DNA of 64,000 nucleotides from Ruditapes philippinarum. Lineage: Eukaryota. A program made the translations under genes and the position numbers. The stretch is from positions 62,001 to 126,000 of the forward strand of contig NW_026860005.1 in NCBI RefSeq assembly GCF_026571515.1, given 5' to 3'. Numbering within the stretch: position 1 is the first letter of the stretch; the number at the start of each line of letters is the position of its first letter. The notes under the pieces are model-generated. The model did not search any database, was not told the DNA's origin, and saw nothing but the letters and a program-made list of their open reading frames with translations. Shown here in pieces: positions 1 through 64,000 of the stretch.

Positions 1-1166
1 CATAACTCTAGCACCAATATTTTCAGATTTATCTCCCCTTGAACTTAGAATTTTCCTCAAAAAATACTATTTTTTACTGTTACTTCTTTATTTCTTAAGG
101 GATCAACCTCATACTTCAAATATATGTACCTTATCATCATCCCCATCTTATGTGACAAGGGTCATAACTCTAGCACAAATATTTTCAGATTTATCTCCCC
201 TTGAACTTAGAATTTTCCTCAAAAAATACTATTTTTTCCTGTTACTTCTTTATTTCTTAAGGGATCAACCTCATACTTCAAATATATGTATCTTATCATC
301 ATCCCCGTCTTATGTGACAAGGGTCATAACTCTAGCACAAATATTTTCAGATTTATCTACCCTTGAACTTAGAATTTTCCTAAAAAAATACTACTTTTTA
401 CTGTTACTTCTTTATTTCTTAAGGGATCAACCTCATACTTCAAATATATGTACCTTATCATCATCCCCATATTATGTGACAAGGTTCATAACTCTAGCAC
501 AAATATTTTCAGATTTATCTCCCCTTGAACTAAGAATTTAACCTTAAAAAATATTATTTTTTACTGTTACTTATTTATTTCTAAAGGGATCAACTTCATA
601 CTTCAAATATACATCTGTAACTTATCATCATCCACATCTCATGTGACAAGGTTCATAACTCTAGCACTAATATTGCAAGAATTATCTCCCCATAAACTTA
701 GATTTTTTTACTAGAAAAATGTTATTTTTTACTGTAACATTTTTAGTTTTAAAGGTATCTACCTCAAACTTCAAATACTTATTCCTTATCATCAATTACA
801 TTTTATGTGACAATGTTCATAACTCTTGAAGCAATATTTACAGATTTATCTTTCTTTGATCTTAGGATTTTCTTTAAGAAATATTATAACTTCTTTACTT
901 TTTAAGGTATCTACTTCAAACTTCAAATATATATTTCTTTTCATTACACACATGTTGTGTGACAAGGTTCATAACTTTAGCATTACTATTTCTAGAATTA
1001 TTCCCCTTGATCTTGGAATTTATGTTAACAAATGAAATTTTTTTACTATAACTTAATACATAATTATACATACCGTAATTGGTTTTTCTTTCATAGTTTT
1101 GTCCTTCTTTACTGCGTCCAGTATGTTATTAGTCAAGCTTGGCTGTCTCCTGTGACAGCTCTTGTT
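1..1166 (+). mobile_element. Helentron/HINE-type non-autonomous element with internal ~162-bp tandem array (5' part outside window)
   Basis: CATAACTCTAGCAC recurs at 1, 163, 325, 487 and 654, with degenerate copies after. The 3' end is AGTCAAGCT, then hairpin GCTGTC-TCCTGT-GACAGC, then TCTTGTT (1131-1166). Same family as 13563-14747. Confidence 0.75.
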
Positions 1167-2126
1167 ATGAAACCTTTTAGAACATCTACATTTTCCTCAA
1201 ACAATGGCCAGTCAGGGACAAAATTTTATAATTATGCTGAATAAATTAGTACATGCATGTATCATACTGCAGATCTTTGAAGCTTTGGTTTTTCATATCT
1301 AAATTCATAGAAATTCATATGCTAACAATATGTAACAAATACATAACCAAATATCTGCAATTTTAATACATTTGTTCAGTACAAAAGCCTTATCATTAAG
1401 TATCAAGTTAGACAAGACTTAGTTTTGAAGGAATTTGATTTAAATGTCACTCTGTAATATATAACTGTGTACTAAGGAAGTGCAGCATTAAAGAACCATA
1501 ATTCTACCTTTTTAGAGTTTTGGATTATGTCCCTTGATGATACAGAAAAATGTTAAATAATGTCTGGATTATAACTTCTAAACTATGAATGATATCTCAT
1601 TGAAAAATTTCAAAACTGTCAATAAAATCTTATTGAAACCACATATGGTTATAGAATCTAGTTAGAGAAAGTGCAATGTTAAAGAACAATAACTCTGTTT
1701 GATAATTATCTACCTTTATAATACATAATAATTCATTTCCCGGGAATAACTTGATATGTATCAAACAATTTTATGAACAGGTCATACAGTGATAATTGTG
1801 TGCTGACTAAGATCTATAATGCCACCTTGTTTGATTCTTTAATTACCTCCCTTTATAATACTTAATAATACTTGTTAAATTTATAACCTAAATTAGTCGT
1901 TGACTAATGTTTTTCGTATTTGGTAGACACATACATAGGATGGTCTTCTAACTTTGGTCCCTTGGTTTAAGGCCTGAAGGACAAGGTAATTATTGATTTT
2001 TATTTTTTTGATTTAAATAGGCAGATAAATTTATCAAAAGCATCAGTATGGTTTTGGGACATCAACATATGAACAAATCATGAATAGTAAAAAATAGATG
2101 AAAATTTTTACTGTTATTTTTTCCAG

Positions 2127-5100
2127 AATGGAAACCAGATTGATAGAGCGAACAACTGGAAAGTCCCACACAAAGGTGAGTTCCTTTAAAATCAGAATCA
2201 TCCCTGTTGACATATGCAAATGTAAAGAAATGTTATAAAAGTTTGACATGCATAACTGGTTTATAAACATATGTTTGTTAAGTTTTGTATGAACTTTTGA
2301 GTTGTTATGAATAAATACATGTATATAATATGTTTAGGTAAAAATATTCCATTCTTACATTTTGCCATGAGGTGTCTGATTAAGTTACTGATAAAGTTAA
2401 ATTTATCAGACATGCACAATGTCAACAGAAATCAATAGGATGGTATGATAAGTAATTGTTTATGGTTATTGATTTTAACAAACTGTTTAATCTCTGAATG
2501 GACTTTAACAATTACAACCTTGATGATATTTTGATATAATAATGTACTTAAAACTGGTGAGTCGCCATTATGACCTATAATTAGATACTGTGTTAGTGTA
2601 GCATAAAACCCAATCAAGCAAACAAAACAAAATTAATAATGTATTGTAGATTTAACAAAGATTATTTTCAAAACATATTTGTAACCAGTATATCATTTTT
2701 TTGCAAGTACATGTATCTAATTTTTACTATATTCGCCAGGTTAATGTTTTGGTAAAATCTATCAAAGGTTTTGAAATACCTGTTCACTATCAAAATAAGA
2801 ATGCATTGTAAACACCCATATAACCTTATAATAATTTTTGGCCCAGTTATATAGAATACTCGGTTCAAACTAGTTCACTGTGAAGGGCAGGTAAGTCTGC
2901 CAAGTAATCGCACAGTCCGACTGTCTGTCGTGCACAAATATCGCCTACATCATGATGATGTGTACCGCAAAAGTCAAGGTCACACTGACTGCGAGTTCCC
3001 ACAATTAGTGTTTAAAGGTACACACATTTGTGTCCGGACTGTAAATAACCAAGCATATATGCCTACCACATCAAGGGGACATGTCTTATCCAAGATCCAC
3101 CTCCAAGGTCACACTTACAGTTTTTAGGTACTTACTCTCACAAGAAGAGTTTGAAGGTACACATTTGTGTCGGGACTGTAGCTCTGTCATGCAGTGTAAA
3201 GATTTTGAAATAACTTGGCATAAAAAACTGCCACATCAAGGTGACATGTCACATCTCAGGCCCATGACACTACCTAAAAAGTCAAGGTCACACTTAAAGG
3301 TTGAAAGTACACATTTGTGCCCGGACTGTATTTTTGTTAAGCATTGAAGGATTTTAAAATAACTTGGCATGAATGTCTGCCACATCAAGACCACATGTTG
3401 CGTCAAAGACCCATGTCCCTACCTCCAAGGTCAAATTCACACATACAGTAAAGAGTTTGAAGGCACACATTTGTGTCCACTCTGCAACTTTGTCATGCAT
3501 TGTAGGATTTTAAAAATAACTTGTTTGACTGATGTTTTTCACATTTGGTAGGATAATAACTTGCATGGTATACATGCACTTCCTTTAGATTGAGTTAGGG
3601 GTCAGTTAGGCCAAGGTAACCAGTGCTAAAAATTGATTTTTACACTTTTACATGAAGACATCCTTTTGAAGGACATATTTCTTTCGTATTAAGTAAGATA
3701 ACTTGTATGACCTTATTCGTATATATTGAGTAAGGAGTGAGTGGGTCAAGGTCAGGGGTGCCAAAATAGATTTCTAAACATTTTCTTATACAGCCTTTAT
3801 TTAAAGACTGATATTTGTCTTACTTGGAAGGAACATAAGTAGTATATAATGGTGAGAATCCACTACTAATATACCTTGGATGGCCTAGTGTTGGGAGTCA
3901 CACGGTCAAGGTCACTTAATTGTGCTAACAATAGAATTTTTACACTTTTTCTTATACAGCCTTTGTATTTTGTTTCATGTCTCATTTTAGAAGAACATAA
4001 TTCATGTGGTTCTTTAAGTTTGGGTGGAATTTGGGGTCACTAGGTTCAAGGTCAAGGTCTTAATTTTTGTCCTTCCGTCCGTCCGTTCTTTTTTGTGTCG
4101 CACGTAACTCAAAAAGTGTTTGACCTAGAGTCATGAAACTTTACAGGAATGTTGATCAGCATGTGTAGTTGTGCACCTGGGTATTTTTGTCTGGATATTT
4201 TTAGTATTTTTAGATTTATTGCCCTTGACTTAGTAAAATTTTGCAATTTTCAACTTGTGTCGCATGTGACTCAAAAAGTATTTGACCTAGAGTCATGAAA
4301 CTTTACAAGAATGTTGATCAGCATGTGTAGTTGTGCACCTGGGTATTTTTGTCTGGATATTTTTAGTATTTTTAGAGTTATCACCCTTGACTTAGTAAAA
4401 TTTTGCAATTTTCAACTTGTGTCGCATGTAACTCAAAAAGGATTTGACATAGAGTCATGAAACTTTACAGGAATGTTGATCAGCATGTGTAGTTGTGCAC
4501 CTGGGTATTTTTGTCTGGATTTATTTAGTATTTTTAGAGTTATTGCCCTTGACTTAGTAAAAACCGTTTCATTATGTTGTTATTTGTTCCTTGAGTGCTT
4601 AAGTTAGAATCAACCAACTTTACAGGAATTATGATCAACATCACTAAATTACAGGAATAATGATTCACATCACTGTGAAGCTATGCACCTGGGACTTTGC
4701 ATGTGGATTTTTTTCAGTTTTGTTAGAGTTATTGCCCTTGTCTTACAGTAGTATAAATTTGCAATTTTCAACTTGCATAGCTCAAAAAGTATTTCACTTG
4801 TAAGCCTGAAAGTTTACAAGAATGTTGGTCAGCATGTGTACTTATGCACCTTGGGGTTTGCTTGTGGATTTATTCAGTATTTGTAAAGTTCTTGCCCTTA
4901 ACTTAGTAAAAGATTTTTAGTTTTCAAAAAATATTTGACCTAGAATCATAAGATTGACAAAACAGTGACACATTTCTAGTTTGACTTGAAAAACCATGGA
5001 TGTTACAATAACAGATATGTTGCTTATTATATGATTGAAACAAGTCTAAGTCGTTCAATTGACATGTTCTTTAACGTTTCCAGAGTTCACTTTGACAACT

Positions 5101-8100
5101 TTGGTGAAATTTTATTTTTTATTAGGAGAAAAGTTTTGTTCCTGTGACTGCCTAGAGTATTTGTTTTGAGGACATTAACAGAATAATGAATGAAACATTC
5201 AAAACCAAGAAATGAAAATTTTGCCTGTGTCTCCCATTAAAAAGACTAGACCTAACTTGACCATGACTCATAAATAATTTTAACCTCCAAGGTCAATTTT
5301 TTTTTAATTTTGCATGATTTATTTTTCAAAATTGACTATAACTTTGTAATTTATGAATAAGTTGTCTTCATACCTGGCCACAACAATCTTTTGGACAAGA
5401 CTTTCAATATAATAAACCAAATTGGCCGTGACCTGTACTCATAAATGACCTTGAACTTGAATTTTTCTTGATTATTGCAATATTTGACTATAAATTCTTT
5501 CATTAGGAAAATGTTTTGAAAATAGAGCTAATAAAACTTTGACCTTGACTTATAAATGACCTTGAAGGTCAAATAATTGAAATTTCATTGTTTTTGCAAC
5601 ATTTGGCTGTATATAACTTTGTAATTGCAGATCTTCATACATAGAAATAGCAAGTCAATGTCAGATTGCTGAAAATAATTGTCATAACTTTGTTATTTAG
5701 ATACATACTTATATTTTTATTGGGGACAAAACTAACTTTTGAAAAATAAAAAAGAACCTTGACCTTAAATCGACCATCAATTATTTATTTAAACATTGTA
5801 TTCATTTTTACAGTGTTTTGTTTAATTGTCATAACTTTGTTAATAATTTACAAATTTGATTTATTTATAACATAAGAATGCTTAATATGAAATAACGTTT
5901 TTGTTTTTAATACCAACTCTAACCATTACATGACATTGACTGTCCAGGTCAAATTATTGAATTTAGCTAAAATTGTCATAACTTTGTAACTTACTTTACT
6001 ATTTGATAAACAAAACCCACATGTCACTAGTCACTATAAATGTACTTACTGCCAAAAGGCACTTGAAGCAAAATATGATTAAGGTAATTGACCAATTAAT
6101 AACTTTCTGGGAAATATAACAGGACACCAAAAATGAAAAGTTTTTTTAAAATAAAATAAAAGTGTTTCTGAGCACAATGGGCCTCTAAAAATGAGACTTG
6201 TTTATATAAATAAGTATACATTTATCCAAGCCGATATGCGTGCATTTATTTATAGAATTCTTAAACATTAGTTTTAACAATCTTTTGGAATAGTTAAAAA
6301 TCACTAAAATATTGACATAGTATATTCATAATTCATGTGATTTACATGTATTTTTAACAGGTAGAAAGCAATGGTGATATTGATCTGTTACCAGATGTAA
6401 ATGTAACAACAAGAATACAGTTTGAAACATCACCTGACATTCTAAATGATGTATTGGACATGGAAGAAGGTTTGTTCTGTTTTGTACGTTTTTGTATATT
6501 TCAACTGATATTCAGTATATCATTAAAAAGACTGAAATTGTAAAATACGTTAACTTGAAACTCTTGTTAACAGCAGCAAAAATAAATTTTATAACAAAAA
6601 AATGCAGATTTGGTTTGACTGAGTCTGAATTTATATGACCAATATAAACAACGAAACCCCCCCCCCCCCAAAAAAAAAAAAAAAAAAAACCCAACAAAAA
6701 ACAAACAAAAAACAAACACACACACAAAAGAAACAGAAGCAACAACTCCCATGCCTGTAGCAGTAAACTCTTAGTTATAAAGAAGATTTGAGATTTTGAA
6801 TCAATAAAATGATCATCAGTATAAATCATATCCTATATAAATAACAAAGTTATGACAATATAAGCCTTACATAAATTCAGCTACATCCAATATTTGACAG
6901 AAACAGTCATGGTCATTAAAGGCTAAGGTCATATTTTGATTACTAACAATGTCAGTTTGGTTATAAGTGATTGTTTGGTCTGAATATATATCAAATAGAG
7001 AAAATATGAATCCCTAAAGAAAGGCCAAAAACAGCAAAATTAGATTTTGCAGGCTAGGTATGATTGAGCCTGTTCATGGACAGTACTGTCAAGTGCTAAC
7101 TACCGTCCACGCCCCCTAGCACCGGCTTAAACAGAATTCATCATTTAAACATGAAATGGTTAAATTTTAAATTTGGAAACATCCGCAGATTTGTTCATAC
7201 GGTGGTTATCATGGAACCTTCAATGTAACACAGTAGTGCCATTCCATGAAAAGGGGCGTATGGTCCCCATGTTATAAAAAGCGTGTGCTCTAAACGAGAA
7301 AACACTGGGCGGAACTAAATAAAATGAAATTATGAAAAGGGCCCCAGAGGTTATGAAGCCTGCATATCACAGATAAGACGTCAAAAGACAAAGTTAAAAA
7401 AAGCAGGGCAACATATCCTAATTGTTTCATTTTTTTGTTGTTGTTGTTTATATGTCATTAAAATTCAGACTTAGTCAAAACAAATCTGCATATTTTGTTA
7501 TCAATTTTTGTGTCGCCTCTACGGAGTAGTGGCGACATATAGGGATCACTTCTCCGTCGTCTGTCTGTCTGTCCATCCGTCTGTCACAAAACTTGTCTGG
7601 ACTACTCCTAATAAACTACTGGTGCAATTTCATCCAAACTTTACAGAAATGATCAGTACCAAGTCTAGTTGTGCATATTGTCAGCATTTTCCGGTTCAAT
7701 GATTTTTGTCAGAGTTATGGCCCTTTAATAATTTTTAATTTTAAAGTTTGTCCGGACTACTTCTCTTACACCACTAATGCAATTTCAATGAAACTTTACA
7801 GGATTGATCTTTAGCTCAAGTCCTTGCGCATATTGCACGGGTTTTCCGGTTGAATGATTTTTGGCCGAGTTATGGCCCTTTGATAAAAAGGTGTTTTTTT
7901 CTGTGTGTTGCCAGATACACAAAAGCTTGTCCGGACTACTCCTCATAAACTACTGATGCAATTTCATTTAAACTTTACAGAAATGATCAGCATGAAGTCT
8001 AGTTGTGCATATTGTCAGCATTTTCCGGTTCAATGATTTTTGTCAGAGTTATGGCCCTTTAATAATTTTTAATTTTTAAAGTTTTGTCCGGACTACTTCT

Positions 8101-9343
8101 CTTATACCACTAATGCAATTTCAATGAAACTTTACAGGATTGATCTGTAGCTCAAGTTCTTGCGCATATTGCACGGGTTTTCCGGTTGAATGATTTTTGG
8201 CCGAGTCATTGCCCTTTGATAAAAAGGTGTTTTTTTTCTGTGTGTTGCCAGATACACAAAAGCTTGTCCGGACTACTCCTCAAAAACTATAGGTGCAATT
8301 TCATCCAAACTTTACAGGAATGATCAGTACCAAGTCTAGTTGTGCACTGTCCGTCTGTCTGTCCGTCTGTCACAAAATTTGTCCCAACATGAAATTGGCC
8401 ATCATGAGGCGACACATGTGATTACAGATCGCTCTTGTATATATTTTATGTTCTCAAATCCATAAAAAGATAAAAAGTTTTGACCAGTTGTAGTAAATTT
8501 CACCAGGTTAAAGCATGCAGGTTAAACGTCTTAAAGATGAAAAGTAATTACATAGTTAATAATTACTGTTTCTTTCCAGAGTATATGAACGGTAGCAGGA
8601 AGACCCAAGTTGTTGATATCGCAGGTCATATCAACACATATATGAAGGCTAGAGGTAAAGTGTTTTCTCCTAATGTCCCCATTGCAATGTCAGAATTGGT
8701 AGCAGCCACAAGCATGCTTGGTATTGAGTGGGTGAAAAACAATGATGGTGTTTTGATACCTGTAATGATAAAGGGTCATAACACTGAATTCGAGAATGGA
8801 GATACTATGTTTGAGTCCCAAAGAAATATTGTTTCCTTGACAAAGAAGGCCAAAGATAATGACCAAAGAGTCCTGTCTCCTTCAAGATCAGCACCACAGG
8901 TTGCTGGCACTCCTACGGATGAACAATTATGGTTGGGCAAGGTTCGTCCAGCTGTTGGTCAAGTAATTAAATATTCATTTGGAGGAACTGGTCAAACGTC
9001 ACAAGAGGGAAGCATCTCTGATGTCAATGCTACTAATACTGCTATTGGAAATCAGGATCCAAAGCCGGCTGATTTATTTATTTATCCGTCAACATCAAAA
9101 CAGCTTGTGCCTGCTAGCCTTAACCAACCATATGCAGGCGACAGGATTGCACACAGTCAATCTGCAAATAATTCAACAGCAGGGTTTGAACCTGCAAACC
9201 ACCCAGTTACAAACTGTCCAAGTCCATATAGTACTCATACAGGGCCTAAGAAAGGAAAGAAGAAAAGGCAGAAATTTCAACCTTACTACAAAAAACAGCG
9301 AAAACCAAATGATGAAGACGAAACTTCAGATGATCCTACATAA
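2127..9343 (+). CDS. 3' exons of an unidentified protein-coding gene (2127-2175, 6361-6469, 8580-9343)
   Basis: Canonical AG/GT sites with compatible phases: ..METRLIERTTGKSHTK | VESNGDIDLLPDVNVTTRIQFETSPDILNDVLDMEE | EYMNGSRKTQVVDIAGHINTYMKARG...KKGKKKRQKFQPYYKKQRK..DDPT*. The last exon is the ORF 8480-9343 frame and has a basic NLS-like tail. Family not recognised. Confidence 0.7.
2870..4050 (+). repeat. Degenerate HINE-like repeat with CACATTTGTGTCCGGACTGTA / CAAGGTCAC units
   Basis: Motif recurs near 3020, 3160, 3310 and 3465, with many GGTCAAGGTCA motifs. Boundaries approximate. Confidence 0.5.
4060..4990 (+). repeat. HINE-like element with (GTCC)n microsatellite and ~161-bp tandem units
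   Basis: GTCCTTCCGTCCGTCCG at ~4069; three near-identical units GTCATGAAACTTTACAGGAATGTTGATCAGCATGTGTAGTTGTGCACCTGGG at ~4130, ~4291 and ~4454, then degenerate copies. Confidence 0.7.
6995..7420 (-). repeat. Dispersed repeat, copy 1 (reverse complement of part of 15455-16090)
   Basis: CCGTCCACGCCCCCTAGCACCGGCTTAA and CATGGAACCTTCAATGT..CACAGTAGTGCCATTCCATGAAAAG match the reverse complement of ~15830-15985. Confidence 0.75.
7505..8438 (+). mobile_element. Helentron/HINE-type non-autonomous element
   Basis: Subterminal inverted repeats TGTGTCGCCTC (7509) and GAGGCGACACA (8406); (GTCT/GTCC)n microsatellite; duplicated ~335-bp internal core; 3' end ..CTCTTGT in a T-rich site. Confidence 0.8.
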
Positions 9344-10370
9344 TTTAAAAAATCCAACTGGTGCATGATATATCTTTTTTTACACTAAACCTGCTATGTA
9401 AAACTGAAAGTGATAAGCCCTTTTCCACCAGTATAAAGCCTTACCAGCCTTCATAAATGTGCAGACTGATCAGGCTATATACTGTTGTCATTTTTTGTAT
9501 TTTGAAATTGTTAAATATATTCAAATGGACTGTTCCAAATTCAAAGCAGAGAAAATCCATTAAAGCTGCATGCATCAAGATGAGCCAAATATTTCAAGAA
9601 AACCAAACTTGAGAAAAATGTATTGAGGTTTTATGAAAATTAAAAAGACTGAAGATAAAAGTAATAATGTCTATGCTATTTGAGATAAATGGCCGATTTT
9701 TCAATAATTTTCACCATATTTCTACTGCGTTACTAACATAGTAAGAGTTGATTTTGCATATTTTGACCATTTTTTGTAATTTACATGGGTTGAAAGTGCC
9801 TTTGCAAAGTGGATGTTATTTTCTTTGTCAGCTTCACAATATTTTACTTTATTATACATTTTCAAAATTTTCATGAAAATTGAAAGGAATCTGGAAATAA
9901 AAATCTTAAAATAATTTAGCTAGATAAATATTTACAAAATATTTTCTCAGTTTCAATGTAAAACTATATACTTGGACAAAGAATATTCATGACAACACCA
10001 TCATGTTGAACAGTTTCAGTATGGCTTTCATCTGTAAATGACCTTTGACTGTCAAGGTCACATATGAATATTTAATTATATCTTGTACAAGAAAGGAATG
10101 TTTTCTAGGAGAATTCTTTACTGCAATATTCTTCCTCTATTGTGTTTGACTTTAGAAACCGTTGTCCTTCCTTTGAGGTGGTTCTTGTAAATATATTTGA
10201 TGTTTTTTTGTATATTATTATAATAAAAATCACTTGTATGTATGAATGTATTATATATTAGAATGTACATGTATTGTTAGTTGTGATGATTTGTTGCTGT
10301 TTGAGTTTAGAAATAAGAAAAAGTTAAGTGTTACCCTTGCTTGGCGGTGGTTCTTGTAAACATATTTGAT

Positions 10371-11286
10371 TTTTAGCTCACCAGAGATGGGTCATATCAG
10401 ATTAAAAAAACTAGGTTACAGGTGCAAAAAATAGAAATTTTTTGTTAACTCTCTAGTGGCTACTGTTTTGATCAAAATTTCCTGGAAATTGGTCTGAAAG
10501 TTTGTTTTGATAATTTCTAGGTCAAGTTCAAATATTGGTCATCTGGGGTCAAAAACAAGGTCATACCGCCCAAATATGGCAAAAGCTTGTTTACACTCTA
10601 GTGGTCACATGTTTTACTGAAATGTCATTTAGCTTAGTCATGATGCTTGTCTAGGTAATTGCTCGAATGAGTTTGAACATGGGTCATATCAGATGAAAAA
10701 CTAGGTCACAGGAGTTAAAAATAGAAAAATCTTGTTAACACTCTAGTGGCTACTGCTACTGATCTGAATATTGTGGAGTTTGTTTTAATGATTTCTAAGT
10801 CAAAGTCAAATATGGGTCAACTGGGGGAAAAAAACAGGTCATACTGCCCAAATATGGTAAAACTTTATTAACACTCTAGTGGTCATATTTTTGCCTCAAT
10901 CATCATCAAACTTTGTCAGGATGCTTGTCTAGGTAATTACTCGAATAAATTCGAACATGATCATTTTGAATGAAAACTAGGTCACAGGAGCTAAAAATAG
11001 AAGTCTTGTTAACTCTCTAGTGGCTACTGTTTTGATCCTAATATCCTGGAAACTTGTCTGAAAGTTGTTTTGATGATTTCTAGGTCAATTCCGAATATGG
11101 GTCACCTCACCTGGGGTTAAAAACTAGGTCATACCGCCCAAATATGGAAAAACCTTGTTAACACTCTAGTGGTCACATTTTTTACTAAATTGTCACCAAA
11201 CCTTGGTCAGGATGCTTGTCTAGGTAATTACTCTGATGAGTTCTATGGGTGAGATGAATGATCTAGGGCCATTTTGGTCTTCTTGT
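10371..11286 (+). mobile_element. Helentron/HINE-type element with tandem internal repeats
   Basis: 5' TTTTAGCTCACC; 3' GGTGAG..TAGGGCCATTTTGGTCTTCTTGT; alternating internal units (AAAACTAGGTCA, CTCTAGTGG). Confidence 0.7.
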
Positions 11287-12052
11287 ATGTATATTTTTAT
11301 AAAAAAATGACTTGTATTAAAGAATGATTGATTGATTGATTGATTGATTTATTTGTGTATATATATATGTCATATTACAAAACAAATTAAGACAATTTAT
11401 CACAGATATATCTATCACATTGTTTTTAACACAGTAATTAATTGAAAAATAATAACTTTACATTCATAATTAAATCAAAGATCTTGTTGACTTCAAGACA
11501 ATATATACAACACAGGATAACCCATGAAAGTTCAATATAAAATAGAGAACTTATTTCCAATGGGGTCCTTTGATGGTAAAGAATATATTTTCTTGAGAAC
11601 TGGCATTCAGGTCCATACTTAGAGATGATATACTGGACTGATGACTGAATGACTGATGACTGAATGCATTATATATCAGAATTTACATGTATTGTTAGTT
11701 ATGATGAATTGTCTGTTTGAGTTAAGAAGTAAGAAAAAGTCAAGCAGTGTCCTTGCTTGTCGGTTGTTTTTGTAAATACATTTGTATATTTGATTTTTTT
11801 TGTATATTATTATAATACAATTGGCTTGTATGTAAAAATGTATTATATATTAGAATGTATATGTATTGTTATAATGATGAGAGTATGAGAGTCTTATATA
11901 AGTTTTTGTCGGTTCTGTTCTATTTTATACATAGTAATTCTTTTGTGTAGGTGTAAGCTTGCTTATTGAGATGATAGACTTCTCTAATTTATCATTCTAT
12001 ACCATCTTGTTTTGTTATTTAATGACACATTAAACCTCAAAAATGCTAATGT

Positions 12053-12211
12053 TTGATCAGGATCCATGCTGTTTGCTTACCAACTCTATTACAAGTAGAG
12101 AAACTGATAGCGAACAGCGTGGATCCTGATCAGACTGCGCGGATGCACAGGCTGGTCTGGATCCATGCTGGTCGCAAACGCACTATGTTGGTTTTGTCAT
12201 GGCGCTGCTCA
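12053..12211. mobile_element. Palindromic MITE family (GATCAGGATCCATGCTG..CAGCATGGATCCTGATCAG), partial copy
   Basis: Near-identical copies at 27921-28057, 31819-31993 and 61106-61246. Confidence 0.8.
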
Positions 12212-13562
12212 TTTATAGAATTTTAGACCATCCAAGCAGAATATTGATAATTTTTGTGAAGAAGAAAATCAAATTAAAAATAATCATGGTAATTAAAATG
12301 TGATGCTTGTTTTTACTTTTACTTGTACAATCACCATTTACATAAAGATGGGCATAGTGTCACTTAAATCCAGAAAAATATGATTCAACTAATTGGTTTT
12401 CCTGATTTGGCGACGTCATGATGTCACAAGTCAGAAATGAGTAAGCTGAAAATACGCCATATGATATAACATTGAACAAATTGAGAATTTATTTGTTTAA
12501 AGATCCAGGTGTAACTCATTTTTTATGGTTTTAAATCATAAATATAATTTATCGATATTGTTAGTTCCAAAAAGCATGATATTTGTAAAGATATTACCGA
12601 ATTTACATTTCATGTTAATGAAGGGAGGTAATTAGAAATTTATTTTCTATAAAGTCAAAGGCAAATTTTTCTATAAGAATGAATGCATATATTTTTATGA
12701 TTAAATTATTTTAATGATTACATAATATTATAATGTGAACAAATATTTGCAGTACATAATATTATTTTACATATTCTTTGATGTTTGAAAATTGTTTTAG
12801 AAGCATAATTATATACATATATAAAATTTTACACAAGTGTGGTTACAACCTTAATTACAACATACAGAATTTTTAACATGTACTGTCAACACCAGCTGTT
12901 ATATTCGTAGATTAATTCAAATAAGAGTAGCTTCTTGTGTTTACTTAGTTACACATTTTAAAGCAAATAAAACATTTTTGTATCTAATTTAAGAGAACTC
13001 CACTGAGGTTCAAAAGCCAAAAACATAATATTTGACTTTCTGATATAGATCACCTGTCCTGGGGCTCTGAAAATAGTAAGATATGCATAATATCATTAAG
13101 AAATAAAGTGAAAATAGTATTTTTGTGCTATGTTTAGCCCAATTCAAGGGAAACGTTTAAACGATTTTCAATTTTAAGTCATTTTTTTCCCAGAACAATT
13201 ATTCTATAAAAACAGAGTGAGTGAATGCTCAAATTTTTTTGTACACATGTTATTTCTTTAGACCTACAAGGAATGGAACATTAATCTTGAGCAATTATTT
13301 CCGGTCCCGTCATGTCATAAAAGCTCAGTGGAGTCCCTTTAATGATAAAAATTGTCATGGTAATGTATTAAATCTCTTACATTTCGTTTCGGTAAGTGGT
13401 TTGCTAAATATAAATAACCTTGTTATTTTGCAATTCTGATGGTACATGTCAATCATAATTAGGTACACCTTATTTCTATTATGTTATAATGCAACATAGC
13501 TGCACAATGTATACAGTATATTTCAAATAAATGTAATCCTAGAATAAGTTTTTGTGTTGTCA

Positions 13563-14747
13563 ATTTTAAGCTCGACTATACGAAGTATTATGGAGAGCTG
13601 TCCTACTCGCCCCGGCGTGGGCGTCGGCGTCCGCGTCCAGATTTCAGATTAAAGTTTTGGTGCAGTAAATAGAGGTGTAAGTTCAATACTGAATTTAGTG
13701 CATGATTTGAATAAGATGATATTATGCGAGCCTCTGGCGAGCATAATATTATTTTTTTCAACGAGTGCAATGAATTCAGTAATGAACATACACGAATTTA
13801 ATATTCTATTTATCACATACCCAAATTAAAGACCGTTTAAACGGAAATAAGAGTTATTTTTCATTGACGTGCCTATAGTATAACACTAACATTTAGTGCA
13901 TCTTTACGCTATGTTTGTATAACTCTAATGACTTCACGTCAAAATATATGCACAGCCCTGCAATACCATATTTACGGACATGTGTGTGTGATAAAATATT
14001 TTTCACTTTCTTAAGGTATAAACTTCAAACTTCAAATATGTTCCTTATCATCAACCACTTCTTATGTGACAAGGTTCGTAACTCTAGCACCAATATTTTC
14101 AGATTTATCTCCCCGTGAACTTAGAATTTTCCTTAAAAACTATTATTTTTTACTGTTACTTCTTTATTACTTAAGGGATCAACTTCAAACTTCAAATATA
14201 TGTTCCTTATCATTAACCACGTCTTATGTGACAAGGTTCATAACTCTAGTACCAATGTTGCAAGAATTATCTCCCTCTTAACTAAGATTTTTACTTAAAA
14301 ATGTTATTTTTTACTATAACTTCTTTAGTTTTAAAGGTATCTACCTCAGACTTCAAATTACATATTTCTGATAATCAACCACATCTTATGTGATAAGGTT
14401 CATAACTCTCGAAGCAATATTTTTAGATTTATCTCCCATTGAACTTAAAAATTTCTTAAGAAATATTATTATAACTTCATTACTTTTTAAGGTATCTATC
14501 TTAAACTTCAAATATATATTTCTTATCATTACACACACGTTTTGTGACAAGGTCCATAACTCTAGTGTGACTATTTCCAGAATTTTTCCCCCTTGAACTT
14601 GGAATTCATGTTTACAACAATTACTTCTTGTCATAAAAAGAAATATATTTATATTATAATTGATTTTTCTTCTATACTTATTTATTCCTTACTACGTCCA
14701 GTATTTTATTAGTCGAGCTTCGCGGTCTCCTGTGACAGCTCTTGTTT
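13563..14747 (+). mobile_element. Helentron/HINE-type element of the 162-bp-unit family, interrupted by a nested palindromic element
   Basis: 5' TTTTAAGCTCGACT plus (GGCGTC)n; 3' AGTCGAGCT..TCCTGTGACAGCTCTTGTTT; internal units match those at 1-1166. Confidence 0.8.
13668..13999. mobile_element. Nested non-autonomous palindromic element (Crypton-N-like architecture, tentative)
   Basis: ~120-bp imperfect hairpin 13675-13793 centred on GCGAGCCTCTGGCGAGC; second inverted pair TTTATCACATAC (~13809) and TGTGTGATAAA (~13985). It interrupts the HINE. Family assignment is from memory of similar elements. Confidence 0.5.
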
Positions 14748-15454
14748 ATCCCATACTAGTCAAACATACAGAATAAAAAATAAGAAAAAGGCTGAAAATA
14801 TCGATTTTGAATGACATATTTAAGGTTTCGATAAATGGTCTTTACTTGAGATACAAAACTCCAATAGTATAAGTTTTCTTTTGGATACGATATTATTGTT
14901 TTATTGTTTGCTTTAGACGTTTCATCAACAATAACATAAGAGATACAGTAAATTAAATCAAATATGAAAACTATTGCGATAGTAGCCTTTATTTTGCTTT
15001 CGTTTTGACTGAGTTGATAAGTTAATATCTAATTGCTAGAAATAAAAAAAATACAACTCAAGCTGAAGTAACGGTGAAAATGTTTGTTTTCGAGGGGTTA
15101 CTGTTGCACAAATGGTCATACTGCAGAGGGGGTGTAATTTTTAATCGGGACAAAGGTGTACATTGACTTGCGGACATTTTAAGTATCTTTTACTTCGAAA
15201 TTGCAATATATTTAGCTTTGATAATTGAATGCCCCTGCATTAAAGATGATCACACCCATTGAGCCACTTATTTCATATAACGCTTATATAAATAAGATGT
15301 TATTGTAAAGTCATAATTATACTGTGATAATGTTTTGTACGCTGTTCGTTATCTTGTAAGTATGCTGCTATTATGTCATCATGGGCTTATTAGCATTATT
15401 ATTCTGAAATAAATTGTATGTCTTTTTTTAATACATGTACATAGATTAAACCTG

Positions 15455-16090
15455 TTTGAATCCGTGTTTTTTGTGCTGTGTGGCGGCTGCAAGAAGTCGC
15501 CCCGTGCATGTAATCAATGATGTTATATTTTCGATCCTTGAAGATCGTTCAGCACGACACTATTGCTGTGTATACATGCTATGTGGTACTTTTTGATTCT
15601 GTTATTTGGCCTTTTTCAACTTGGTGGTTCCAGTATTCCTACTTGAATACTGTATAATCACCCTTAGGATATGTTGCATGCTTTTTAAATTTGTCTTTTG
15701 ACGTCTTATCTGTTATATGCAGGCTTCATAACCTCATATCCCCTTTCAAAATTCCATTTTATTTAGTTCCGCCCATTGTTTACTCGTTTAGAGCAAAAGC
15801 ATTCTTTTACTTGGGGACCATACGCCGCTTTTCATGGAATGGCACTACTGTGTCACATTGAAGGTTCCATGATAACCGCCGTATGAACTAAACACATCTG
15901 CGGATGTTTCTAAATTCAAAATTTCACCATTTTCGTGTTAAATGTTGAATTCTGCTTAAGCCGGTGCTAGGGGCGTGGACGGTAACTTGCACTTTCCAGT
16001 ACCGTCCACGAACAGGCTCAATCAAACTGAGCCTGCAAAATTTTCAATTTTGTTGCGTTGGACTTTCTTTAGGGATTCTGTTTTTCTCTA
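15455..16090 (+). repeat. Dispersed repeat, copy 2
   Basis: Reverse-complement match to 6995-7420 and 17943-18430. Confidence 0.75.
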
Positions 16091-16629
16091 TTTCATTGCC
16101 ATGAGCCTAGATATATACATACATGTATATGACATGTAAAATTGCTGTGTGAACTGAATACGAAGGATGATAACTGGCCCCGCCCCTAAGTACATGTGGC
16201 GCAATTGTACATTTCAGTTTTTAAGAAATATGACAGTAATGGAACTCATGAGAGCGGCGTATGGCCATAAGACCAGCTTGTTTTGTTGATTTTTTTTTTA
16301 CTTATTCATTTCAAAAACAGACATTACAGCACGCCAAGCAGTACAATCGAGTCCTAAATTTGTTCGTAGACACTTAAGGGTATGATTATTTAAAGTGTAG
16401 AATTTTACACAAATTTGTGATGATAAGTTCTGAAAATTTCTCTTTAACAACAAAGCGGATTTTGACCAAACGACCAATTGGATTGAAGTTCATTCGAACT
16501 ATGGAGACATTCTTCATAATCGTAACTCGTCGCAACACAAAAACTGTGAATTAATTTAATAATCTCCTTATAGATTAGAAAATGATATATTTATGAAATG
16601 TTCGCTTATTTGCAGACTTCTATTTTTGT

Positions 16630-16712
16630 GAGAGAGAGAGAGAGAGAGAGAGAGGTTAAATTTTGTGTGTGTGTGTGTGTGTGTGTGTCCGCGCGCGCGC
16701 GTGTGCGCGTGC
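16630..16712. repeat. Compound microsatellite (GA)n-(GT)n-(GC)n
   Basis: Read directly from the sequence. Confidence 0.95.
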
Positions 16713-17299
16713 GAAATAAATAACATTTTGCGTACAACATGATTTTGAATATGAGGCAAATATTTGCTTGTGTAATTGAGATAGATTTCTTAATTTGCAC
16801 AGATAATTTTGATAAGTAGGTTATAGACAAAAGTATATCCTCATTCTGTGTCGGCTCCATTTCCCTATCACCTGTAATGTCTCCTGAGTCGCTTTCGGAC
16901 GTATCATTTCATTCATAATTAATGTCTGCCGCATATGATATATCTAAATCAGTAAAGGATAGATAATTTTTGTTTTATATGTTATCAAATATGGTAAACA
17001 ATATCAACAAGGAAAGGTGGCGTTCAATGAACGCAACCCCCACACGACTCAGGAAAGAGGAGCCCAGAGGACCCCAACAAAATCAGGGCAGGGAGCAAGG
17101 CAGAGCACGACCAGGCTAATCACTTAATACTTAAAAAGAAATTATAGTAACCGACAAGGAAATTAAGGAAAAACAAATGATTAAGTTATACTTAAAAAGA
17201 AAAAGTAGTAACCTAGATAGAAAACAAAGAAAGCATAAAACTAAAAAGAGACTACCATTTGTTCATAGATGATCAATACTGACGCACACATTATCAGTT

Positions 17300-17576
17300 G
17301 TTTTTTCTGTCGGTTTTCTCCGTCACATTGACACAGTATAGGTCATATGGCGACTTTCTATCTTTATTGGTCGAGGAAGACCTCAGGTGCCCTTCTGTGC
17401 ATTATTTCAGGTACGAGCGGGCACCTGAGTAGAACCACCGACGTTCCGTAAGCTAGCTGGATAGCGTCCTCACATTGAAGAATTCAAAGTCCTTGTCGGG
17501 ATTCGAACCCACAGCGGCGGTAAGGGGGAAGTTGTTTGAAGCCAACGAATTTAACTATTCGACAAAGGACGTCCCT
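17300..17576 (-). mobile_element. tRNA-derived SINE (Meta/CORE-like central domain, tentative)
   Basis: Minus-strand B box GGTTCGAATCC (GGATTCGAACC on + at ~17499); central GGTCTTCCTCGACCA..AAAGTCGCCATATGACC. A related fragment lies on + at ~25970-26012. Confidence 0.7.
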
Positions 17577-17942
17577 TACATCATTAGTTAAATAAAAAAA
17601 TGTATGCCAAAAAAATGGAGTTACGTCTACATGATTTGAAAAGACTGAAGACAGAAAATGTACAATTTATGATGACAATAAAATGCTTTAACATCTAACA
17701 TCTTGGTAACTAGTTTAAACATGTTTCTGCTACAAGTGTTACACATGGTGAATTTGACAGGTTAACATGTATGCACACTCTATTGAAACTATTTACAAAT
17801 GCATAATGTTGGATAGCCATATCTTGGATTTCTGGCAGGCTGATTTGGGAAAACGATATGAAAAAAACTGTTCATAAAGTCTTGCATATAGAAAGGCACA
17901 TTGACGATTACCAGCCCAAAACAGGTAAATATGATTAAAACA

Positions 17943-18478
17943 AGAGAGAAATAAAGAATCCCTAATGAAAAACATGAAATGGTCAAACTTTGAATTTGGA
18001 AACATGCGCAGATGTGTTTATACGACAGTCTTCATGGAACCTTAAATGTGACACGTTCGTGTCATTCCATGAAAAGGGCCCTGTATTCTCCAAGTAAACA
18101 AATGAGTGTGCCCTAAACGGAAAGACAATGGGCGAAATAAAATAAGATATAACTTTGAAAGGGGATCAGAGGTTGTGAAGCATGCATATCACATAAACTT
18201 GCAAAAGACACATTTAAAAAGCAGGCAACATATCCTTAGGGTGATTACACAGCATTCAAGCAAAGTAATACTTAAACCACTAGACTGGGATAAAAGCTTA
18301 AAGAAAAACTAAAAGTACCACAAAATAACAATGATTTCGTGCTGAACGAGTTTTAAGAATTAAAACAGAACATCTCTGACTAAATGTACGGAGCGACTTT
18401 TTATGCGGCCTCCACATTGCACAAACAACGCTAATTATGTGGCGATAAAATATTGTGAAATAAAGAATTCCTAAAGAA
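17943..18478 (-). repeat. Dispersed repeat, copy 3 (internally deleted)
   Basis: Same orientation as the 6995-7420 copy and inverted relative to 15455-16090. Confidence 0.7.
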
Positions 18479-19094
18479 CGTCGACGAGGAAAACCGACTA
18501 GAAAACATGTGAAATTTGGTTTTCCCAGTTAGTTAATCCGCATTTCCCATATTTTTCTTTTTTTTTTCGCCAGAAAAATTTATAATTTATTATATTATAG
18601 AGCTGCAATTCATGAAATTATTCGTTCATGCAGATGTAAATGACATTTAATGAATAGTCTGTCAAACGCATCCTACGTTTAAAGAATATTTAGTAAAATT
18701 ATCTCCGAGTTTTGTACTTATATAATAATATATAATAATGACATTATCCAAATACCATTTCATGTTTGTGTAACATAGATACATCCTAACATTGAGAGAA
18801 TCATTTAAAATATTGCGGACGTACAAACCCGCTTTGTGTTGATCAAAAGCAAACTAAAAAGCAATCCTCATAGTGTAAGACATTAAGTAAAATCAAAGGC
18901 ATGATTTCGGCTTTGCTGGTGATCGGTTTCATTTTGATTTTTAGAACAGGTGGAATACACACACGTAAGTAGCTTGTTTCATAATATATTAAAGGCCCAG
19001 TATGCCCCCAAAATGCTTTATTTTTCATTTTAAAAAAGCTTGTTATTTTTGTGTACTTTTATAATTTTCTCTGAAGTTTACCTTGAAACCCTTA

Positions 19095-19335
19095 TAATTA
19101 AAAAGTTACACATTTCTGATAAAAATGTTACAAAATTTCCAATTGAAAAGTAACAAGATTTCCTGTTAAAATCCAACACAATTTCCGAATGTCACAAAAT
19201 TTCCGAATAAAATGCCACAAAAATTCTGATTGAAAAGTTACAAAATTTCTAATTAAAACACACACGATTCCGATTAAAAACTCCCAAAATTTCCAATGAA
19301 AAATTAATGAAATTGCCTATAAAAAGTAACCAAAT
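19095..19335. repeat. ~22-bp degenerate minisatellite (AAAATTTCCGATTAAAAGTTAC-like)
   Basis: About ten degenerate units are visible. Confidence 0.65.
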
Positions 19336-19890
19336 TAAATACAAAGAAAGAAGTTACATAAGGCCTACAGATGGGATAACTTGTTACTGTACGACACCAG
19401 CAAGCTGTCACGTGACGTTGTCCTAACCCTCCAAAAAGGTTTGATATAAATAAAAAACAAGAAAAGCATTGATGCAAAGCATCAAAGGGCGTCCAAGCAA
19501 GAAATGCAGCAGGTGAAGATGAACTAGTAGATATATGATGACAAGATATTCTTTTAATATTTTCCATGGTTAATTGGTTTTTACCAGAATTTTATATCGG
19601 ACTGTAGTAAGCAAGTCTACAAGATATAATAAGCCACGCCTTTAATATCAAATATCGTTATTGTTACTAGAGTGTATGTTTACTTGATGTTTGGGAGTTT
19701 ATGAGTGTATACTTGGATGCAACACATATAATAAAATATATAAACCATCCTTCGGGTCTTGTTTAGTTTGTGTGCTAGTAAGCCATCCAAATAGAAAATA
19801 TAAATGTTACATTGGCGACGAGGATCGGATATTTAAAAAAAACTGCGGTTTAATTTAAACTGACTCTGTGAAAAAAAAACAGATTTGAAA

Positions 19891-20700
19891 ATGGACAATT
19901 TACCTGCTTTTCCGAAATTCGATGTTTTTGCTGATGAAAATTCTCTGGGAGTACGATGGGAAAAGTATTTGGATAAATTAGAAAACTTATTTGTTGGACT
20001 GGGTATAAACACTAGAAAACGAAAAAAAGCACTGTTACTTCATTAAGCAGGAGATGATGTTTAAGATATCTATGATACATTGAATTTAAGAGAAGACAAT
20101 GAAAACTTACGAAGAAACGAAACTTGGATTAACATCATACTTTAAGCCAAGAAACAACACACAATTTGAAATATTCGAATTTCGTAATATGAAGCAATTG
20201 CATGGGGAATCTATCGACCAGTTTACAACAAGATTACGCCAGAAAGCTAAGAATTGTGAATTTTCGGACATTGACTCAGAAATTAAAAGCCAGATCATAC
20301 AGGGTGTTGTTTCACAAAACATGAGAATGCAGTGTTTACAAGATCCGGATAAATCACTTAATGACTTACTTACAAAAATGAGAACCATGGAAATATCAAA
20401 AAGTCAACCAGCAACTATGTCAAAGGATGAAAGTAGTCAGCAAGTAGTGCGGGTAAAAAGCAATCCTCGATTTAGCCGTCAATCAAAGGGATTCGCACCT
20501 AAACGTTATCAGCAACGTTCATATCAAACTATCCCAGAAGCAAGTTTTGTCGTCGGGAAGGCGAAGCAACCCTCCAGATTGAAATAAAAAATGCCGAAAT
20601 TGTGGAGGAAAGTAGCCCCATATGTCACGTTGCCCTGCTATCGGAGCAGAATGTAACTACTGTCATAAGAAGAATCATTTCATATCGGTCTGCAGAAAAA
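19891..20700 (+). pseudogene. gag: Gypsy gag, disrupted
   Basis: MDNLPAFPKFD..RWEKYLDKLENLF..ALLLH*AG..; ESIDQFTTRLRQKAKNCEF; Cys/His knuckles ending CNYCHKKNHFISVC; in-frame stops and frameshifts. Confidence 0.85.
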
Positions 20701-20799
20701 CGTCAAAACAAGGTGAAGTTAATCGATGATGAACAGTCGGATTCACAAGTTTTATCAGAGGCAAGCACGTCGAGTGTCAGTTCAAATGAGTGCGATGTT

Positions 20800-23700
20800 T
20801 TATTTGGATTTAAAATATCAGATGGGGAAAAAGTGCCAAAGAAATGCATTAAATTAAATGGCGTAGATGTTAATGTGTTGATAGATAGCGGTTCATCGTT
20901 AAATATTATTAGCGAAATCGACCTCAAGAAAATGAAAATTCGTCCTGAAATCAAGAAAACGAAAACAAAAGCATTTGCATTCGGGCAGAAATCTCCACTT
21001 CCATTCATAGGCAAATGTTCCCTGCTTGTGGAGTCGGACTCAAAAATTTATGACAAAAGATTTCCATATCGTTAAAGGTAACAAAGAAACATTAATCAGT
21101 TATGAATTATCGGTAGAGCTTGGGATTTTACCGCAAATACAATCAGTTCATAAATCAGTTCAAAGCAAAGACGCATATTCAGGACTTATTGAAGAATATT
21201 CTCAAGTTTTCACAGGCTTAGGATGTCTGAAAGACAGAAAAGTTAAGTTTCATATTGATAAAAGCGTTGTACCTGTAGCTCAAACGCCTAGGAGAGTTCC
21301 ATTTCATGTACGTGCGCAAGTCGAAAATGAACTTAAAAGTTTAGAGGAAATGGATGTCATTGAAAAGGTTATAGGTTTACCGACACCCTGGGTTTCGAAC
21401 TTAGTTGCAGCTCCGAAACCTAATGCCCCACACGAAGTGAGAGTGTGCGTGGATATGAGAAAAGCTAACACCGCAATCAAAACAGAGAAAAATGTTTGCC
21501 CGACGGTGGATGATATCATATTGACGTTAAATGGCGCAACGGTATTTTCACGTCTAGATCTGTACAAAGCTTTCCATCAAATTGAATTGGATGAAGCATC
21601 ACGTGTAATGACAACGTTTCAGACACATATTGGACTGTTTAGCTATAAAAGTCTAAATTTCGGGGTGTCCGCAGCACCGTTAATTTTCCAAAATGAGCTT
21701 CGTCAAGCACTTCAAGGTCTAAAAGGCATATTGAATATTGCCGACGACATCGTATGTTTTGGTAAGACACAGGAGGAACACGATGCCAATCTTCGCGCTT
21801 TACTGCAACGTCTTCAAGATAGAAACCTCACACTGAACAGCAAAAAATGTTCATTCGGACAATCTAAAATCCAAGTTCTACGGATACGTATTTTCCTAAT
21901 CCGGAATTTCACCCGATCCTGACATAGTAAATGCAGTGAAAAATATGGACAGACCAAAATCAATATCCGAAATCCGTTGATTTCTGGGTCTCACGAACTA
22001 TTTGTCTAAGTTCATAGATGGCCATTCAAGTTTAACAGAACCATTAAGACGACTTACACATAAAGATGTAAAATTTGAATGGACTGCCGACCAAGAAAAA
22101 TCGTTCACATCATTAAAAGATAATTTAATAAGTGTCATGACATATTTCGATCCTAGAAAGGAAACTGAACTCTGGGTCGACGGAAGTCCAGTTGGATGCT
22201 CAGGAATACTTATTCAAAACGGCAAAATAGTATCATATGGAAGCAAAGCATACAATTCAGTTCAGACGCGATATTCTCAAACAGAAAGAGAAGCTTTGAG
22301 TGCTGTTATCATGATTCAGCATTTCCATTTGTATTTATTCGGCAAGAAATTTAAACTTATAACAGATCATGCTGCACTTCAGTCAATCTTCAACAATATA
22401 AAGACAATGCAGTCACCAAGATTAGAACGTTGGCGTTTGAAGTTGACAACGTATGATTTTCAAACAGTTTATAGACCAGGTAAAATGATGATATCAGATT
22501 ATCTTTCCAGGCATCCACATGCAAGACACGAAACAAATACAGTAGCCGAGCAGTATATCAGCTTTATTACTGATAACGCTTTGCCAGATGCATTGAAGCT
22601 GTCAGATGTAGCAAAAGCTACCGAAACGGACTGTATATTAAGCTGTGTAAGAAATGCGTTAGAACAAAATGACTGGAAAACTCAAAAATGCAAATTAGAT
22701 GAAAGTTTTCGGTTATACGAAAATTTGAATAAAAATCAAGAACTTGCAGTTGCATATACGGAAGATGGATTTGTGCTTTTACGGGGTACAAAACTTTGCA
22801 TACCAGAAAGTTTGCAAAAACAAACTGTTATGCTTTCGCACGAAGGTCACCAAGGCCAATCAAAATGCAAAGGATTATTACGTGAATACTGCTGGTTTCT
22901 ACATATGGATAGAATGGTAGACGAAATGTGTAGATCATGCATTGTATGCCAAGCTGCATCAACAATAATTATTCCAGACCCGATTAAACCAACATTACTA
23001 CCACGAGATGTGTTCTCTGAAGTCAGTTGTGACTTTTGTGGTCCATTTCCAGACGGTTACATGTTACTATTTGTTATATGTGACTACAGTAGATTTCCAG
23101 TAGTTGAAAGAATCAAATCGACAGCCGCAGATACAGTCATACCGCGATTAGAGGCGATATTTTCGATATTCGGATATCCAGAGGTAGTGAAAACGGACAA
23201 TGGACCTCCGTTTCAAAGTCGCGCATTCAGAGAATTTGCTGATAATTCGGGATTCAAACATAAACGAATCACTCCATTGCACCCACAGGCAAATGGAATA
23301 GTTGAGAGATTTATGGCGCCACTGCAAAAAGCAATTAAAACAGCGATAGCGTCTAGACAAGATTATAAAAGAGCGTTAAGTAGATATCTTATGAATTTCA
23401 GGAACACACCACAGACAACTACACAAACAGCTCCTAGTGAATTAATGTTCAATCGTAAATTAAAGACAAAATTACCAAAGATGACATTTGACAACAAAGA
23501 CACAGATATTAGAGACAGGGACAGTCTATCAAAAACGAAAAATATACGCTGATAAGAAACGTAAAGCTCAGCGAAATAATTTGAAACTGGGAGATCGTGT
23601 GCTATTAAAACGGGAACAAAGGAATAAGTTTGAAACAGCGTTTGACCCTACCCCCGGGATAATCATCGCTATGAAAGGATCTATGCTTACAATCAAACCT

Positions 23701-23850
23701 AGAGGAAAAGAAATCACACGGGACGTTTCCAAATTGAGATATGTTCATGGAGATCAAGAGCCGGTGCAGACGAAACCTGCAGATAATACATCTTTACCTA
23801 GAAATAGGCCGCAGAGGAAACGCCGACCGCCGAGACGTTATGAAGATTAA
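20800..23850 (+). pseudogene. pol: Gypsy pol (PR-RT-RNaseH-IN), frameshifted
   Basis: Protease LIDSGSS; RT RVCVDMR, LNFG, IADD; RNase H DGS..YSQTEREAL..TDH; integrase HEGH..CRSCIVC, DFCGP, TDNGPPF, NGIVERF. Domain order is that of Gypsy. Confidence 0.93.
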
Positions 23851-25828
23851 GAAAAAAGAAAATGGTTTAATCTATGATACCATTTCTCGTTACAGCTATA
23901 AGGGTTAATGACTCAAATGTGTGGGCCATGATAATGCCCTGATTATATTTGCTATCATAGCAGTGTATCATTTATATCCGCTTGCTGGATTTATTAATCT
24001 TAGGAAAAAAAATGATAGCGTATGTGAGAACATTCTGTTATTCGTGAAATTAATACTTTTTGTTTTTCTTAATTTACCTTGTAATTGGTTTTGTGTGGTA
24101 GAACGGAAAAACAAATCATTCTTTTGATGACAATGCTAGTTGTTTGAACAAATGTTGTGATAATAATGTAATTTGCTTGATATTTTGTGACATAACGAAA
24201 ACTAGAAAAAGATATGACAATTAACAATAACATTATATTTTTCATTACTTCGTTGAAGCAGATGCCCAGTAAACTGATTAGAGTAAATCGAGTTTATAAC
24301 AATAGACTTGCTGTATAGCTTATTTCATACGAAAAGAAAAATATTTCTTATTCAAAATTATAAATGTTACACGGACGAAAGACATTGTTCATTATGAACT
24401 TTGATTGGCATGCTAGAGATTAGAATATTACTTGTTATTTCTTTATGATCGTGGTTATTAATAGCAACGGATATACATGTATACAATCATTTATAATCCA
24501 TATGTGTAACGCATGATCAACACCACACTTGTGTAATTGTCCCTTATTATGTTATCGCTATTAGCGAAAACACCCTCTTAAGGTATATGTTTACACTTAG
24601 TAAAAATATGACACTGGTTATATTACCATGTTGATCATGTTGAGCATAATTATTTATTATACAATAATTGTAATATCTATTTTAATAAAAACATTTTACA
24701 GATTTTATGAATATTGTTTTCTTATCTTTTTTGTGTTTTATGTGCTATTTTAATACTGAGTTTTTACGTTTACTACCCTTTTTTTATCGACCGACGATTA
24801 TATGTCAAAACTTAACTGGAAAAAGTCAGTAAATTATTGTTAATCTCTCAATATATAATATTGTTTATTCTTTAACCACGTACATGTACATTTGTATTTT
24901 TCTTTATCATTTTTTAAATTATCAATCAATTGAATAATTCATAAAATCTTATTTGTAACTTTGAATAATTCCTCGGCATCTTTACTAAACACGAAAAACA
25001 AATTAAATAAAATGTTTCAAAGTTGATAGTGTCATATCAATACCTTAAAATGTACCTTTTTTCTCAATTATTGTACATATTTATTGTTTTTATCTCATAT
25101 AGATAAAATGAAACATGCTATTGTTGTTGGCGGTGTTTTTTTTTCGAATTGTATGTTTATGTACAATATTAATCAATAAATTTGAGAGTTGATCTGTGTT
25201 TATTAATTATTGTAACCAAATTAAGTGACAAACATTCATTTTGGGAAAAAAGCTTATTTATCTGTAAAATAATTGTTCTGTTCTGTAACGACTCCCCGGA
25301 CAATAAACGTGTGAGACTATTCGCCGGTCATTAGTAAATCCCGGTCAAAATAGACCGGGAGAGACCGGGAATTACCGATAGGAGTACATCCCTCTATAAA
25401 TAGATTTTCGGAATGTTTAGCCAAAATTAGGTCATCAACTCATTATTCTATTTACAGCTTTATGATAAATGTACAACAATAACATACCATAATAACCCAC
25501 TGTGTACTACAAAATGATAAATGAAAAAAAAAACCGAAAAGCGCATTTTTTTTACGGAAAATGTTATTTCATTTTGCGAGATTCTCCAGTTGGCTTTTCA
25601 TTGTACATATCGCGACATTTCATTTTTAATTAATAATCAAGCACCCTCATACCGATCGGAATGATCGGTTTTTATTATGACCGACTTTTCACAAAATCTG
25701 ATTTCATTCCATAAGAGGCGCCGCGCTTCGGCGCGGACGCCAACAAAGCAAAAATATATTTCTTGGTTTCCGAGTTACCATTCTTTTTAAAGCTTTATCA
25801 TATGTATGATATTTATATTTATTTCTAG

Positions 25829-28800
25829 AGCTAACAGATGATGGAGTTTGTTTAACACCAGGCTGTGTGGTTGCAGGTAAAACATTCATTAAAAAGATTT
25901 AAGCCTTTTTGTATAAAAAATATTTTTGTTTTGTTTGGTGTATAATCAAGTCATCTAAAGAGGTACGTGGAGTCTTCCTCCACCAGTAAAGCTGAAGAGT
26001 CACCATATGATCTTGATCTTGAACCAAGCCAGTTACTTTGTAGATTTAATCATTTTATCTAAAAAGTAACAACATATCCGATTAATTTGTCACAAAATTT
26101 CCGATCATTTGTTGTATACTAAATAAATGCATAAACATAATCAGCCAAAGTATAAAAGACCGAGATATGCTGGTAATTTGGCGAGGTTTTCTAAATATCA
26201 GAAAATGTAGAATTTTACTATGATATACTTTGCTTAAATTTGATATAAGAACATATTGATAATTGCTATACAGTCTTTTTGTAAAAATAAAACAAACATG
26301 TTTTGACTTAACAGCAAGCAGATATGTTATATTTAAATTCTATACACTATATGTGGTCATAATATCGATATATTGTTTCATTAAAATACTGGCAGTTTTT
26401 TTGTAATAGGGAACCCATGCAGCTTTCCGTACATAGGTTTTTCGTTCTTTTATTCAAGACATATTCAATAAGAATTTAGTAGATTTCAATACATTTCTGT
26501 TATCAAAATATTTTACTCAAGGATAAGCATAATATGTATTAGGTAAGGGCCCTCGATAATGTTGTTATAAGTTTTGGCTCAACCCTTTTATATATTTACA
26601 TTATTGTATTTATGTTTAATGATGTATAATTGTGAAATTTTATGTATGTGTATTTATACAATAAAGTATGATTAAACTAAAATTCAATAATCTTTGACTT
26701 ATATATCCATGTTATATTTTATGTTTGTTTTATGAAAATACCGTTTCAGCTGCTCGTGTACTTAATGGAATTGACACGTCTGTAAATCCTTGTGACAACT
26801 TCTATACATTTGCTTGTGGATCGTGGATAAAGAGCAATGTCATCCCTGAGCATAAAAGTTCAGTAAGTGTTTTTGCGGAGGTTCGAGAAAAAGTTGCAGT
26901 CACTGTCAAAGGTAACATACAAACAATTTTTATGTTTGAGTTCAACATTTGCATCCTAGAAAATTTAATCAATTTATCAAAATGCGTGCTCCCATGTGAA
27001 ATATGAAAATATAGCTGCATACGATAGGATCATTATACCTAATACATTGTAGTTAGAGAAGTAAAATATTTTTATGATTTTCAGCTGATTTCTGCGTTAC
27101 TGGTGTTGATTCGTAAAATACAAATTATTTAGCATCACATTTAAAGAAATCTTACTTATAAAGCATAAAGCAAAGCGCACTTTGTATAAACCATCGTTTG
27201 GACTAAGTAAATAACGGTTTTAATACAAAAGAATGTTTTAATTTTTTATTTAAGAATGAAATAGTTTTTTTTACAAAGAACGTTTTTAACGTTTTTTTTT
27301 TAAAAAAACAGTGTTGTATTTTTTTTTTTAAAGAATGTGACAAATATTCCCCGAAGAATGTAAAAATGTATTTTACAAAAGAATCTTCAAAAGATTGTAA
27401 TAACGTGTCGTTTTTTAACACGAATGTTACAACGTTACCCCTAAAATGTTAAAATGTTTTACAAAAGAATGTAATAACGTTTTTTTTTCTCAGAAGAATG
27501 TAATAACGTTTTTACAAAAGAATGTTATAACGTTTTCATAAAAAGAATGTTATAACGCTTTTAACGTTTTCGTTTTTCTTCTCTACAAAGAACGGTCTGA
27601 TAACATTATGTAACTATGATGCTATGCGTAAAGTGTCAGTACAAATAGTTTCAGATTTGCAAAAGGTCGATCGTGTGTATTCAAATTATCTGTTCTTTCC
27701 AATTTGATATCTTCTGAACACTGGTTTAATTTTGTCAATCATGGTCGCCTCAAACTACATATAATATGATAGATAAATAAATAACTTGGTATTAATATAA
27801 TGACGCTTTCATTTCCCCTGCATTTAATTGTGTCATTTCCCTTCATTCGAAATGTCAATAATTCTACCTATTATCTCATGAAATGTCATGATTTCAATTC
27901 AAACTATCTGTCACAGGGTTCGCTTACAAGCCCTATTACAAGTAGAGAAACTGATAGCGAACAGCATGGATCCTGATCAGACTGCGCGGATGCGCAGGCT
28001 GGTCTGGATCCATGCTGGTCGCAAACGCACTATGTTGGTTTTGTCGTGACGCGATGCAAATGTCATGATTTCAATTCAAACTATTTGTCACAGGGTTGTT
28101 AGAAGCCGATAACAATCAAAATCATCCAAAGGTGGTCCAAAAGGCAAGGGACTTTTACAAATCATGTATGAACCAAGGTTAGTTGATTATATAAAACATT
28201 GTCATACTTGCTCTGCCAAAAACTTGAGAAAAAAAAAACAACAAAGGACAATAATAAGACAATAATAAGGCAAGAATTTAACATTTCATCTCTAAATGAC
28301 TCTTTAACAACTCTGTGTATCAACTGAACGCGATTAAATTTACTTTTGAATATCATATTCATTTTCTAGATTTTTGAAATAATTGAAAAACGTACTATTT
28401 CAGCTTGAAATACTGTATATCAATTGTATAAACTACTTATAATTTGACGCTTTGAAACTATATATTTCTTCCAATATCACCCTCTTTAATTTTACATTTA
28501 CACAAAAGATGCCGTGGAAGAGTATGGACTTGGGCCCATAAAGGAGTTTATTGTAAAGTTTGGCGGCTGGCCAGTTCTAGGCTCTCAACATGGCGGACGT
28601 TGGTCTGAAAATAATTTCAGTGTTGAAGATTTGTTGGTAGAATCTGTACGGCAAGGGAATAGCATGCCGCTGATACATTTCAGCATCAACAAAGATTTAA
28701 AACAATCTGTATCTAACATAATAATTGTAAGTACAAACTATATTTTATTTATACCAATTTTGTTTCTAAAAGATATATGTGTATTGCTTTCTGTCTACAT

Positions 28801-31800
28801 ACTAATTACGACCCAGAATATAACTATGTGCACTGTCTGCAAAACATGTTGGCACCTAAATGGAATTATAGGTCTTAAAGTGTCTTGCTGAATAGCTTAT
28901 GCATGTTAGTAAAGCATTAAAGAGACAAAGAGTATCCAAAGAGTCTTCAGAAATATTCACGAATTCGCCTATGATTTGTAGTAACTAAGCCCTGAATACA
29001 TGATCTGAATACATGATATCAGTAATTTGATGTAATACTAGTAATTCATTTCACAAAAAAGTATTTTAATAAACACCATAAAAATGAACGTTTGCCCTTC
29101 CTTAAAATATGAAACAATTTAAAAGCTGCAATAAGGATATTTAGTTTGGTGATATTGTAATTTTGTACCTGAAAAAGTTGCCTTTAGCTTATTAAACGTA
29201 AGATATGCTATTTTTAGATAAACCGTTTCATCTTATTGGAAAATCAAAAGAATTAAGGTTGGAAATGAAATTTGCCAACAATAAAATACATAAACAATAA
29301 GTAAAAGGTCTTATTTCTATATTTAGATTTATAAAGGGAATATTGATTTCCCAATCTTCTACTTAAAGAAATGAACGTCCCTCACACGTTATTAATAGCA
29401 CTTGCGCTGTGTCGAAGAATGCTTAACAGTGATATGATGAACTTTTTTCAAGATAGAATTCCTGAAATACTAAGTTTGAAACAACACAGAATTGTTTTTT
29501 CCTACAGAAAATGAAAGCTGAAGGCCGCTTTAAGATGTATTTGATTAATTCTTTTTATTTACATATGTTTGGTACATGTTTTTATGCTTTTGTCCAACAA
29601 TATTGATCTGGCGCGTCATTAACTTTCGTAAAGGTTATTTCGATAAACGCTGACCAGTATCTATCGAATATATCGATATATTTTCTAACTTCACCCACCA
29701 GTGATGTGTGGTGTATTGGTATAGATGTCGGACTACCGATCTGAAGGTCTTTGGTTCGATTCCTTGCCAACACCACGTTATGATTTTTTTTAGTTTCCTT
29801 GCAAGAATAAATTTGAAATCGTTTTACTACACCTGGTTTTAGAATACCTTTTAAGTGGTGTTTTTTTACACAATTATATTTTTTATTTCATTACAGTATC
29901 TTTCAACGGTTCTCTTTGTGACATTATGCAATCGAATATGCTTTAGCACATACACGCTATAAAGGCAGTTATTAAAATACTACATAGATAATATTATATA
30001 GATAGTACACGCAACAAAAAGGTTTGCAATAGTTTCTAGAGAATGACAATTTTAAAATTAAAAGAAAAAAGAATCGCTGAAATAGGATTCGAACTTCCAG
30101 TTCACGCCTACATTCTTCAAGTAAAGCCCTTTTACCAACTGTGCTGAGAGAATATTTTTTTTTCACCATTTTAATTATTGGCTATTTCCGCTCATATCGA
30201 TTTACAAATGGGGCATATACCGACTTCAGGGTCAAATGCAAGAGTGCCAGGTCAATGTTGTTGGATAATACTATATTATTGTATTGTATTATGATTACAT
30301 TTAGCTCTCTTCTCCATGGCTTGGGATGCCAAGTCGTGAGTATTACCTGACAGACCGTGAAAGTAAGTATATAACGGCGTATCAGAGGATGCTTGAAGAA
30401 AGTTATGTAGCGTTTGGTGCTGATCCTGACACTGCCGCGGATGCCGCTAGAGACGTCGTAGACTTTGAAATAGAAATTGCTAATGTAGGTAGTTTCAAAT
30501 ATGTTTGTTTTTTTTTACGTAATTTATTATTATCATTACCAATAATGACAACTTTTCACTTTTTTAGAATACTTGGTCTTATTACCTCTCAATATCATAT
30601 TTTTGAGTCATATTTTTGGCCGGCATTTCGGTGTGAACAATCTTTCATTCTTTGAATCCTTTAGTACCAGACCTATTATTAAATGTAAACATTCTTTGAA
30701 TAATTTAATACAAGGTCAGAAATTATATGTTAGTCAGAAATTATATGTTAACATTCTTTGAATCATTTAATACAAAGCAAGAAATTATATGTGAACATTC
30801 TTTGAAAAATTTAATACAAGGCAAGTAATTATATTTGAACATTATATGAATCATTTAATATAAGGCAAACAATTATTTGTGAACATTTTTAATCATTTAA
30901 TATTCGGCCAGCAATTATATATGAACATTTTTTTTAATCATTTAATACAAGTCCAGCAACTATTTGTGAACATTCTTTGAATCATTTAATACAACGCAAG
31001 CAATTATATGTGAACAGTCTTTGAATCATTTATTGCAAGACCAGCAATTATATGTGGATATTTTTTGAATAATTTATTACAAGACCAGCAATTATATGCG
31101 GACATTCTTTGAATAATTTATTACAAGGCAAGCAATTATTTGTGAATATTCTTTGAATCAGTGAATACAACGCCAGCAATTAATTGTGACAGTTCTTTGA
31201 CTCATTTATTACAAGACCAGCCATTTTTTGTGAACATTCTTTGAAAAATTTAATACAAGGCTGGCAATTATATGCGAACAGTCTTTGAATCATTTAATAC
31301 AAGGCTGGCAATTATATGCGAACAGTCTTTGAATCATTTAATACAAGGCTGGCAATTATATGCGAACAGTCTTTGAATCATTTAATACAAGGCTGGCATT
31401 TATATTTGAACAATCATTCAAACATTAAATACTACCACAATATTTCCGGCCAACAATTATTCGTGATTTTGTTTTTAATTTAATACAAGACCAGCAATTG
31501 TTTGTGAACATTTTTTGAATCATGTAATACTAGGCTAGCAATTATTTGTGAACATTCTTTAAATAATTTGATAGAAGCTACTTTTTTGTGATCAATTTTT
31601 GAATAATGAATATATATTGTAAACTATTTATTTCAGATAACCATCCCGTTACAGAAAAGCCGGAATCCAAAGTACTATTACAACAAAATGACTGTCAGAG
31701 AATTAATCAATAAATATAAAGGGGTAATCAGTGAATTGTTGATTTTAAAAAAATAATAACTATACCTGCATTTATTTAATTTCACTACGAGAAAAAGAAA

Positions 31801-34800
31801 ATACGGTTCAGTAACATTTGAGCCGTGTCGCAGTCTGATCAGGATCCATGCTGTTCGCTTACAAACCCTATTACAAGAAGAGAAACTGATAGCGAACAGC
31901 ATGGATCCTGATCAGACTGCACGGATGCGCAAGCTGTTCTGGATCCATGCTGATCGCAGACCCATTATGTTGGTTTTGTCATGACATGGCTCAATTTTAT
32001 TCTATGTTACAGATGATCTACAGATTTTATAGTATACTACGTAATAAAAATATCTTCGATCAGACTAAATAACAATTTAGCATTTCATTATATGGCAGTT
32101 TTAACTGATAATCAAGATGAAAGCATCTTGCTTACAGGTGAGCGAAAATATTTCAATAAATTTAAACTTGAGGGAAATGTACTATAAGCTTAGGAAAAGT
32201 AGAAAGATTCAAGATTCAACTAATAATTTACATGTTATGAGCAATTAATAGTTGGTAACTATATTTCTACTGCTACTACAACTCAGTGAGGGCAATTTTC
32301 GCATATGTTCACCTCTTTTTGTTATTAACGTGGGTTGTAAGTCCCATTAGTAATGTGTTAATTGCTTCCTTTTGGTTACTATACAATATTATGCTTTAAA
32401 TTACATTATCAAAAATTTCATGAAAATAAGCATTATTCTTGATGCATGCTGCTTTAACTATTCAAAGGAATATAGATGTACTAAAGAATGTTAGAATTTA
32501 ATATTTTAAGATTGACTGGCTGAAACTAATTAATGGAACAATGAACATCGTTGGAATGTCAATAAATGAATCAGAACAAGTACTAGCTTCATCACGTGAC
32601 TATTTTGAGAAAATCGGTAATGTTCTAGCCAAATATCCTTCGAGGTAAGAAACTAAAACAAACTGTTTGTTTAAATGCGGGCTTAGCAAACTTTTGAAAT
32701 AATTGCTTAAAAGAGTGAAATGTAGATTCAAATACATTAAGGCAATTAGATGATGACAATAATGAATACACAGAAGGCTAGATGAACAACATCTACAAAA
32801 TGTCATATCGTCAATTGAAAATGCAGAAACTAATATAAATAATGTTGTCAAAGAGTTTGTTGATATAATACGTAAGCATTCTTTTGATGTGTTTGGCAAA
32901 ACAAAAACGTTGCACAATAAAACAAAACCAAATTGGGAATTATTGTACCTATCTTTAAAGGAGGGAACATAGATGATCCAAACAAATATAGAGGTATATG
33001 TCTTATAAATATACTAGGTAAAATATATTCGCAAGTATTATTAAATAGAGTCACAAAATGGTCGCAATTTAATGAAAAATTAAATGATCATAAATTTGGC
33101 TTACAAAAGGGTAGAACAACTACGGATTGTATCTTTTTATTAAACTCAGTCATCGCAAAATCATTCAGTTGTGGCAAAAAACTTAACACAGCTTTTGTAG
33201 ATTATGAAAACTGTTTCGACAAAATAGAACGTTAATATGGCAAAAACTTATTTCTGAAAATGTCAGTTCAAAAATTGTTAAAGCTATGCTTGTTTGTTTG
33301 TTTGTTTCATTTTACACCTTTTTCAACAGTATTTCAGTCATATTGGCGGGTAGTTTCCTAACCATCGTTCCTGGAGAGTTACACCAGTACTAGACTACCT
33401 TCCTCCGCGCTAAACTACCAAAGCATCTCCCGGGGATCGAACCCACGCCAGAGAGGTAACTGGATTAGAAGTCATCGACTCTAACCCCTCGACCACGGAG
33501 GCGGTTTTAAAGCTATGCAATCTATGTATAGTGTAGTTAAACAATGTATTCGATATAAAAAACAATACTCAGACTTCTTCGAACCTCATATTGGGGTCAA
33601 ACAAGGAGACCCAAGTTCTAGTCTAATGCTTCTATACTTAATAAATGATATCGTCGAAAATTTAAACACAGACATCGAAGGAATATTTAATCTAGACGAG
33701 CTAAAACTGTTCATTTTACTGTTTGCCGATAATTCGGTACTTTTTGCAAACACTCAAAATGCACTTCAAGATTTACTAAACAAACTAGAAGCATATTGTG
33801 ATATTTGGAGCCTAAAAATAAACACCGACAAAACAAAATAATGATTTTCGAAAGGGGCCGTCATACACAACATAATTTTATTTTATGTGAACAACAATTA
33901 GAGGTTGTTAAATCCTTCAAATACTTAGGAACGCACCTATATAAAAATGGTTCTTGGTACAGAACGCAAAGCAGGATAGCACAGTATGCATCATATGCTT
34001 TACACAACTTGTTCATTATTTTCAACCAAGTAGAATTAACCAATAAAGATAAATGTAATCTGTTCGATCATTTAGATTGTCTTCTCATCAACTAGCTATC
34101 GAAACTTGAAGATACACAAATGTCGATCGACAACTTCGAATTTGCCAAGAATGTAATATGCGCATGATTGAAAATGAGTATCATTTTTTATTAGTATGCC
34201 CGAAATATAGAGAACTAAGAATCAAATACTTTAAACCATATTATTGTAGATGGCCATCAATCCAAAAGTTCATAAGCCTTCTATCATGTGAATCCTCAAA
34301 AAGTATTACCAACGTTGCTAAATTTTTATTCTGCCTTTCAACTACGAAATACCAATAACAATGTTTAAAAACACTGGCGATTTATTTAGTATTTTATACT
34401 ATCATACTATATAATGATCAAAGAAACGTAATTTTTTATAGTTAATTTTTTATTTACTGATCTAGTCACAGTTGCAGATAATTTGTATTGTTTTTTTTTT
34501 TGAAAATTGACTGAATGTACATGTTATCAATATACTTATCCTTTTTTTGAATTGATCATGTTCTTCTGTTAAAAATTTCATGTCTGTATTTCTTGCATTG
34601 TAAATGGCTATGTATGTATGTTAACACATATTATACTAATAAACTATATGTTATGTTATATTATAGTGAACCCTACAATCATTGCATGACATGCCTGATT
34701 CAAGACAATGCATACTGATTTAACTGTTTTTCATTTTCAGGGTTCTCGCAAATTACTTGGTCGGCCGTATCATTTTAAATGGGGACGTATTATTTTATCC

Positions 34801-37800
34801 TAAAACACTTAAGGACATTTACCTTAGATTTAAACAGGTATGTGAATATATCCGTTTTATTTAATTATTTGGTATAACAATATATAAAATCGTATTTCGT
34901 TGAACAAACAATGGTCAGTAAAAATGCAAAGGTACTGTTGAAAATATAAAAAAAAGATAATTTTTTCAAAGACATCTTCATAAACTGAAAAACAGCAACA
35001 ACAAAGCAATACTCGGAAGACCAGTTCTAAAGCCCTGAATTTATTTTCAAATAATAATAAAAACGCATATATTGTAAAATAAACTAAACAATCAACAACA
35101 ACAAAACTCCACCCCTAAAACAACAACAACAAAAAAACAACAACAAGAAACAAAACAAAACAGACAAAAATGTCAAAACAGCAACAATAACAATAACAAC
35201 AACACAGCACCCTAGCTTTCCCAACCCAAAATATCACCTCCAACCCCACGCCCGCACCTAAAAAAACAACAAACTACGAATACACCCTTTAAAGCATCAA
35301 AAAATATATGCATGCTTTTATTTGAAGTTTGGCGTACTCATTTTTATTTTGTAATAAATATCTCAAATTTCATATCAACGAGAATATAGCCATTTTTATA
35401 CCAAACCTAACTTCACATGTATATATTTATACATATAATTAACAATATCACTAGGTATTCAGCGGAGCCTCACGAGAATCTCCCAGATGGCGGGACTGCG
35501 CAGACCTTGCCAAAAATGATTTCCCGGAAGTCGTTGGTCGTCTGTTTGTCGAAGAAGCATTTGGTGAAGACGCACAAAAAGATGTAAGTATGTTTAAAAT
35601 CTAATTCCCGCCACTGATGTTTTGATAAACGCCTTATAACTAAATTCTTCGTCATTATTCATACTGAAATATGTTTCAAAAATCAAGAAAGTTTTTTTTT
35701 CTGTTAGAGAGGCCTATGATGCTTTTACTATTATTTCACAAAACCTTTTTATTTTTTGTATTCTGTTGAAATTTCCAAAATGTTACTAAATGTACCATCG
35801 TTTGGTTTTGTAACCTTTCGGTAAACAGTAGTTAGAGCAATATAGTATTAGTATTGAAATCAAGATGCTACTTTTACATTTTGCTGTTTTTATAACCTAT
35901 AATTTCACATTCGGTGCTACTCAGCATCTAACATTTTTAAAACCCTGATTTTAAACTATTGTATTGTTATAAAAAATCATATCTGTAAATTAACAAAGAA
36001 GGAAAAATACACGTTTCTTAGGCATAATATATCTGCAATGGACAAAGTGGATTGGTCTACAATCGGCATATTTACCATATTAAGTATTTCAAATATTAAT
36101 AAAAATAATCAAAATCTATCATTTGGATATTCTTACAAAATATCATTATTTGTTTTAAATTCACGATAAACGAAAAACGATACACGAAAAAGGTAAACGT
36201 TAAACGCTTGTAAATGATGCACGCTTGAGAAAGCGTTTTATTAAACGCAAGTTGCACGATATAGGCACGAAATACATGTATATACGAAAAACGCACGCAC
36301 GAAAAACGCTATTTTAGACAACCGAAACGTTCACCCTAATGTAACAAGATAAAATAGTCACTGTTTATATGAAAGAAAGTTGATCAAAGAGAATAACCAT
36401 CGTGCTTGACATAAATTTACATACGATCTACTCAATACTTTTCTCTTTGATAACAGTAAGATCTAATGCTTTGATGTTATATAAGCTGTGTATTCAAAAC
36501 ATGGCGTAAAACATGCGTAAACAATGGTAATCATCGGTCACTGAGAGTGTACTTAAATACAGTTATTTGCCATTTAAGGTTCTAGAATTGGTTGAAAATC
36601 TTAGGACGGCATTTTTGAATATGGTCGACGACAGCACGTGGTTAGATGACGTCACAAAACAAACTGCAAAAGAGAAGGTAAACAAAGCACAAAGAATATT
36701 TGAACCTAAAGTTCAATGTATTTATGAAGTAGCTCAGTTGTATAATTTTGTATCTATTTCATCACATGAGAATTTATTATCATCACGTGACGCAATATGT
36801 GGTTGATGGTTGGCAGCATGACTTTATTTCAAACGTATTAAATACATGTAGCATGGGATACGGTAAAATGAATGCGAATATTATGACAATTTGAAAAATA
36901 ATTTTATAATTTTATATGTAATAATAAAGAAAAGATTCGTTTTAAGATATTCAAAATAAAGTAAAATCATGTTGCATTAATTTCATTATATTGTTCCAAT
37001 TGTTTGCCTCCGTTCGTATATCATTTTTCTCTTATGAAACAAACAAGAATAGGTTTGACAAATGCGTCTGAACAAATATGTATTTTTGAGTCACATATGT
37101 TTACTTTCAGGCGGAATCTATGGAAACACTTATTGGTTATCCAGCAATTACTTTCAACGACGTTGCTCTGGAGACGTATTATGAGAACGTAAGTGACATG
37201 TAATTTTACATCTCATATATATCATAAACATATCCGATGAACTATTTGAAGCGAAGTGTACCAGACAATGACGGTCTGGCAACGTTTGCATAATCGTAAT
37301 TTTGATCTTATTATTTGTGTTCTTTTATTAATAGATTTTATAATAGAATAACAAAACGAATTAACTATTGATGCAATACAGTATAAAAACGTATTGAATA
37401 CAGATAAATAAAGGTCGGTTATTATCTTCAACGTTGTTTGGTAACGGAAGTGCATTTCTCTCACGCTTGTAAACCAGTGGAAAAGGTTTCATTTATTTAG
37501 GTCCATTTTGAGTTTCAGAAACATATAAGGAAGCAAAGCTTTAATTTTTTATTTTATTTATTGACAATACTTGAAAGATATATATGTGGTATATAAACTG
37601 ATCAACATTTCAAGGCAACTGTTGACAACGGAGACCCGTTTGGAACAAAAGTAAGCATTGACAAGGCCGACAATGTTCGTATGCTGCAAACACTTCGCCA
37701 ACCATATGATAGAGCAAGGTATTTTCCAAATTACACGTGCACGTCATCATATTGTACCATATAAACATTTTATAGTACAAAATTAATCAATCTTTAAAAA

Positions 37801-40800
37801 AATGTCATAAAATGAGATAGTGAAATTTATAAACAATAAAATGCTTTTAGCAAACTCGACTGTTTTTGTTACGATTATTTATCGATATATCTGTTAATAT
37901 GCTTTTTGCCTAAATGTGTAGGGATTGGTGCGACTTACTTGCACAATCTACATAAAAAAGTCAATAATGTTCACAGTTATTACATTCACATTTGCACATT
38001 TTACATTTTACTAAACAATAGTGACAACTTGGTAAAATGTTTGTACAGTTTTGTTTTCGAAGTGTATTACTTTAGACACGAAACCAATCATCTTTTATTT
38101 CCAGATGGTATAATTCGGCTGCATCTGTCAATGCGTTCAACATGTTTCTCACCAATCAGATGGGTAAACTGTTTGCTAGAATAACTAGTTCATCTTTATT
38201 TACCTTTGCTCAGCTGAATTTATGTAATATATTAGCCCTTTATAGAATTTTGTCATTGTCAGATTGAAGTAGTTTCAATATCAAACTACAAACCGTTAGC
38301 TATCAGCAGTATAGAGCCTGGTCATATTTCACGATGTGACAGATATTTCCTCTCGGTTAAGGATTAACCCTAAGGAATTTCAATCACAAATCACTTAAAT
38401 TGGACTGGATAGACTTCTTGCGATATAGGTAAATTTGGTTATATCTTGGTTTACCTGTGGCAAAAGATTATTCTTTTTAGGGACGAAGGATCTAAATTGA
38501 GCAAATATCTAGGCAGAGTGGCCTTAAAACATAATTCGAAATATATCATTTTTTCGCAATTTAAACATCTTAAACATCGGTGCATTAGTCGAATATGTAC
38601 CCTGTCCCCTATGAAGCTTAATCCAACAAGTTTGTGAATTGTAAATGCTCTGACTCTGTAAATCATGCATTATCAGGAATGTTACACATGCAGGTAAATA
38701 GACGTTAATCGTATATTTTGTCTATATTCATTTCCTATCTATTTTTAATTAATATCAGTTTATTGCAATTAAAAGTTTATTTGATGTTGATATCCGCCTA
38801 TTGTTCATTGTTTAAATTAGCCTGACATAATTCAATTAAATTTAATTCAAGTCTGTTGCTAAATACATTTTTGTTCATGAAAATGCATTTTTATTTCTGT
38901 ATTCGAAGCTTATATAAAACATTGTCTTTACAGTTTATCCAGCAGCCATTCTTCAACCGCCATATTACTCGTACGACCAACCTGAGTAAGATGCCTTTTC
39001 TCATCATTTATATTACTTTTTTCCCTTTTACCCCCTTTTTTCTTTTTTACGTCAATTTAACACAGTTTTGTTATATCTCGCCAATCGGCACATTTAGACA
39101 GCTTTTTCTGATAATAAAATGATAAAATTAAGTATTTAGCCTTTGCGATAATCAAAATGGAACTTTGTGGTAATTAAAATGGATCTGTGCTATAATGAAA
39201 CACAATTCTAGTATTCACGAAATATCTTTCCCCACAATATATTAAGTTCTTTTTTGGTCTTCTATATGGCATATTAAACTGTATTTTATAGTGGGTGAAC
39301 ATTTTCTTAAGGCGGTTAATAACGGTCGAATTACTAGAAAACATTTGTAAACATTGTGACATGATCAAGAAATGTTTTATTAGACAGTTATTTAAGCATT
39401 TTCGTGATCTAAATAAGCATTGATATATTTAAAAATTACACAGGTACTTGAATTATGGTGGAATAGGTAGTGTTATAGGACATGAAATAACACACGGGTT
39501 TGATGATAGAGGTAATTTATTTGATATCTCTATTTTTAAATTTATAATGTGCCATTTCTGATTAATTAAGATAATTATGTAAGCACAGGAAATACAGGCG
39601 TGCACAAAAAATCCCCCGTTACCTAGCAAGTCAGAAAAAAAGTTATTATTTTTCATCTTTTGGGACAGTCGTCACCGATACTTGGCAATGAAAATGCAAA
39701 AGGCCAGAATTAAAGGAAGTATTTTACTTTGAATAAATTTATTAATACAACATTGAGTTAGTACAAATCTACCTACGCCAAAATATTTGCATGTGGTCCT
39801 ATGGTCTCGAATGTTGCGTTTAATTTGCTTGAAATGGCGAGCTGAAATTGACTCATTTGCATCATTTAGTCATGAATTTAAAACATTCGTAATAATGTGT
39901 CATTTCAGCATGTGATTTGACAAAGACTTTGCTTATTGTATTTAAGTTTTATAACTTATATACATTTATGTACATAGATCAATAAATGTAAACAACTTGC
40001 ACGGTTCTTAGTCTTAGTCTTGGTCTGGCATTGACATATAACGGGAATCGGCTTAGCAATTTCCAAAATGATGAGTGAGACCTGGATGACAAGATTGGTT
40101 CCCGCGTCTGTATTTATTTCATTACTGTCAAAGATGTTGTTATTGATAGCGAATGTATTGCATGGGTTTGCTTAGTTGATATAATTTTGATATTTAAAGA
40201 GAAAGCTAGTTATGATCAAGACCAAAGAGCTCCATGATTTCATCTATCTGCTTCCCGGGAAATGTTATACAAAACTACAATCAGGACAAAGGTTTTTGCA
40301 CTTTCAACACTATCTTTTATTATTATTTTTAAAATAAGGTCGACATTTTGATAAAAATGGACAATTAGTTGACTGGTGGACGACTTATGATGAAACAGAA
40401 TTCAACAAGCGTAAACAGTGCCTGGTTGATCAGTACAACAATTTTACAGTTTCTGGTACGGACGGAATGAAGGTATGCTATTCACCGAACGTTTGATTTA
40501 CGAGGTTTGTCTAAAAGTTCACATAACGTTTCTTTAAAAATAAAATACAAATTGGCATAGCGTTTTCAAATCTTTACTGTGTAAATTCAACATATTTTCA
40601 CTTTACATGCACAATTTCAAAGATGTTAAAATATGGGTTTAAAAATAATCGACATTAGGATTTAAAAAAACAGACATTTGGAAATATTTTAAACTATGCA
40701 GTGAAGAGTTATCGGCGCAAGTTATCGTGCCATTTCGACGTTAGTGTTTTCTATGAAAAGTTCACTCAATTAAGAGGCAGATTAACTAACATCGTTTTCG

Positions 40801-43800
40801 TCTTTGATTAATAGCTGGTACTCGGCGTCCCGGATCTGTTCGCATTTCAAGAATGTTTTTTACACGCTGATGTATGATGTCTTCATGTTATGTTAAATAA
40901 AAACTACCAGATTCACCAGTCAACGATTTGGAAAATCTTACTAGGTGCTAGTTGTATATTGATTGTACATTTAATATAAGAACACGTTTTACGTTCAAAA
41001 CAAATTATAAAATAGTAATGACGAATTTTCAGGACTATTTAATCATTTCGATAGTATATACATTTTTTTCTGAAATGCAAATAATTCGTTATATATTTCA
41101 TAATGGAACTGTTATGCATTTTTTTTGACAAACCTCATTTAGTTGTTTATACTTATTTACATATGGATGATTAATGGTCAATATAGAAACAAAACAATTA
41201 GCTGAAATTTACCAAATATTTCCACTATTCGAGGATAATGACTGACTCGATCAACATTAATAAGGGAATAATTTAACTATTTAATTAACGCCCTTACAAG
41301 GGCTATATCTACTACATCATTTAACTATCTAACGCCACAAGGGCTATATCTACTACGATGAATTTATAACATAAAACATTTAAATGAAATATCAATGCTA
41401 ACATTTCTGCAAGGTATAAATATAAAAACAATTATAATATAGTTACTTACCCAATCTTACAAATATTTCGTTGGTTTTTTCCCTTAAAGCAGTCCATAAT
41501 AAGAAATGATTCTGTGTTACATTGGATAATCACTTCTTGTTTTGTTGTTTTCATATTTGTCTAATTTACTTTATTTAGATTAATGGAGAACTTACGGCTG
41601 GAGAAAATATTGCAGATAATGGCGGAAGCAAGGAAAGCTTTAAGGTATAAAACAAATACAAATATATATACAAATGTATAAAGGTTATATGTCCTTCGGA
41701 GATTTAAGGGGTTATTACTGCAGGTATACAAAGAATCAATTTGAAAACATGTTTTGAAATTTAATTTCACTTAGACAGACTCCCAATAAATATTTGTTTA
41801 ATGTTACATCACTTTATTTTCCCTGTAATACCAGTGCTGACAATTTACATTCATTCTTGTTCTATACAGAAAGTACTAACGTGCTAGTAATTGTACTAAA
41901 GTCTAGTTCACGGAAATGGAAACAAATCATACATGAGTCAGTGCTGTATAAGTATACATGTATTAGTCTTTTTTTAAGAGCCTTGTTACCATGTAAACAG
42001 TTACTCTCGAATTAGATAATCGTGTCTGTACTGACAGCCGGTATGTGATTCTTATTATATGCTCGAGCCATTTTGAAGAATCCCACACGCGCCGGGGGAT
42101 TTACTGTGATTTCTACATTTGATTTGTATATCCAAAAGTAATTTCCGCCCTGTATAGACGCTAAGGATAAATTCTTATTATACATTCCCGATCTAAGAGT
42201 AAAATTCATCCAAACTATTATTGATGTAAAAAGGAGATTAAGTGATTTAATGAAGTAGTATTTAAGACGACCTTATTGCTTAAATAGCCTTTAACATGTA
42301 TCAACCACCACTTTGGACAAATCACTTGTAACACATGTTACCTTTTACGAATACGATCCTATTTGCAAACAGGACTGTAAAAGAAACTGTTACAATTGTG
42401 ATTTGTAACGAATATGATCCGACAATGCTACGTTTGACTATATTCTGCCTTTTTTTTAAACCAGGCATATCGTAATTGGGTAAAAAGAAGCCGGCAAGGT
42501 ATAGAAGAGCAGAAACTACCTGGGTTAGATTATACACCTAACCAATTATTTTTTCTGAATGAAGCACAGGTGAGAAGTTTTTTTCATGAAGAAAAATACA
42601 TATTTATTTATAATTAAATTCTTGTATTCATCATATTATATGTCAGTTATTTTGTTTTATTTGTAATCTTTATATATCTTTAAAAGTTGGAATAAAATAC
42701 AAAAGTTTGATTCCCGACCTTAAATTAAAACAAATCTTTTATTTAGACTGACGTGGATTAACTGATAGCTTTATCTGAACAAATCTGCTGTAGTACCGTT
42801 ACCTGCGATCACCTATCAATGAGTTTGTAAAGGAAAATATGTCCCTGACTAACCTGAAAACCCCACCGCGTTACTAACACATATGCCAGACACATCTAAC
42901 TTCAAAAACTTCTTCATTCACTTTTTCATGTTTAAAGTCTGACTACTGCTTAAGCCGCGTGCTACGGGCGCGCTGACGAGAATAGGCCTGCAACTACCAC
43001 TACCGTCCATGAAAGCGCACCCTATCTCTCACACCAATCACGTCAACTTTTTCTACCCCCCGGCCGAAACCGGCGGCGGATACTAAAAATTACATGCTCC
43101 TCACGTCCCGTCGACCTTCGTCCTCCGCTCTACTACAATTGCCTGTTCTCCCATGTGTCTACATCGCTAGTACAGACAGCTTTATGTGCACCATTCGATC
43201 CTCACAATATGCTTGACCACCCTAGCCACACTTCAACCCCACATCCTCTCAGCATAGCTAGGTATAAATGTTCTTTCATTCGGCTTCTTTAAAGAGGCCA
43301 ATAGTATAAAGAAAAAAAGACCACATTATTTGACGGAAAAATGTTCCGTCTAACCGCGACATCGTACTGTCCTTTTCAGTGTTTCTCCCTTTAATCAGCT
43401 CAACCTTCGTCTCACGGTATATACTGCATATTCTAGATTGATTTCCGTTACATATTGTTAGTCCGCGACTCAACATAAATAGTAAATTACAAGTGGGAAC
43501 CAAATACGCAGCTACCTGGCCAGAATATCGCGCATGCGCTGAAATTCATCTGACCATGTGCGCAAGGTGAGTAGTCAAATTACTTATGTGTTTCAATATG
43601 TTGAACTAACTTTATATATCTACTCTAATCGATTTATTTTTATAAATAAGATACATAAAGAATAGTGTCTTTTCTCTAATGCATGTGTTGTTGCAGACAT
43701 GAAAGTAATACATGTTGTGCGTCCGTTGCGGGCCAAAAAATCTCCACTGCGTATCTTTTAGTGGTAACCGTGTAGACAACATTTGTAAAATGGCGGACGT

Positions 43801-46800
43801 GTTGATTGACCTGATAGTGTTAATTTTGTATTTTACTACTTTTAATCCTCTGCACACTGATTTTGATATCTGTTAAGATGGTATCTAGTGATTAACTTTG
43901 TGGACTCAAACTGTCTGTTTCTGTCATGGGTCACGGGATTCTTACAGTACAGTTTCAAAAGAGTGTGTATTTGCAATTGATAATTTGTCTTCGTACCGCG
44001 TTGTATCTTATACTATATAAACAAACAATGCACCTGTCTTCGTGGCTTACATAATAATGCACCGGTTATCGATTATGTAACTTAGTCTAGATGTTTGTGT
44101 AATTCAACTTGACTACATCTACATATCATAAACTATTGTACTAGCTAACATTTTAAAATTCCTACGGCTACTTTTTATTACTATTATACTGACTTCAATA
44201 CATTTTAACTGAGTTGCTTGTGTTTCTTTACGATAAAATTCGTGCCTACTCTTGAGAAGTGGTCCACACAGCAGAACTACAAGGCGGACGTATGCATGAA
44301 TACTGCAAACGAACAAGCATATCAAACCAGACACTACTGGAAGACAAATTAAATATTCCGTGAAGAACTTAATCATATTCATTCATTTAGCTATCACTTT
44401 ATGCTTCTGTTTTTAGCGCCCAAAGATCATGTCAACAATCCTGTGTCTCACTTCTACAGCTAAGGAAGATACCGTATACTAAAATATGCTTACCTGAAGT
44501 AAGTAATCTTATCGACCTTTTTTGTAAACAATCGAGGTATAAGTAAATCTTAATAAAGCTCTCATTGTTTGCAATCTTAATACTTATTCACTTAATATAT
44601 CCATAAGTTATATACAAATAAAATAAGTGCAAAGAATAACCGTAGTATTCTTGCTCCCAGGTCCTTATTTTCTTCCCCACCAATTCTGTGAAAATTTTAA
44701 CAAAACCAGAGTCGGATTAGTTTAAATGAATATCGCGGTAATATGGCCAATGACGTGGTGCTCTATGACCTATTACACCTTAGACATCTACCATGTAACG
44801 TATAACTCCACCCCTAACAGACTGCTTTACACAGTTAAAAATTAACTTGAAATCGAAAGGTTCACAATATCTTTATTTTGGAGAAATTAAGCTTGCAGCT
44901 GTGAAAACATCATTGCTCATTTCATGGATTTAATTGGATTATGATTAGAGATAAGTGTCTATATTTTTTGTTATTGAAAGGAAATGCTCGCTGTGAATAC
45001 ACTCTAGAATAAGAGTAACTAGACACCAACATCAATGATAATGTAGTGATATCTTTCATTTAATTTTCAGTACTATGGATATCCATTTGTTCTGGTGTAG
45101 ATTACCTGGGTTACCTAGAAAAATGAAATGGCCAGTAAAAGTGAAAGAATGGGCATGATGACAAAAGCACTTGTCTACTGTAGGTCTGATGATGCATTGT
45201 AAGTTTTTTTCATTATTCTTCAATTAATGATTATGTATTCATCTTTCTAGTAAGCTATCACATATATTAAACCTACTCTCTTTCAACTTGCTTTTCACAA
45301 TTATTAACTGATGGCACATATCACATTCAACTTGATATATGAAGATGAGGAGTCAGAGCCTTGATAACGTTACCGTCTGCATGTAGCATTTTTTTTACAT
45401 GGAAGTATTTTTGTTTCAGTTCCAACACACTTGTGAATATTATTCGTAATTTATTTGTAGCTTTAGTATTACGAGGGATCATATGGTATCTTTTCCTGGG
45501 CCATTTGAAACATTACAAAACATAGGCATTGGTATAGTACCAGTTGTTAGCTACAGTACGCACATCGCATAACTTTCCCAACGCACACCCTACCCCGCGA
45601 TTTTGCTCAAGCGTGTTCACCATATTTTGAACCCCCAAGAAAGGGTTTTCACGGTGATAAGCGGCCTCAAACATGGTGGTCACGGACACGATGTGTTGAG
45701 GTGTTCATTCGCAGTGATTTCACTGTGTTCTTTTTCTGTAAAAATCAACTCACCTGCCATTCCAGTGTAATTAAAAAAAATAATAATTAAAATCCATTTA
45801 AAAAACCTATTTTTAATGCTGCCTGATGGATCCGATTTTGACAAACATTGATTAAAAAAAACGAAGACCAATACACACACACAAACTATTTTGACTCGCA
45901 CTAAAATAATTGAACTAATAATAATCCGATGAAAATATTTTCTTTTCACTTGATGTTTACGTGAGCAATTATTAAAGACATGTATAATCTTTTCTTCACA
46001 AAAATGATCGGCGAATGTCAAAGTTAGCAACCTCTTTGATTTCGGTTGAGTAAAGTCGCAGCGTCTAAACAATTCTTTTGAAGTGTCGGTTATAGGCACC
46101 TGTAAAAAGGTCAACTTGTCTATTTATTAGAATCTACATGAATTTATATTTTCAGTTGTGTTGTGCATACAATTTAACATTTTTCATATATAATTTGCTT
46201 GGCACAAGTTTGATTAAATTAATATAAATTTATGCGAGTGTTTTAAAAATTGTGCATTTTAGCAGTATGGAATTCAGGCAATCTTGAGGGATAACTCATT
46301 TATTTTATTGTTAATAACTATGTAGACTGTCAAAAGTTGATGGATTAAATCTTTATAAATCAGAAAGGTAATTTTTAATCACCCATTTATATCAAATTCT
46401 GAAGACTATTTTGTTTGTCCGCAACATATTTACACAAAAACGCGCATTCTCATGCATATTCGGGTAGCTGAATTAACCAGTTTTAGGGGATTTTCGAAAA
46501 ATTATTTTACATGATTAAAAAGATCATTAGTCAAGACTTGTTGTTTTGTATTATTTGAGCCTTCACAAGTCTGCCATACAAAAATGAGAATAGAGAAACG
46601 CGATATTCACACATTTTCTTTAGCTTCCCAGCGTTTGTTTTGGCTTGGAACAATTACAGTATTATGAATTAAATAAAAGTGCGAAAACAAGGTAATATCT
46701 AAACATAACTTAACCTTTTTTTGTGCTTCAAAGCTGATGAAACCACAGTGGAAATATTATGAAAAATATTTGTTGTTGTTAAAAAATATCGAATGAACAC

Positions 46801-49800
46801 CGAGAATCATCGTGTGGGGACACCATGAACCACTGTGTGCACACTTCAGTGTCCTCTAAGATATCTGATCGTATCCGTGACACTGTGATTGAACATGCTC
46901 AATAAATTTTCGTTGCAGTGTTCGCATGGAAAAGGGAAGTTAACGCGATGCGCATACTGTATTACTGCTTTGTTTCAAACCTTTACTTTTGATTGTTCTC
47001 ATTGCAGTTAAATGTAAGAAAGTTCTAAAATAGCTTTTGTTATAGTTACAAACCTGGGTTGTCACTAGGTATTTTTCTTGGAAGGCTTATTTTGAATTAA
47101 AAGTTATATATTTAATTAGGGGTGTGCAATATATCGCAATATATCAGTTATCGCAATATATTCTCTGACAATATAATATTGCAATATGATTTTAAAATAT
47201 TGCAATATTTCAATTGCATTGTTAGAATGATGTCTAAAACATGGTTGAATATTAGCATTTAAAGAAAGAAAGGAAAAAAATCTTGCAAAAAAAAAAAATG
47301 TTTACTTAGCTCATTTCCGGTCTTGTTACAGGATTTTTTTACTTAATTTGTTTTTTATTTTACTTAAAAACAAGTTAGACCTCAGTCACATAAGGGGACA
47401 CAAACATAAAACAGGAATAGCTTATTTAGTGTTCAAATATTTCATTTCCATGATTTCTATATGGTCACAATATATTGCAGTATTTATTAAAATATCGCAA
47501 TATATCGCAATACCATTTTGTCTGGCAATACTCAGGCCTATATTTAATAACATAGAATAAAGAGTGTTTCCTTGTTTCGTGGCAGTCATTTTGGCATCCA
47601 GCCTCCTATTGACAACCCGAGTTAACTGTTATAATTGCTTGATTCAATGCATGAAAAATGTTCTGAATTATACATTCCTGTACAGATATTTTAAAATGCA
47701 GATGCCTACTGTATTAATTAATTTTTATTGATGTCATGTAAAGCAAAAGGTTGTTTAAAGTGAGCTTACTGCTATTGCCATGTACATTATGTGTCATTAA
47801 GGTGTTGCTTTAAAAGCAAATACATTTTACACCACAGGCTTAATTGAAACCAAACTTGAAGGATCCTTAGGTGTTCCCCTTTAAAAAAAATCAAAAAGTT
47901 AAATTTATTGATCTTAAAAGAATAAAATTATCTCTCAGAAGCCACAGGGCTTAAACTTAAGATAATTGTACATAATAGTTTAGCAATATCTTGCACAACA
48001 CATGGTTGTCATTTCATTTATCTCTGTAATTGGCTTAGTTAACTTAAGAATCTGTATGTATGTGGTTTTAGTCATAATTATAAATGTAATGTTCAAAATT
48101 CATCTTAGAATATGACCATAAAAAATGAAAATTTTTAAATAAATTAAAAAAAAAATTCTGACAAAAAGGATTTTTGTTGTCTAAATACTTTCATGTAATG
48201 AATCATGATAAACATTAAGGCTTGAAATGTTACTTTCTGGTTTGAAGTTGAATTACCATTGAACAATTTTCTTCTCATTTAGTTTGCCTCCTTACTGTTT
48301 AGCTTACAAGATTATCATGTAATCTTCTGTTTTTTATATATATTTAAGACTCTTTAAAGAAGAAAAAAACAACTCTAAAAGCTTTTAAAGAGGACATAGA
48401 CTGGGCCTTGGCTGAAGTCTTGAATGGTAAGTAATTTGCTTACCACAGTACTTTGAATGATCAGAATGATCTGATCATGATCTTTTTTTTGTGACATTGT
48501 TTTATCGTAATTAAAGATTTGCATGCAGTCTTATAATTAATTTTAACAAAAAAGAGTGTAGTGAATTGAATCTATAATCTTGTGTCATTCTTAAATTGTA
48601 ATTGTTTATGTCGATATAGACTATATACTATATCCTTTCTAATATACCAATATCTTTACACTGCCACAACCATACTCAGCCACATTACATGAGTGACAAG
48701 ATTCGGAGATTCCATATGAAAATGCAATTTTCCGGCTGTCAATCTCTTATAAAATGTTCGCTATCTAATGCGTGTCTTTATGGCCTCAGAAACAAGTCAC
48801 AATAGTCGAAATGCCACAAAGATTAGGACAGTCATTTAAGCAAGAAATATTTAATTTTACCAACATTAACCATCATAAGAACAAAGAAACTATGTCTTCT
48901 ATGGCCTCAAACTTAAATGGCAACAATAATGATGGACAACGAATGTACTAACCTAAGACTATCATGAGCACTGGGATAAACATCTCCATGATACTGTCTT
49001 ATCACCAATATATTGTTGTTGTCATCCTTTCTAGCGCAAACCAACAGAGTTGAGGAGAGCTGTTCAGATAATACAAATGACCACCCAATGTTGTGCACAT
49101 GCACAATCCGAAGCAGCAAGAACTATTGGATGCGATGATGCGTGCGGCCAGGAACTCAAGATAATCAAGTCTACACGTTGACGACAATAATCTGTGACAG
49201 TGACACAAAGAACCGGTAAATCTCTCAGACTCGATGCGTTGTATTGAGCTAATGTTACAACATTCAAAATCTTAATCATTGTCCTCCAATATTGCAACTC
49301 TATCAGTCGTATGTAAGGTATAAAGTGACCAGCATTACCATACATTTTTTCATGATATGACTGCATCTATGATTGGCCTTGCGATTAAAAAGCCACCAAC
49401 TGAGCACATGATTGCCTGAAGATCCATTGCAATTGCACATCAGATATTTTAAACTAAAAAAACATACACTCCTGCATTAATGTGTCTATAATGGCCTTTA
49501 AAAAACTTGTCACATATAGATGGATAAGACTGGAAAGTATGAAATGAAAGGCAGGTTTCATTTTACAAATTATTCCGTTCTGTAATAATATGTCTTCTGT
49601 GGCTTCTAAGACAAGTCACATAATGATAGACAAAGTTTTCAAAGTGGATTGAAGATTTCTTTATTTAATTCATTTATTCTGTTGTTGTCTTTCAGCAAAC
49701 ACATTTGTGGTGGAGAGTTGTTCAGGTGATTATGACATGAATGATTGTCACATGGAAATACAAAGCAACAACTTTAGTGGTAACATACAACATCAACGTT

Positions 49801-52800
49801 ACAAATCTGTTGAAAATGATAACTGTGGTGAGTTTCTGTTTTTGATTTGCAAACATTGATCCCATTTTTTCATTTTTTACATAAAAAAAATATGTTTATC
49901 TGTTTGCTGAGTGAAAAAGTATAAATTATATCTTAAATATTGTGTCTCAAAAAAAAAGTATTTGGTGATACATAATACAGTGTGTGTTTAAGTTTACAAT
50001 ACATTCTGAATCTTGAGTGTCTTCTTTGGCCTCTAAAATAAGTCACATGAAGATGGACAAGATAGCAAGATCATGAATAGAATTTATGTTTCATTTTACA
50101 AGTTATTCTAAATCAATGTGTCTCATAAAGCTACAATAAATTGGCCACATTATGATGGACAAGATTTCAAAATAAGCATGGAATAAAATGCATATTCAAT
50201 TTATTAACACCAATTGTTATTGTCTTATAGAAATCAAGCAGAATGAGGAGAGCTGTTCAGGTGATTCAAATGATGGCAATGATGATGACATAGAAATACA
50301 AGACAACACGTTTGTTGACAGAAATGATGGTGACATGGAAATTCAGGAGAACAAATCTGTAAATGACAATGATGGTGACCTTAAAATTCACAACAAATTT
50401 ATCAACGACAATGATGGTGACATGGAAATTCAGGAGAACAAATCTGTCAACGACAATGATGGTGACATAGAAATTCAGGACAACAAATCTGTCAATGACA
50501 ATGATGGTGACCTTAAAATTCACAACAAATTTATCAACGACAATGATGGTGACATAGAAATTCAGAACAACAAATCTGTCAATGACAATGATGGTGACCT
50601 TAAAATTCACAACAAATTTATCAACGGCAATGATGATGACATAGAAATACAAGACAACACGTTTGTTGACAGAAATGATGGTGACATGGAAATTCAGAAC
50701 AACAAATCAGTCAATGACGATAAAGTTGACATGGAAATTTACATCAACAAATCTGCCGATAGTAATGATAGTGACATAGAAATTCACGACAAATATGTCA
50801 CCAGCAATGACAGTGGTGAGTTAATGTCTTTTAATTTGAAAGCTTATTTTTTTATCCTTCTTTTACTTTCATAATAGCCTATTAATCTAGTAGTTGGGAG
50901 GGAGAATTTTAAATTTGTCTTCAATATATTGTGCCTGTTGTTTGGGTTTTAAGGTTTAGGTTTTATGGAACAAACACATACCAATATTTGTGCATTTAAT
51001 GAATAATATTTGAAAATGATATGAAATACAGTGTGTGTTTAAGTTTACAATACATTCTGAATCTTGAGTGTCTTCTTTGGCCTCTAAAATAAGTCACATG
51101 AAGATGGACAAGATAGCAAGATCATGAATAGAATTTATGTTTCATTTTACAAGTTATTCTAAATCAATGTGTCTCATAAAGCTACAATAAATTGGCCACA
51201 TTATGATGGACAAGATTTCAAAATAAGCATGGAATAAAATGCATATTCAATTTATTAACACCAATTGTTATTGTCTTATAGAAATCAAGCAGAATGAGGA
51301 GAGCTGTTCAGATGATTCAAATGATGGCAATGATGATGACATAGAAATACAAGACAACACGTTTGTTGACAGAAATGATGGTGACATGGAAATTCAGGAG
51401 AACAAATCTGTCAACGACAATGATGGTGACATAGAAATTCAGGACAACAAATCTGTCAATGACAATGATGGTGACCTTAAAATTCACAACAAATTTATCA
51501 ACGACAATGATGGTGACATGGAAATTCAGGAGAACAAATCTGTCAATGACAATGATGGTGACATAGAAATTCAGGAGAACAAATCTGTCAATGACAATGA
51601 TGGTGACATAGAAATTCAGGACAACAAATCTGTCAATGACAATGATGGTGACCTTAAAATTCACAACAAATTTATCAACGACAATGATGGTGACATAGAA
51701 ATTCAGGACAACAAATCTGTCAATGACAATGATGGTGACCCTAAAATTCACAACAAATTTATCAACGGCAATGATGGTGACATAGAAATTCTAAACAACA
51801 AATCTGTCAATGACAATGATGGTGACCTTAAAATTCACAACAAATTTATCAACGGCAATGATGATGACATAGAAATACAAGACAACACGTTTGTTGACAG
51901 AAATGATGGTGACATGGAAATTCAGAACAACAAATCAGTCAATGACGATAAAGTTGACATGGAAATTTACATCAACAAATCTGCCGATAGTAATGATATT
52001 GACATAGAAATTCACGACAAATATGTCACCAGCAATGACAGTGGTGAGTTAATGTCTTTAAATTTGAAAACTTATTTTTTTATCCTTCTTTTACTTTTCA
52101 TAATAGCCTATTAATCTAGTAGTTGGGAGGGAGAATTTTAAATTTGTCTTCAATATATTGTGCCTGTTGTTTGGGTTTTAAGGTTTAGGTTTTATGGAAC
52201 AAACACATACCAATATTTGTGCATTTAATGAATAATATTTGAAAATGATATGAAATACAGTGTGTGTTTAAGTTTACAATACATTCTGAATCTTGAGTGT
52301 CTTCTTTGGCCTCTAAAATAAGTCACATGAAGATGGACAAGATAGCAAGATCATGAATAGAATTTATGTTTCATTATACAAGTTATTCTAAATCAATGTG
52401 TCTCATAAAGCTACAATAAATTGGCCACATTATGATGGACAAGATTTCAAAATAAGCATGGAATAAAATGCATATTCAATTTATGAACACCAATTGTTAT
52501 TGTCTTATAGAAATCAAACAGAATGAGGAGAGCTGTTCAGATGATTCAAATGATGGCAATGATGATGACATAGAAATACAAGACAACACGTTTGTTGACG
52601 GTAATGATGGTGACATGGAAATTCAGAACAACAAATATGTTGACAGTGATAATGGTGGTGAGTTAATGTTTGATAATAAAGTTTTAGTAGTGTTTTTAGT
52701 CAAAAGTATGATTGAATAGATCTGAATATGCCATGTCAACTTGCATGTTGTGAATAATACATGGCATATTAATGGGATATTTATAGCCATGAAAAAGCCA

Positions 52801-55800
52801 CATATTGATGGACATGATTAAAAAGGGATCATAGATGTATATGCTTCGGATTTGTTAACATTATACTTGTAAACTTGGTGTTTTGTTAGCAGACATACAA
52901 CACAATGAAGGATATGAATATGATCATTTTAGAAAACTGACTATTATTTAATCATTATTGTCATGATGGTCTTAAGTTATGCCCTGTATGCAAATTCAAA
53001 TGCATCAATATAAAGTCACTTATATTGAAATCCATACGTTCTGACAGTTACTCATGTTTTTTTTTCAGAGTCTGACTTCAGCTATGATGATGATAAAGAT
53101 GAAGATTATGTCTTGCCTTCAGACATTGATTCAGACGAAGAGGTTTGTCCAGCACCAGACATGTCAAAGTTTCTGAAGAAGCATGTTGAAACCAAGATTT
53201 TGTTTGAAAATGTTAATGAATCAGCAGATTGCCTTGGTTGCTGCTCTGTTCCAGACATCCAGAAGAAAACTGCTGCGGCCAAGAATATGTACAAGAGAGT
53301 TACTGAATCAGCAGATTCACTTGATAGTAATTGTTATGTTCAAGGCATTGGAAATGATGCTACTGTTCCCCTGGAAAATGTAAGCGATTTAGAACTGAAA
53401 AGGTTAGATGAGGACAAAATTATCAGAGATGTGAATTTAAGAAAAATTTACATGCGAAAGCACATGAAATTGTCCGGAAAGCAAAGTCAACAGATGCGGA
53501 AAAAAACTACTGAAAGAATATATAACAATTACCACTGTTGTTTTTATTGCTCTAGATTTGTACAATACATAAGCACACACATGAAAACTCACAGAAACAT
53601 AGATGCTGTGCGAAACATAATGAAAATGACGAACCCAGATTTCAGTACAATAAGAAAGCTAGGAGATGATAAAAATAATCAAAAAGTAGTGGAGATGAAA
53701 GAGGGTGAGTTTCTCATTGCCCGTCGACCAAACAAACAACTACTTGGATGTTCAACAATATGGGCCTTGTCCCCATTGTAGGGAATGGCTCAACTTAATG
53801 GTTTAAAGAAGCACATTCACCAGTGTTTGAAAGGAAGCTCTGAGGATGAAATAAAAGAGAGTGTAGGCAACTGTGTCTTGAAATCCCAAGTCATGGCTGG
53901 ATTTATATCTTCAAAAACCAGCAAGGTCATGAGAGAAGAAGTCTTGCCAGCAATGAAGAGAGATACTGTTCGACATGTTGTTATAAATGACAAACTCATA
54001 CTAATGCTTGGAGAAAGTTGGTTGAGACGAAATGTTGACAATGTTGAAAAGAGAAAATACTATGCCAGTCAGCATATGCGACTTGTAGCAAAAATGTTGC
54101 TTGAGTTGAGAAAAATGAAGGAGTATGAGGAAGGAAATGTAACTGAACAAAATAATGATGACACAGAAACTGCACTCTGGGAGTTTCTGAAACCAGGTTG
54201 TTTTGACAAGATTGTTGATGCTTCCCTTCAAGTTTCATTGCCAGATATGGATGACATGAGTGAACTGAAAGCACCCAAGTAATGCTATAAAATTGAAGTA
54301 CGATCTGAAACGATTGGTCAATATGAAGTATGCCTTTCTGATGAAAACAAACCAAGAAGGCAGAGAAGTCTCTGATTGTAAATCGTTCCTGGAGCTAATG
54401 AATTTAGAATGGAGTGAAAGAGTAACAAAGATTGCCAGGACTATCCTGCAGAAGAGAAAGTACATAGAAAGCAAAGACTTGCCTTCACCTGATGACATTG
54501 AAAAGTTGACTAAATATCTTGTGTCACAATTAGAGTCTATGGAACTGATCCCAGACAATTACATGAAAATTAATGCTCTGTGTCAAACACGCTTGATGAT
54601 GTATAACAAAAGGCGTTCAGGAGAACTTGAAGTAATTAGGTAAGTGATTCAATAAGCAAGTACATTTATTACATATAGTAAGCTTAAAAATTTGTGTTCA
54701 GATAGCTTTCCTTTTTTCTAATAGGTGAACTTAAAATAATATTTTCTTTGCAAAAGATTAAATAAAAGGATACGTTAACATCCAACAATTGTCACCTTAT
54801 ATCAACGTTATTTTGACTTGCGCTTGAAGTGTTTCAGTAGCTTGAAATAATATATTTTCTATCACATCTCAGTCTTCAGAGTTATGCAGCCAGAAGAAAA
54901 GACCTGTCTGACATTGACGAATCTGTGGCAGCTGATCTAACAAAAGTGGAGACATACTTGCTAAAGTCTCAAGAGTTGATGACAGTTCGAGGCAAGGTAA
55001 ATTTTCATATCTTTAAATATTATTTGCTTTCCTGAGAAATTCTGGTGATGAGCTTTTAGATCTTGTGATCCAAGTGAATTACCGATGAAAATTAATTGGC
55101 CTATTGCCTAAATGGCCAAAAATCTCCACTCAACTGAACATTAATACAGCTGCATAAGTAGACAAAAACAATGCCCTTCAAGGTCAAATCCCGGGCTCAT
55201 AAGTGACCTTGAACTTCAAGGTCTTCAAATTATTGTATTTTGCTTGATTTTTGCTATAGTTTTCTATAACATTGTTATTTATAGATGGATTGTCTACAGA
55301 CTTCACAATGCTTGTGTCAAGACCTAGAAGAACAAACTGAATTTGACCTTTACCTTTATATGACCTTGAATTTAGCTAAAATGGTGATAACTTTGTTAAT
55401 AATGGACAGATTTGATTGATACTTGGACAAAAAAAAAACACTTAAGGCAAAATCGACATTTTTCTTTCTCCAAGTTTGACCATGGCCTATCTATGACCTT
55501 GACCATCAAGGTCAAATTATTGAATTAAACTATAATTCACTATAACTTTGTTATAAATGGATGGACCGTCTAAAGACTTGGACAAAACGACAACTAGGAA
55601 TATATATAGTCTAGTATAACTGTTCATAATTAGTCTCTTAAGACCTGTCTATAAGTCTCTTAAACTTGTCCATAATTAGTCTCTTAAAACCTGTCCTGAA
55701 TTAGTCTCCTAAAACCTGTCCATAATTAGTCTCTTAAACCTGTCCATAATTAAGTCTCATAAAACATGTCCTGAATTAGTCTCTTAAAACCTGTCCAAAA

Positions 55801-58800
55801 TTAGTCTCTTAAAAACATGTCCATAATTAGTATCTTAAACCCTATCCATAATTAATTAGTTTCTTAAAACCTGTCCATAATTAGTCTCTTAAACCTGTCC
55901 ATAAGTAGTCTCTTAAACCTGTCCATAATTAGTCTCTTTAAACCTGTCCATAATTAGTCTCTTAAACCTGTCCATAATTAGTCTCTTTAAGCCTGTCCAT
56001 AATTAGTCTCTTAAAACCTGTCCATAATTAGTCTCTTAAACCTATCAATAATTAGTCTCTTTAAGCCTGTCCATAATTAGTCTCTTAAAACCTGTCCATA
56101 ATTAGTCTCTTAAAACCTGTCCATAATTAGTATCTAAAAACCTGTCCATAATTTATTAGTTTCTTTAAACCTGTCCTTAATTAGTCTCTTAAACCTGTCA
56201 TTAATTAGTCTCTTAAAACCTGTCCATAAGTAGTCTTATAAAATCTGTCTACAAGTAAACCTTACTTTTTTAGGGTGGAAGACCTGTACCTGTTATTGTA
56301 CCCCAAGATGTGAAGGGTCCATTAGACTTCATTGCATCAAAGATGACCAGAAAAGCAGCTGGAATAAGTGAAAGCAACAAGTACTTGTTTCCAAATACTG
56401 GTGAGCAATTGAAAAATAAAGTTTTATAAGACATAATGATCAAATACATGTCTTCTAAAAATACTTACAACCATTTTTATATTAGTGCTCATAATTTTCA
56501 AAGTTGATTGTCATCTGTTAAAGAAATGATCTATTATAGCTGAAGTTGTATACATGTCATCAGTATGCAACTAATACCAAGGTTTCAGATAAAAAAGCAT
56601 AAATTGTCGATGTTTATATTTCTGTTAATAACACTTGAAAAAGTTGTGAATATCGAACTAACTAAAATAATTGAATGTTTTTACCATTTGTTTGCATATT
56701 AATACATTCTGGAACATTTAATTTCGCTACAATTTCTGTTGCAAATATGTAAACAAAGTTGTAATATTGACCTTGCCTGTACATGTAATGTAAATATTTG
56801 GGACTCTTCACCTGTTGTATTTCTTTATCACACAATATTTATATGCTGTGTATCTTTGTCAAAGTATCCTATTTTTTATGTTTTTTTTTTATTTTTATGC
56901 TTTTAATAAAATCTTTTACGATGTTCTGCGTAATACACTTAATGGGTACATTTCCTTTCAGCTCTCAAGTACATTAGAGCATATGACAGCTTGAAGATTG
57001 CATGCGATTCGTGCAAGCTGAAATCGCCCCAGCGAATAACAAGTGTGGCCATGAGAAAATATACTGCTACCTTGTCACAGGTTTGTTTCAGCAGTTAAAT
57101 GAATTGATACCTATATGGAAAAATGTAGAGCTCATTAGAAGCCGCAAATTGAGAAATATGACATTGCTAAAATGAAGAAGAAATTGTCTTGGCAGCATCA
57201 TAAACCTTCAGTCTGTTGAGGTCTATGACATTTTCATTCTTATGAAACTTTGTCAGAATGTTTATACTGTTTAAATGATCATAGAGCTCAAAACATGGCC
57301 ATGTGCATCAACCCTTAATCTTTGTTAAGGGGTTAATGTTTGAAACAGTTTTTGTCATGACCCCTATTTATAAGTTTGCAATCCAATTTCTTCCAGCTGA
57401 TGAATCTTGATAAGTACCAGATGGACTGGCTGTGTCGTCACCTTGGCCATACAAAACCTGTCCACAGAGAAGCATACAGGCAAATGTCTGGTTTGATTGA
57501 GAGAGTCTATGTTACCAAACTAATGATGGTGCAAGACTTGAATTTAACCGGGCAGTTCAAGGGGCAGTCATTAGAAGATATTGATTTGAAAGGTACAGCT
57601 GTCTTTTATATATAAATTTTCTTGGTACTGGGTATATTTGCTTGCCAGCTTAGCTCAATATTTCTGACATTAAGTCTAAGGTCGTTTTTATCTCAGTGCT
57701 GATTCAGAAATCACATTTTATAACTAGTTAATTCTTTTTATAATATTGACAGTGAACAGTGCACATAATGCAGTCCTTGGAATTGACATTAAATTTTTTT
57801 ATTCTAGTATATTAATTTTGTAGCATGTTCATATTAATTGCAGATTAAGTTACAGTTGGTTGGATTTATCTGCAGGGTATTATTTAATATTTTGACATAT
57901 TGCTGCTAATTTAAGAATAATACAAGCGTGTATTTATGTCTCAGATATTGTGTATGGGGCAGATGAGCAGCAGGAAGGAAGAAGAGTTGATGAGACTTTA
58001 GACTCTGTTGATGGGTAAGTATATTATGTTGTGCTGTCAAGAAGTAAATTGGTAAATGTATTTTACACCTCGAAATGCTTGATGATACTGCGTGATTACT
58101 AGATGACTTTGATGTTGCTTGACTTGCAGCTTCTCTTATGGTTTTTTTTCTCAATTAAATATTTCTGAGGACTGTATCTTTAACAAAATAGATTATGAAG
58201 GACACAACATAACTAATTAGTCTGCATAAAAATCAGGCCAAGTGCATATTGTGGCATTGCTTCATGAAATCAATAATACAACTCGACATGCTGTCATTTC
58301 AACAATACATAGTGGCTTATTTGATTAGAAGGATGTTAAGTAAGGGTAAATATGTACCAAAATTGATGTAACATTGACTAGATCAATATGGTGTAATTTT
58401 TAAAGATTCTTGTATCAACTGTTTACAGTATACATGAAGACTCTGACTGTACTCAAGACAAACAGTCAGGAAAAAGAAACTTCAGTGCTATTTCCTCAGA
58501 TGAAGAAGAAGATAAAGTACATGCACCAGAAAAAAAGAAAAGGAAAAAGATGACAGCTCGTCAGAGATGGACTGATACTGAAGTTGAAGAGTTAAGGACT
58601 TATTCTAAAACCTACCTTGACAGTGGAATAACTCCTCGCAGACCTGCTTGTTTAAAAGCAAAAAAAATGAGTCAGGAAAAGGGTGGTGAGATTTGGAGAA
58701 GGGCAAATCTGCACCTAATTATCAAGAAGATCAGCAATATGAACCATAAGTAAAACCACTGAGTTTAATTAAACATTGTTCATATTGCCATAAGAATTTG

Positions 58801-61363
58801 TCCTTTAGAATATTGTTGTAATCTTAAATACTTATTGTTGGATTTTCATGGAAATTACATATAGGTCAGTCAGCTTAACACAGTGTTTCTTTTTTTAAAT
58901 GACTGGTTAAATAAGATAGTACACTTCTGTTAGCCTATTAATTTAGGAAAAGCATAGAGTTATTATAATGGGAGAGAGAGTATTACCATGGAATGTGTGC
59001 ATGGTACATTGACATTGTAAATCTGAATTTTGTAACCATAATTCAACCTTGTTCCTCAGATTTTTTTGTTTACCCTTGTTTATTCATTGATCTGAAGCCA
59101 TTTTCATCTAGTGTTCTTTATTTCTTTAGCCTGTTAAGGACTTGTTAGAAAAAATATAGGCTACCTAAAAACATTTATTTTTCATTGCAAATGTTGTTTT
59201 GTTCATCAACAGTTATTTTTCTCCATCTTATGAATAAAGTTATAAAGGAGGCACTCTGTTTTGTTTTGTTTCATTATGTGACATTGTGCATCATTAACCC
59301 TTCATAGTATTTATAACCATGTAAAATTTCTTAAAAATTTACCTATTCAAATAACTTGTATAACATGCAGAAATCGTGATGAAATATCAACATAATACAT
59401 GTCTGTTGCCATAACTGAATTTCACTAAGGCCATTTACTGACAGATTATGGTTACCTGTTGAGAAATTAGTAATGACTGCTTAGTTGTCCCAAGAAAGCC
59501 ATTAAGATGGACCTAGTACTGAGATATGAACAAAAATGTATAGAGAAATGCATGTAATCCAGACAAACAAAAGGAATTGTTTGTCTCTTGTTAAGTTTTC
59601 TACCAACTAGACCATCAAACTCTTATTTACAGTTCTTGTTAAACATGTATGTTCTATAAAGAGATTAAATACTTTTATTTAGACTCTTTAAATACGGACA
59701 TAAGTCAACACATAAAACTGAAATGTTAGAAAACTTTTTGAAGACACATAAAACCTAATTGAATGAAGTCACATTATCCATAGACTCTTAAACCCAAAAT
59801 GTTGGTCCGTCCTTCCGTCCGTCCGTCCGTCCGATATTTTTGTCCGGAGCATATCTCTAAAAGTATTTGAGTAATCAACTTGAAACTTCATAATTGAATA
59901 GACCTTATTGAGGAGGAGTGCAGTGCACAAGAATGATAACTCTACCCTGCATAATTTTTGAGTTATTGCCCTTTGTTATTTTTCAAAATTGATTTTTGTC
60001 AAGAGCATAACTCCAAAAGCCTATGAGATATCAACATGAAACTTCATAGGTGCATAGATCTCACTCAGGAGGTGTGCAGTGCACAAGAATGATAACTCTA
60101 CTCTTCATCATTTTTGAGTTATTGCCCTTTGTTAGTTTTCATACTTAATTGTTCAATTCAATTTTTTCTCAAAAAGTATTTGAGGTATCAACTTGAAACT
60201 TCATAGGTGGATAGATTTTACTGAGGAGGGATGCAGCACACAAGAATGATAACATACCCTGCATTATTTTTCAGTCATTGCCCTTTGTTATTTTCCGCCA
60301 TCAGTATTCACATAGGTTTCAAATCTGTAATCACTATAGCCTATAGCCATCAGTTTTCATTACCAAAAGACCTCTTAAAATGGAATTATTCTGCTGTTCT
60401 ACATATACATTCTTCCAATGAGCAAACACATTCGGCGGGGGATGGCCTTGTTGACATGGCTCTTGTTTATTTTGTTGTTGTTGATGTTCTTTACGGATTC
60501 AATGTTTTCTCGGTTGTATCTATAAGGCTAAGAAGATGCCTTACACTAAGTTATCACTCTTCCTATTTGTTCGTATTTCATACAAACGATGTAGGATGAT
60601 TACAGAAATGTTTATTGCCTTCCTTAGGTTTGGTGTGGTGACATGAAGAATGAAGAAAAAATTAAACAAATTCATACGGACCCTCACAGTTATTTCATGT
60701 TCAGGTACAACTACAATGTATTTGCAAATGCAATATGTATATTCACTACAACTATTAGGAACATACTTTGCATTTTCAGTCAATGAAAGAAAATATACTT
60801 AGTCCTTATAATGTATATGCATATTGTGAAAAATAAAGAGATTTAAGTAGATTTTTAAATGCAAAACTTTTTTAGACGAAATGCAACACCATATAGTAAC
60901 GTTAAATGAAAACTTTATTACACATTTATTGAACATATAAACGAGTATGTGTATTATTTATTTATAAATAACTTAATAATAAAGCGAAGTCATGCAACTT
61001 AAAATAGATCAGTGACTTGTCACGACTCGTATTGAACATCACTCGATTGTGCCCTTAGTATGCAGGCATGTCCCTTCATAACTCAGCAATGATTGATTAA
61101 TTAATGTTCGCTTACCAGCTCTATTACAAGTAGAGAAACTGATAGCGAACAGCATGGATCCTGATCAGACTGCACGCATGCGCAGGCTGGTCTGGATCCA
61201 TGCTGGTCGAAAACGCACTATGTTGGCTTTGTCGTGACGCGGCTCATTTAATCTATTTTTCAGAGTGGTAGGACCTCTACAAAATTCAGTGGAGTTTTCG
61301 AAAGCCTGGAATTGCCCGATCGGTTCTTACATGAATCCCCCGGACAAATGTTCGGTTTGGTAG
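25829..61363 (+). CDS. Neprilysin-like M13 zinc metallopeptidase, 20 exons (~693 codons; N-terminal exon unresolved)
   Basis: Exons 25829-25876, 26750-26911, 28094-28177, 28509-28726, 30305-30484, 31637-31723, 32511-32644, 34741-34837, 35455-35583, 36579-36677, 37111-37188, 37615-37718, 38105-38163, 38934-38985, 39444-39511, 40339-40472, 41579-41644, 42465-42569, 60628-60704, 61264-61363; all GT-AG, phase-consistent, no stops. Motifs: [81 protein letters not shown]. Confidence 0.95.
27210..27590. repeat. Degenerate minisatellite (AAAGAATGTTATAACGTTTTT-like)
   Basis: About 12 variable units within a neprilysin intron. Confidence 0.7.
27921..28057. mobile_element. Half copy of the palindromic MITE flanked by a 40-bp duplication
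   Basis: Flanks 27881-27920 and 28058-28097 are identical apart from 1 nt. Confidence 0.85.
29584..30274. mobile_element. TIR element carrying two convergent tRNA-like modules
   Basis: Imperfect ~30-bp TIR (TCCAACAATATTGATCTGGCGC / GTGCCAGGTCAATGTTGTTGGA); + strand A/B boxes at ~29708-29763; - strand A/B boxes at ~30085-30146. Confidence 0.65.
30630..31600. repeat. ~43-45-bp minisatellite (GCAATTATATGTGAACATTCTTTGAATCATTTAATACAAGGCA)
   Basis: About 20 tandem units, with near-identical units at ~31260-31400. Confidence 0.9.
31819..31993. mobile_element. Palindromic MITE with TGAGCC..GGCTCA termini
   Basis: Terminal inverted repeats plus the internal GATCAGGATCCATGCTG palindrome. Confidence 0.8.
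32760..34665 (+). mobile_element. Truncated, internally deleted L2/CR1-group LINE (RT fragments, 3' UTR, tail)
   Basis: [65 protein letters not shown]; ends with AATAAA plus (TATGT)n at ~34640-34665. Confidence 0.85.
33290..33506 (-). mobile_element. tRNA-derived SINE inserted into the LINE
   Basis: Minus-strand A box TGGTCGAGGGG, B box GGTTCGATCCC and (CAAA)n tail; 12-bp TSD TTAAAGCTATGC at 33278-33289 and 33507-33518. Confidence 0.88.
39444..39511 (+). CDS. Neprilysin-like exon with the HExxH zinc-binding motif
   Basis: [22 protein letters not shown]. Confidence 0.95.
40499..41139. mobile_element. Tc1/mariner-type MITE
   Basis: Imperfect TIRs TACGAGGTTTGTCTAAAAGTTCACATAAC and GTTATGCATTTTTTTTGACAAACCTCAT. 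Confidence 0.65.
43480..43800 (+). promoter_or_regulatory. Putative promoter/5' region of the nested YR gene
   Basis: CpG-rich; NRF1-like CGCGCATGCGCT (~43529); YY1-like AAAATGGCGG (43787-43796); donor CAAG|GTGAGT at ~43566; candidate UTR exon 44417-44498. Confidence 0.4.
45672..46827. mobile_element. Non-autonomous TIR DNA element in an intron of the YR gene
   Basis: ~38-bp imperfect TIRs CATGGTGGTCACGGACACGATG..GGTGTTCATTCG and CGAATGAACACC..CATCGTGTGGGGACACCATG. Confidence 0.7.
47117..47540. mobile_element. MITE with TAGG..CCTA termini and ATATCGCAATAT subterminal repeats
   Basis: TAGGGGTGTGCAATATATCGC ... GCAATACTCAGGCCTA. Confidence 0.6.
49970..52660 (+). repeat. Tandem exon+intron duplication (3 near-identical units) with internal 42/45-bp coding repeats
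   Basis: The intron block AATACAGTGTGTGTTTAAG...TGTCTTATAG recurs at ~49974, ~51025 and ~52254; exons encode DNDGD(I/M)EIQxNKSVN and [14 protein letters not shown]. Confidence 0.95.
53069..57592 (+). CDS. Zinc-finger and tyrosine recombinase core exons of the nested gene
   Basis: [20 protein letters not shown]; [18 protein letters not shown]; [13 protein letters not shown]; [12 protein letters not shown]; MYNKRRSGE; RGKGGRPVPV; NKYLF; [10 protein letters not shown]; [19 protein letters not shown]. Confidence 0.88.
55615..56245. repeat. ~25-27-bp minisatellite (CCTGTCCATAATTAGTCTCTTAAAA)
   Basis: More than 20 tandem units directly upstream of the 56274 acceptor. Confidence 0.92.
59803..60468 (+). 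mobile_element. 5'-truncated Helentron/HINE-type element
   Basis: (GTCC)n at 59805-59832; ~157-bp tandem units; 3' GGCGGGGGATGGCCTTGTTGACATGGCTCTTGTTT. Confidence 0.75.
60628..61363 (+). CDS. Last two neprilysin-like exons, displaced beyond the 18-kb intron
   Basis: [26 protein letters not shown] | [32 protein letters not shown]; joins in phase 0 to the exon ending at 42569 (..QLFFLNEAQ). Confidence 0.93.
61106..61246. mobile_element. Palindromic MITE family, partial copy
   Basis: Matches 27921-28057 and 31819-31993; ends GCGGCTCA. Confidence 0.8.
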
Positions 61364-62245
61364 ACCACAACCGAGATAAGGAGTTGTTCTGATACATTGA
61401 GACGTGTACAAACGAATGATGTTATCCTCGTATTAACCGCTACCTTGTATTATGTATTTGCATTCTATTACTTCAAATTAAAAGAAAACAAATAATAAGT
61501 TTCTCATTGAAGTATGACTTTTTTTTAGAATTAGAGGTTTTGTTGACCAAATATCAAATAGTTTTATGTTAAGCAGTAATACATTGCGTTGTTTGCTTAA
61601 GGTTTGTAGAATTTCCAAATCGAATTTCAACATTTATTTAATAGTTTATTTAACATCAAATCAACGCGTAGGGCAACAAACAAGTGACATCGATATGCTA
61701 CCATTTGATTTTAAAAAGTTCGCTAAGTAGTAGTGGTGTGTTGTGTTTTGAAGTCAATTCAATAATGTTCTGTACATAAACATTGTAGTCATGCTTTTAG
61801 TGCTGAATTAATTAAATAATAAAACACTTTTCTTTGATTACTTGTAATGATTGATTTGTAATGATCCAAATGAGACTTGAGGAACTCGGTCACATCTCCT
61901 CTCAGGGTTTACAAACTTACTTACTTGTAGATAAAGTGACAATGACTCTTCAGGTAGTCGATAGATGCCCCTCAGCGTAAGAGTACATCTACCGCGGGTT
62001 TCATGAAACTGAAAGAAGTTAACGTCATTAAAAATATGACATATGTTGAAAGTATAAAGTTTTGAATGTTTCCCTTTCGAATGATATCTTAACAACTTTT
62101 CAATGACATTATAAAATAGAGATCTTGACAAAAGGGAAGGAAGGGAAGGCGCCCCGCGTATTCTTGAAGATCGAGTCATTATCTTGATCTTGTACATGTG
62201 TATCTTGTATCCTTCCTGATAGGCTTAGACAATTTACTTTAAATT

Positions 62246-63437
62246 AGGTATGTGAAGTTGGCTTGTACATTGCACATCGTAGTTCAGCCAATTACAAGCT
62301 TGTAGTTTGGTATTCAGCTTTTAGTTCGACTTGTATATTGTACTTGTAGTTCGCCAATTACAAGCTAGTAGTTGGGTATTCAGCTTGAAGTTCTGCCCAG
62401 ATATATCAGCATACGTTATATTTGAATTACAAGCTAGTAGTTGGGTATTCAGCTTGTAGTTTAGCCCATATACACCAGCATATACAATATTTGAATAACA
62501 AACTCAAGTTGGGTATTCAGCTTGTTGTTCGGACCAAATACACCAGCATACACATAATTTGAATTACAAGCGTGTAATTTGGTATTGAGCTTGTAGTTCA
62601 GCCCAGATACATCAGCATACGTTATATTTGAATTTCAAGCTAGTAGTTGGGTATTCAGCTTGTAGTTCAGCCCAGATACATCAGCATACGTTATATTTGA
62701 ATTACAAGCTAGTAGTTGGGTATTCAGCTTGTAGTTTAGCCCATATACACCAGCATATACAATATTTGAATAACAAACTCAAGTTGGATATTCAGCTTGT
62801 AGTTCCGCCCAAATACCCCAGCATACACTAAATTTGAATAACAAGCTTGTAGTTTGGTATTTAGCTTGTAGTTCAGCCCAGATACATCAGCATACGTTAT
62901 ATTTGAATTACAAGCTAGTAGTTGGGTATTCAGCTTGTAGTTCAGCCAAGAAACATCAGCATACGTTATATTTGAAGTACAAGCTAGTAGTTGGGTATTC
63001 AGTTTGTAGTTCGGACCAGATATACCAGCAAACATAATATTTGAATAACAAGCTAGTAGTTTGGATATTCAGCTTGTAGTTCAGCCCAAATACACCAGCA
63101 TACACAATATTTGGTTTACAAGCTAGTAGTTGGGTATTCAGCTTGTAGTTCGGACCAAATACACAAGCATACATAATATTTGAATTACAAGCTAGTAGTT
63201 GGGTATTCAGCTTGTAGGTCGGACCAGATACACCAGCATAGACAATATTTGAATTACAAGTTTGTAGTTGGGTATTCAGCTTGTAGTTCGGACCAAATGC
63301 ATTATTATATGGCAATATTGTGTATGCTGTTGTATTTGGTCCGAACTACAAGATGAATACCCAGCTACTAGCTTGTAATTGGCGAATTACAAGTTGAACA
63401 ACGATGTACAATGTACATAGGCCAACTTCACATACCT
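62246..63437. mobile_element. TIR element carrying a 69-bp tandem array
   Basis: TIRs AGGTATGTGAAGTTGGC (62246) and GCCAACTTCACATACCT (63421-63437); about 14 units of 69 bp, plus one inverted unit in the right arm. Confidence 0.85.
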
Positions 63438-63749
63438 CTTGAAATTACGTCATCTATGAAAATATCAGCATTACAATTCATTACATTACAAAAAATCAAA
63501 ATAAGGTTATTAAATCTTTTAAAAGCTAACATTATAAATTGTTGCTTACAGTTAACATTCTTATCAATAACTTTATTATGCGATAATGTATAGATCTATC
63601 ACTTCAATAAATAAATAAAACAGCAATCATGTATAATAGTGCATGGCAGTTCTTATTAATTTTTTCGTTTCGTATAAATATGAAACAGTGGCGTGATGTC
63701 AATTTTGCCATGAACCGCACTGACGACTAAAGCCAAAATGTCTTTATCT

Positions 63750-63880
63750 TGACATAAGATGACATTAAGAATGAACCATCGACATAGTTACTCTGGACAT
63801 AAGATGACATCAAGAATGGACCATCGACATATTTACTCTGGGCATAAGATGACATTAAGAATGGACCATCGACATAAACG
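63750..63880. repeat. ~45-bp tandem repeat x3
   Basis: GACATAAGATGACATTAAGAATGGACCATCGACATA occurs three times. Confidence 0.85.
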
Positions 63881-64000
63881 GACCTATGTGACATAAATGT
63901 GAGCTTGCAACGATATCATAGTGGCCCGATGAGGTGAACTGTGATTTCTCAAATCAGAATGACCGTCAAAGTCACAATTAAAAGATTGAAAGAATACCGA

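What the first reader, a model, noticed from the sequence alone, without database searches (positions are those of the whole stretch)
42736..59685. ~17-kb spliced tyrosine-recombinase element inside a neprilysin intron, bounded by a 14-bp direct repeat
Seen: neprilysin intron 18 (42570-60627) is 18,058 bp, against 2.1 kb or less for the others. CTTTTATTTAGACT occurs at 42736-42749 and 59672-59685, 16,936 bp apart. Between them lie a CpG-rich promoter-like region, a 14-exon YR gene and AATAAA (~59233). Excising one repeat plus the interior leaves a 1,122-bp intron. Known: YR-mobilised elements (Cryptons, phage/ICE integrases, fungal Starships) integrate via circles and leave short direct repeats rather than TIR plus TSD. 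Inference: a large, intron-containing animal YR DNA element, longer than the few-kb Cryptons I know of and possibly related to what Repbase calls CryptonV (from memory, unverified).
Basis: partly seen in the sequence, partly recalled or inferred. Interest (0 to 1): 0.92.

Follow-up and report, generated by a model that had tools for sequence, protein, structure and literature searches.

The report
Microsatellite-targeting recombinase transposon nested in a MITE
The oversized neprilysin intron of this clam holds a 16.7-kb Crypton-like transposon with a spliced tyrosine-recombinase gene. It sits inside the (GTCC)n microsatellite of a Helentron-type MITE, so the proposed 14-bp boundary repeat is a coincidence and the true insertion site is the microsatellite.

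Summary
The raw observations hold: an 18,058-bp intron, two copies of a 14-mer, a recombinase-like gene, and AATAAA at 59233. The proposed boundaries do not hold.

- **Boundaries.** In other genomic copies, homology starts at about 43119-43127 and ends at 59804-59832, not at the 14-mers. The right 14-mer is internal to every copy. The left 14-mer is ordinary intron sequence that a paralogous neprilysin locus also keeps.
- **Structure.** That paralogue joins window 43013 directly to 60466. The inserted block is therefore a HINE (Helentron non-autonomous MITE, 43055-60467), and the recombinase element (43127-59804) lies inside the HINE's (GTCC)n microsatellite.
- **Target.** All 5 right ends and all 4 left ends in the 1.4-Gb assembly abut (GTCC)n, in one orientation. 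Three unrelated HINE families were confirmed by comparison with intact copies, and two more left flanks carry different hairpins. Intact HINE copies supply exact empty sites.
- **Protein.** It has no Pfam match. A modelled relative has the tyrosine-recombinase fold (XerH, Z 12.9). Arg, Lys, Arg, His and Tyr are present; His-II is replaced.
- **Gene.** Six exons are supported by homology. The window copy carries three 1-bp indels, while the C7258 copy is open in all six.

Microsatellite-specific Cryptons (CryptonV) are already known from cnidarians, so I call this a new variant of a known kind. Other readers of this scan noted Crypton-like elements next to hairpins elsewhere in this genome.

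The parts
42570..60627 (+). Intron of the neprilysin-like (peptidase M13) host gene, 18,058 bp
   Evidence: GT at 42570 and AG at 60626-60627. The flanking exon pieces match PF01431 up to profile position 148 and from 149.
42736..42749 (+). Left copy of the 14-mer; ordinary intron sequence, not a junction
   Evidence: The paralogous locus C510 aligns through it on both sides, 76% over 102 bp. It lies 319 bp outside the HINE.
42865..43054 (.). 5' part of a high-copy short repeat (about 230 bp, SINE/MITE-like) that the HINE split; the rest is at 60468-60525
   Evidence: Many genome hits to 42865-43013. The uninterrupted copy in C510 (L002 1410-1639) also matches window 6985-7211 and 15870-16092.
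43055..43126 (+). HINE left flank: 5' sub-terminal repeat, hairpin and degenerate (GTCC)n microsatellite
   Evidence: Aligns to the left flank of intact family copies L017-L020 with score 53, against 16±7 for shuffles. The paralogue's empty site ends just before it.
43127..59804 (+). Core of the tyrosine-recombinase (Crypton-like) element, 16,678 bp
   Evidence: Homology to copies on C7258, C8517, C4749, C9993 and C6664 starts and stops here, with unrelated flanks beyond.
43127..46515 (+). Divergent 5' block with a CpG-richer start; 76-86% identical to other copies, against 98-99% for the rest
50188..52719 (+). Three tandem segments, each with an Asp/Asn-rich open frame built of 45-bp repeats; possible upstream exons, untested
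53050..54640 (+). Exon A: acidic N-terminus, two Cys/His zinc-finger-like motifs, core-binding region and catalytic Arg-I (RRSGELE). It is broken in the window copy by 1-bp indels at 53730, 53790/1 and 54277.
   Evidence: Intact 538-aa and 509-aa frames in the C7258 and C8517 copies. Indels listed. Donor GT at 54641.
54868..54996 (+). Exon B
   Evidence: tblastn with relatives P0004, P0005 and P0008 gives 53-67% identity. AG and GT sites flank it.
55620..56249 (+). Intronic array of about 25 copies of a 25-bp unit containing TAG(A/T)CTCTTAAA; the same motif recurs at 59680 and 59781 near the 3' end
   Evidence: The array is present in other copies.
56277..56402 (+). Exon C, downstream part of the conserved RGK..RPVPV beta-hairpin (the catalytic Lys, RGK, ends exon B)
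56952..57083 (+). Exon D with box II (MRKYTAT): Arg-II present, Val at the His-II position
57382..57591 (+). Exon E with HLGHT (His-III) and the tyrosine nucleophile (REAY)
58406..58753 (+). Exon F: C-terminal three-helix domain with a homeodomain/Myb-like fold, then the stop codon
   Evidence: AF2 pLDDT 97 over residues 45-106. The best structural matches are Myb and homeodomains, Z 6.2, rmsd 2.0 over 56 residues, which is weak.
59233..59238 (+). AATAAA, the only one between the stop codon and the element's end
59657..59690 (.). Imperfect palindrome (15-nt arms, 87% complementary, 4-nt spacer) that contains the right 14-mer (59672-59685); it lies 114 bp inside the element
59805..59833 (+). 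(GTCC)n microsatellite of the HINE, directly abutting the element's 3' end
59836..60294 (+). HINE tandem repeats, 156 bp x 2.9
   Evidence: The family is 95-97% identical, with more than 900 first-look candidates of which the 40 scored were 95-97% identical.
60295..60467 (+). HINE right flank with 3' sub-terminal repeat and palindrome, ending CTCTTGTT
   Evidence: Homology to paralogue C510 resumes at 60466.

Best explanation
Window 43127-59804 is one copy of a low-copy, Crypton-like DNA transposon of a bivalve. Its only recognisable gene is a multi-exon tyrosine recombinase (YR) with N-terminal zinc-finger-like motifs and a C-terminal three-helix domain.

The element integrates by site-specific recombination into (GTCC)n microsatellites. 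In this genome those microsatellites are a standard part of Helentron-type non-autonomous elements (HINEs). Each copy is therefore nested in a HINE, between the HINE's left hairpin and its tandem-repeat array, with (GTCC)n on both sides and always in the same orientation.

In the window, the host HINE (43055-60467) sits in a T-rich site of a short interspersed repeat inside the neprilysin intron.

Shown here: the boundaries, the nesting, the empty sites, the target regularity and the YR fold.

Inferred: that the encoded YR does the integration through a circular intermediate, with the crossover inside the GTCC repeats; that the introns are spliced; and that the window copy is defective.
For: 1. 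**Boundaries.** Other copies match the window from 43119/43120 to 59829-59833 and then diverge. Junction sequences agree to the base: (GTCC)n followed by GCTCT(T)AC.. on the left, and ..CCCAAAATGTTG followed by (GTCC)n on the right.
2. **Complete count of ends.** Exact-pattern scans of the whole assembly find 5 right ends, all followed by GTCCGTC. They find 3 canonical left ends plus the window's variant, all preceded by (GTCC)n.
3. **Empty sites.** Paralogue C510 joins window 43013 to 60466. Intact HINE copies L017-L020 show left flank, microsatellite, then 156-bp repeats with nothing in between. For the C7258 copy, the left and right flanks are the two halves of a second HINE family seen intact in L041-L043 and L045. 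The 3' junction of C8517a lies in the microsatellite of a third family.
4. **Same element, unrelated hosts.** The element is 98-99% identical between copies, while the host HINEs are unrelated in sequence. This argues for insertion into HINEs rather than descent with them.
5. **YR identity.** An AF2 model of relative P0008 (about 46% identical over exon A by BLASTP; 54-59% in exons B-E) gives only YR and topoisomerase IB hits. The best are XerH (Foldseek probability 1.0; VIA Z 12.9, rmsd 4.2 over 171 residues) and Cre across both domains (Z 10.5 over 284 residues). The motifs RRSGE, RGK..PVPV, MRKY, HLGH and ..EAY are present.
6. **No other transposition gene.** No reverse transcriptase or other transposase domain was found in any long frame. 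There are no terminal inverted repeats.
7. **Precedent.** Crypton termini match their targets (PMC9977147). Some CryptonV families insert into microsatellites (PMC8869645). HINE architecture with GTCC/GTCY microsatellites and insertion at TT without a target-site duplication is described in PMC7492417.
Against: - The copy number is tiny: two full-length copies plus about six fragments. The regularity therefore rests on 9 ends.
- No circle junction or tandem junction was found in the assembly, though the allowed gap was limited to 4-30 nt.
- No spliced reads were seen. RNA depth was 1-6x and similar over exons and introns.
- His-II of the YR active site is replaced family-wide (Val in this element), so activity is not proven.
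- Several copies are 5'- or 3'-truncated at ordinary sequence, which this model does not explain.
- The window's left HINE flank and the first 3.4 kb of the element are much more divergent than the rest. This suggests a recombinant history.
- The order of events cannot be determined here: the element may have entered a resident HINE, or a HINE already carrying it may have transposed into the intron.
Confidence: 0.75

Rival explanations
1. The recombinase gene is passive cargo of the HINE or Helentron. It was captured as 'filler DNA' next to the microsatellite and is moved only by Helentron rolling-circle transposition.
For: In HINEs, the segment just after the microsatellite is known to be highly variable, and Helitron-type elements capture genes together with their introns (PMC7492417). 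In the window, the whole composite 43055-60467 is absent from the paralogue as a single block. So it may have arrived as one unit.
Against: The same 98-99% identical segment, with base-identical ends, lies in at least three HINE families with unrelated flanks and repeats. (GTCC)n is present on both sides of it, which is what recombination within the repeat predicts. One-off capture does not predict that.
Confidence: 0.12
2. This is a host or domesticated recombinase-derived gene family, spread by segmental duplication or by ectopic recombination between microsatellites. It is not a transposon.
For: Relatives are annotated as ordinary multi-isoform genes in Dreissena, Pecten and Crassostrea. 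Intron positions are conserved: many relatives end exactly at the exon A boundary. The active site is non-canonical at His-II.
Against: Homology between copies stops exactly at the microsatellites, and the flanks are unrelated. More than 70 family loci in this genome include many with stop codons. Truncated copies exist.
Confidence: 0.06
3. One reading: an element spanning 42736-59685, bounded by the 14-bp direct repeat as its recombination footprint.
For: The exact 14-mer pair is uncommon by chance, arising in about 1.7% of resamples.
Against: Copy homology runs 119-147 bp past the right 14-mer and begins 370-390 bp after the left one. The right 14-mer is internal in all copies. No other copy has it on its left. 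The paralogue's homology runs through the left 14-mer.
Confidence: 0.01
4. A microsatellite-targeting retroelement: shared 3' ends, 5' truncations and a microsatellite tail resemble target-primed reverse transcription.
For: Three copies share the 3' end but start at different internal points. The 3' end abuts a tetranucleotide repeat.
Against: No reverse transcriptase or endonuclease frame exists. All copies keep the introns. The 5' end is also precisely defined and also abuts (GTCC)n. One copy is 3'-truncated.
Confidence: 0.02

Closest known systems
CryptonV (target-site-specific Cryptons of cnidarians; Kapitonov & Jurka 2012, Repbase Reports 12:2034, as cited in PMC8869645)
   Same: A DNA element that encodes only a YR and inserts specifically into microsatellites.
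   Different: The host phylum is Mollusca. The target is the (GTCC)n tract that belongs to HINE MITEs. The element is 16.7 kb, and its gene has at least 6 exons and extra domains.
Classical Cryptons (CryptonF/S/A/I; PMC3212892; active CryptonF-1_cRei, PMC9977147)
   Same: They carry a YR and no reverse transcriptase, and lack terminal inverted and long terminal repeats. A short sequence shared between the element terminus and the target ends up as a flanking direct repeat. Introns are tolerated.
   Different: Animal CryptonA/I have no C-terminal domain and no terminal repeats, and they are related to DUF3504. This protein does not match PF12012. A profile comparison with the clam's own DUF3504-type YRs is not significant (hhalign probability 1.5%). 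This element is also much larger.
YRs of endogenous nimaviruses in crustaceans (PMC10871703)
   Same: These are animal YRs with C2H2-type zinc-binding motifs, and some are multi-exon. They direct integration into a simple repeat, (TAACC)n, or into 28S rDNA.
   Different: Those are cargo of viral genomes of hundreds of kb. This element has a single gene and no viral genes. No specific structural match to viral YRs was found beyond the general integrase fold.
HINEs, the non-autonomous Helentrons of bivalves (Cg_HINE, PMC7492417; DINE-1, PMC4067079)
   Same: The host MITE in the window has every HINE part: a 5' sub-terminal repeat with hairpin, a GTCC microsatellite, about 156-bp tandem repeats, a 3' sub-terminal repeat with palindrome, and a T-rich target with no duplication.
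   Different: The HINE is the landing pad, not the recombinase element itself. A protein-coding insert in the microsatellite has not been reported in the papers read here.

Membership tests
Crypton (YR-encoding DNA transposons, in the broad sense) | Encodes a tyrosine recombinase | tested here: met
   The fold of relative P0008 matches XerH, Cre, lambda Int and topoisomerase IB (Z up to 12.9). The Arg-I, Lys, Arg-II, His-III and Tyr motifs are present in the window exons. His-II is replaced.
Crypton (YR-encoding DNA transposons, in the broad sense) | No reverse transcriptase, no LTRs or split direct repeats, no terminal inverted repeats | tested here: met
   No reverse transcriptase or other transposase domain in the open frames. 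No inverted match of 10 nt or more between the two terminal 250-bp stretches.
Crypton (YR-encoding DNA transposons, in the broad sense) | Short direct repeat at both ends that equals the target sequence | tested here: met
   (GTCC)n at 9 of 9 ends. Empty HINE copies carry only the microsatellite.
Crypton (YR-encoding DNA transposons, in the broad sense) | Placement of the YR within groups CryptonF, S, A or I | tested here: inconclusive
   No PF12012 or PF00589 hit. hhalign against the clam's DUF3504-type YRs gives E 0.035 and probability 1.5%, and aligns only box II to His-III.
CryptonV | Target-site-specific insertion into microsatellites | tested here: met
   As above. This feature of the group is taken from PMC8869645.
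CryptonV | YR sequence clusters with the Repbase CryptonV proteins | not testable with these tools
   Repbase Reports sequences are not held. The named relatives found are molluscs and a nemertean, with no cnidarian among those looked up.
HINE / Helentron non-autonomous element (the host MITE, 43055-43126 plus 59805-60467) | 5' sub-terminal repeat plus complementary inverted repeat, microsatellite, tandem repeats, 3' sub-terminal repeat plus palindrome; insertion at T-rich sites without a target-site duplication | tested here: met
   Intact copies L017-L020 start ATCCCCCGCCG.., whose complement recurs near the 3' end. They then carry (TCCG)n and 156-bp repeats, and end in a palindrome plus CTCTTGTT. 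The window site and the paralogue's empty site are T-rich with no duplication. The architecture follows PMC7492417.
DIRS / Ngaro / PAT YR retrotransposons | Reverse transcriptase/RNase H (plus methyltransferase) together with terminal or split repeats | tested here: not met
   No such domains or repeats were found, and all copies keep the introns.
Starship (fungal 'Captain' YR elements) | DUF3435-type YR at the 5' end of a very large cargo element in fungi | tested here: not met
   No Pfam hit of any kind for the YR. The host is an animal, the element carries a single gene, and the YR gene lies in the 3' half.
Phage/ICE integrases (Pfam Phage_integrase) | Match to PF00589 at the sequence level | tested here: not met
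   No match. A profile search of PDB sequences found no YR. Only the fold is shared.

The most novel reading that the evidence does not exclude
This recombinase family uses the (GTCC)n tract of HINE MITEs as a genome-wide attachment site. By recombining microsatellites of different HINEs, it could also drive the so far unexplained swapping of satellite arrays between HINE flanks in bivalves. The window's mismatched HINE halves (left flank about 63% like its family, right part 95-97%) and the mosaic 5' block of the element would then be traces of such exchanges. The 25-bp intronic array and the C-terminal Myb-like domain would form a site-and-reader pair.
Probability: 0.15. Interest if true: 0.75.

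Novelty: new variant of a known kind. Interest (0 to 1): 0.55.

Why it matters
The finding gives a cleanly bounded animal Crypton-like element with exact empty sites and a defined 4-nt-repeat target. Boundaries of animal Cryptons have been hard to define (PMC3212892).

It shows a transposon living inside another transposon's microsatellite, a 'safe harbour' strategy known mainly from non-LTR retrotransposons.

It assigns a fold and a likely role to a large family of 'uncharacterized proteins' with no Pfam match (about 2,000 relatives; the named ones are from molluscs and a nemertean).

It offers a testable recombinase-and-site pair from an animal genome.

For genome annotation, it explains an outlier intron and warns that such recombinase genes may be annotated as host genes.

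Tried and rejected
- **Pfam on single exons, on the intact 538-aa exon A and on eight full-length relatives:** no informative family.
- **Profile search of PDB sequences:** nothing relevant.
- **hhalign against DUF3504-type clam recombinases:** not significant.
- **ESM Atlas for the C-terminal domain:** no usable hit.
- **PWWP claim:** the one candidate exon piece (45042-45155) has no Pfam match, but it is too short to decide.
- **Circle or tandem junction pattern in the assembly:** none found.
- **RNA reads from four runs:** low, even depth, no splice joints, so not decisive.
- **Terminal inverted repeats:** none.
- **Similarity of the 25-bp array unit to the 3' terminus:** only about 2.6 sd above shuffles, so I treat it as a lead.
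- **Microsatellites near distant family members (L037-L039):** none in the stretches held, and their boundaries are unknown.
- Exons were searched one by one by reference, and full-length database relatives stood in for the whole protein.
Full report
**Observation**

The 14-mer CTTTTATTTAGACT occurs at 42736 and 59672 and nowhere else in the window. The intron is real. GT lies at 42570 and AG at 60626-60627, and the flanking exon pieces match Peptidase_M13 up to profile position 148 and from position 149. AATAAA is at 59233, and the region 43000-43499 is CpG-richer than the window average. An exact 14-mer shared by the first and last 1.5 kb of the intron arises in about 1.7% of first-order Markov resamples. 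It is therefore uncommon, but it was selected after the fact.

**Where the repeated unit really ends**

The window is G000:C8492:62001-126000 of a 1.4-Gb assembly. I searched both proposed ends against the whole genome.
- The right end has four near-identical partners (96-99%) on C8517 (twice), C7258 and C9993.
- Their match runs through the right 14-mer and stops at window 59829-59833.
- On the left, partners on C7258, C4749 and C6664 begin at 43119-43124, about 370-390 bp after the left 14-mer.
- Full comparison shows a colinear copy on C7258 (88025-107250) covering window 43119-59831. Partial copies are on C8517 (from 44835), C4749 (to 54778), C9993 (from 55442), C8517 (from 58412) and C5403.
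- The right 14-mer is present once in the 3' region of the other copies, about 120 bp before their end. It is absent from their left flanks.
- The left 14-mer lies in sequence that a paralogous neprilysin locus (C510) also has, and the alignment continues on both sides of it.

**The junctions**

All right ends read ..CCCAAAATGTT(G/C) followed by a (GTCC)n-type microsatellite, and then by sequence that differs from copy to copy. All left ends read a GC-rich hairpin, then (GTCC)n, then GCTCTTACAATT.. (GCTCTACTACAATT.. in the window). Exact-pattern scans of the whole assembly find exactly five right ends, all followed by GTCCGTC. They find three canonical left ends besides the window's variant. 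The element core in the window is 43127-59804 (16,678 bp).

**What it is nested in**

The paralogous locus C510 joins the equivalents of window 43013 and 60466. The block missing there, 43055-60467, begins with a sub-terminal repeat and hairpin. It ends with 2.9 copies of a 156-bp repeat, a sub-terminal repeat, a palindrome and CTCTTGTT.

Intact members of this high-copy family (L017-L020) show the uninterrupted architecture: left flank, (TCCG)n, 156-bp repeats, right flank. They are inserted at T-rich sites with different flanks. This is the published structure of bivalve HINEs, the non-autonomous Helentrons, including GTCC/GTCY microsatellites, a T-rich target and no target-site duplication (PMC7492417).

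The nesting order is therefore:
- the neprilysin intron;
- a short interspersed repeat (42865-43054 plus 60468-60525);
- the HINE;
- the recombinase element, inside the HINE's microsatellite.

Removing the HINE leaves a 645-bp intron.

**Independent insertions**

The right flank of the C7258 copy belongs to a second HINE family with about 334-bp repeats. Intact members of that family (L041-L043, L045) carry exactly the C7258 left flank, then the microsatellite, then exactly the C7258 right flank. That is a precise empty site.

The 3' junction of the C8517a copy lies in the microsatellite of a third family, with 170-bp repeats and a different hairpin. The left flanks on C4749 and C6664 have yet other hairpins. 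Orientation relative to the HINE is the same in every case.

Because the element is 98-99% identical between copies while its hosts are unrelated, it entered these HINEs. It did not descend with them.

**The gene**

No exon, and no full-length relative, matches any Pfam family. The large exon is open in the C7258 copy (538 aa, L022:5067-6683) and in a C8517 copy (509 aa). In the window it carries three 1-bp indels, at 53730, 53790/1 and 54277. RNA reads lack the extra base at 54277, but they may come from other copies.

A search of 1.84 billion representative proteins gives 2,009 relatives. The named ones come from bivalves (Mya, Pecten, Mizuhopecten, Ruditapes, Dreissena, Crassostrea, Saccostrea), gastropods (Lottia, Littorina, Elysia) and a nemertean. 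All are annotated as 'uncharacterized'. One Ruditapes philippinarum member sits on an 8,971-bp contig, the same length as G000:C4215. The genome is therefore probably that clam (inference).

Full-length relatives map onto six blocks of the window, each flanked by AG and GT:
- A: about 53050-54640
- B: 54868-54996
- C: 56277-56402
- D: 56952-57083
- E: 57382-57591
- F: 58406-58753

Many relatives, and many paralogues in this genome, end exactly at the exon A boundary, so that intron is old.

Exons were searched singly by reference, and database relatives stood in for the whole protein.

**Fold and active site**

An AlphaFold model of relative P0008, built with a 16-sequence alignment, has mean pLDDT 72.
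- Against solved structures, the hit list consists almost entirely of tyrosine recombinases and type IB topoisomerases: XerH, XerA, XerD, lambda Int, Cre, IntI, Tn1549 Int, Flp.
- Foldseek probabilities are 0.95-1.0.
- VIA Z is 12.9 for XerH (rmsd 4.2 over 171 residues) and 10.5 for Cre over both domains (284 residues).
- The viral library likewise returns almost only integrases.
- The window's exons carry RRSGELE (Arg-I), RGK..RPVPV (Lys), MRKYTAT (Arg-II), HLGHT (His-III) and REAY (Tyr). The His-II position holds Val in this element and in the relatives shown.

The C-terminal exon folds with high confidence (pLDDT 97) into a three-helix bundle. Its best matches are Myb/telobox and homeodomains, at Z 6.2. 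That is a common arrangement, so 'DNA-binding' is only a reasonable guess.

No reverse transcriptase or other transposase is encoded. There are no terminal inverted repeats.

**State of the copies**

Only the C7258 copy is open in all six mapped exons. The C8517b and C9993 copies have breaks in exon F and elsewhere. More than 70 more distant family loci exist in the genome, many with stop codons. The genome also holds at least 149 separate DUF3504-type (CryptonA-like) matches. Profile comparison does not link this family to them significantly.

**Expression**

Four RNA runs give 1-6x depth over exons and introns alike, with no splice joints. Splicing is therefore inferred from homology, not shown.

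**Mechanism**

The simplest reading is Crypton-style site-specific recombination. A circular form carries the joined ends with a GTCC tract. It recombines with a genomic (GTCC)n and leaves the repeat on both sides in a fixed orientation.

This matches three published cases:
- the model confirmed for an active Chlamydomonas Crypton (PMC9977147);
- the reported microsatellite specificity of CryptonV (PMC8869645);
- the repeat-targeting recombinases of endogenous nimaviruses (PMC10871703).

The boundaries, the target and the fold are shown here. Catalysis by this protein and the circular intermediate are inferred.

**Unexplained**

- The window's left HINE flank is unique in the genome and only about 63% like its family. 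The right part is 95-97% like its family.
- The first 3.4 kb of the element is 76-86% like other copies, against 98-99% for the rest.
- Several copies are truncated at ordinary sequence.
- A 25-bp unit is repeated about 25 times in an intron, and its core motif recurs twice near the 3' end. The motif occurs 5 times outside the array, against 1.6 expected.

**Limits**

- Only one read-laying run was available.

**Verdict**

The insertion and its recombinase are real and mobile in character. The 14-bp boundary is wrong. The element is a microsatellite-targeting, Crypton-like transposon nested in a HINE. I rate it a new variant of a known kind, of moderate interest.

Noticed in passing
window 42865-43054 and 60468-60525; also 6985-7211 and 15870-16092: A high-copy short repeat of about 230 bp (SINE/MITE-like) occurs several times in the window. 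One copy is the site that the HINE split.
   Followed up: partly
window 55493-55526: A stretch of about 32 bp collects 20-25x RNA-read depth, with loose ends on both sides, in all four runs. It is evidently part of a widely transcribed short repeat and is unrelated to the element's exons.
   Followed up: no
window 7559-7574 and 8349-8372: Two more (GTCC)n-type microsatellites on the + strand. They are probably further HINE copies in the same gene region.
   Followed up: no
G000:C9993 about 38446-38739 (minus strand), some 2.4 kb beyond the 3' end of the truncated copy (rc coordinates 25262-25555 of the fetched stretch): A second, distantly related (27% identical) recombinase-like fragment with a box II motif (SLRKYIAT) lies next to the truncated copy.
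   Followed up: no
G000 genome-wide: At least 149 matches to DUF3504 (PF12012), many with complete HxxR, GH and Y motifs. The clam therefore also carries a large CryptonA-like population that is distinct from the family studied here.
   Followed up: partly
C7258 copy compared with the window: The C7258 copy has three extra blocks of about 1.1, 1.7 and 1.4 kb, at positions equivalent to window 46515, 48334 and 56470. These are either nested insertions there or deletions in the window copy.
   Followed up: no
window 43282-43299 and 59657-59690: Palindromes that share the core CTCTTTAAA/TTTAAAGAG lie about 160 bp inside the left end and about 115 bp inside the right end of the element. They are possible accessory binding sites.
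   Followed up: partly

What the first reader, a model, noticed from the sequence alone, without database searches (positions are those of the whole stretch)
45071..48426. PWWP-like chromatin-reader domain on three small exons fused to the recombinase
Seen: exons 45071-45198, 45461-45531 and 48349-48426 are absent from the ORF track. They splice in phase, with one 1-nt correction at ~45149, to give [91 protein letters not shown]. By eye this follows the PWWP pattern: W..L.G..WP..V, a LVY strand, a turn, an MxxF motif and a basic run ending in an amphipathic helix. Known: PWWP domains read H3K36me2/3, and the LEDGF/p75 PWWP tethers lentiviral integrase to gene bodies. Inference: the recombinase may carry its own chromatin-targeting module, consistent with an intragenic insertion. 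Caveat: the host gene does not look CpG-depleted, which fits this model less well.
Basis: partly seen in the sequence, partly recalled or inferred. Interest (0 to 1): 0.85.

Follow-up and report, generated by a model that had tools for sequence, protein, structure and literature searches.

The report
PWWP-like head of clam recombinase element
A multi-copy clam mobile element that encodes a tyrosine recombinase begins with small exons for a divergent PWWP-type chromatin or DNA-binding domain, but the main transcript seen skips the middle exon, so the domain is mostly not joined to the enzyme.

Summary
Exons 1 (45071-45198) and 3 (48349-48426) are real. Both are conserved in diverged paralogs and in other bivalves, and both stand out in RNA-like contigs.

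The true peptide reads ..KEWHDDKALVY.., not ..[12 protein letters not shown]...

Oyster RefSeq proteins (C. gigas LOC117690845 and others) carry this N-terminus in frame with the zinc-finger, recombinase and Myb-like body. An AlphaFold model of a full-length annelid homolog matches only PWWP domains (Z up to 10.2). Pfam PF00855 is the top hit but below threshold. So the fold call holds, and the fusion is real in the family.

In this clam the one splice joint the tool reports is 45198->48349, which skips exon 2. That puts the exon-1 frame out of frame as a 53-codon overlapping upstream ORF. The recombinase ORF then starts at ATGATG (45189). Dreissena RefSeq proteins start the same way (MMQF..).

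Exon 2 (45461 or 45467 to 45531) is required by the conserved phases and fits one RNA read by my inference. Homology does not prove it. H3K36me reading is untested, and the aromatic cage looks incomplete.

The scan had no earlier PWWP note. A related SET/BRCT-recombinase family was noted on other DNA (s1-803698).

The parts
45071..45198 (+). Exon 1, the first coding exon. ATG at 45075. Encodes strands 1-3 of the PWWP-like barrel (W..L.G.P....WPV.V....VYC.SD.A) and ends with 2 nt of a codon. In this copy it is broken by extra bases at 45151 and 45163.
45189..45198 (+). ATGATGCATT at the 3' end of exon 1, in the +1 frame. This is the start of the recombinase ORF (MMH|Y|SLKKKK..) when exon 1 is spliced directly to exon 3. 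It is the counterpart of Dreissena's MMQF|ALKNRKG.
   Evidence: inference from sequence plus the joint
45461..45531 (+). Candidate exon 2 (71 nt, or 65 nt from the alternative AG at 45465-45466). It would encode strands 4-5 and helix 1. It is needed to keep exon 1 and exon 3 in one frame.
   Evidence: Phases. About 65 nt of X24 depth in bin 45444-45629 with empty neighbouring bins: (inferred). Not singled out by homology. No excess depth in X1.
48349..48426 (+). Exon 3: the long C-terminal helix of the PWWP-like domain (K..TL.AF.EDI.WA..EV). It starts with 2 nt of a codon.
48386..48388 (+). TAA that ends the exon-1 frame (53 codons) when exon 2 is skipped.
   Evidence: Sequence. Joint 45198->48349.
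46245..46264 (+). 3' end of an alternative, stop-filled exon (donor GTATGG at 46265), inferred from one X24 read.
   Evidence: inference
48072..48090 (+). 19-nt alternative micro-exon with stops in the exon-3 frame, inferred from the same X24 read.
   Evidence: inference
49035..49067 (+). Start of a downstream cassette exon (..[15 protein letters not shown]..), in frame with exon 3, inferred from the same X24 read.
49696..49826 (+). Acidic cassette exon with high depth in X1 (136), spliced 49826->50230.
53029..54640 (+). Large exon (zinc fingers plus the N-terminal half of the recombinase). It is broken in the window copy by a stop at 53779 and a frameshift near 54280. It is intact (537-566 codons) in copies C8517 and C7258.
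56274..58750 (+). Downstream exons with the recombinase catalytic motifs and the Myb-like tail.

Best explanation
The window holds one slightly damaged copy of a recently multiplied element of about 15-17 kb in a clam genome, almost certainly Ruditapes philippinarum. Its gene encodes a large protein with acidic repeats, zinc fingers, a tyrosine-recombinase fold and a Myb-like tail.

The gene's 5' end carries an ancestral, divergent PWWP-fold domain split over three small exons. Exon 1 encodes barrel strands 1-3, a middle exon encodes strands 4-5 and helix 1, and exon 3 encodes the long helix.

When the middle exon is included, the domain is fused in frame to the recombinase, as annotated in oysters. 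It would then most likely tether the enzyme to chromatin or DNA (inferred).

In the RNA sampled here the dominant splice goes from exon 1 straight to exon 3. The barrel exon then becomes a 53-codon upstream ORF that overlaps the recombinase start (ATGATG at 45189). The recombinase is then made, if at all, without the barrel.
For: - Multi-copy element.
- Species: contig C4215 has the length of the contig holding XP_060588870.1, and a paralog's exon 1 equals XP_060555754.1.
- Exon 1 conservation and purifying selection.
- Exon 3 conservation.
- Conserved phases (exon 1 ends with 2 nt, exon 3 starts with 2 nt) in three subfamilies demand a 3n+2 middle exon.
- Contiguous domain, and fusion to the recombinase body, in C. 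gigas proteins from three loci.
- PWWP fold.
- Recombinase fold.
- Joint 45198->48349 (GT..AG, depth 119, against 30-40 in introns), with exon depths of 84-139.
- Dreissena isoforms all start MMQF + ALKNRKGTLQAF.
- X24 binned depth is consistent with an exon1->exon2 read.
Against: - Exon 2 is one of 24-64 formally possible middle exons and is not singled out by homology. No homolog of it was found in paralogs.
- In X1 there is no sign of exon 2 inclusion.
- X1 is only guessed to be RNA. X21, labelled RNA, behaves like Hi-C/DNA.
- The exon1->exon2 read is my reconstruction from binned depth of 3 reads.
- No Pfam hit reaches threshold.
- All four near-identical copies carry at least one lesion.
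Confidence: 0.6

Rival explanations
1. In this clam lineage the barrel exon is never joined to the recombinase. Exon 1 is a conserved upstream ORF (a 38-53 residue peptide, or a purely regulatory uORF) that throttles translation of the recombinase ORF starting at 45189. The reader's exon 2 is a chance open segment.
For: - The only joint reported is 45198->48349.
- Dreissena RefSeq proteins start at the equivalent ATGATG.
- An in-frame ATG sits 1-5 codons before the end of exon 1 in 8 of the 9 exon-1 sequences examined.
- Exon 2 is not distinguished from other candidates.
- The first ATG has a strong context (A at -3, G at +4).
Against: - Exon 1 and exon 3 are the two ends of one PWWP fold in homologs.
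- The phases are conserved as if a 3n+2 exon lay between them.
- The oyster proteins are fused.
- About 65 nt of a stranded RNA read lie exactly in the exon-2 bin, with nothing in the neighbouring bins.
- The frame-B ATG follows automatically from the conserved D/N-A codons.
Confidence: 0.25
2. The domain is PWWP-fold but works as a DNA binder, for example on the element's own ends or on single-stranded DNA, and not as a reader of H3K36 methylation.
For: - The best Foldseek hits are the Shuguo PWWP bound to ssDNA.
- By the alignment the first cage position (Phe in ZMYND11, from my own knowledge of that structure) is Leu/Ile in the family.
- There is a basic run at the start of exon 3.
- PWWP domains in general also bind DNA (established knowledge).
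Against: - The Trp of the WP motif and an aromatic residue in strand 3 (Y/F) are conserved.
- The closest structures by Z are H3K36me3 readers: ZMYND11 and BRPF1.
- Nothing was measured.
Confidence: 0.3
3. The three exons are chance open frames in an intron and mean nothing.
For: Pfam finds nothing in the single exon peptides, even at E<=10.
Against: - Exon 1 and exon 3 are conserved across subfamilies, species and phyla.
- dN is well below dS.
- There are exon-level depth peaks and GT..AG joints.
Confidence: 0.02

Closest known systems
PWWP domains of chromatin readers (ZMYND11/BS69, BRPF1, NSD2/3, DNMT3A/B, HDGF/LEDGF)
   Same: Same fold in the modelled homolog: a five-stranded barrel followed by two helices, Z 8.3-10.2 over about 90 residues. 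The W..[KL].G.P..WP..V start is shared. There is a basic stretch before the last helix.
   Different: Sequence similarity is below the Pfam threshold (15.6 and 13.1 bits against 25.6). There is a 3-4 residue insert inside the PWWP motif. The first cage position is aliphatic. A conserved Cys-x-Ser-Asp-x-Ala follows strand 3. Here the domain sits on a mobile-element recombinase.
Chromodomain of chromoviral (Ty3/Gypsy) integrases
   Same: A Royal-family reader domain built into a mobile element's own integration enzyme, thought to steer insertion by chromatin state (established knowledge).
   Different: That is a chromodomain at the C-terminus of a DDE integrase of an LTR retrotransposon. Here a PWWP-like domain sits at the N-terminus of a tyrosine recombinase, and its attachment depends on splicing.
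LEDGF/p75 tethering of lentiviral integrase
   Same: A PWWP domain links an integration enzyme to chromatin.
   Different: In LEDGF the PWWP belongs to a host cofactor. Here it is encoded by the element itself. No targeting was shown here.
Crypton-type tyrosine-recombinase DNA transposons
   Same: A eukaryotic element whose only large gene has a tyrosine-recombinase fold, is interrupted by introns, and occurs in a few near-identical copies plus deletion derivatives.
   Different: No hit to PF00589 or to DUF3504 at E<=10. It has extra zinc fingers, acidic cassette repeats, a Myb-like tail and the PWWP-like head. Absence of reverse transcriptase, the element ends and the target sites were not examined here.
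P element third-intron splicing control
   Same: An alternative splicing event in the transposase gene may decide which protein form is made.
   Different: This is an analogy only. Tissue specificity was not tested here.

Membership tests
PWWP domain (Pfam PF00855) | Profile match at or above the gathering score (25.6 bits) | tested here: not met
   The window exon peptides give no family at E<=10. For the full-length homologs P0067 and P0083, PF00855 is the top family but scores only 15.6 and 13.1 bits.
PWWP domain (fold level) | Five-stranded beta-barrel followed by a helical bundle, superposable on solved PWWP domains | tested here: met
   Tested on the Owenia homolog P0083, not on the window's own spliced peptide. 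The AF2 model has pLDDT 82 with strands 17-21, 29-38, 43-48, 53-58 and helices 70-79, 84-106. All top Foldseek and VIA rows are PWWP or Tudor, with Z up to 10.2.
PWWP domain | P-W-W-P-type motif at the strand 1-2 junction | tested here: inconclusive
   The family consensus is G-[LI]-P-x-x-[ML]-x-W-P-V. It aligns to KGFGFWPAKV of ZMYND11 with a 3-residue insert.
PWWP methyl-lysine readers | Aromatic cage of three residues | tested here: inconclusive
   The Trp of WP is invariant and a Y/F is conserved in strand 3. The first cage position aligns to Leu/Ile. The register of strand 3 is uncertain, and the model coordinates could not be inspected.
PWWP methyl-lysine readers | Binding to H3K36me2/3 | not testable with these tools
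   Needs peptide or nucleosome binding assays.
Tyrosine recombinase | Catalytic-domain fold of the Xer/Int/Cre family | tested here: met
   The AF2 model of paralog P0057 (pLDDT 67) has XerH, XerA, XerD, phage and transposon integrases and Cre as its top Foldseek rows, followed by topoisomerase IB (E 3e-3, prob 1.0).
Tyrosine recombinase | Match to Pfam Phage_integrase (PF00589) | tested here: not met
   No family at E<=10 for P0057 or P0051, and none for the window's exons.
Tyrosine recombinase | Catalytic R-K-H-R-H/W-Y residues | tested here: inconclusive
   Motifs seen by eye only: NKRRSGE, GK..VPV, MRKY.ATL, HLGH...H...YR. They were not mapped on a structure.
Crypton DNA transposon | No reverse transcriptase, and defined termini or target site | not tested
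   Outside this finding. Only the copy number and the high-identity span 44737-59831 were seen.

The most novel reading that the evidence does not exclude
Inclusion of the 65-71-nt middle exon is a regulated switch, for instance germline against soma. With the exon, a PWWP-recombinase is translated from the strong first ATG and is tethered to H3K36-methylated gene bodies. Without it, the barrel exon turns into an overlapping upstream ORF that silences or truncates the recombinase. That would be a splicing-controlled, self-encoded chromatin-targeting system in a tyrosine-recombinase transposon family shared by bivalves and annelids.
Probability: 0.12. Interest if true: 0.85.

Novelty: new variant of a known kind. 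Interest (0 to 1): 0.62.

Why it matters
Mobile elements are known to steer insertion with a built-in chromodomain (chromoviruses) or by borrowing a host PWWP protein (lentiviruses with LEDGF). A PWWP-fold domain encoded by a tyrosine-recombinase element itself was not found in the literature searched.

The domain is conserved in oysters, clams, a scallop and an annelid, and it also occurs on a BRCT protein. If it works as a tether, it gives a simple system for testing how chromatin marks guide recombinase-type transposition in animals whose gene bodies are methylated.

The overlap of the barrel ORF with the recombinase start, set by one small exon, is a compact and testable case of splicing-dependent control of a transposase.

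The finding also gives a name to an unannotated domain present in many lophotrochozoan gene models.

Tried and rejected
- **Pfam on single exon peptides:** nothing, even at E<=10. The peptides are too short to be decisive.
- **Metagenome scan with P0012:** found nothing.
- **Third protein search, with the stand-alone domain alignment:** returned only its own members.
- **PDB sequence search with that alignment:** found nothing.
- **Looking for a conserved middle exon in paralogs:** tried by tblastn, by all-against-all scoring of AG..GT candidates, and by DNA footprinting. Only exon 1 is conserved at DNA level, and there was no convincing exon 2 match.
- **'GPFDALQN' hit in C14559:** it lies in another frame of a recombinase exon.
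- **'PGPF' upstream of exon 3 in C12125:** it cannot be spliced in phase.
- **Ranking the window's candidate exons:** The rival candidate 47421-47479 has no read support.
- **Alternative donor or acceptor:** by hand reading of the splice-site sequences I found no AG or GT at a position that would restore the frame between exon 1 and exon 3.
- **X21:** labelled RNA, but it shows GATC-initiated loose ends, equal strands and even intron cover. I treated it as Hi-C/DNA and did not use it.
- **Joined step:** The fold evidence therefore rests on natural full-length homologs.
Full report
**What is in the sequence**

The window is AT-rich eukaryotic DNA. The stretch from about 44737 to 59831 is one of four copies at about 98-99% identity (contigs C8492 = window, C7258, C8517, C4749). 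Upstream, 43300-44600 is shared at only 80-88%.

The genome is almost certainly Ruditapes philippinarum. Contig C4215 has exactly the length (8971) of the contig that holds XP_060588870.1, and it encodes that protein. Exon 1 of paralog C12125 is found in XP_060555754.1.

**Exon 1**

Exon 1 runs 45071-45198, with acceptor ttttcag and donor gtaagt. In the window it contains TGA TGA. Copies C7258 and C4749 lack one G of the run at 45151 and one A of the run at 45163, and so encode an open 40-codon frame from the ATG at 45075.

The X1 contig and the single X24 read there lack both bases. These are either an assembly error or a private lesion.

The same exon, always followed by GTAAG after ..[SA]D.A plus 2 nt, is found in at least eight diverged subfamilies of this genome. 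Between subfamilies, non-synonymous differences (pN 0.23-0.54) are far fewer than synonymous ones (pS 0.50-0.96). The other two frames are full of stops. Exon 1 is therefore a translated, selected coding exon.

A profile of it finds 62 proteins at E<=1e-3 in 1.84 billion. Most are short ORFs that end right at the same exon boundary.

**Exon 3**

Exon 3 runs 48349-48426. This matches:
- the N-terminus of all Dreissena polymorpha LOC127843707 isoforms (..LKNRKGTLQAFKDDIKWAQ);
- the Ruditapes paralog on C4215 (KLKNRPATLKCFEEDFEWAAREV);
- paralogs C12125 and C3086.

It is followed, as in those proteins, by variable acidic cassette repeats, zinc fingers, the recombinase and a Myb-like tail.

**The family-level answer**

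Crassostrea gigas RefSeq proteins from three loci (LOC117690845, LOC117685927, LOC109620100) contain three segments in one frame: the exon-1 motif, a 22-residue middle segment, and the exon-3 motif. These are followed by repeats, zinc fingers, the recombinase and the Myb-like tail.

The same about 90-residue module stands alone in an Owenia fusiformis protein (CAH1798896.1) and in a Logan ORF. It also heads a Mizuhopecten protein that has two BRCT domains. So "homologues lacking this N-terminus" does not apply. The module is ancestral to the family and can be fused to the recombinase.

**Is it PWWP?**

- Sequence evidence is weak but consistent.
  - The exon-1 profile's best PDB hit is the PWWP motif of ZMYND11 (E 0.12).
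  - PF00855 is the top Pfam family for both stand-alone homologs. It scores 15.6 and 13.1 bits, below the 25.6-bit gathering score.
- Fold evidence is strong.
  - The AF2 model of the Owenia protein has mean pLDDT 82 and a core above 90. It has four modelled strands, a short fifth bridge (residues 62-63) and two helices.
  - In Foldseek it matches PWWP and Tudor structures (prob 1.0).
  - In VIA-align the 50 best entries are all PWWP domains, with Z 8.3-10.2 and 83-95 aligned residues.

The joined clam peptide was not searched or folded. The fold call is therefore for the family, not for this copy.

The conserved residues are W (strand 1), G-[LI]-P, W-P-V, and [VI]-[YF]-C-x-[SA]-D-x-A. By the alignment, the first cage position of ZMYND11 (a Phe, from my knowledge of that structure) is Leu/Ile here. 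Methyl-lysine reading is therefore open.

**Is the body a recombinase?**

Pfam gives nothing. An AF2 model of the catalytic part of a paralog (pLDDT 67) has XerH, XerA, XerD, phage and transposon integrases, lambda Int and Cre as its best Foldseek rows.

**Splicing in this clam**

Exon 1 ends with 2 nt of a codon, and exon 3 begins with 2 nt of a codon. The same holds in C12125 and C3086. A middle exon of length 3n+2 is therefore required for a continuous frame.

It is not proven by homology:
- 64 AG..GT segments in the intron are open and of the right length class, 24 of them of suitable length.
- It ranks about 39th with a domain profile and 2nd-3rd in anchored alignments.
- It does keep exactly the Owenia spacing (25 residues between ..D.A and the L of LKKK/LRRK) and the strand-turn-strand-helix pattern. 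That comparison is by eye.

Reads, run by run:

- **X1.** These are Logan contigs, only guessed to be RNA.
  - Depth is 84-139 on exons 1, 3 and 49722-49907, against 30-40 in the introns.
  - It shows GT..AG joints 45198->48349 (depth 119) and 49826->50230.
  - The unspliced contig 45169-45768 runs unbroken through exon 2 at background depth. Inclusion there is therefore rare or absent.
  - A loose end before 45069 is the 3' end of an upstream exon. It matches C7258 exactly, about 930 bp upstream of that copy's exon 1. It carries an in-frame TAA, so 45075 is the first ATG of that frame.
- **X24.** This is stranded RNA with three reads laid. Their binned depths add up exactly to:
  - one read of 85 nt of exon 1 plus 65 nt inside 45461/45467-45531;
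  - one read of 20 nt ending at 46264, plus a 19-nt micro-exon 48072-48090, plus all of exon 3, plus 33 nt from 49035;
  - one read of 27 nt at the start of exon 1, running on into unlike upstream sequence.

  This is my reconstruction, because single-read joints are not listed. The two extra exons are full of stops.
- **X21.** Not used; it behaves like Hi-C/DNA.

**Consequence of skipping**

With 45198 joined to 48349, the exon-1 frame runs on for 13 codons to TAA at 48386, giving 53 codons in all. The conserved exon-3 frame is then entered from ATG ATG CAT T at 45189-45198, giving MMH-Y-SLKKKK...

All seven Dreissena isoforms begin MMQF-ALKNRKG... That is what ..GATGATGCAGT joined to exon 3 would give. 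I infer that the skipped form is also the annotated form in Dreissena.

An ATG in that frame lies 1-5 codons before the exon end in 8 of the 9 exon-1 sequences I examined. It follows automatically from the conserved D/N-A codons.

I therefore read the locus as a PWWP-like head whose attachment to the recombinase depends on a small cassette exon. In the skipped form, the barrel exon acts as an overlapping upstream ORF.

**State of the copies**

- The window copy has the two extra bases in exon 1, plus a stop and a frameshift in the large exon.
- C7258 has insertions of about 1.09 kb at 46510 and about 1.74 kb at 48333, the latter 15 nt before exon 3.
- C4749 has a 344-bp insertion inside exon 3 (8-bp overlap at 48352-48359) and a frameshift in the large exon.
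- C8517 has one indel in exon 1 and a 6.9-kb insertion near 52831.
- C14559, C9993 and C14140 keep exon 1 and the 3' recombinase exons but lack the middle, so they are deletion derivatives.

**Literature**

No paper in the library combines PWWP with Crypton. The papers that combine PWWP with tyrosine recombinase or with transposase do not describe an element-encoded PWWP.

**Limits**

- Only one read-laying run was available.
- The gene-body targeting idea and the CpG caveat were not tested.

Noticed in passing
window 48349-48381; L019 (G000:C8907:175776-175829): An X1 contig follows exon 3 only to 48381 and then continues with 101 letters. The first 30 of these occur once in the genome, on another contig (C8907:175800). 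There they are preceded by a similar A-rich stretch and lie in an open frame of about 70 codons. This could be a chimeric contig, a polymorphic insertion or a paralogous exon. It remains unexplained.
   Followed up: partly
window 50176-52716: Three tandem copies of a unit of about 1.05 kb, each with an acidic repeat exon (..[23 protein letters not shown]..). Dreissena, Crassostrea and Ruditapes paralogs have unrelated acidic or other cassette repeats at the same place, and their isoforms differ in repeat number.
   Followed up: partly
P0115 (Mizuhopecten yessoensis OWF47137.1): The same PWWP-like head and a repeat region are joined to two BRCT domains (Pfam E 1.8e-16) instead of the recombinase. 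This is either a domesticated or captured 5' part, or a chimeric gene model.
   Followed up: partly
L031 (C14559), L030 (C9993), L033 (C14140): Internally deleted relatives keep exon 1 and, 1-2.5 kb further on, only the last recombinase exons. They look like non-autonomous derivatives.
   Followed up: partly
window 43300-44737 against L012 (C7258): Upstream of the 98-99% identical body, the copies share only 77-88% identity with many small indels. Yet this part holds the spliced upstream exon used in X1 transcripts, and a GCGCATGCGC palindrome near 43530. The true 5' limit of the element is unclear.
   Followed up: partly
run X21 on window 44700-50250: This run is labelled transcriptomic RNA-Seq. 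It shows loose ends starting or ending in GATC, both strands equally, and even intron cover, as a Hi-C or DNA library would.
   Followed up: no
window 48604-50143: X1 shows a 1540-bp skip (GT..TG, depth 21) and zero depth across most of it. The copy present in that individual probably lacks this segment.
   Followed up: no
copies C7258, C4749, C8517 (L012-L017): Secondary insertions of 1.09 kb, 1.74 kb, 0.34 kb (8-bp overlap, inside exon 3) and 6.9 kb interrupt the other copies at different places.
   Followed up: no
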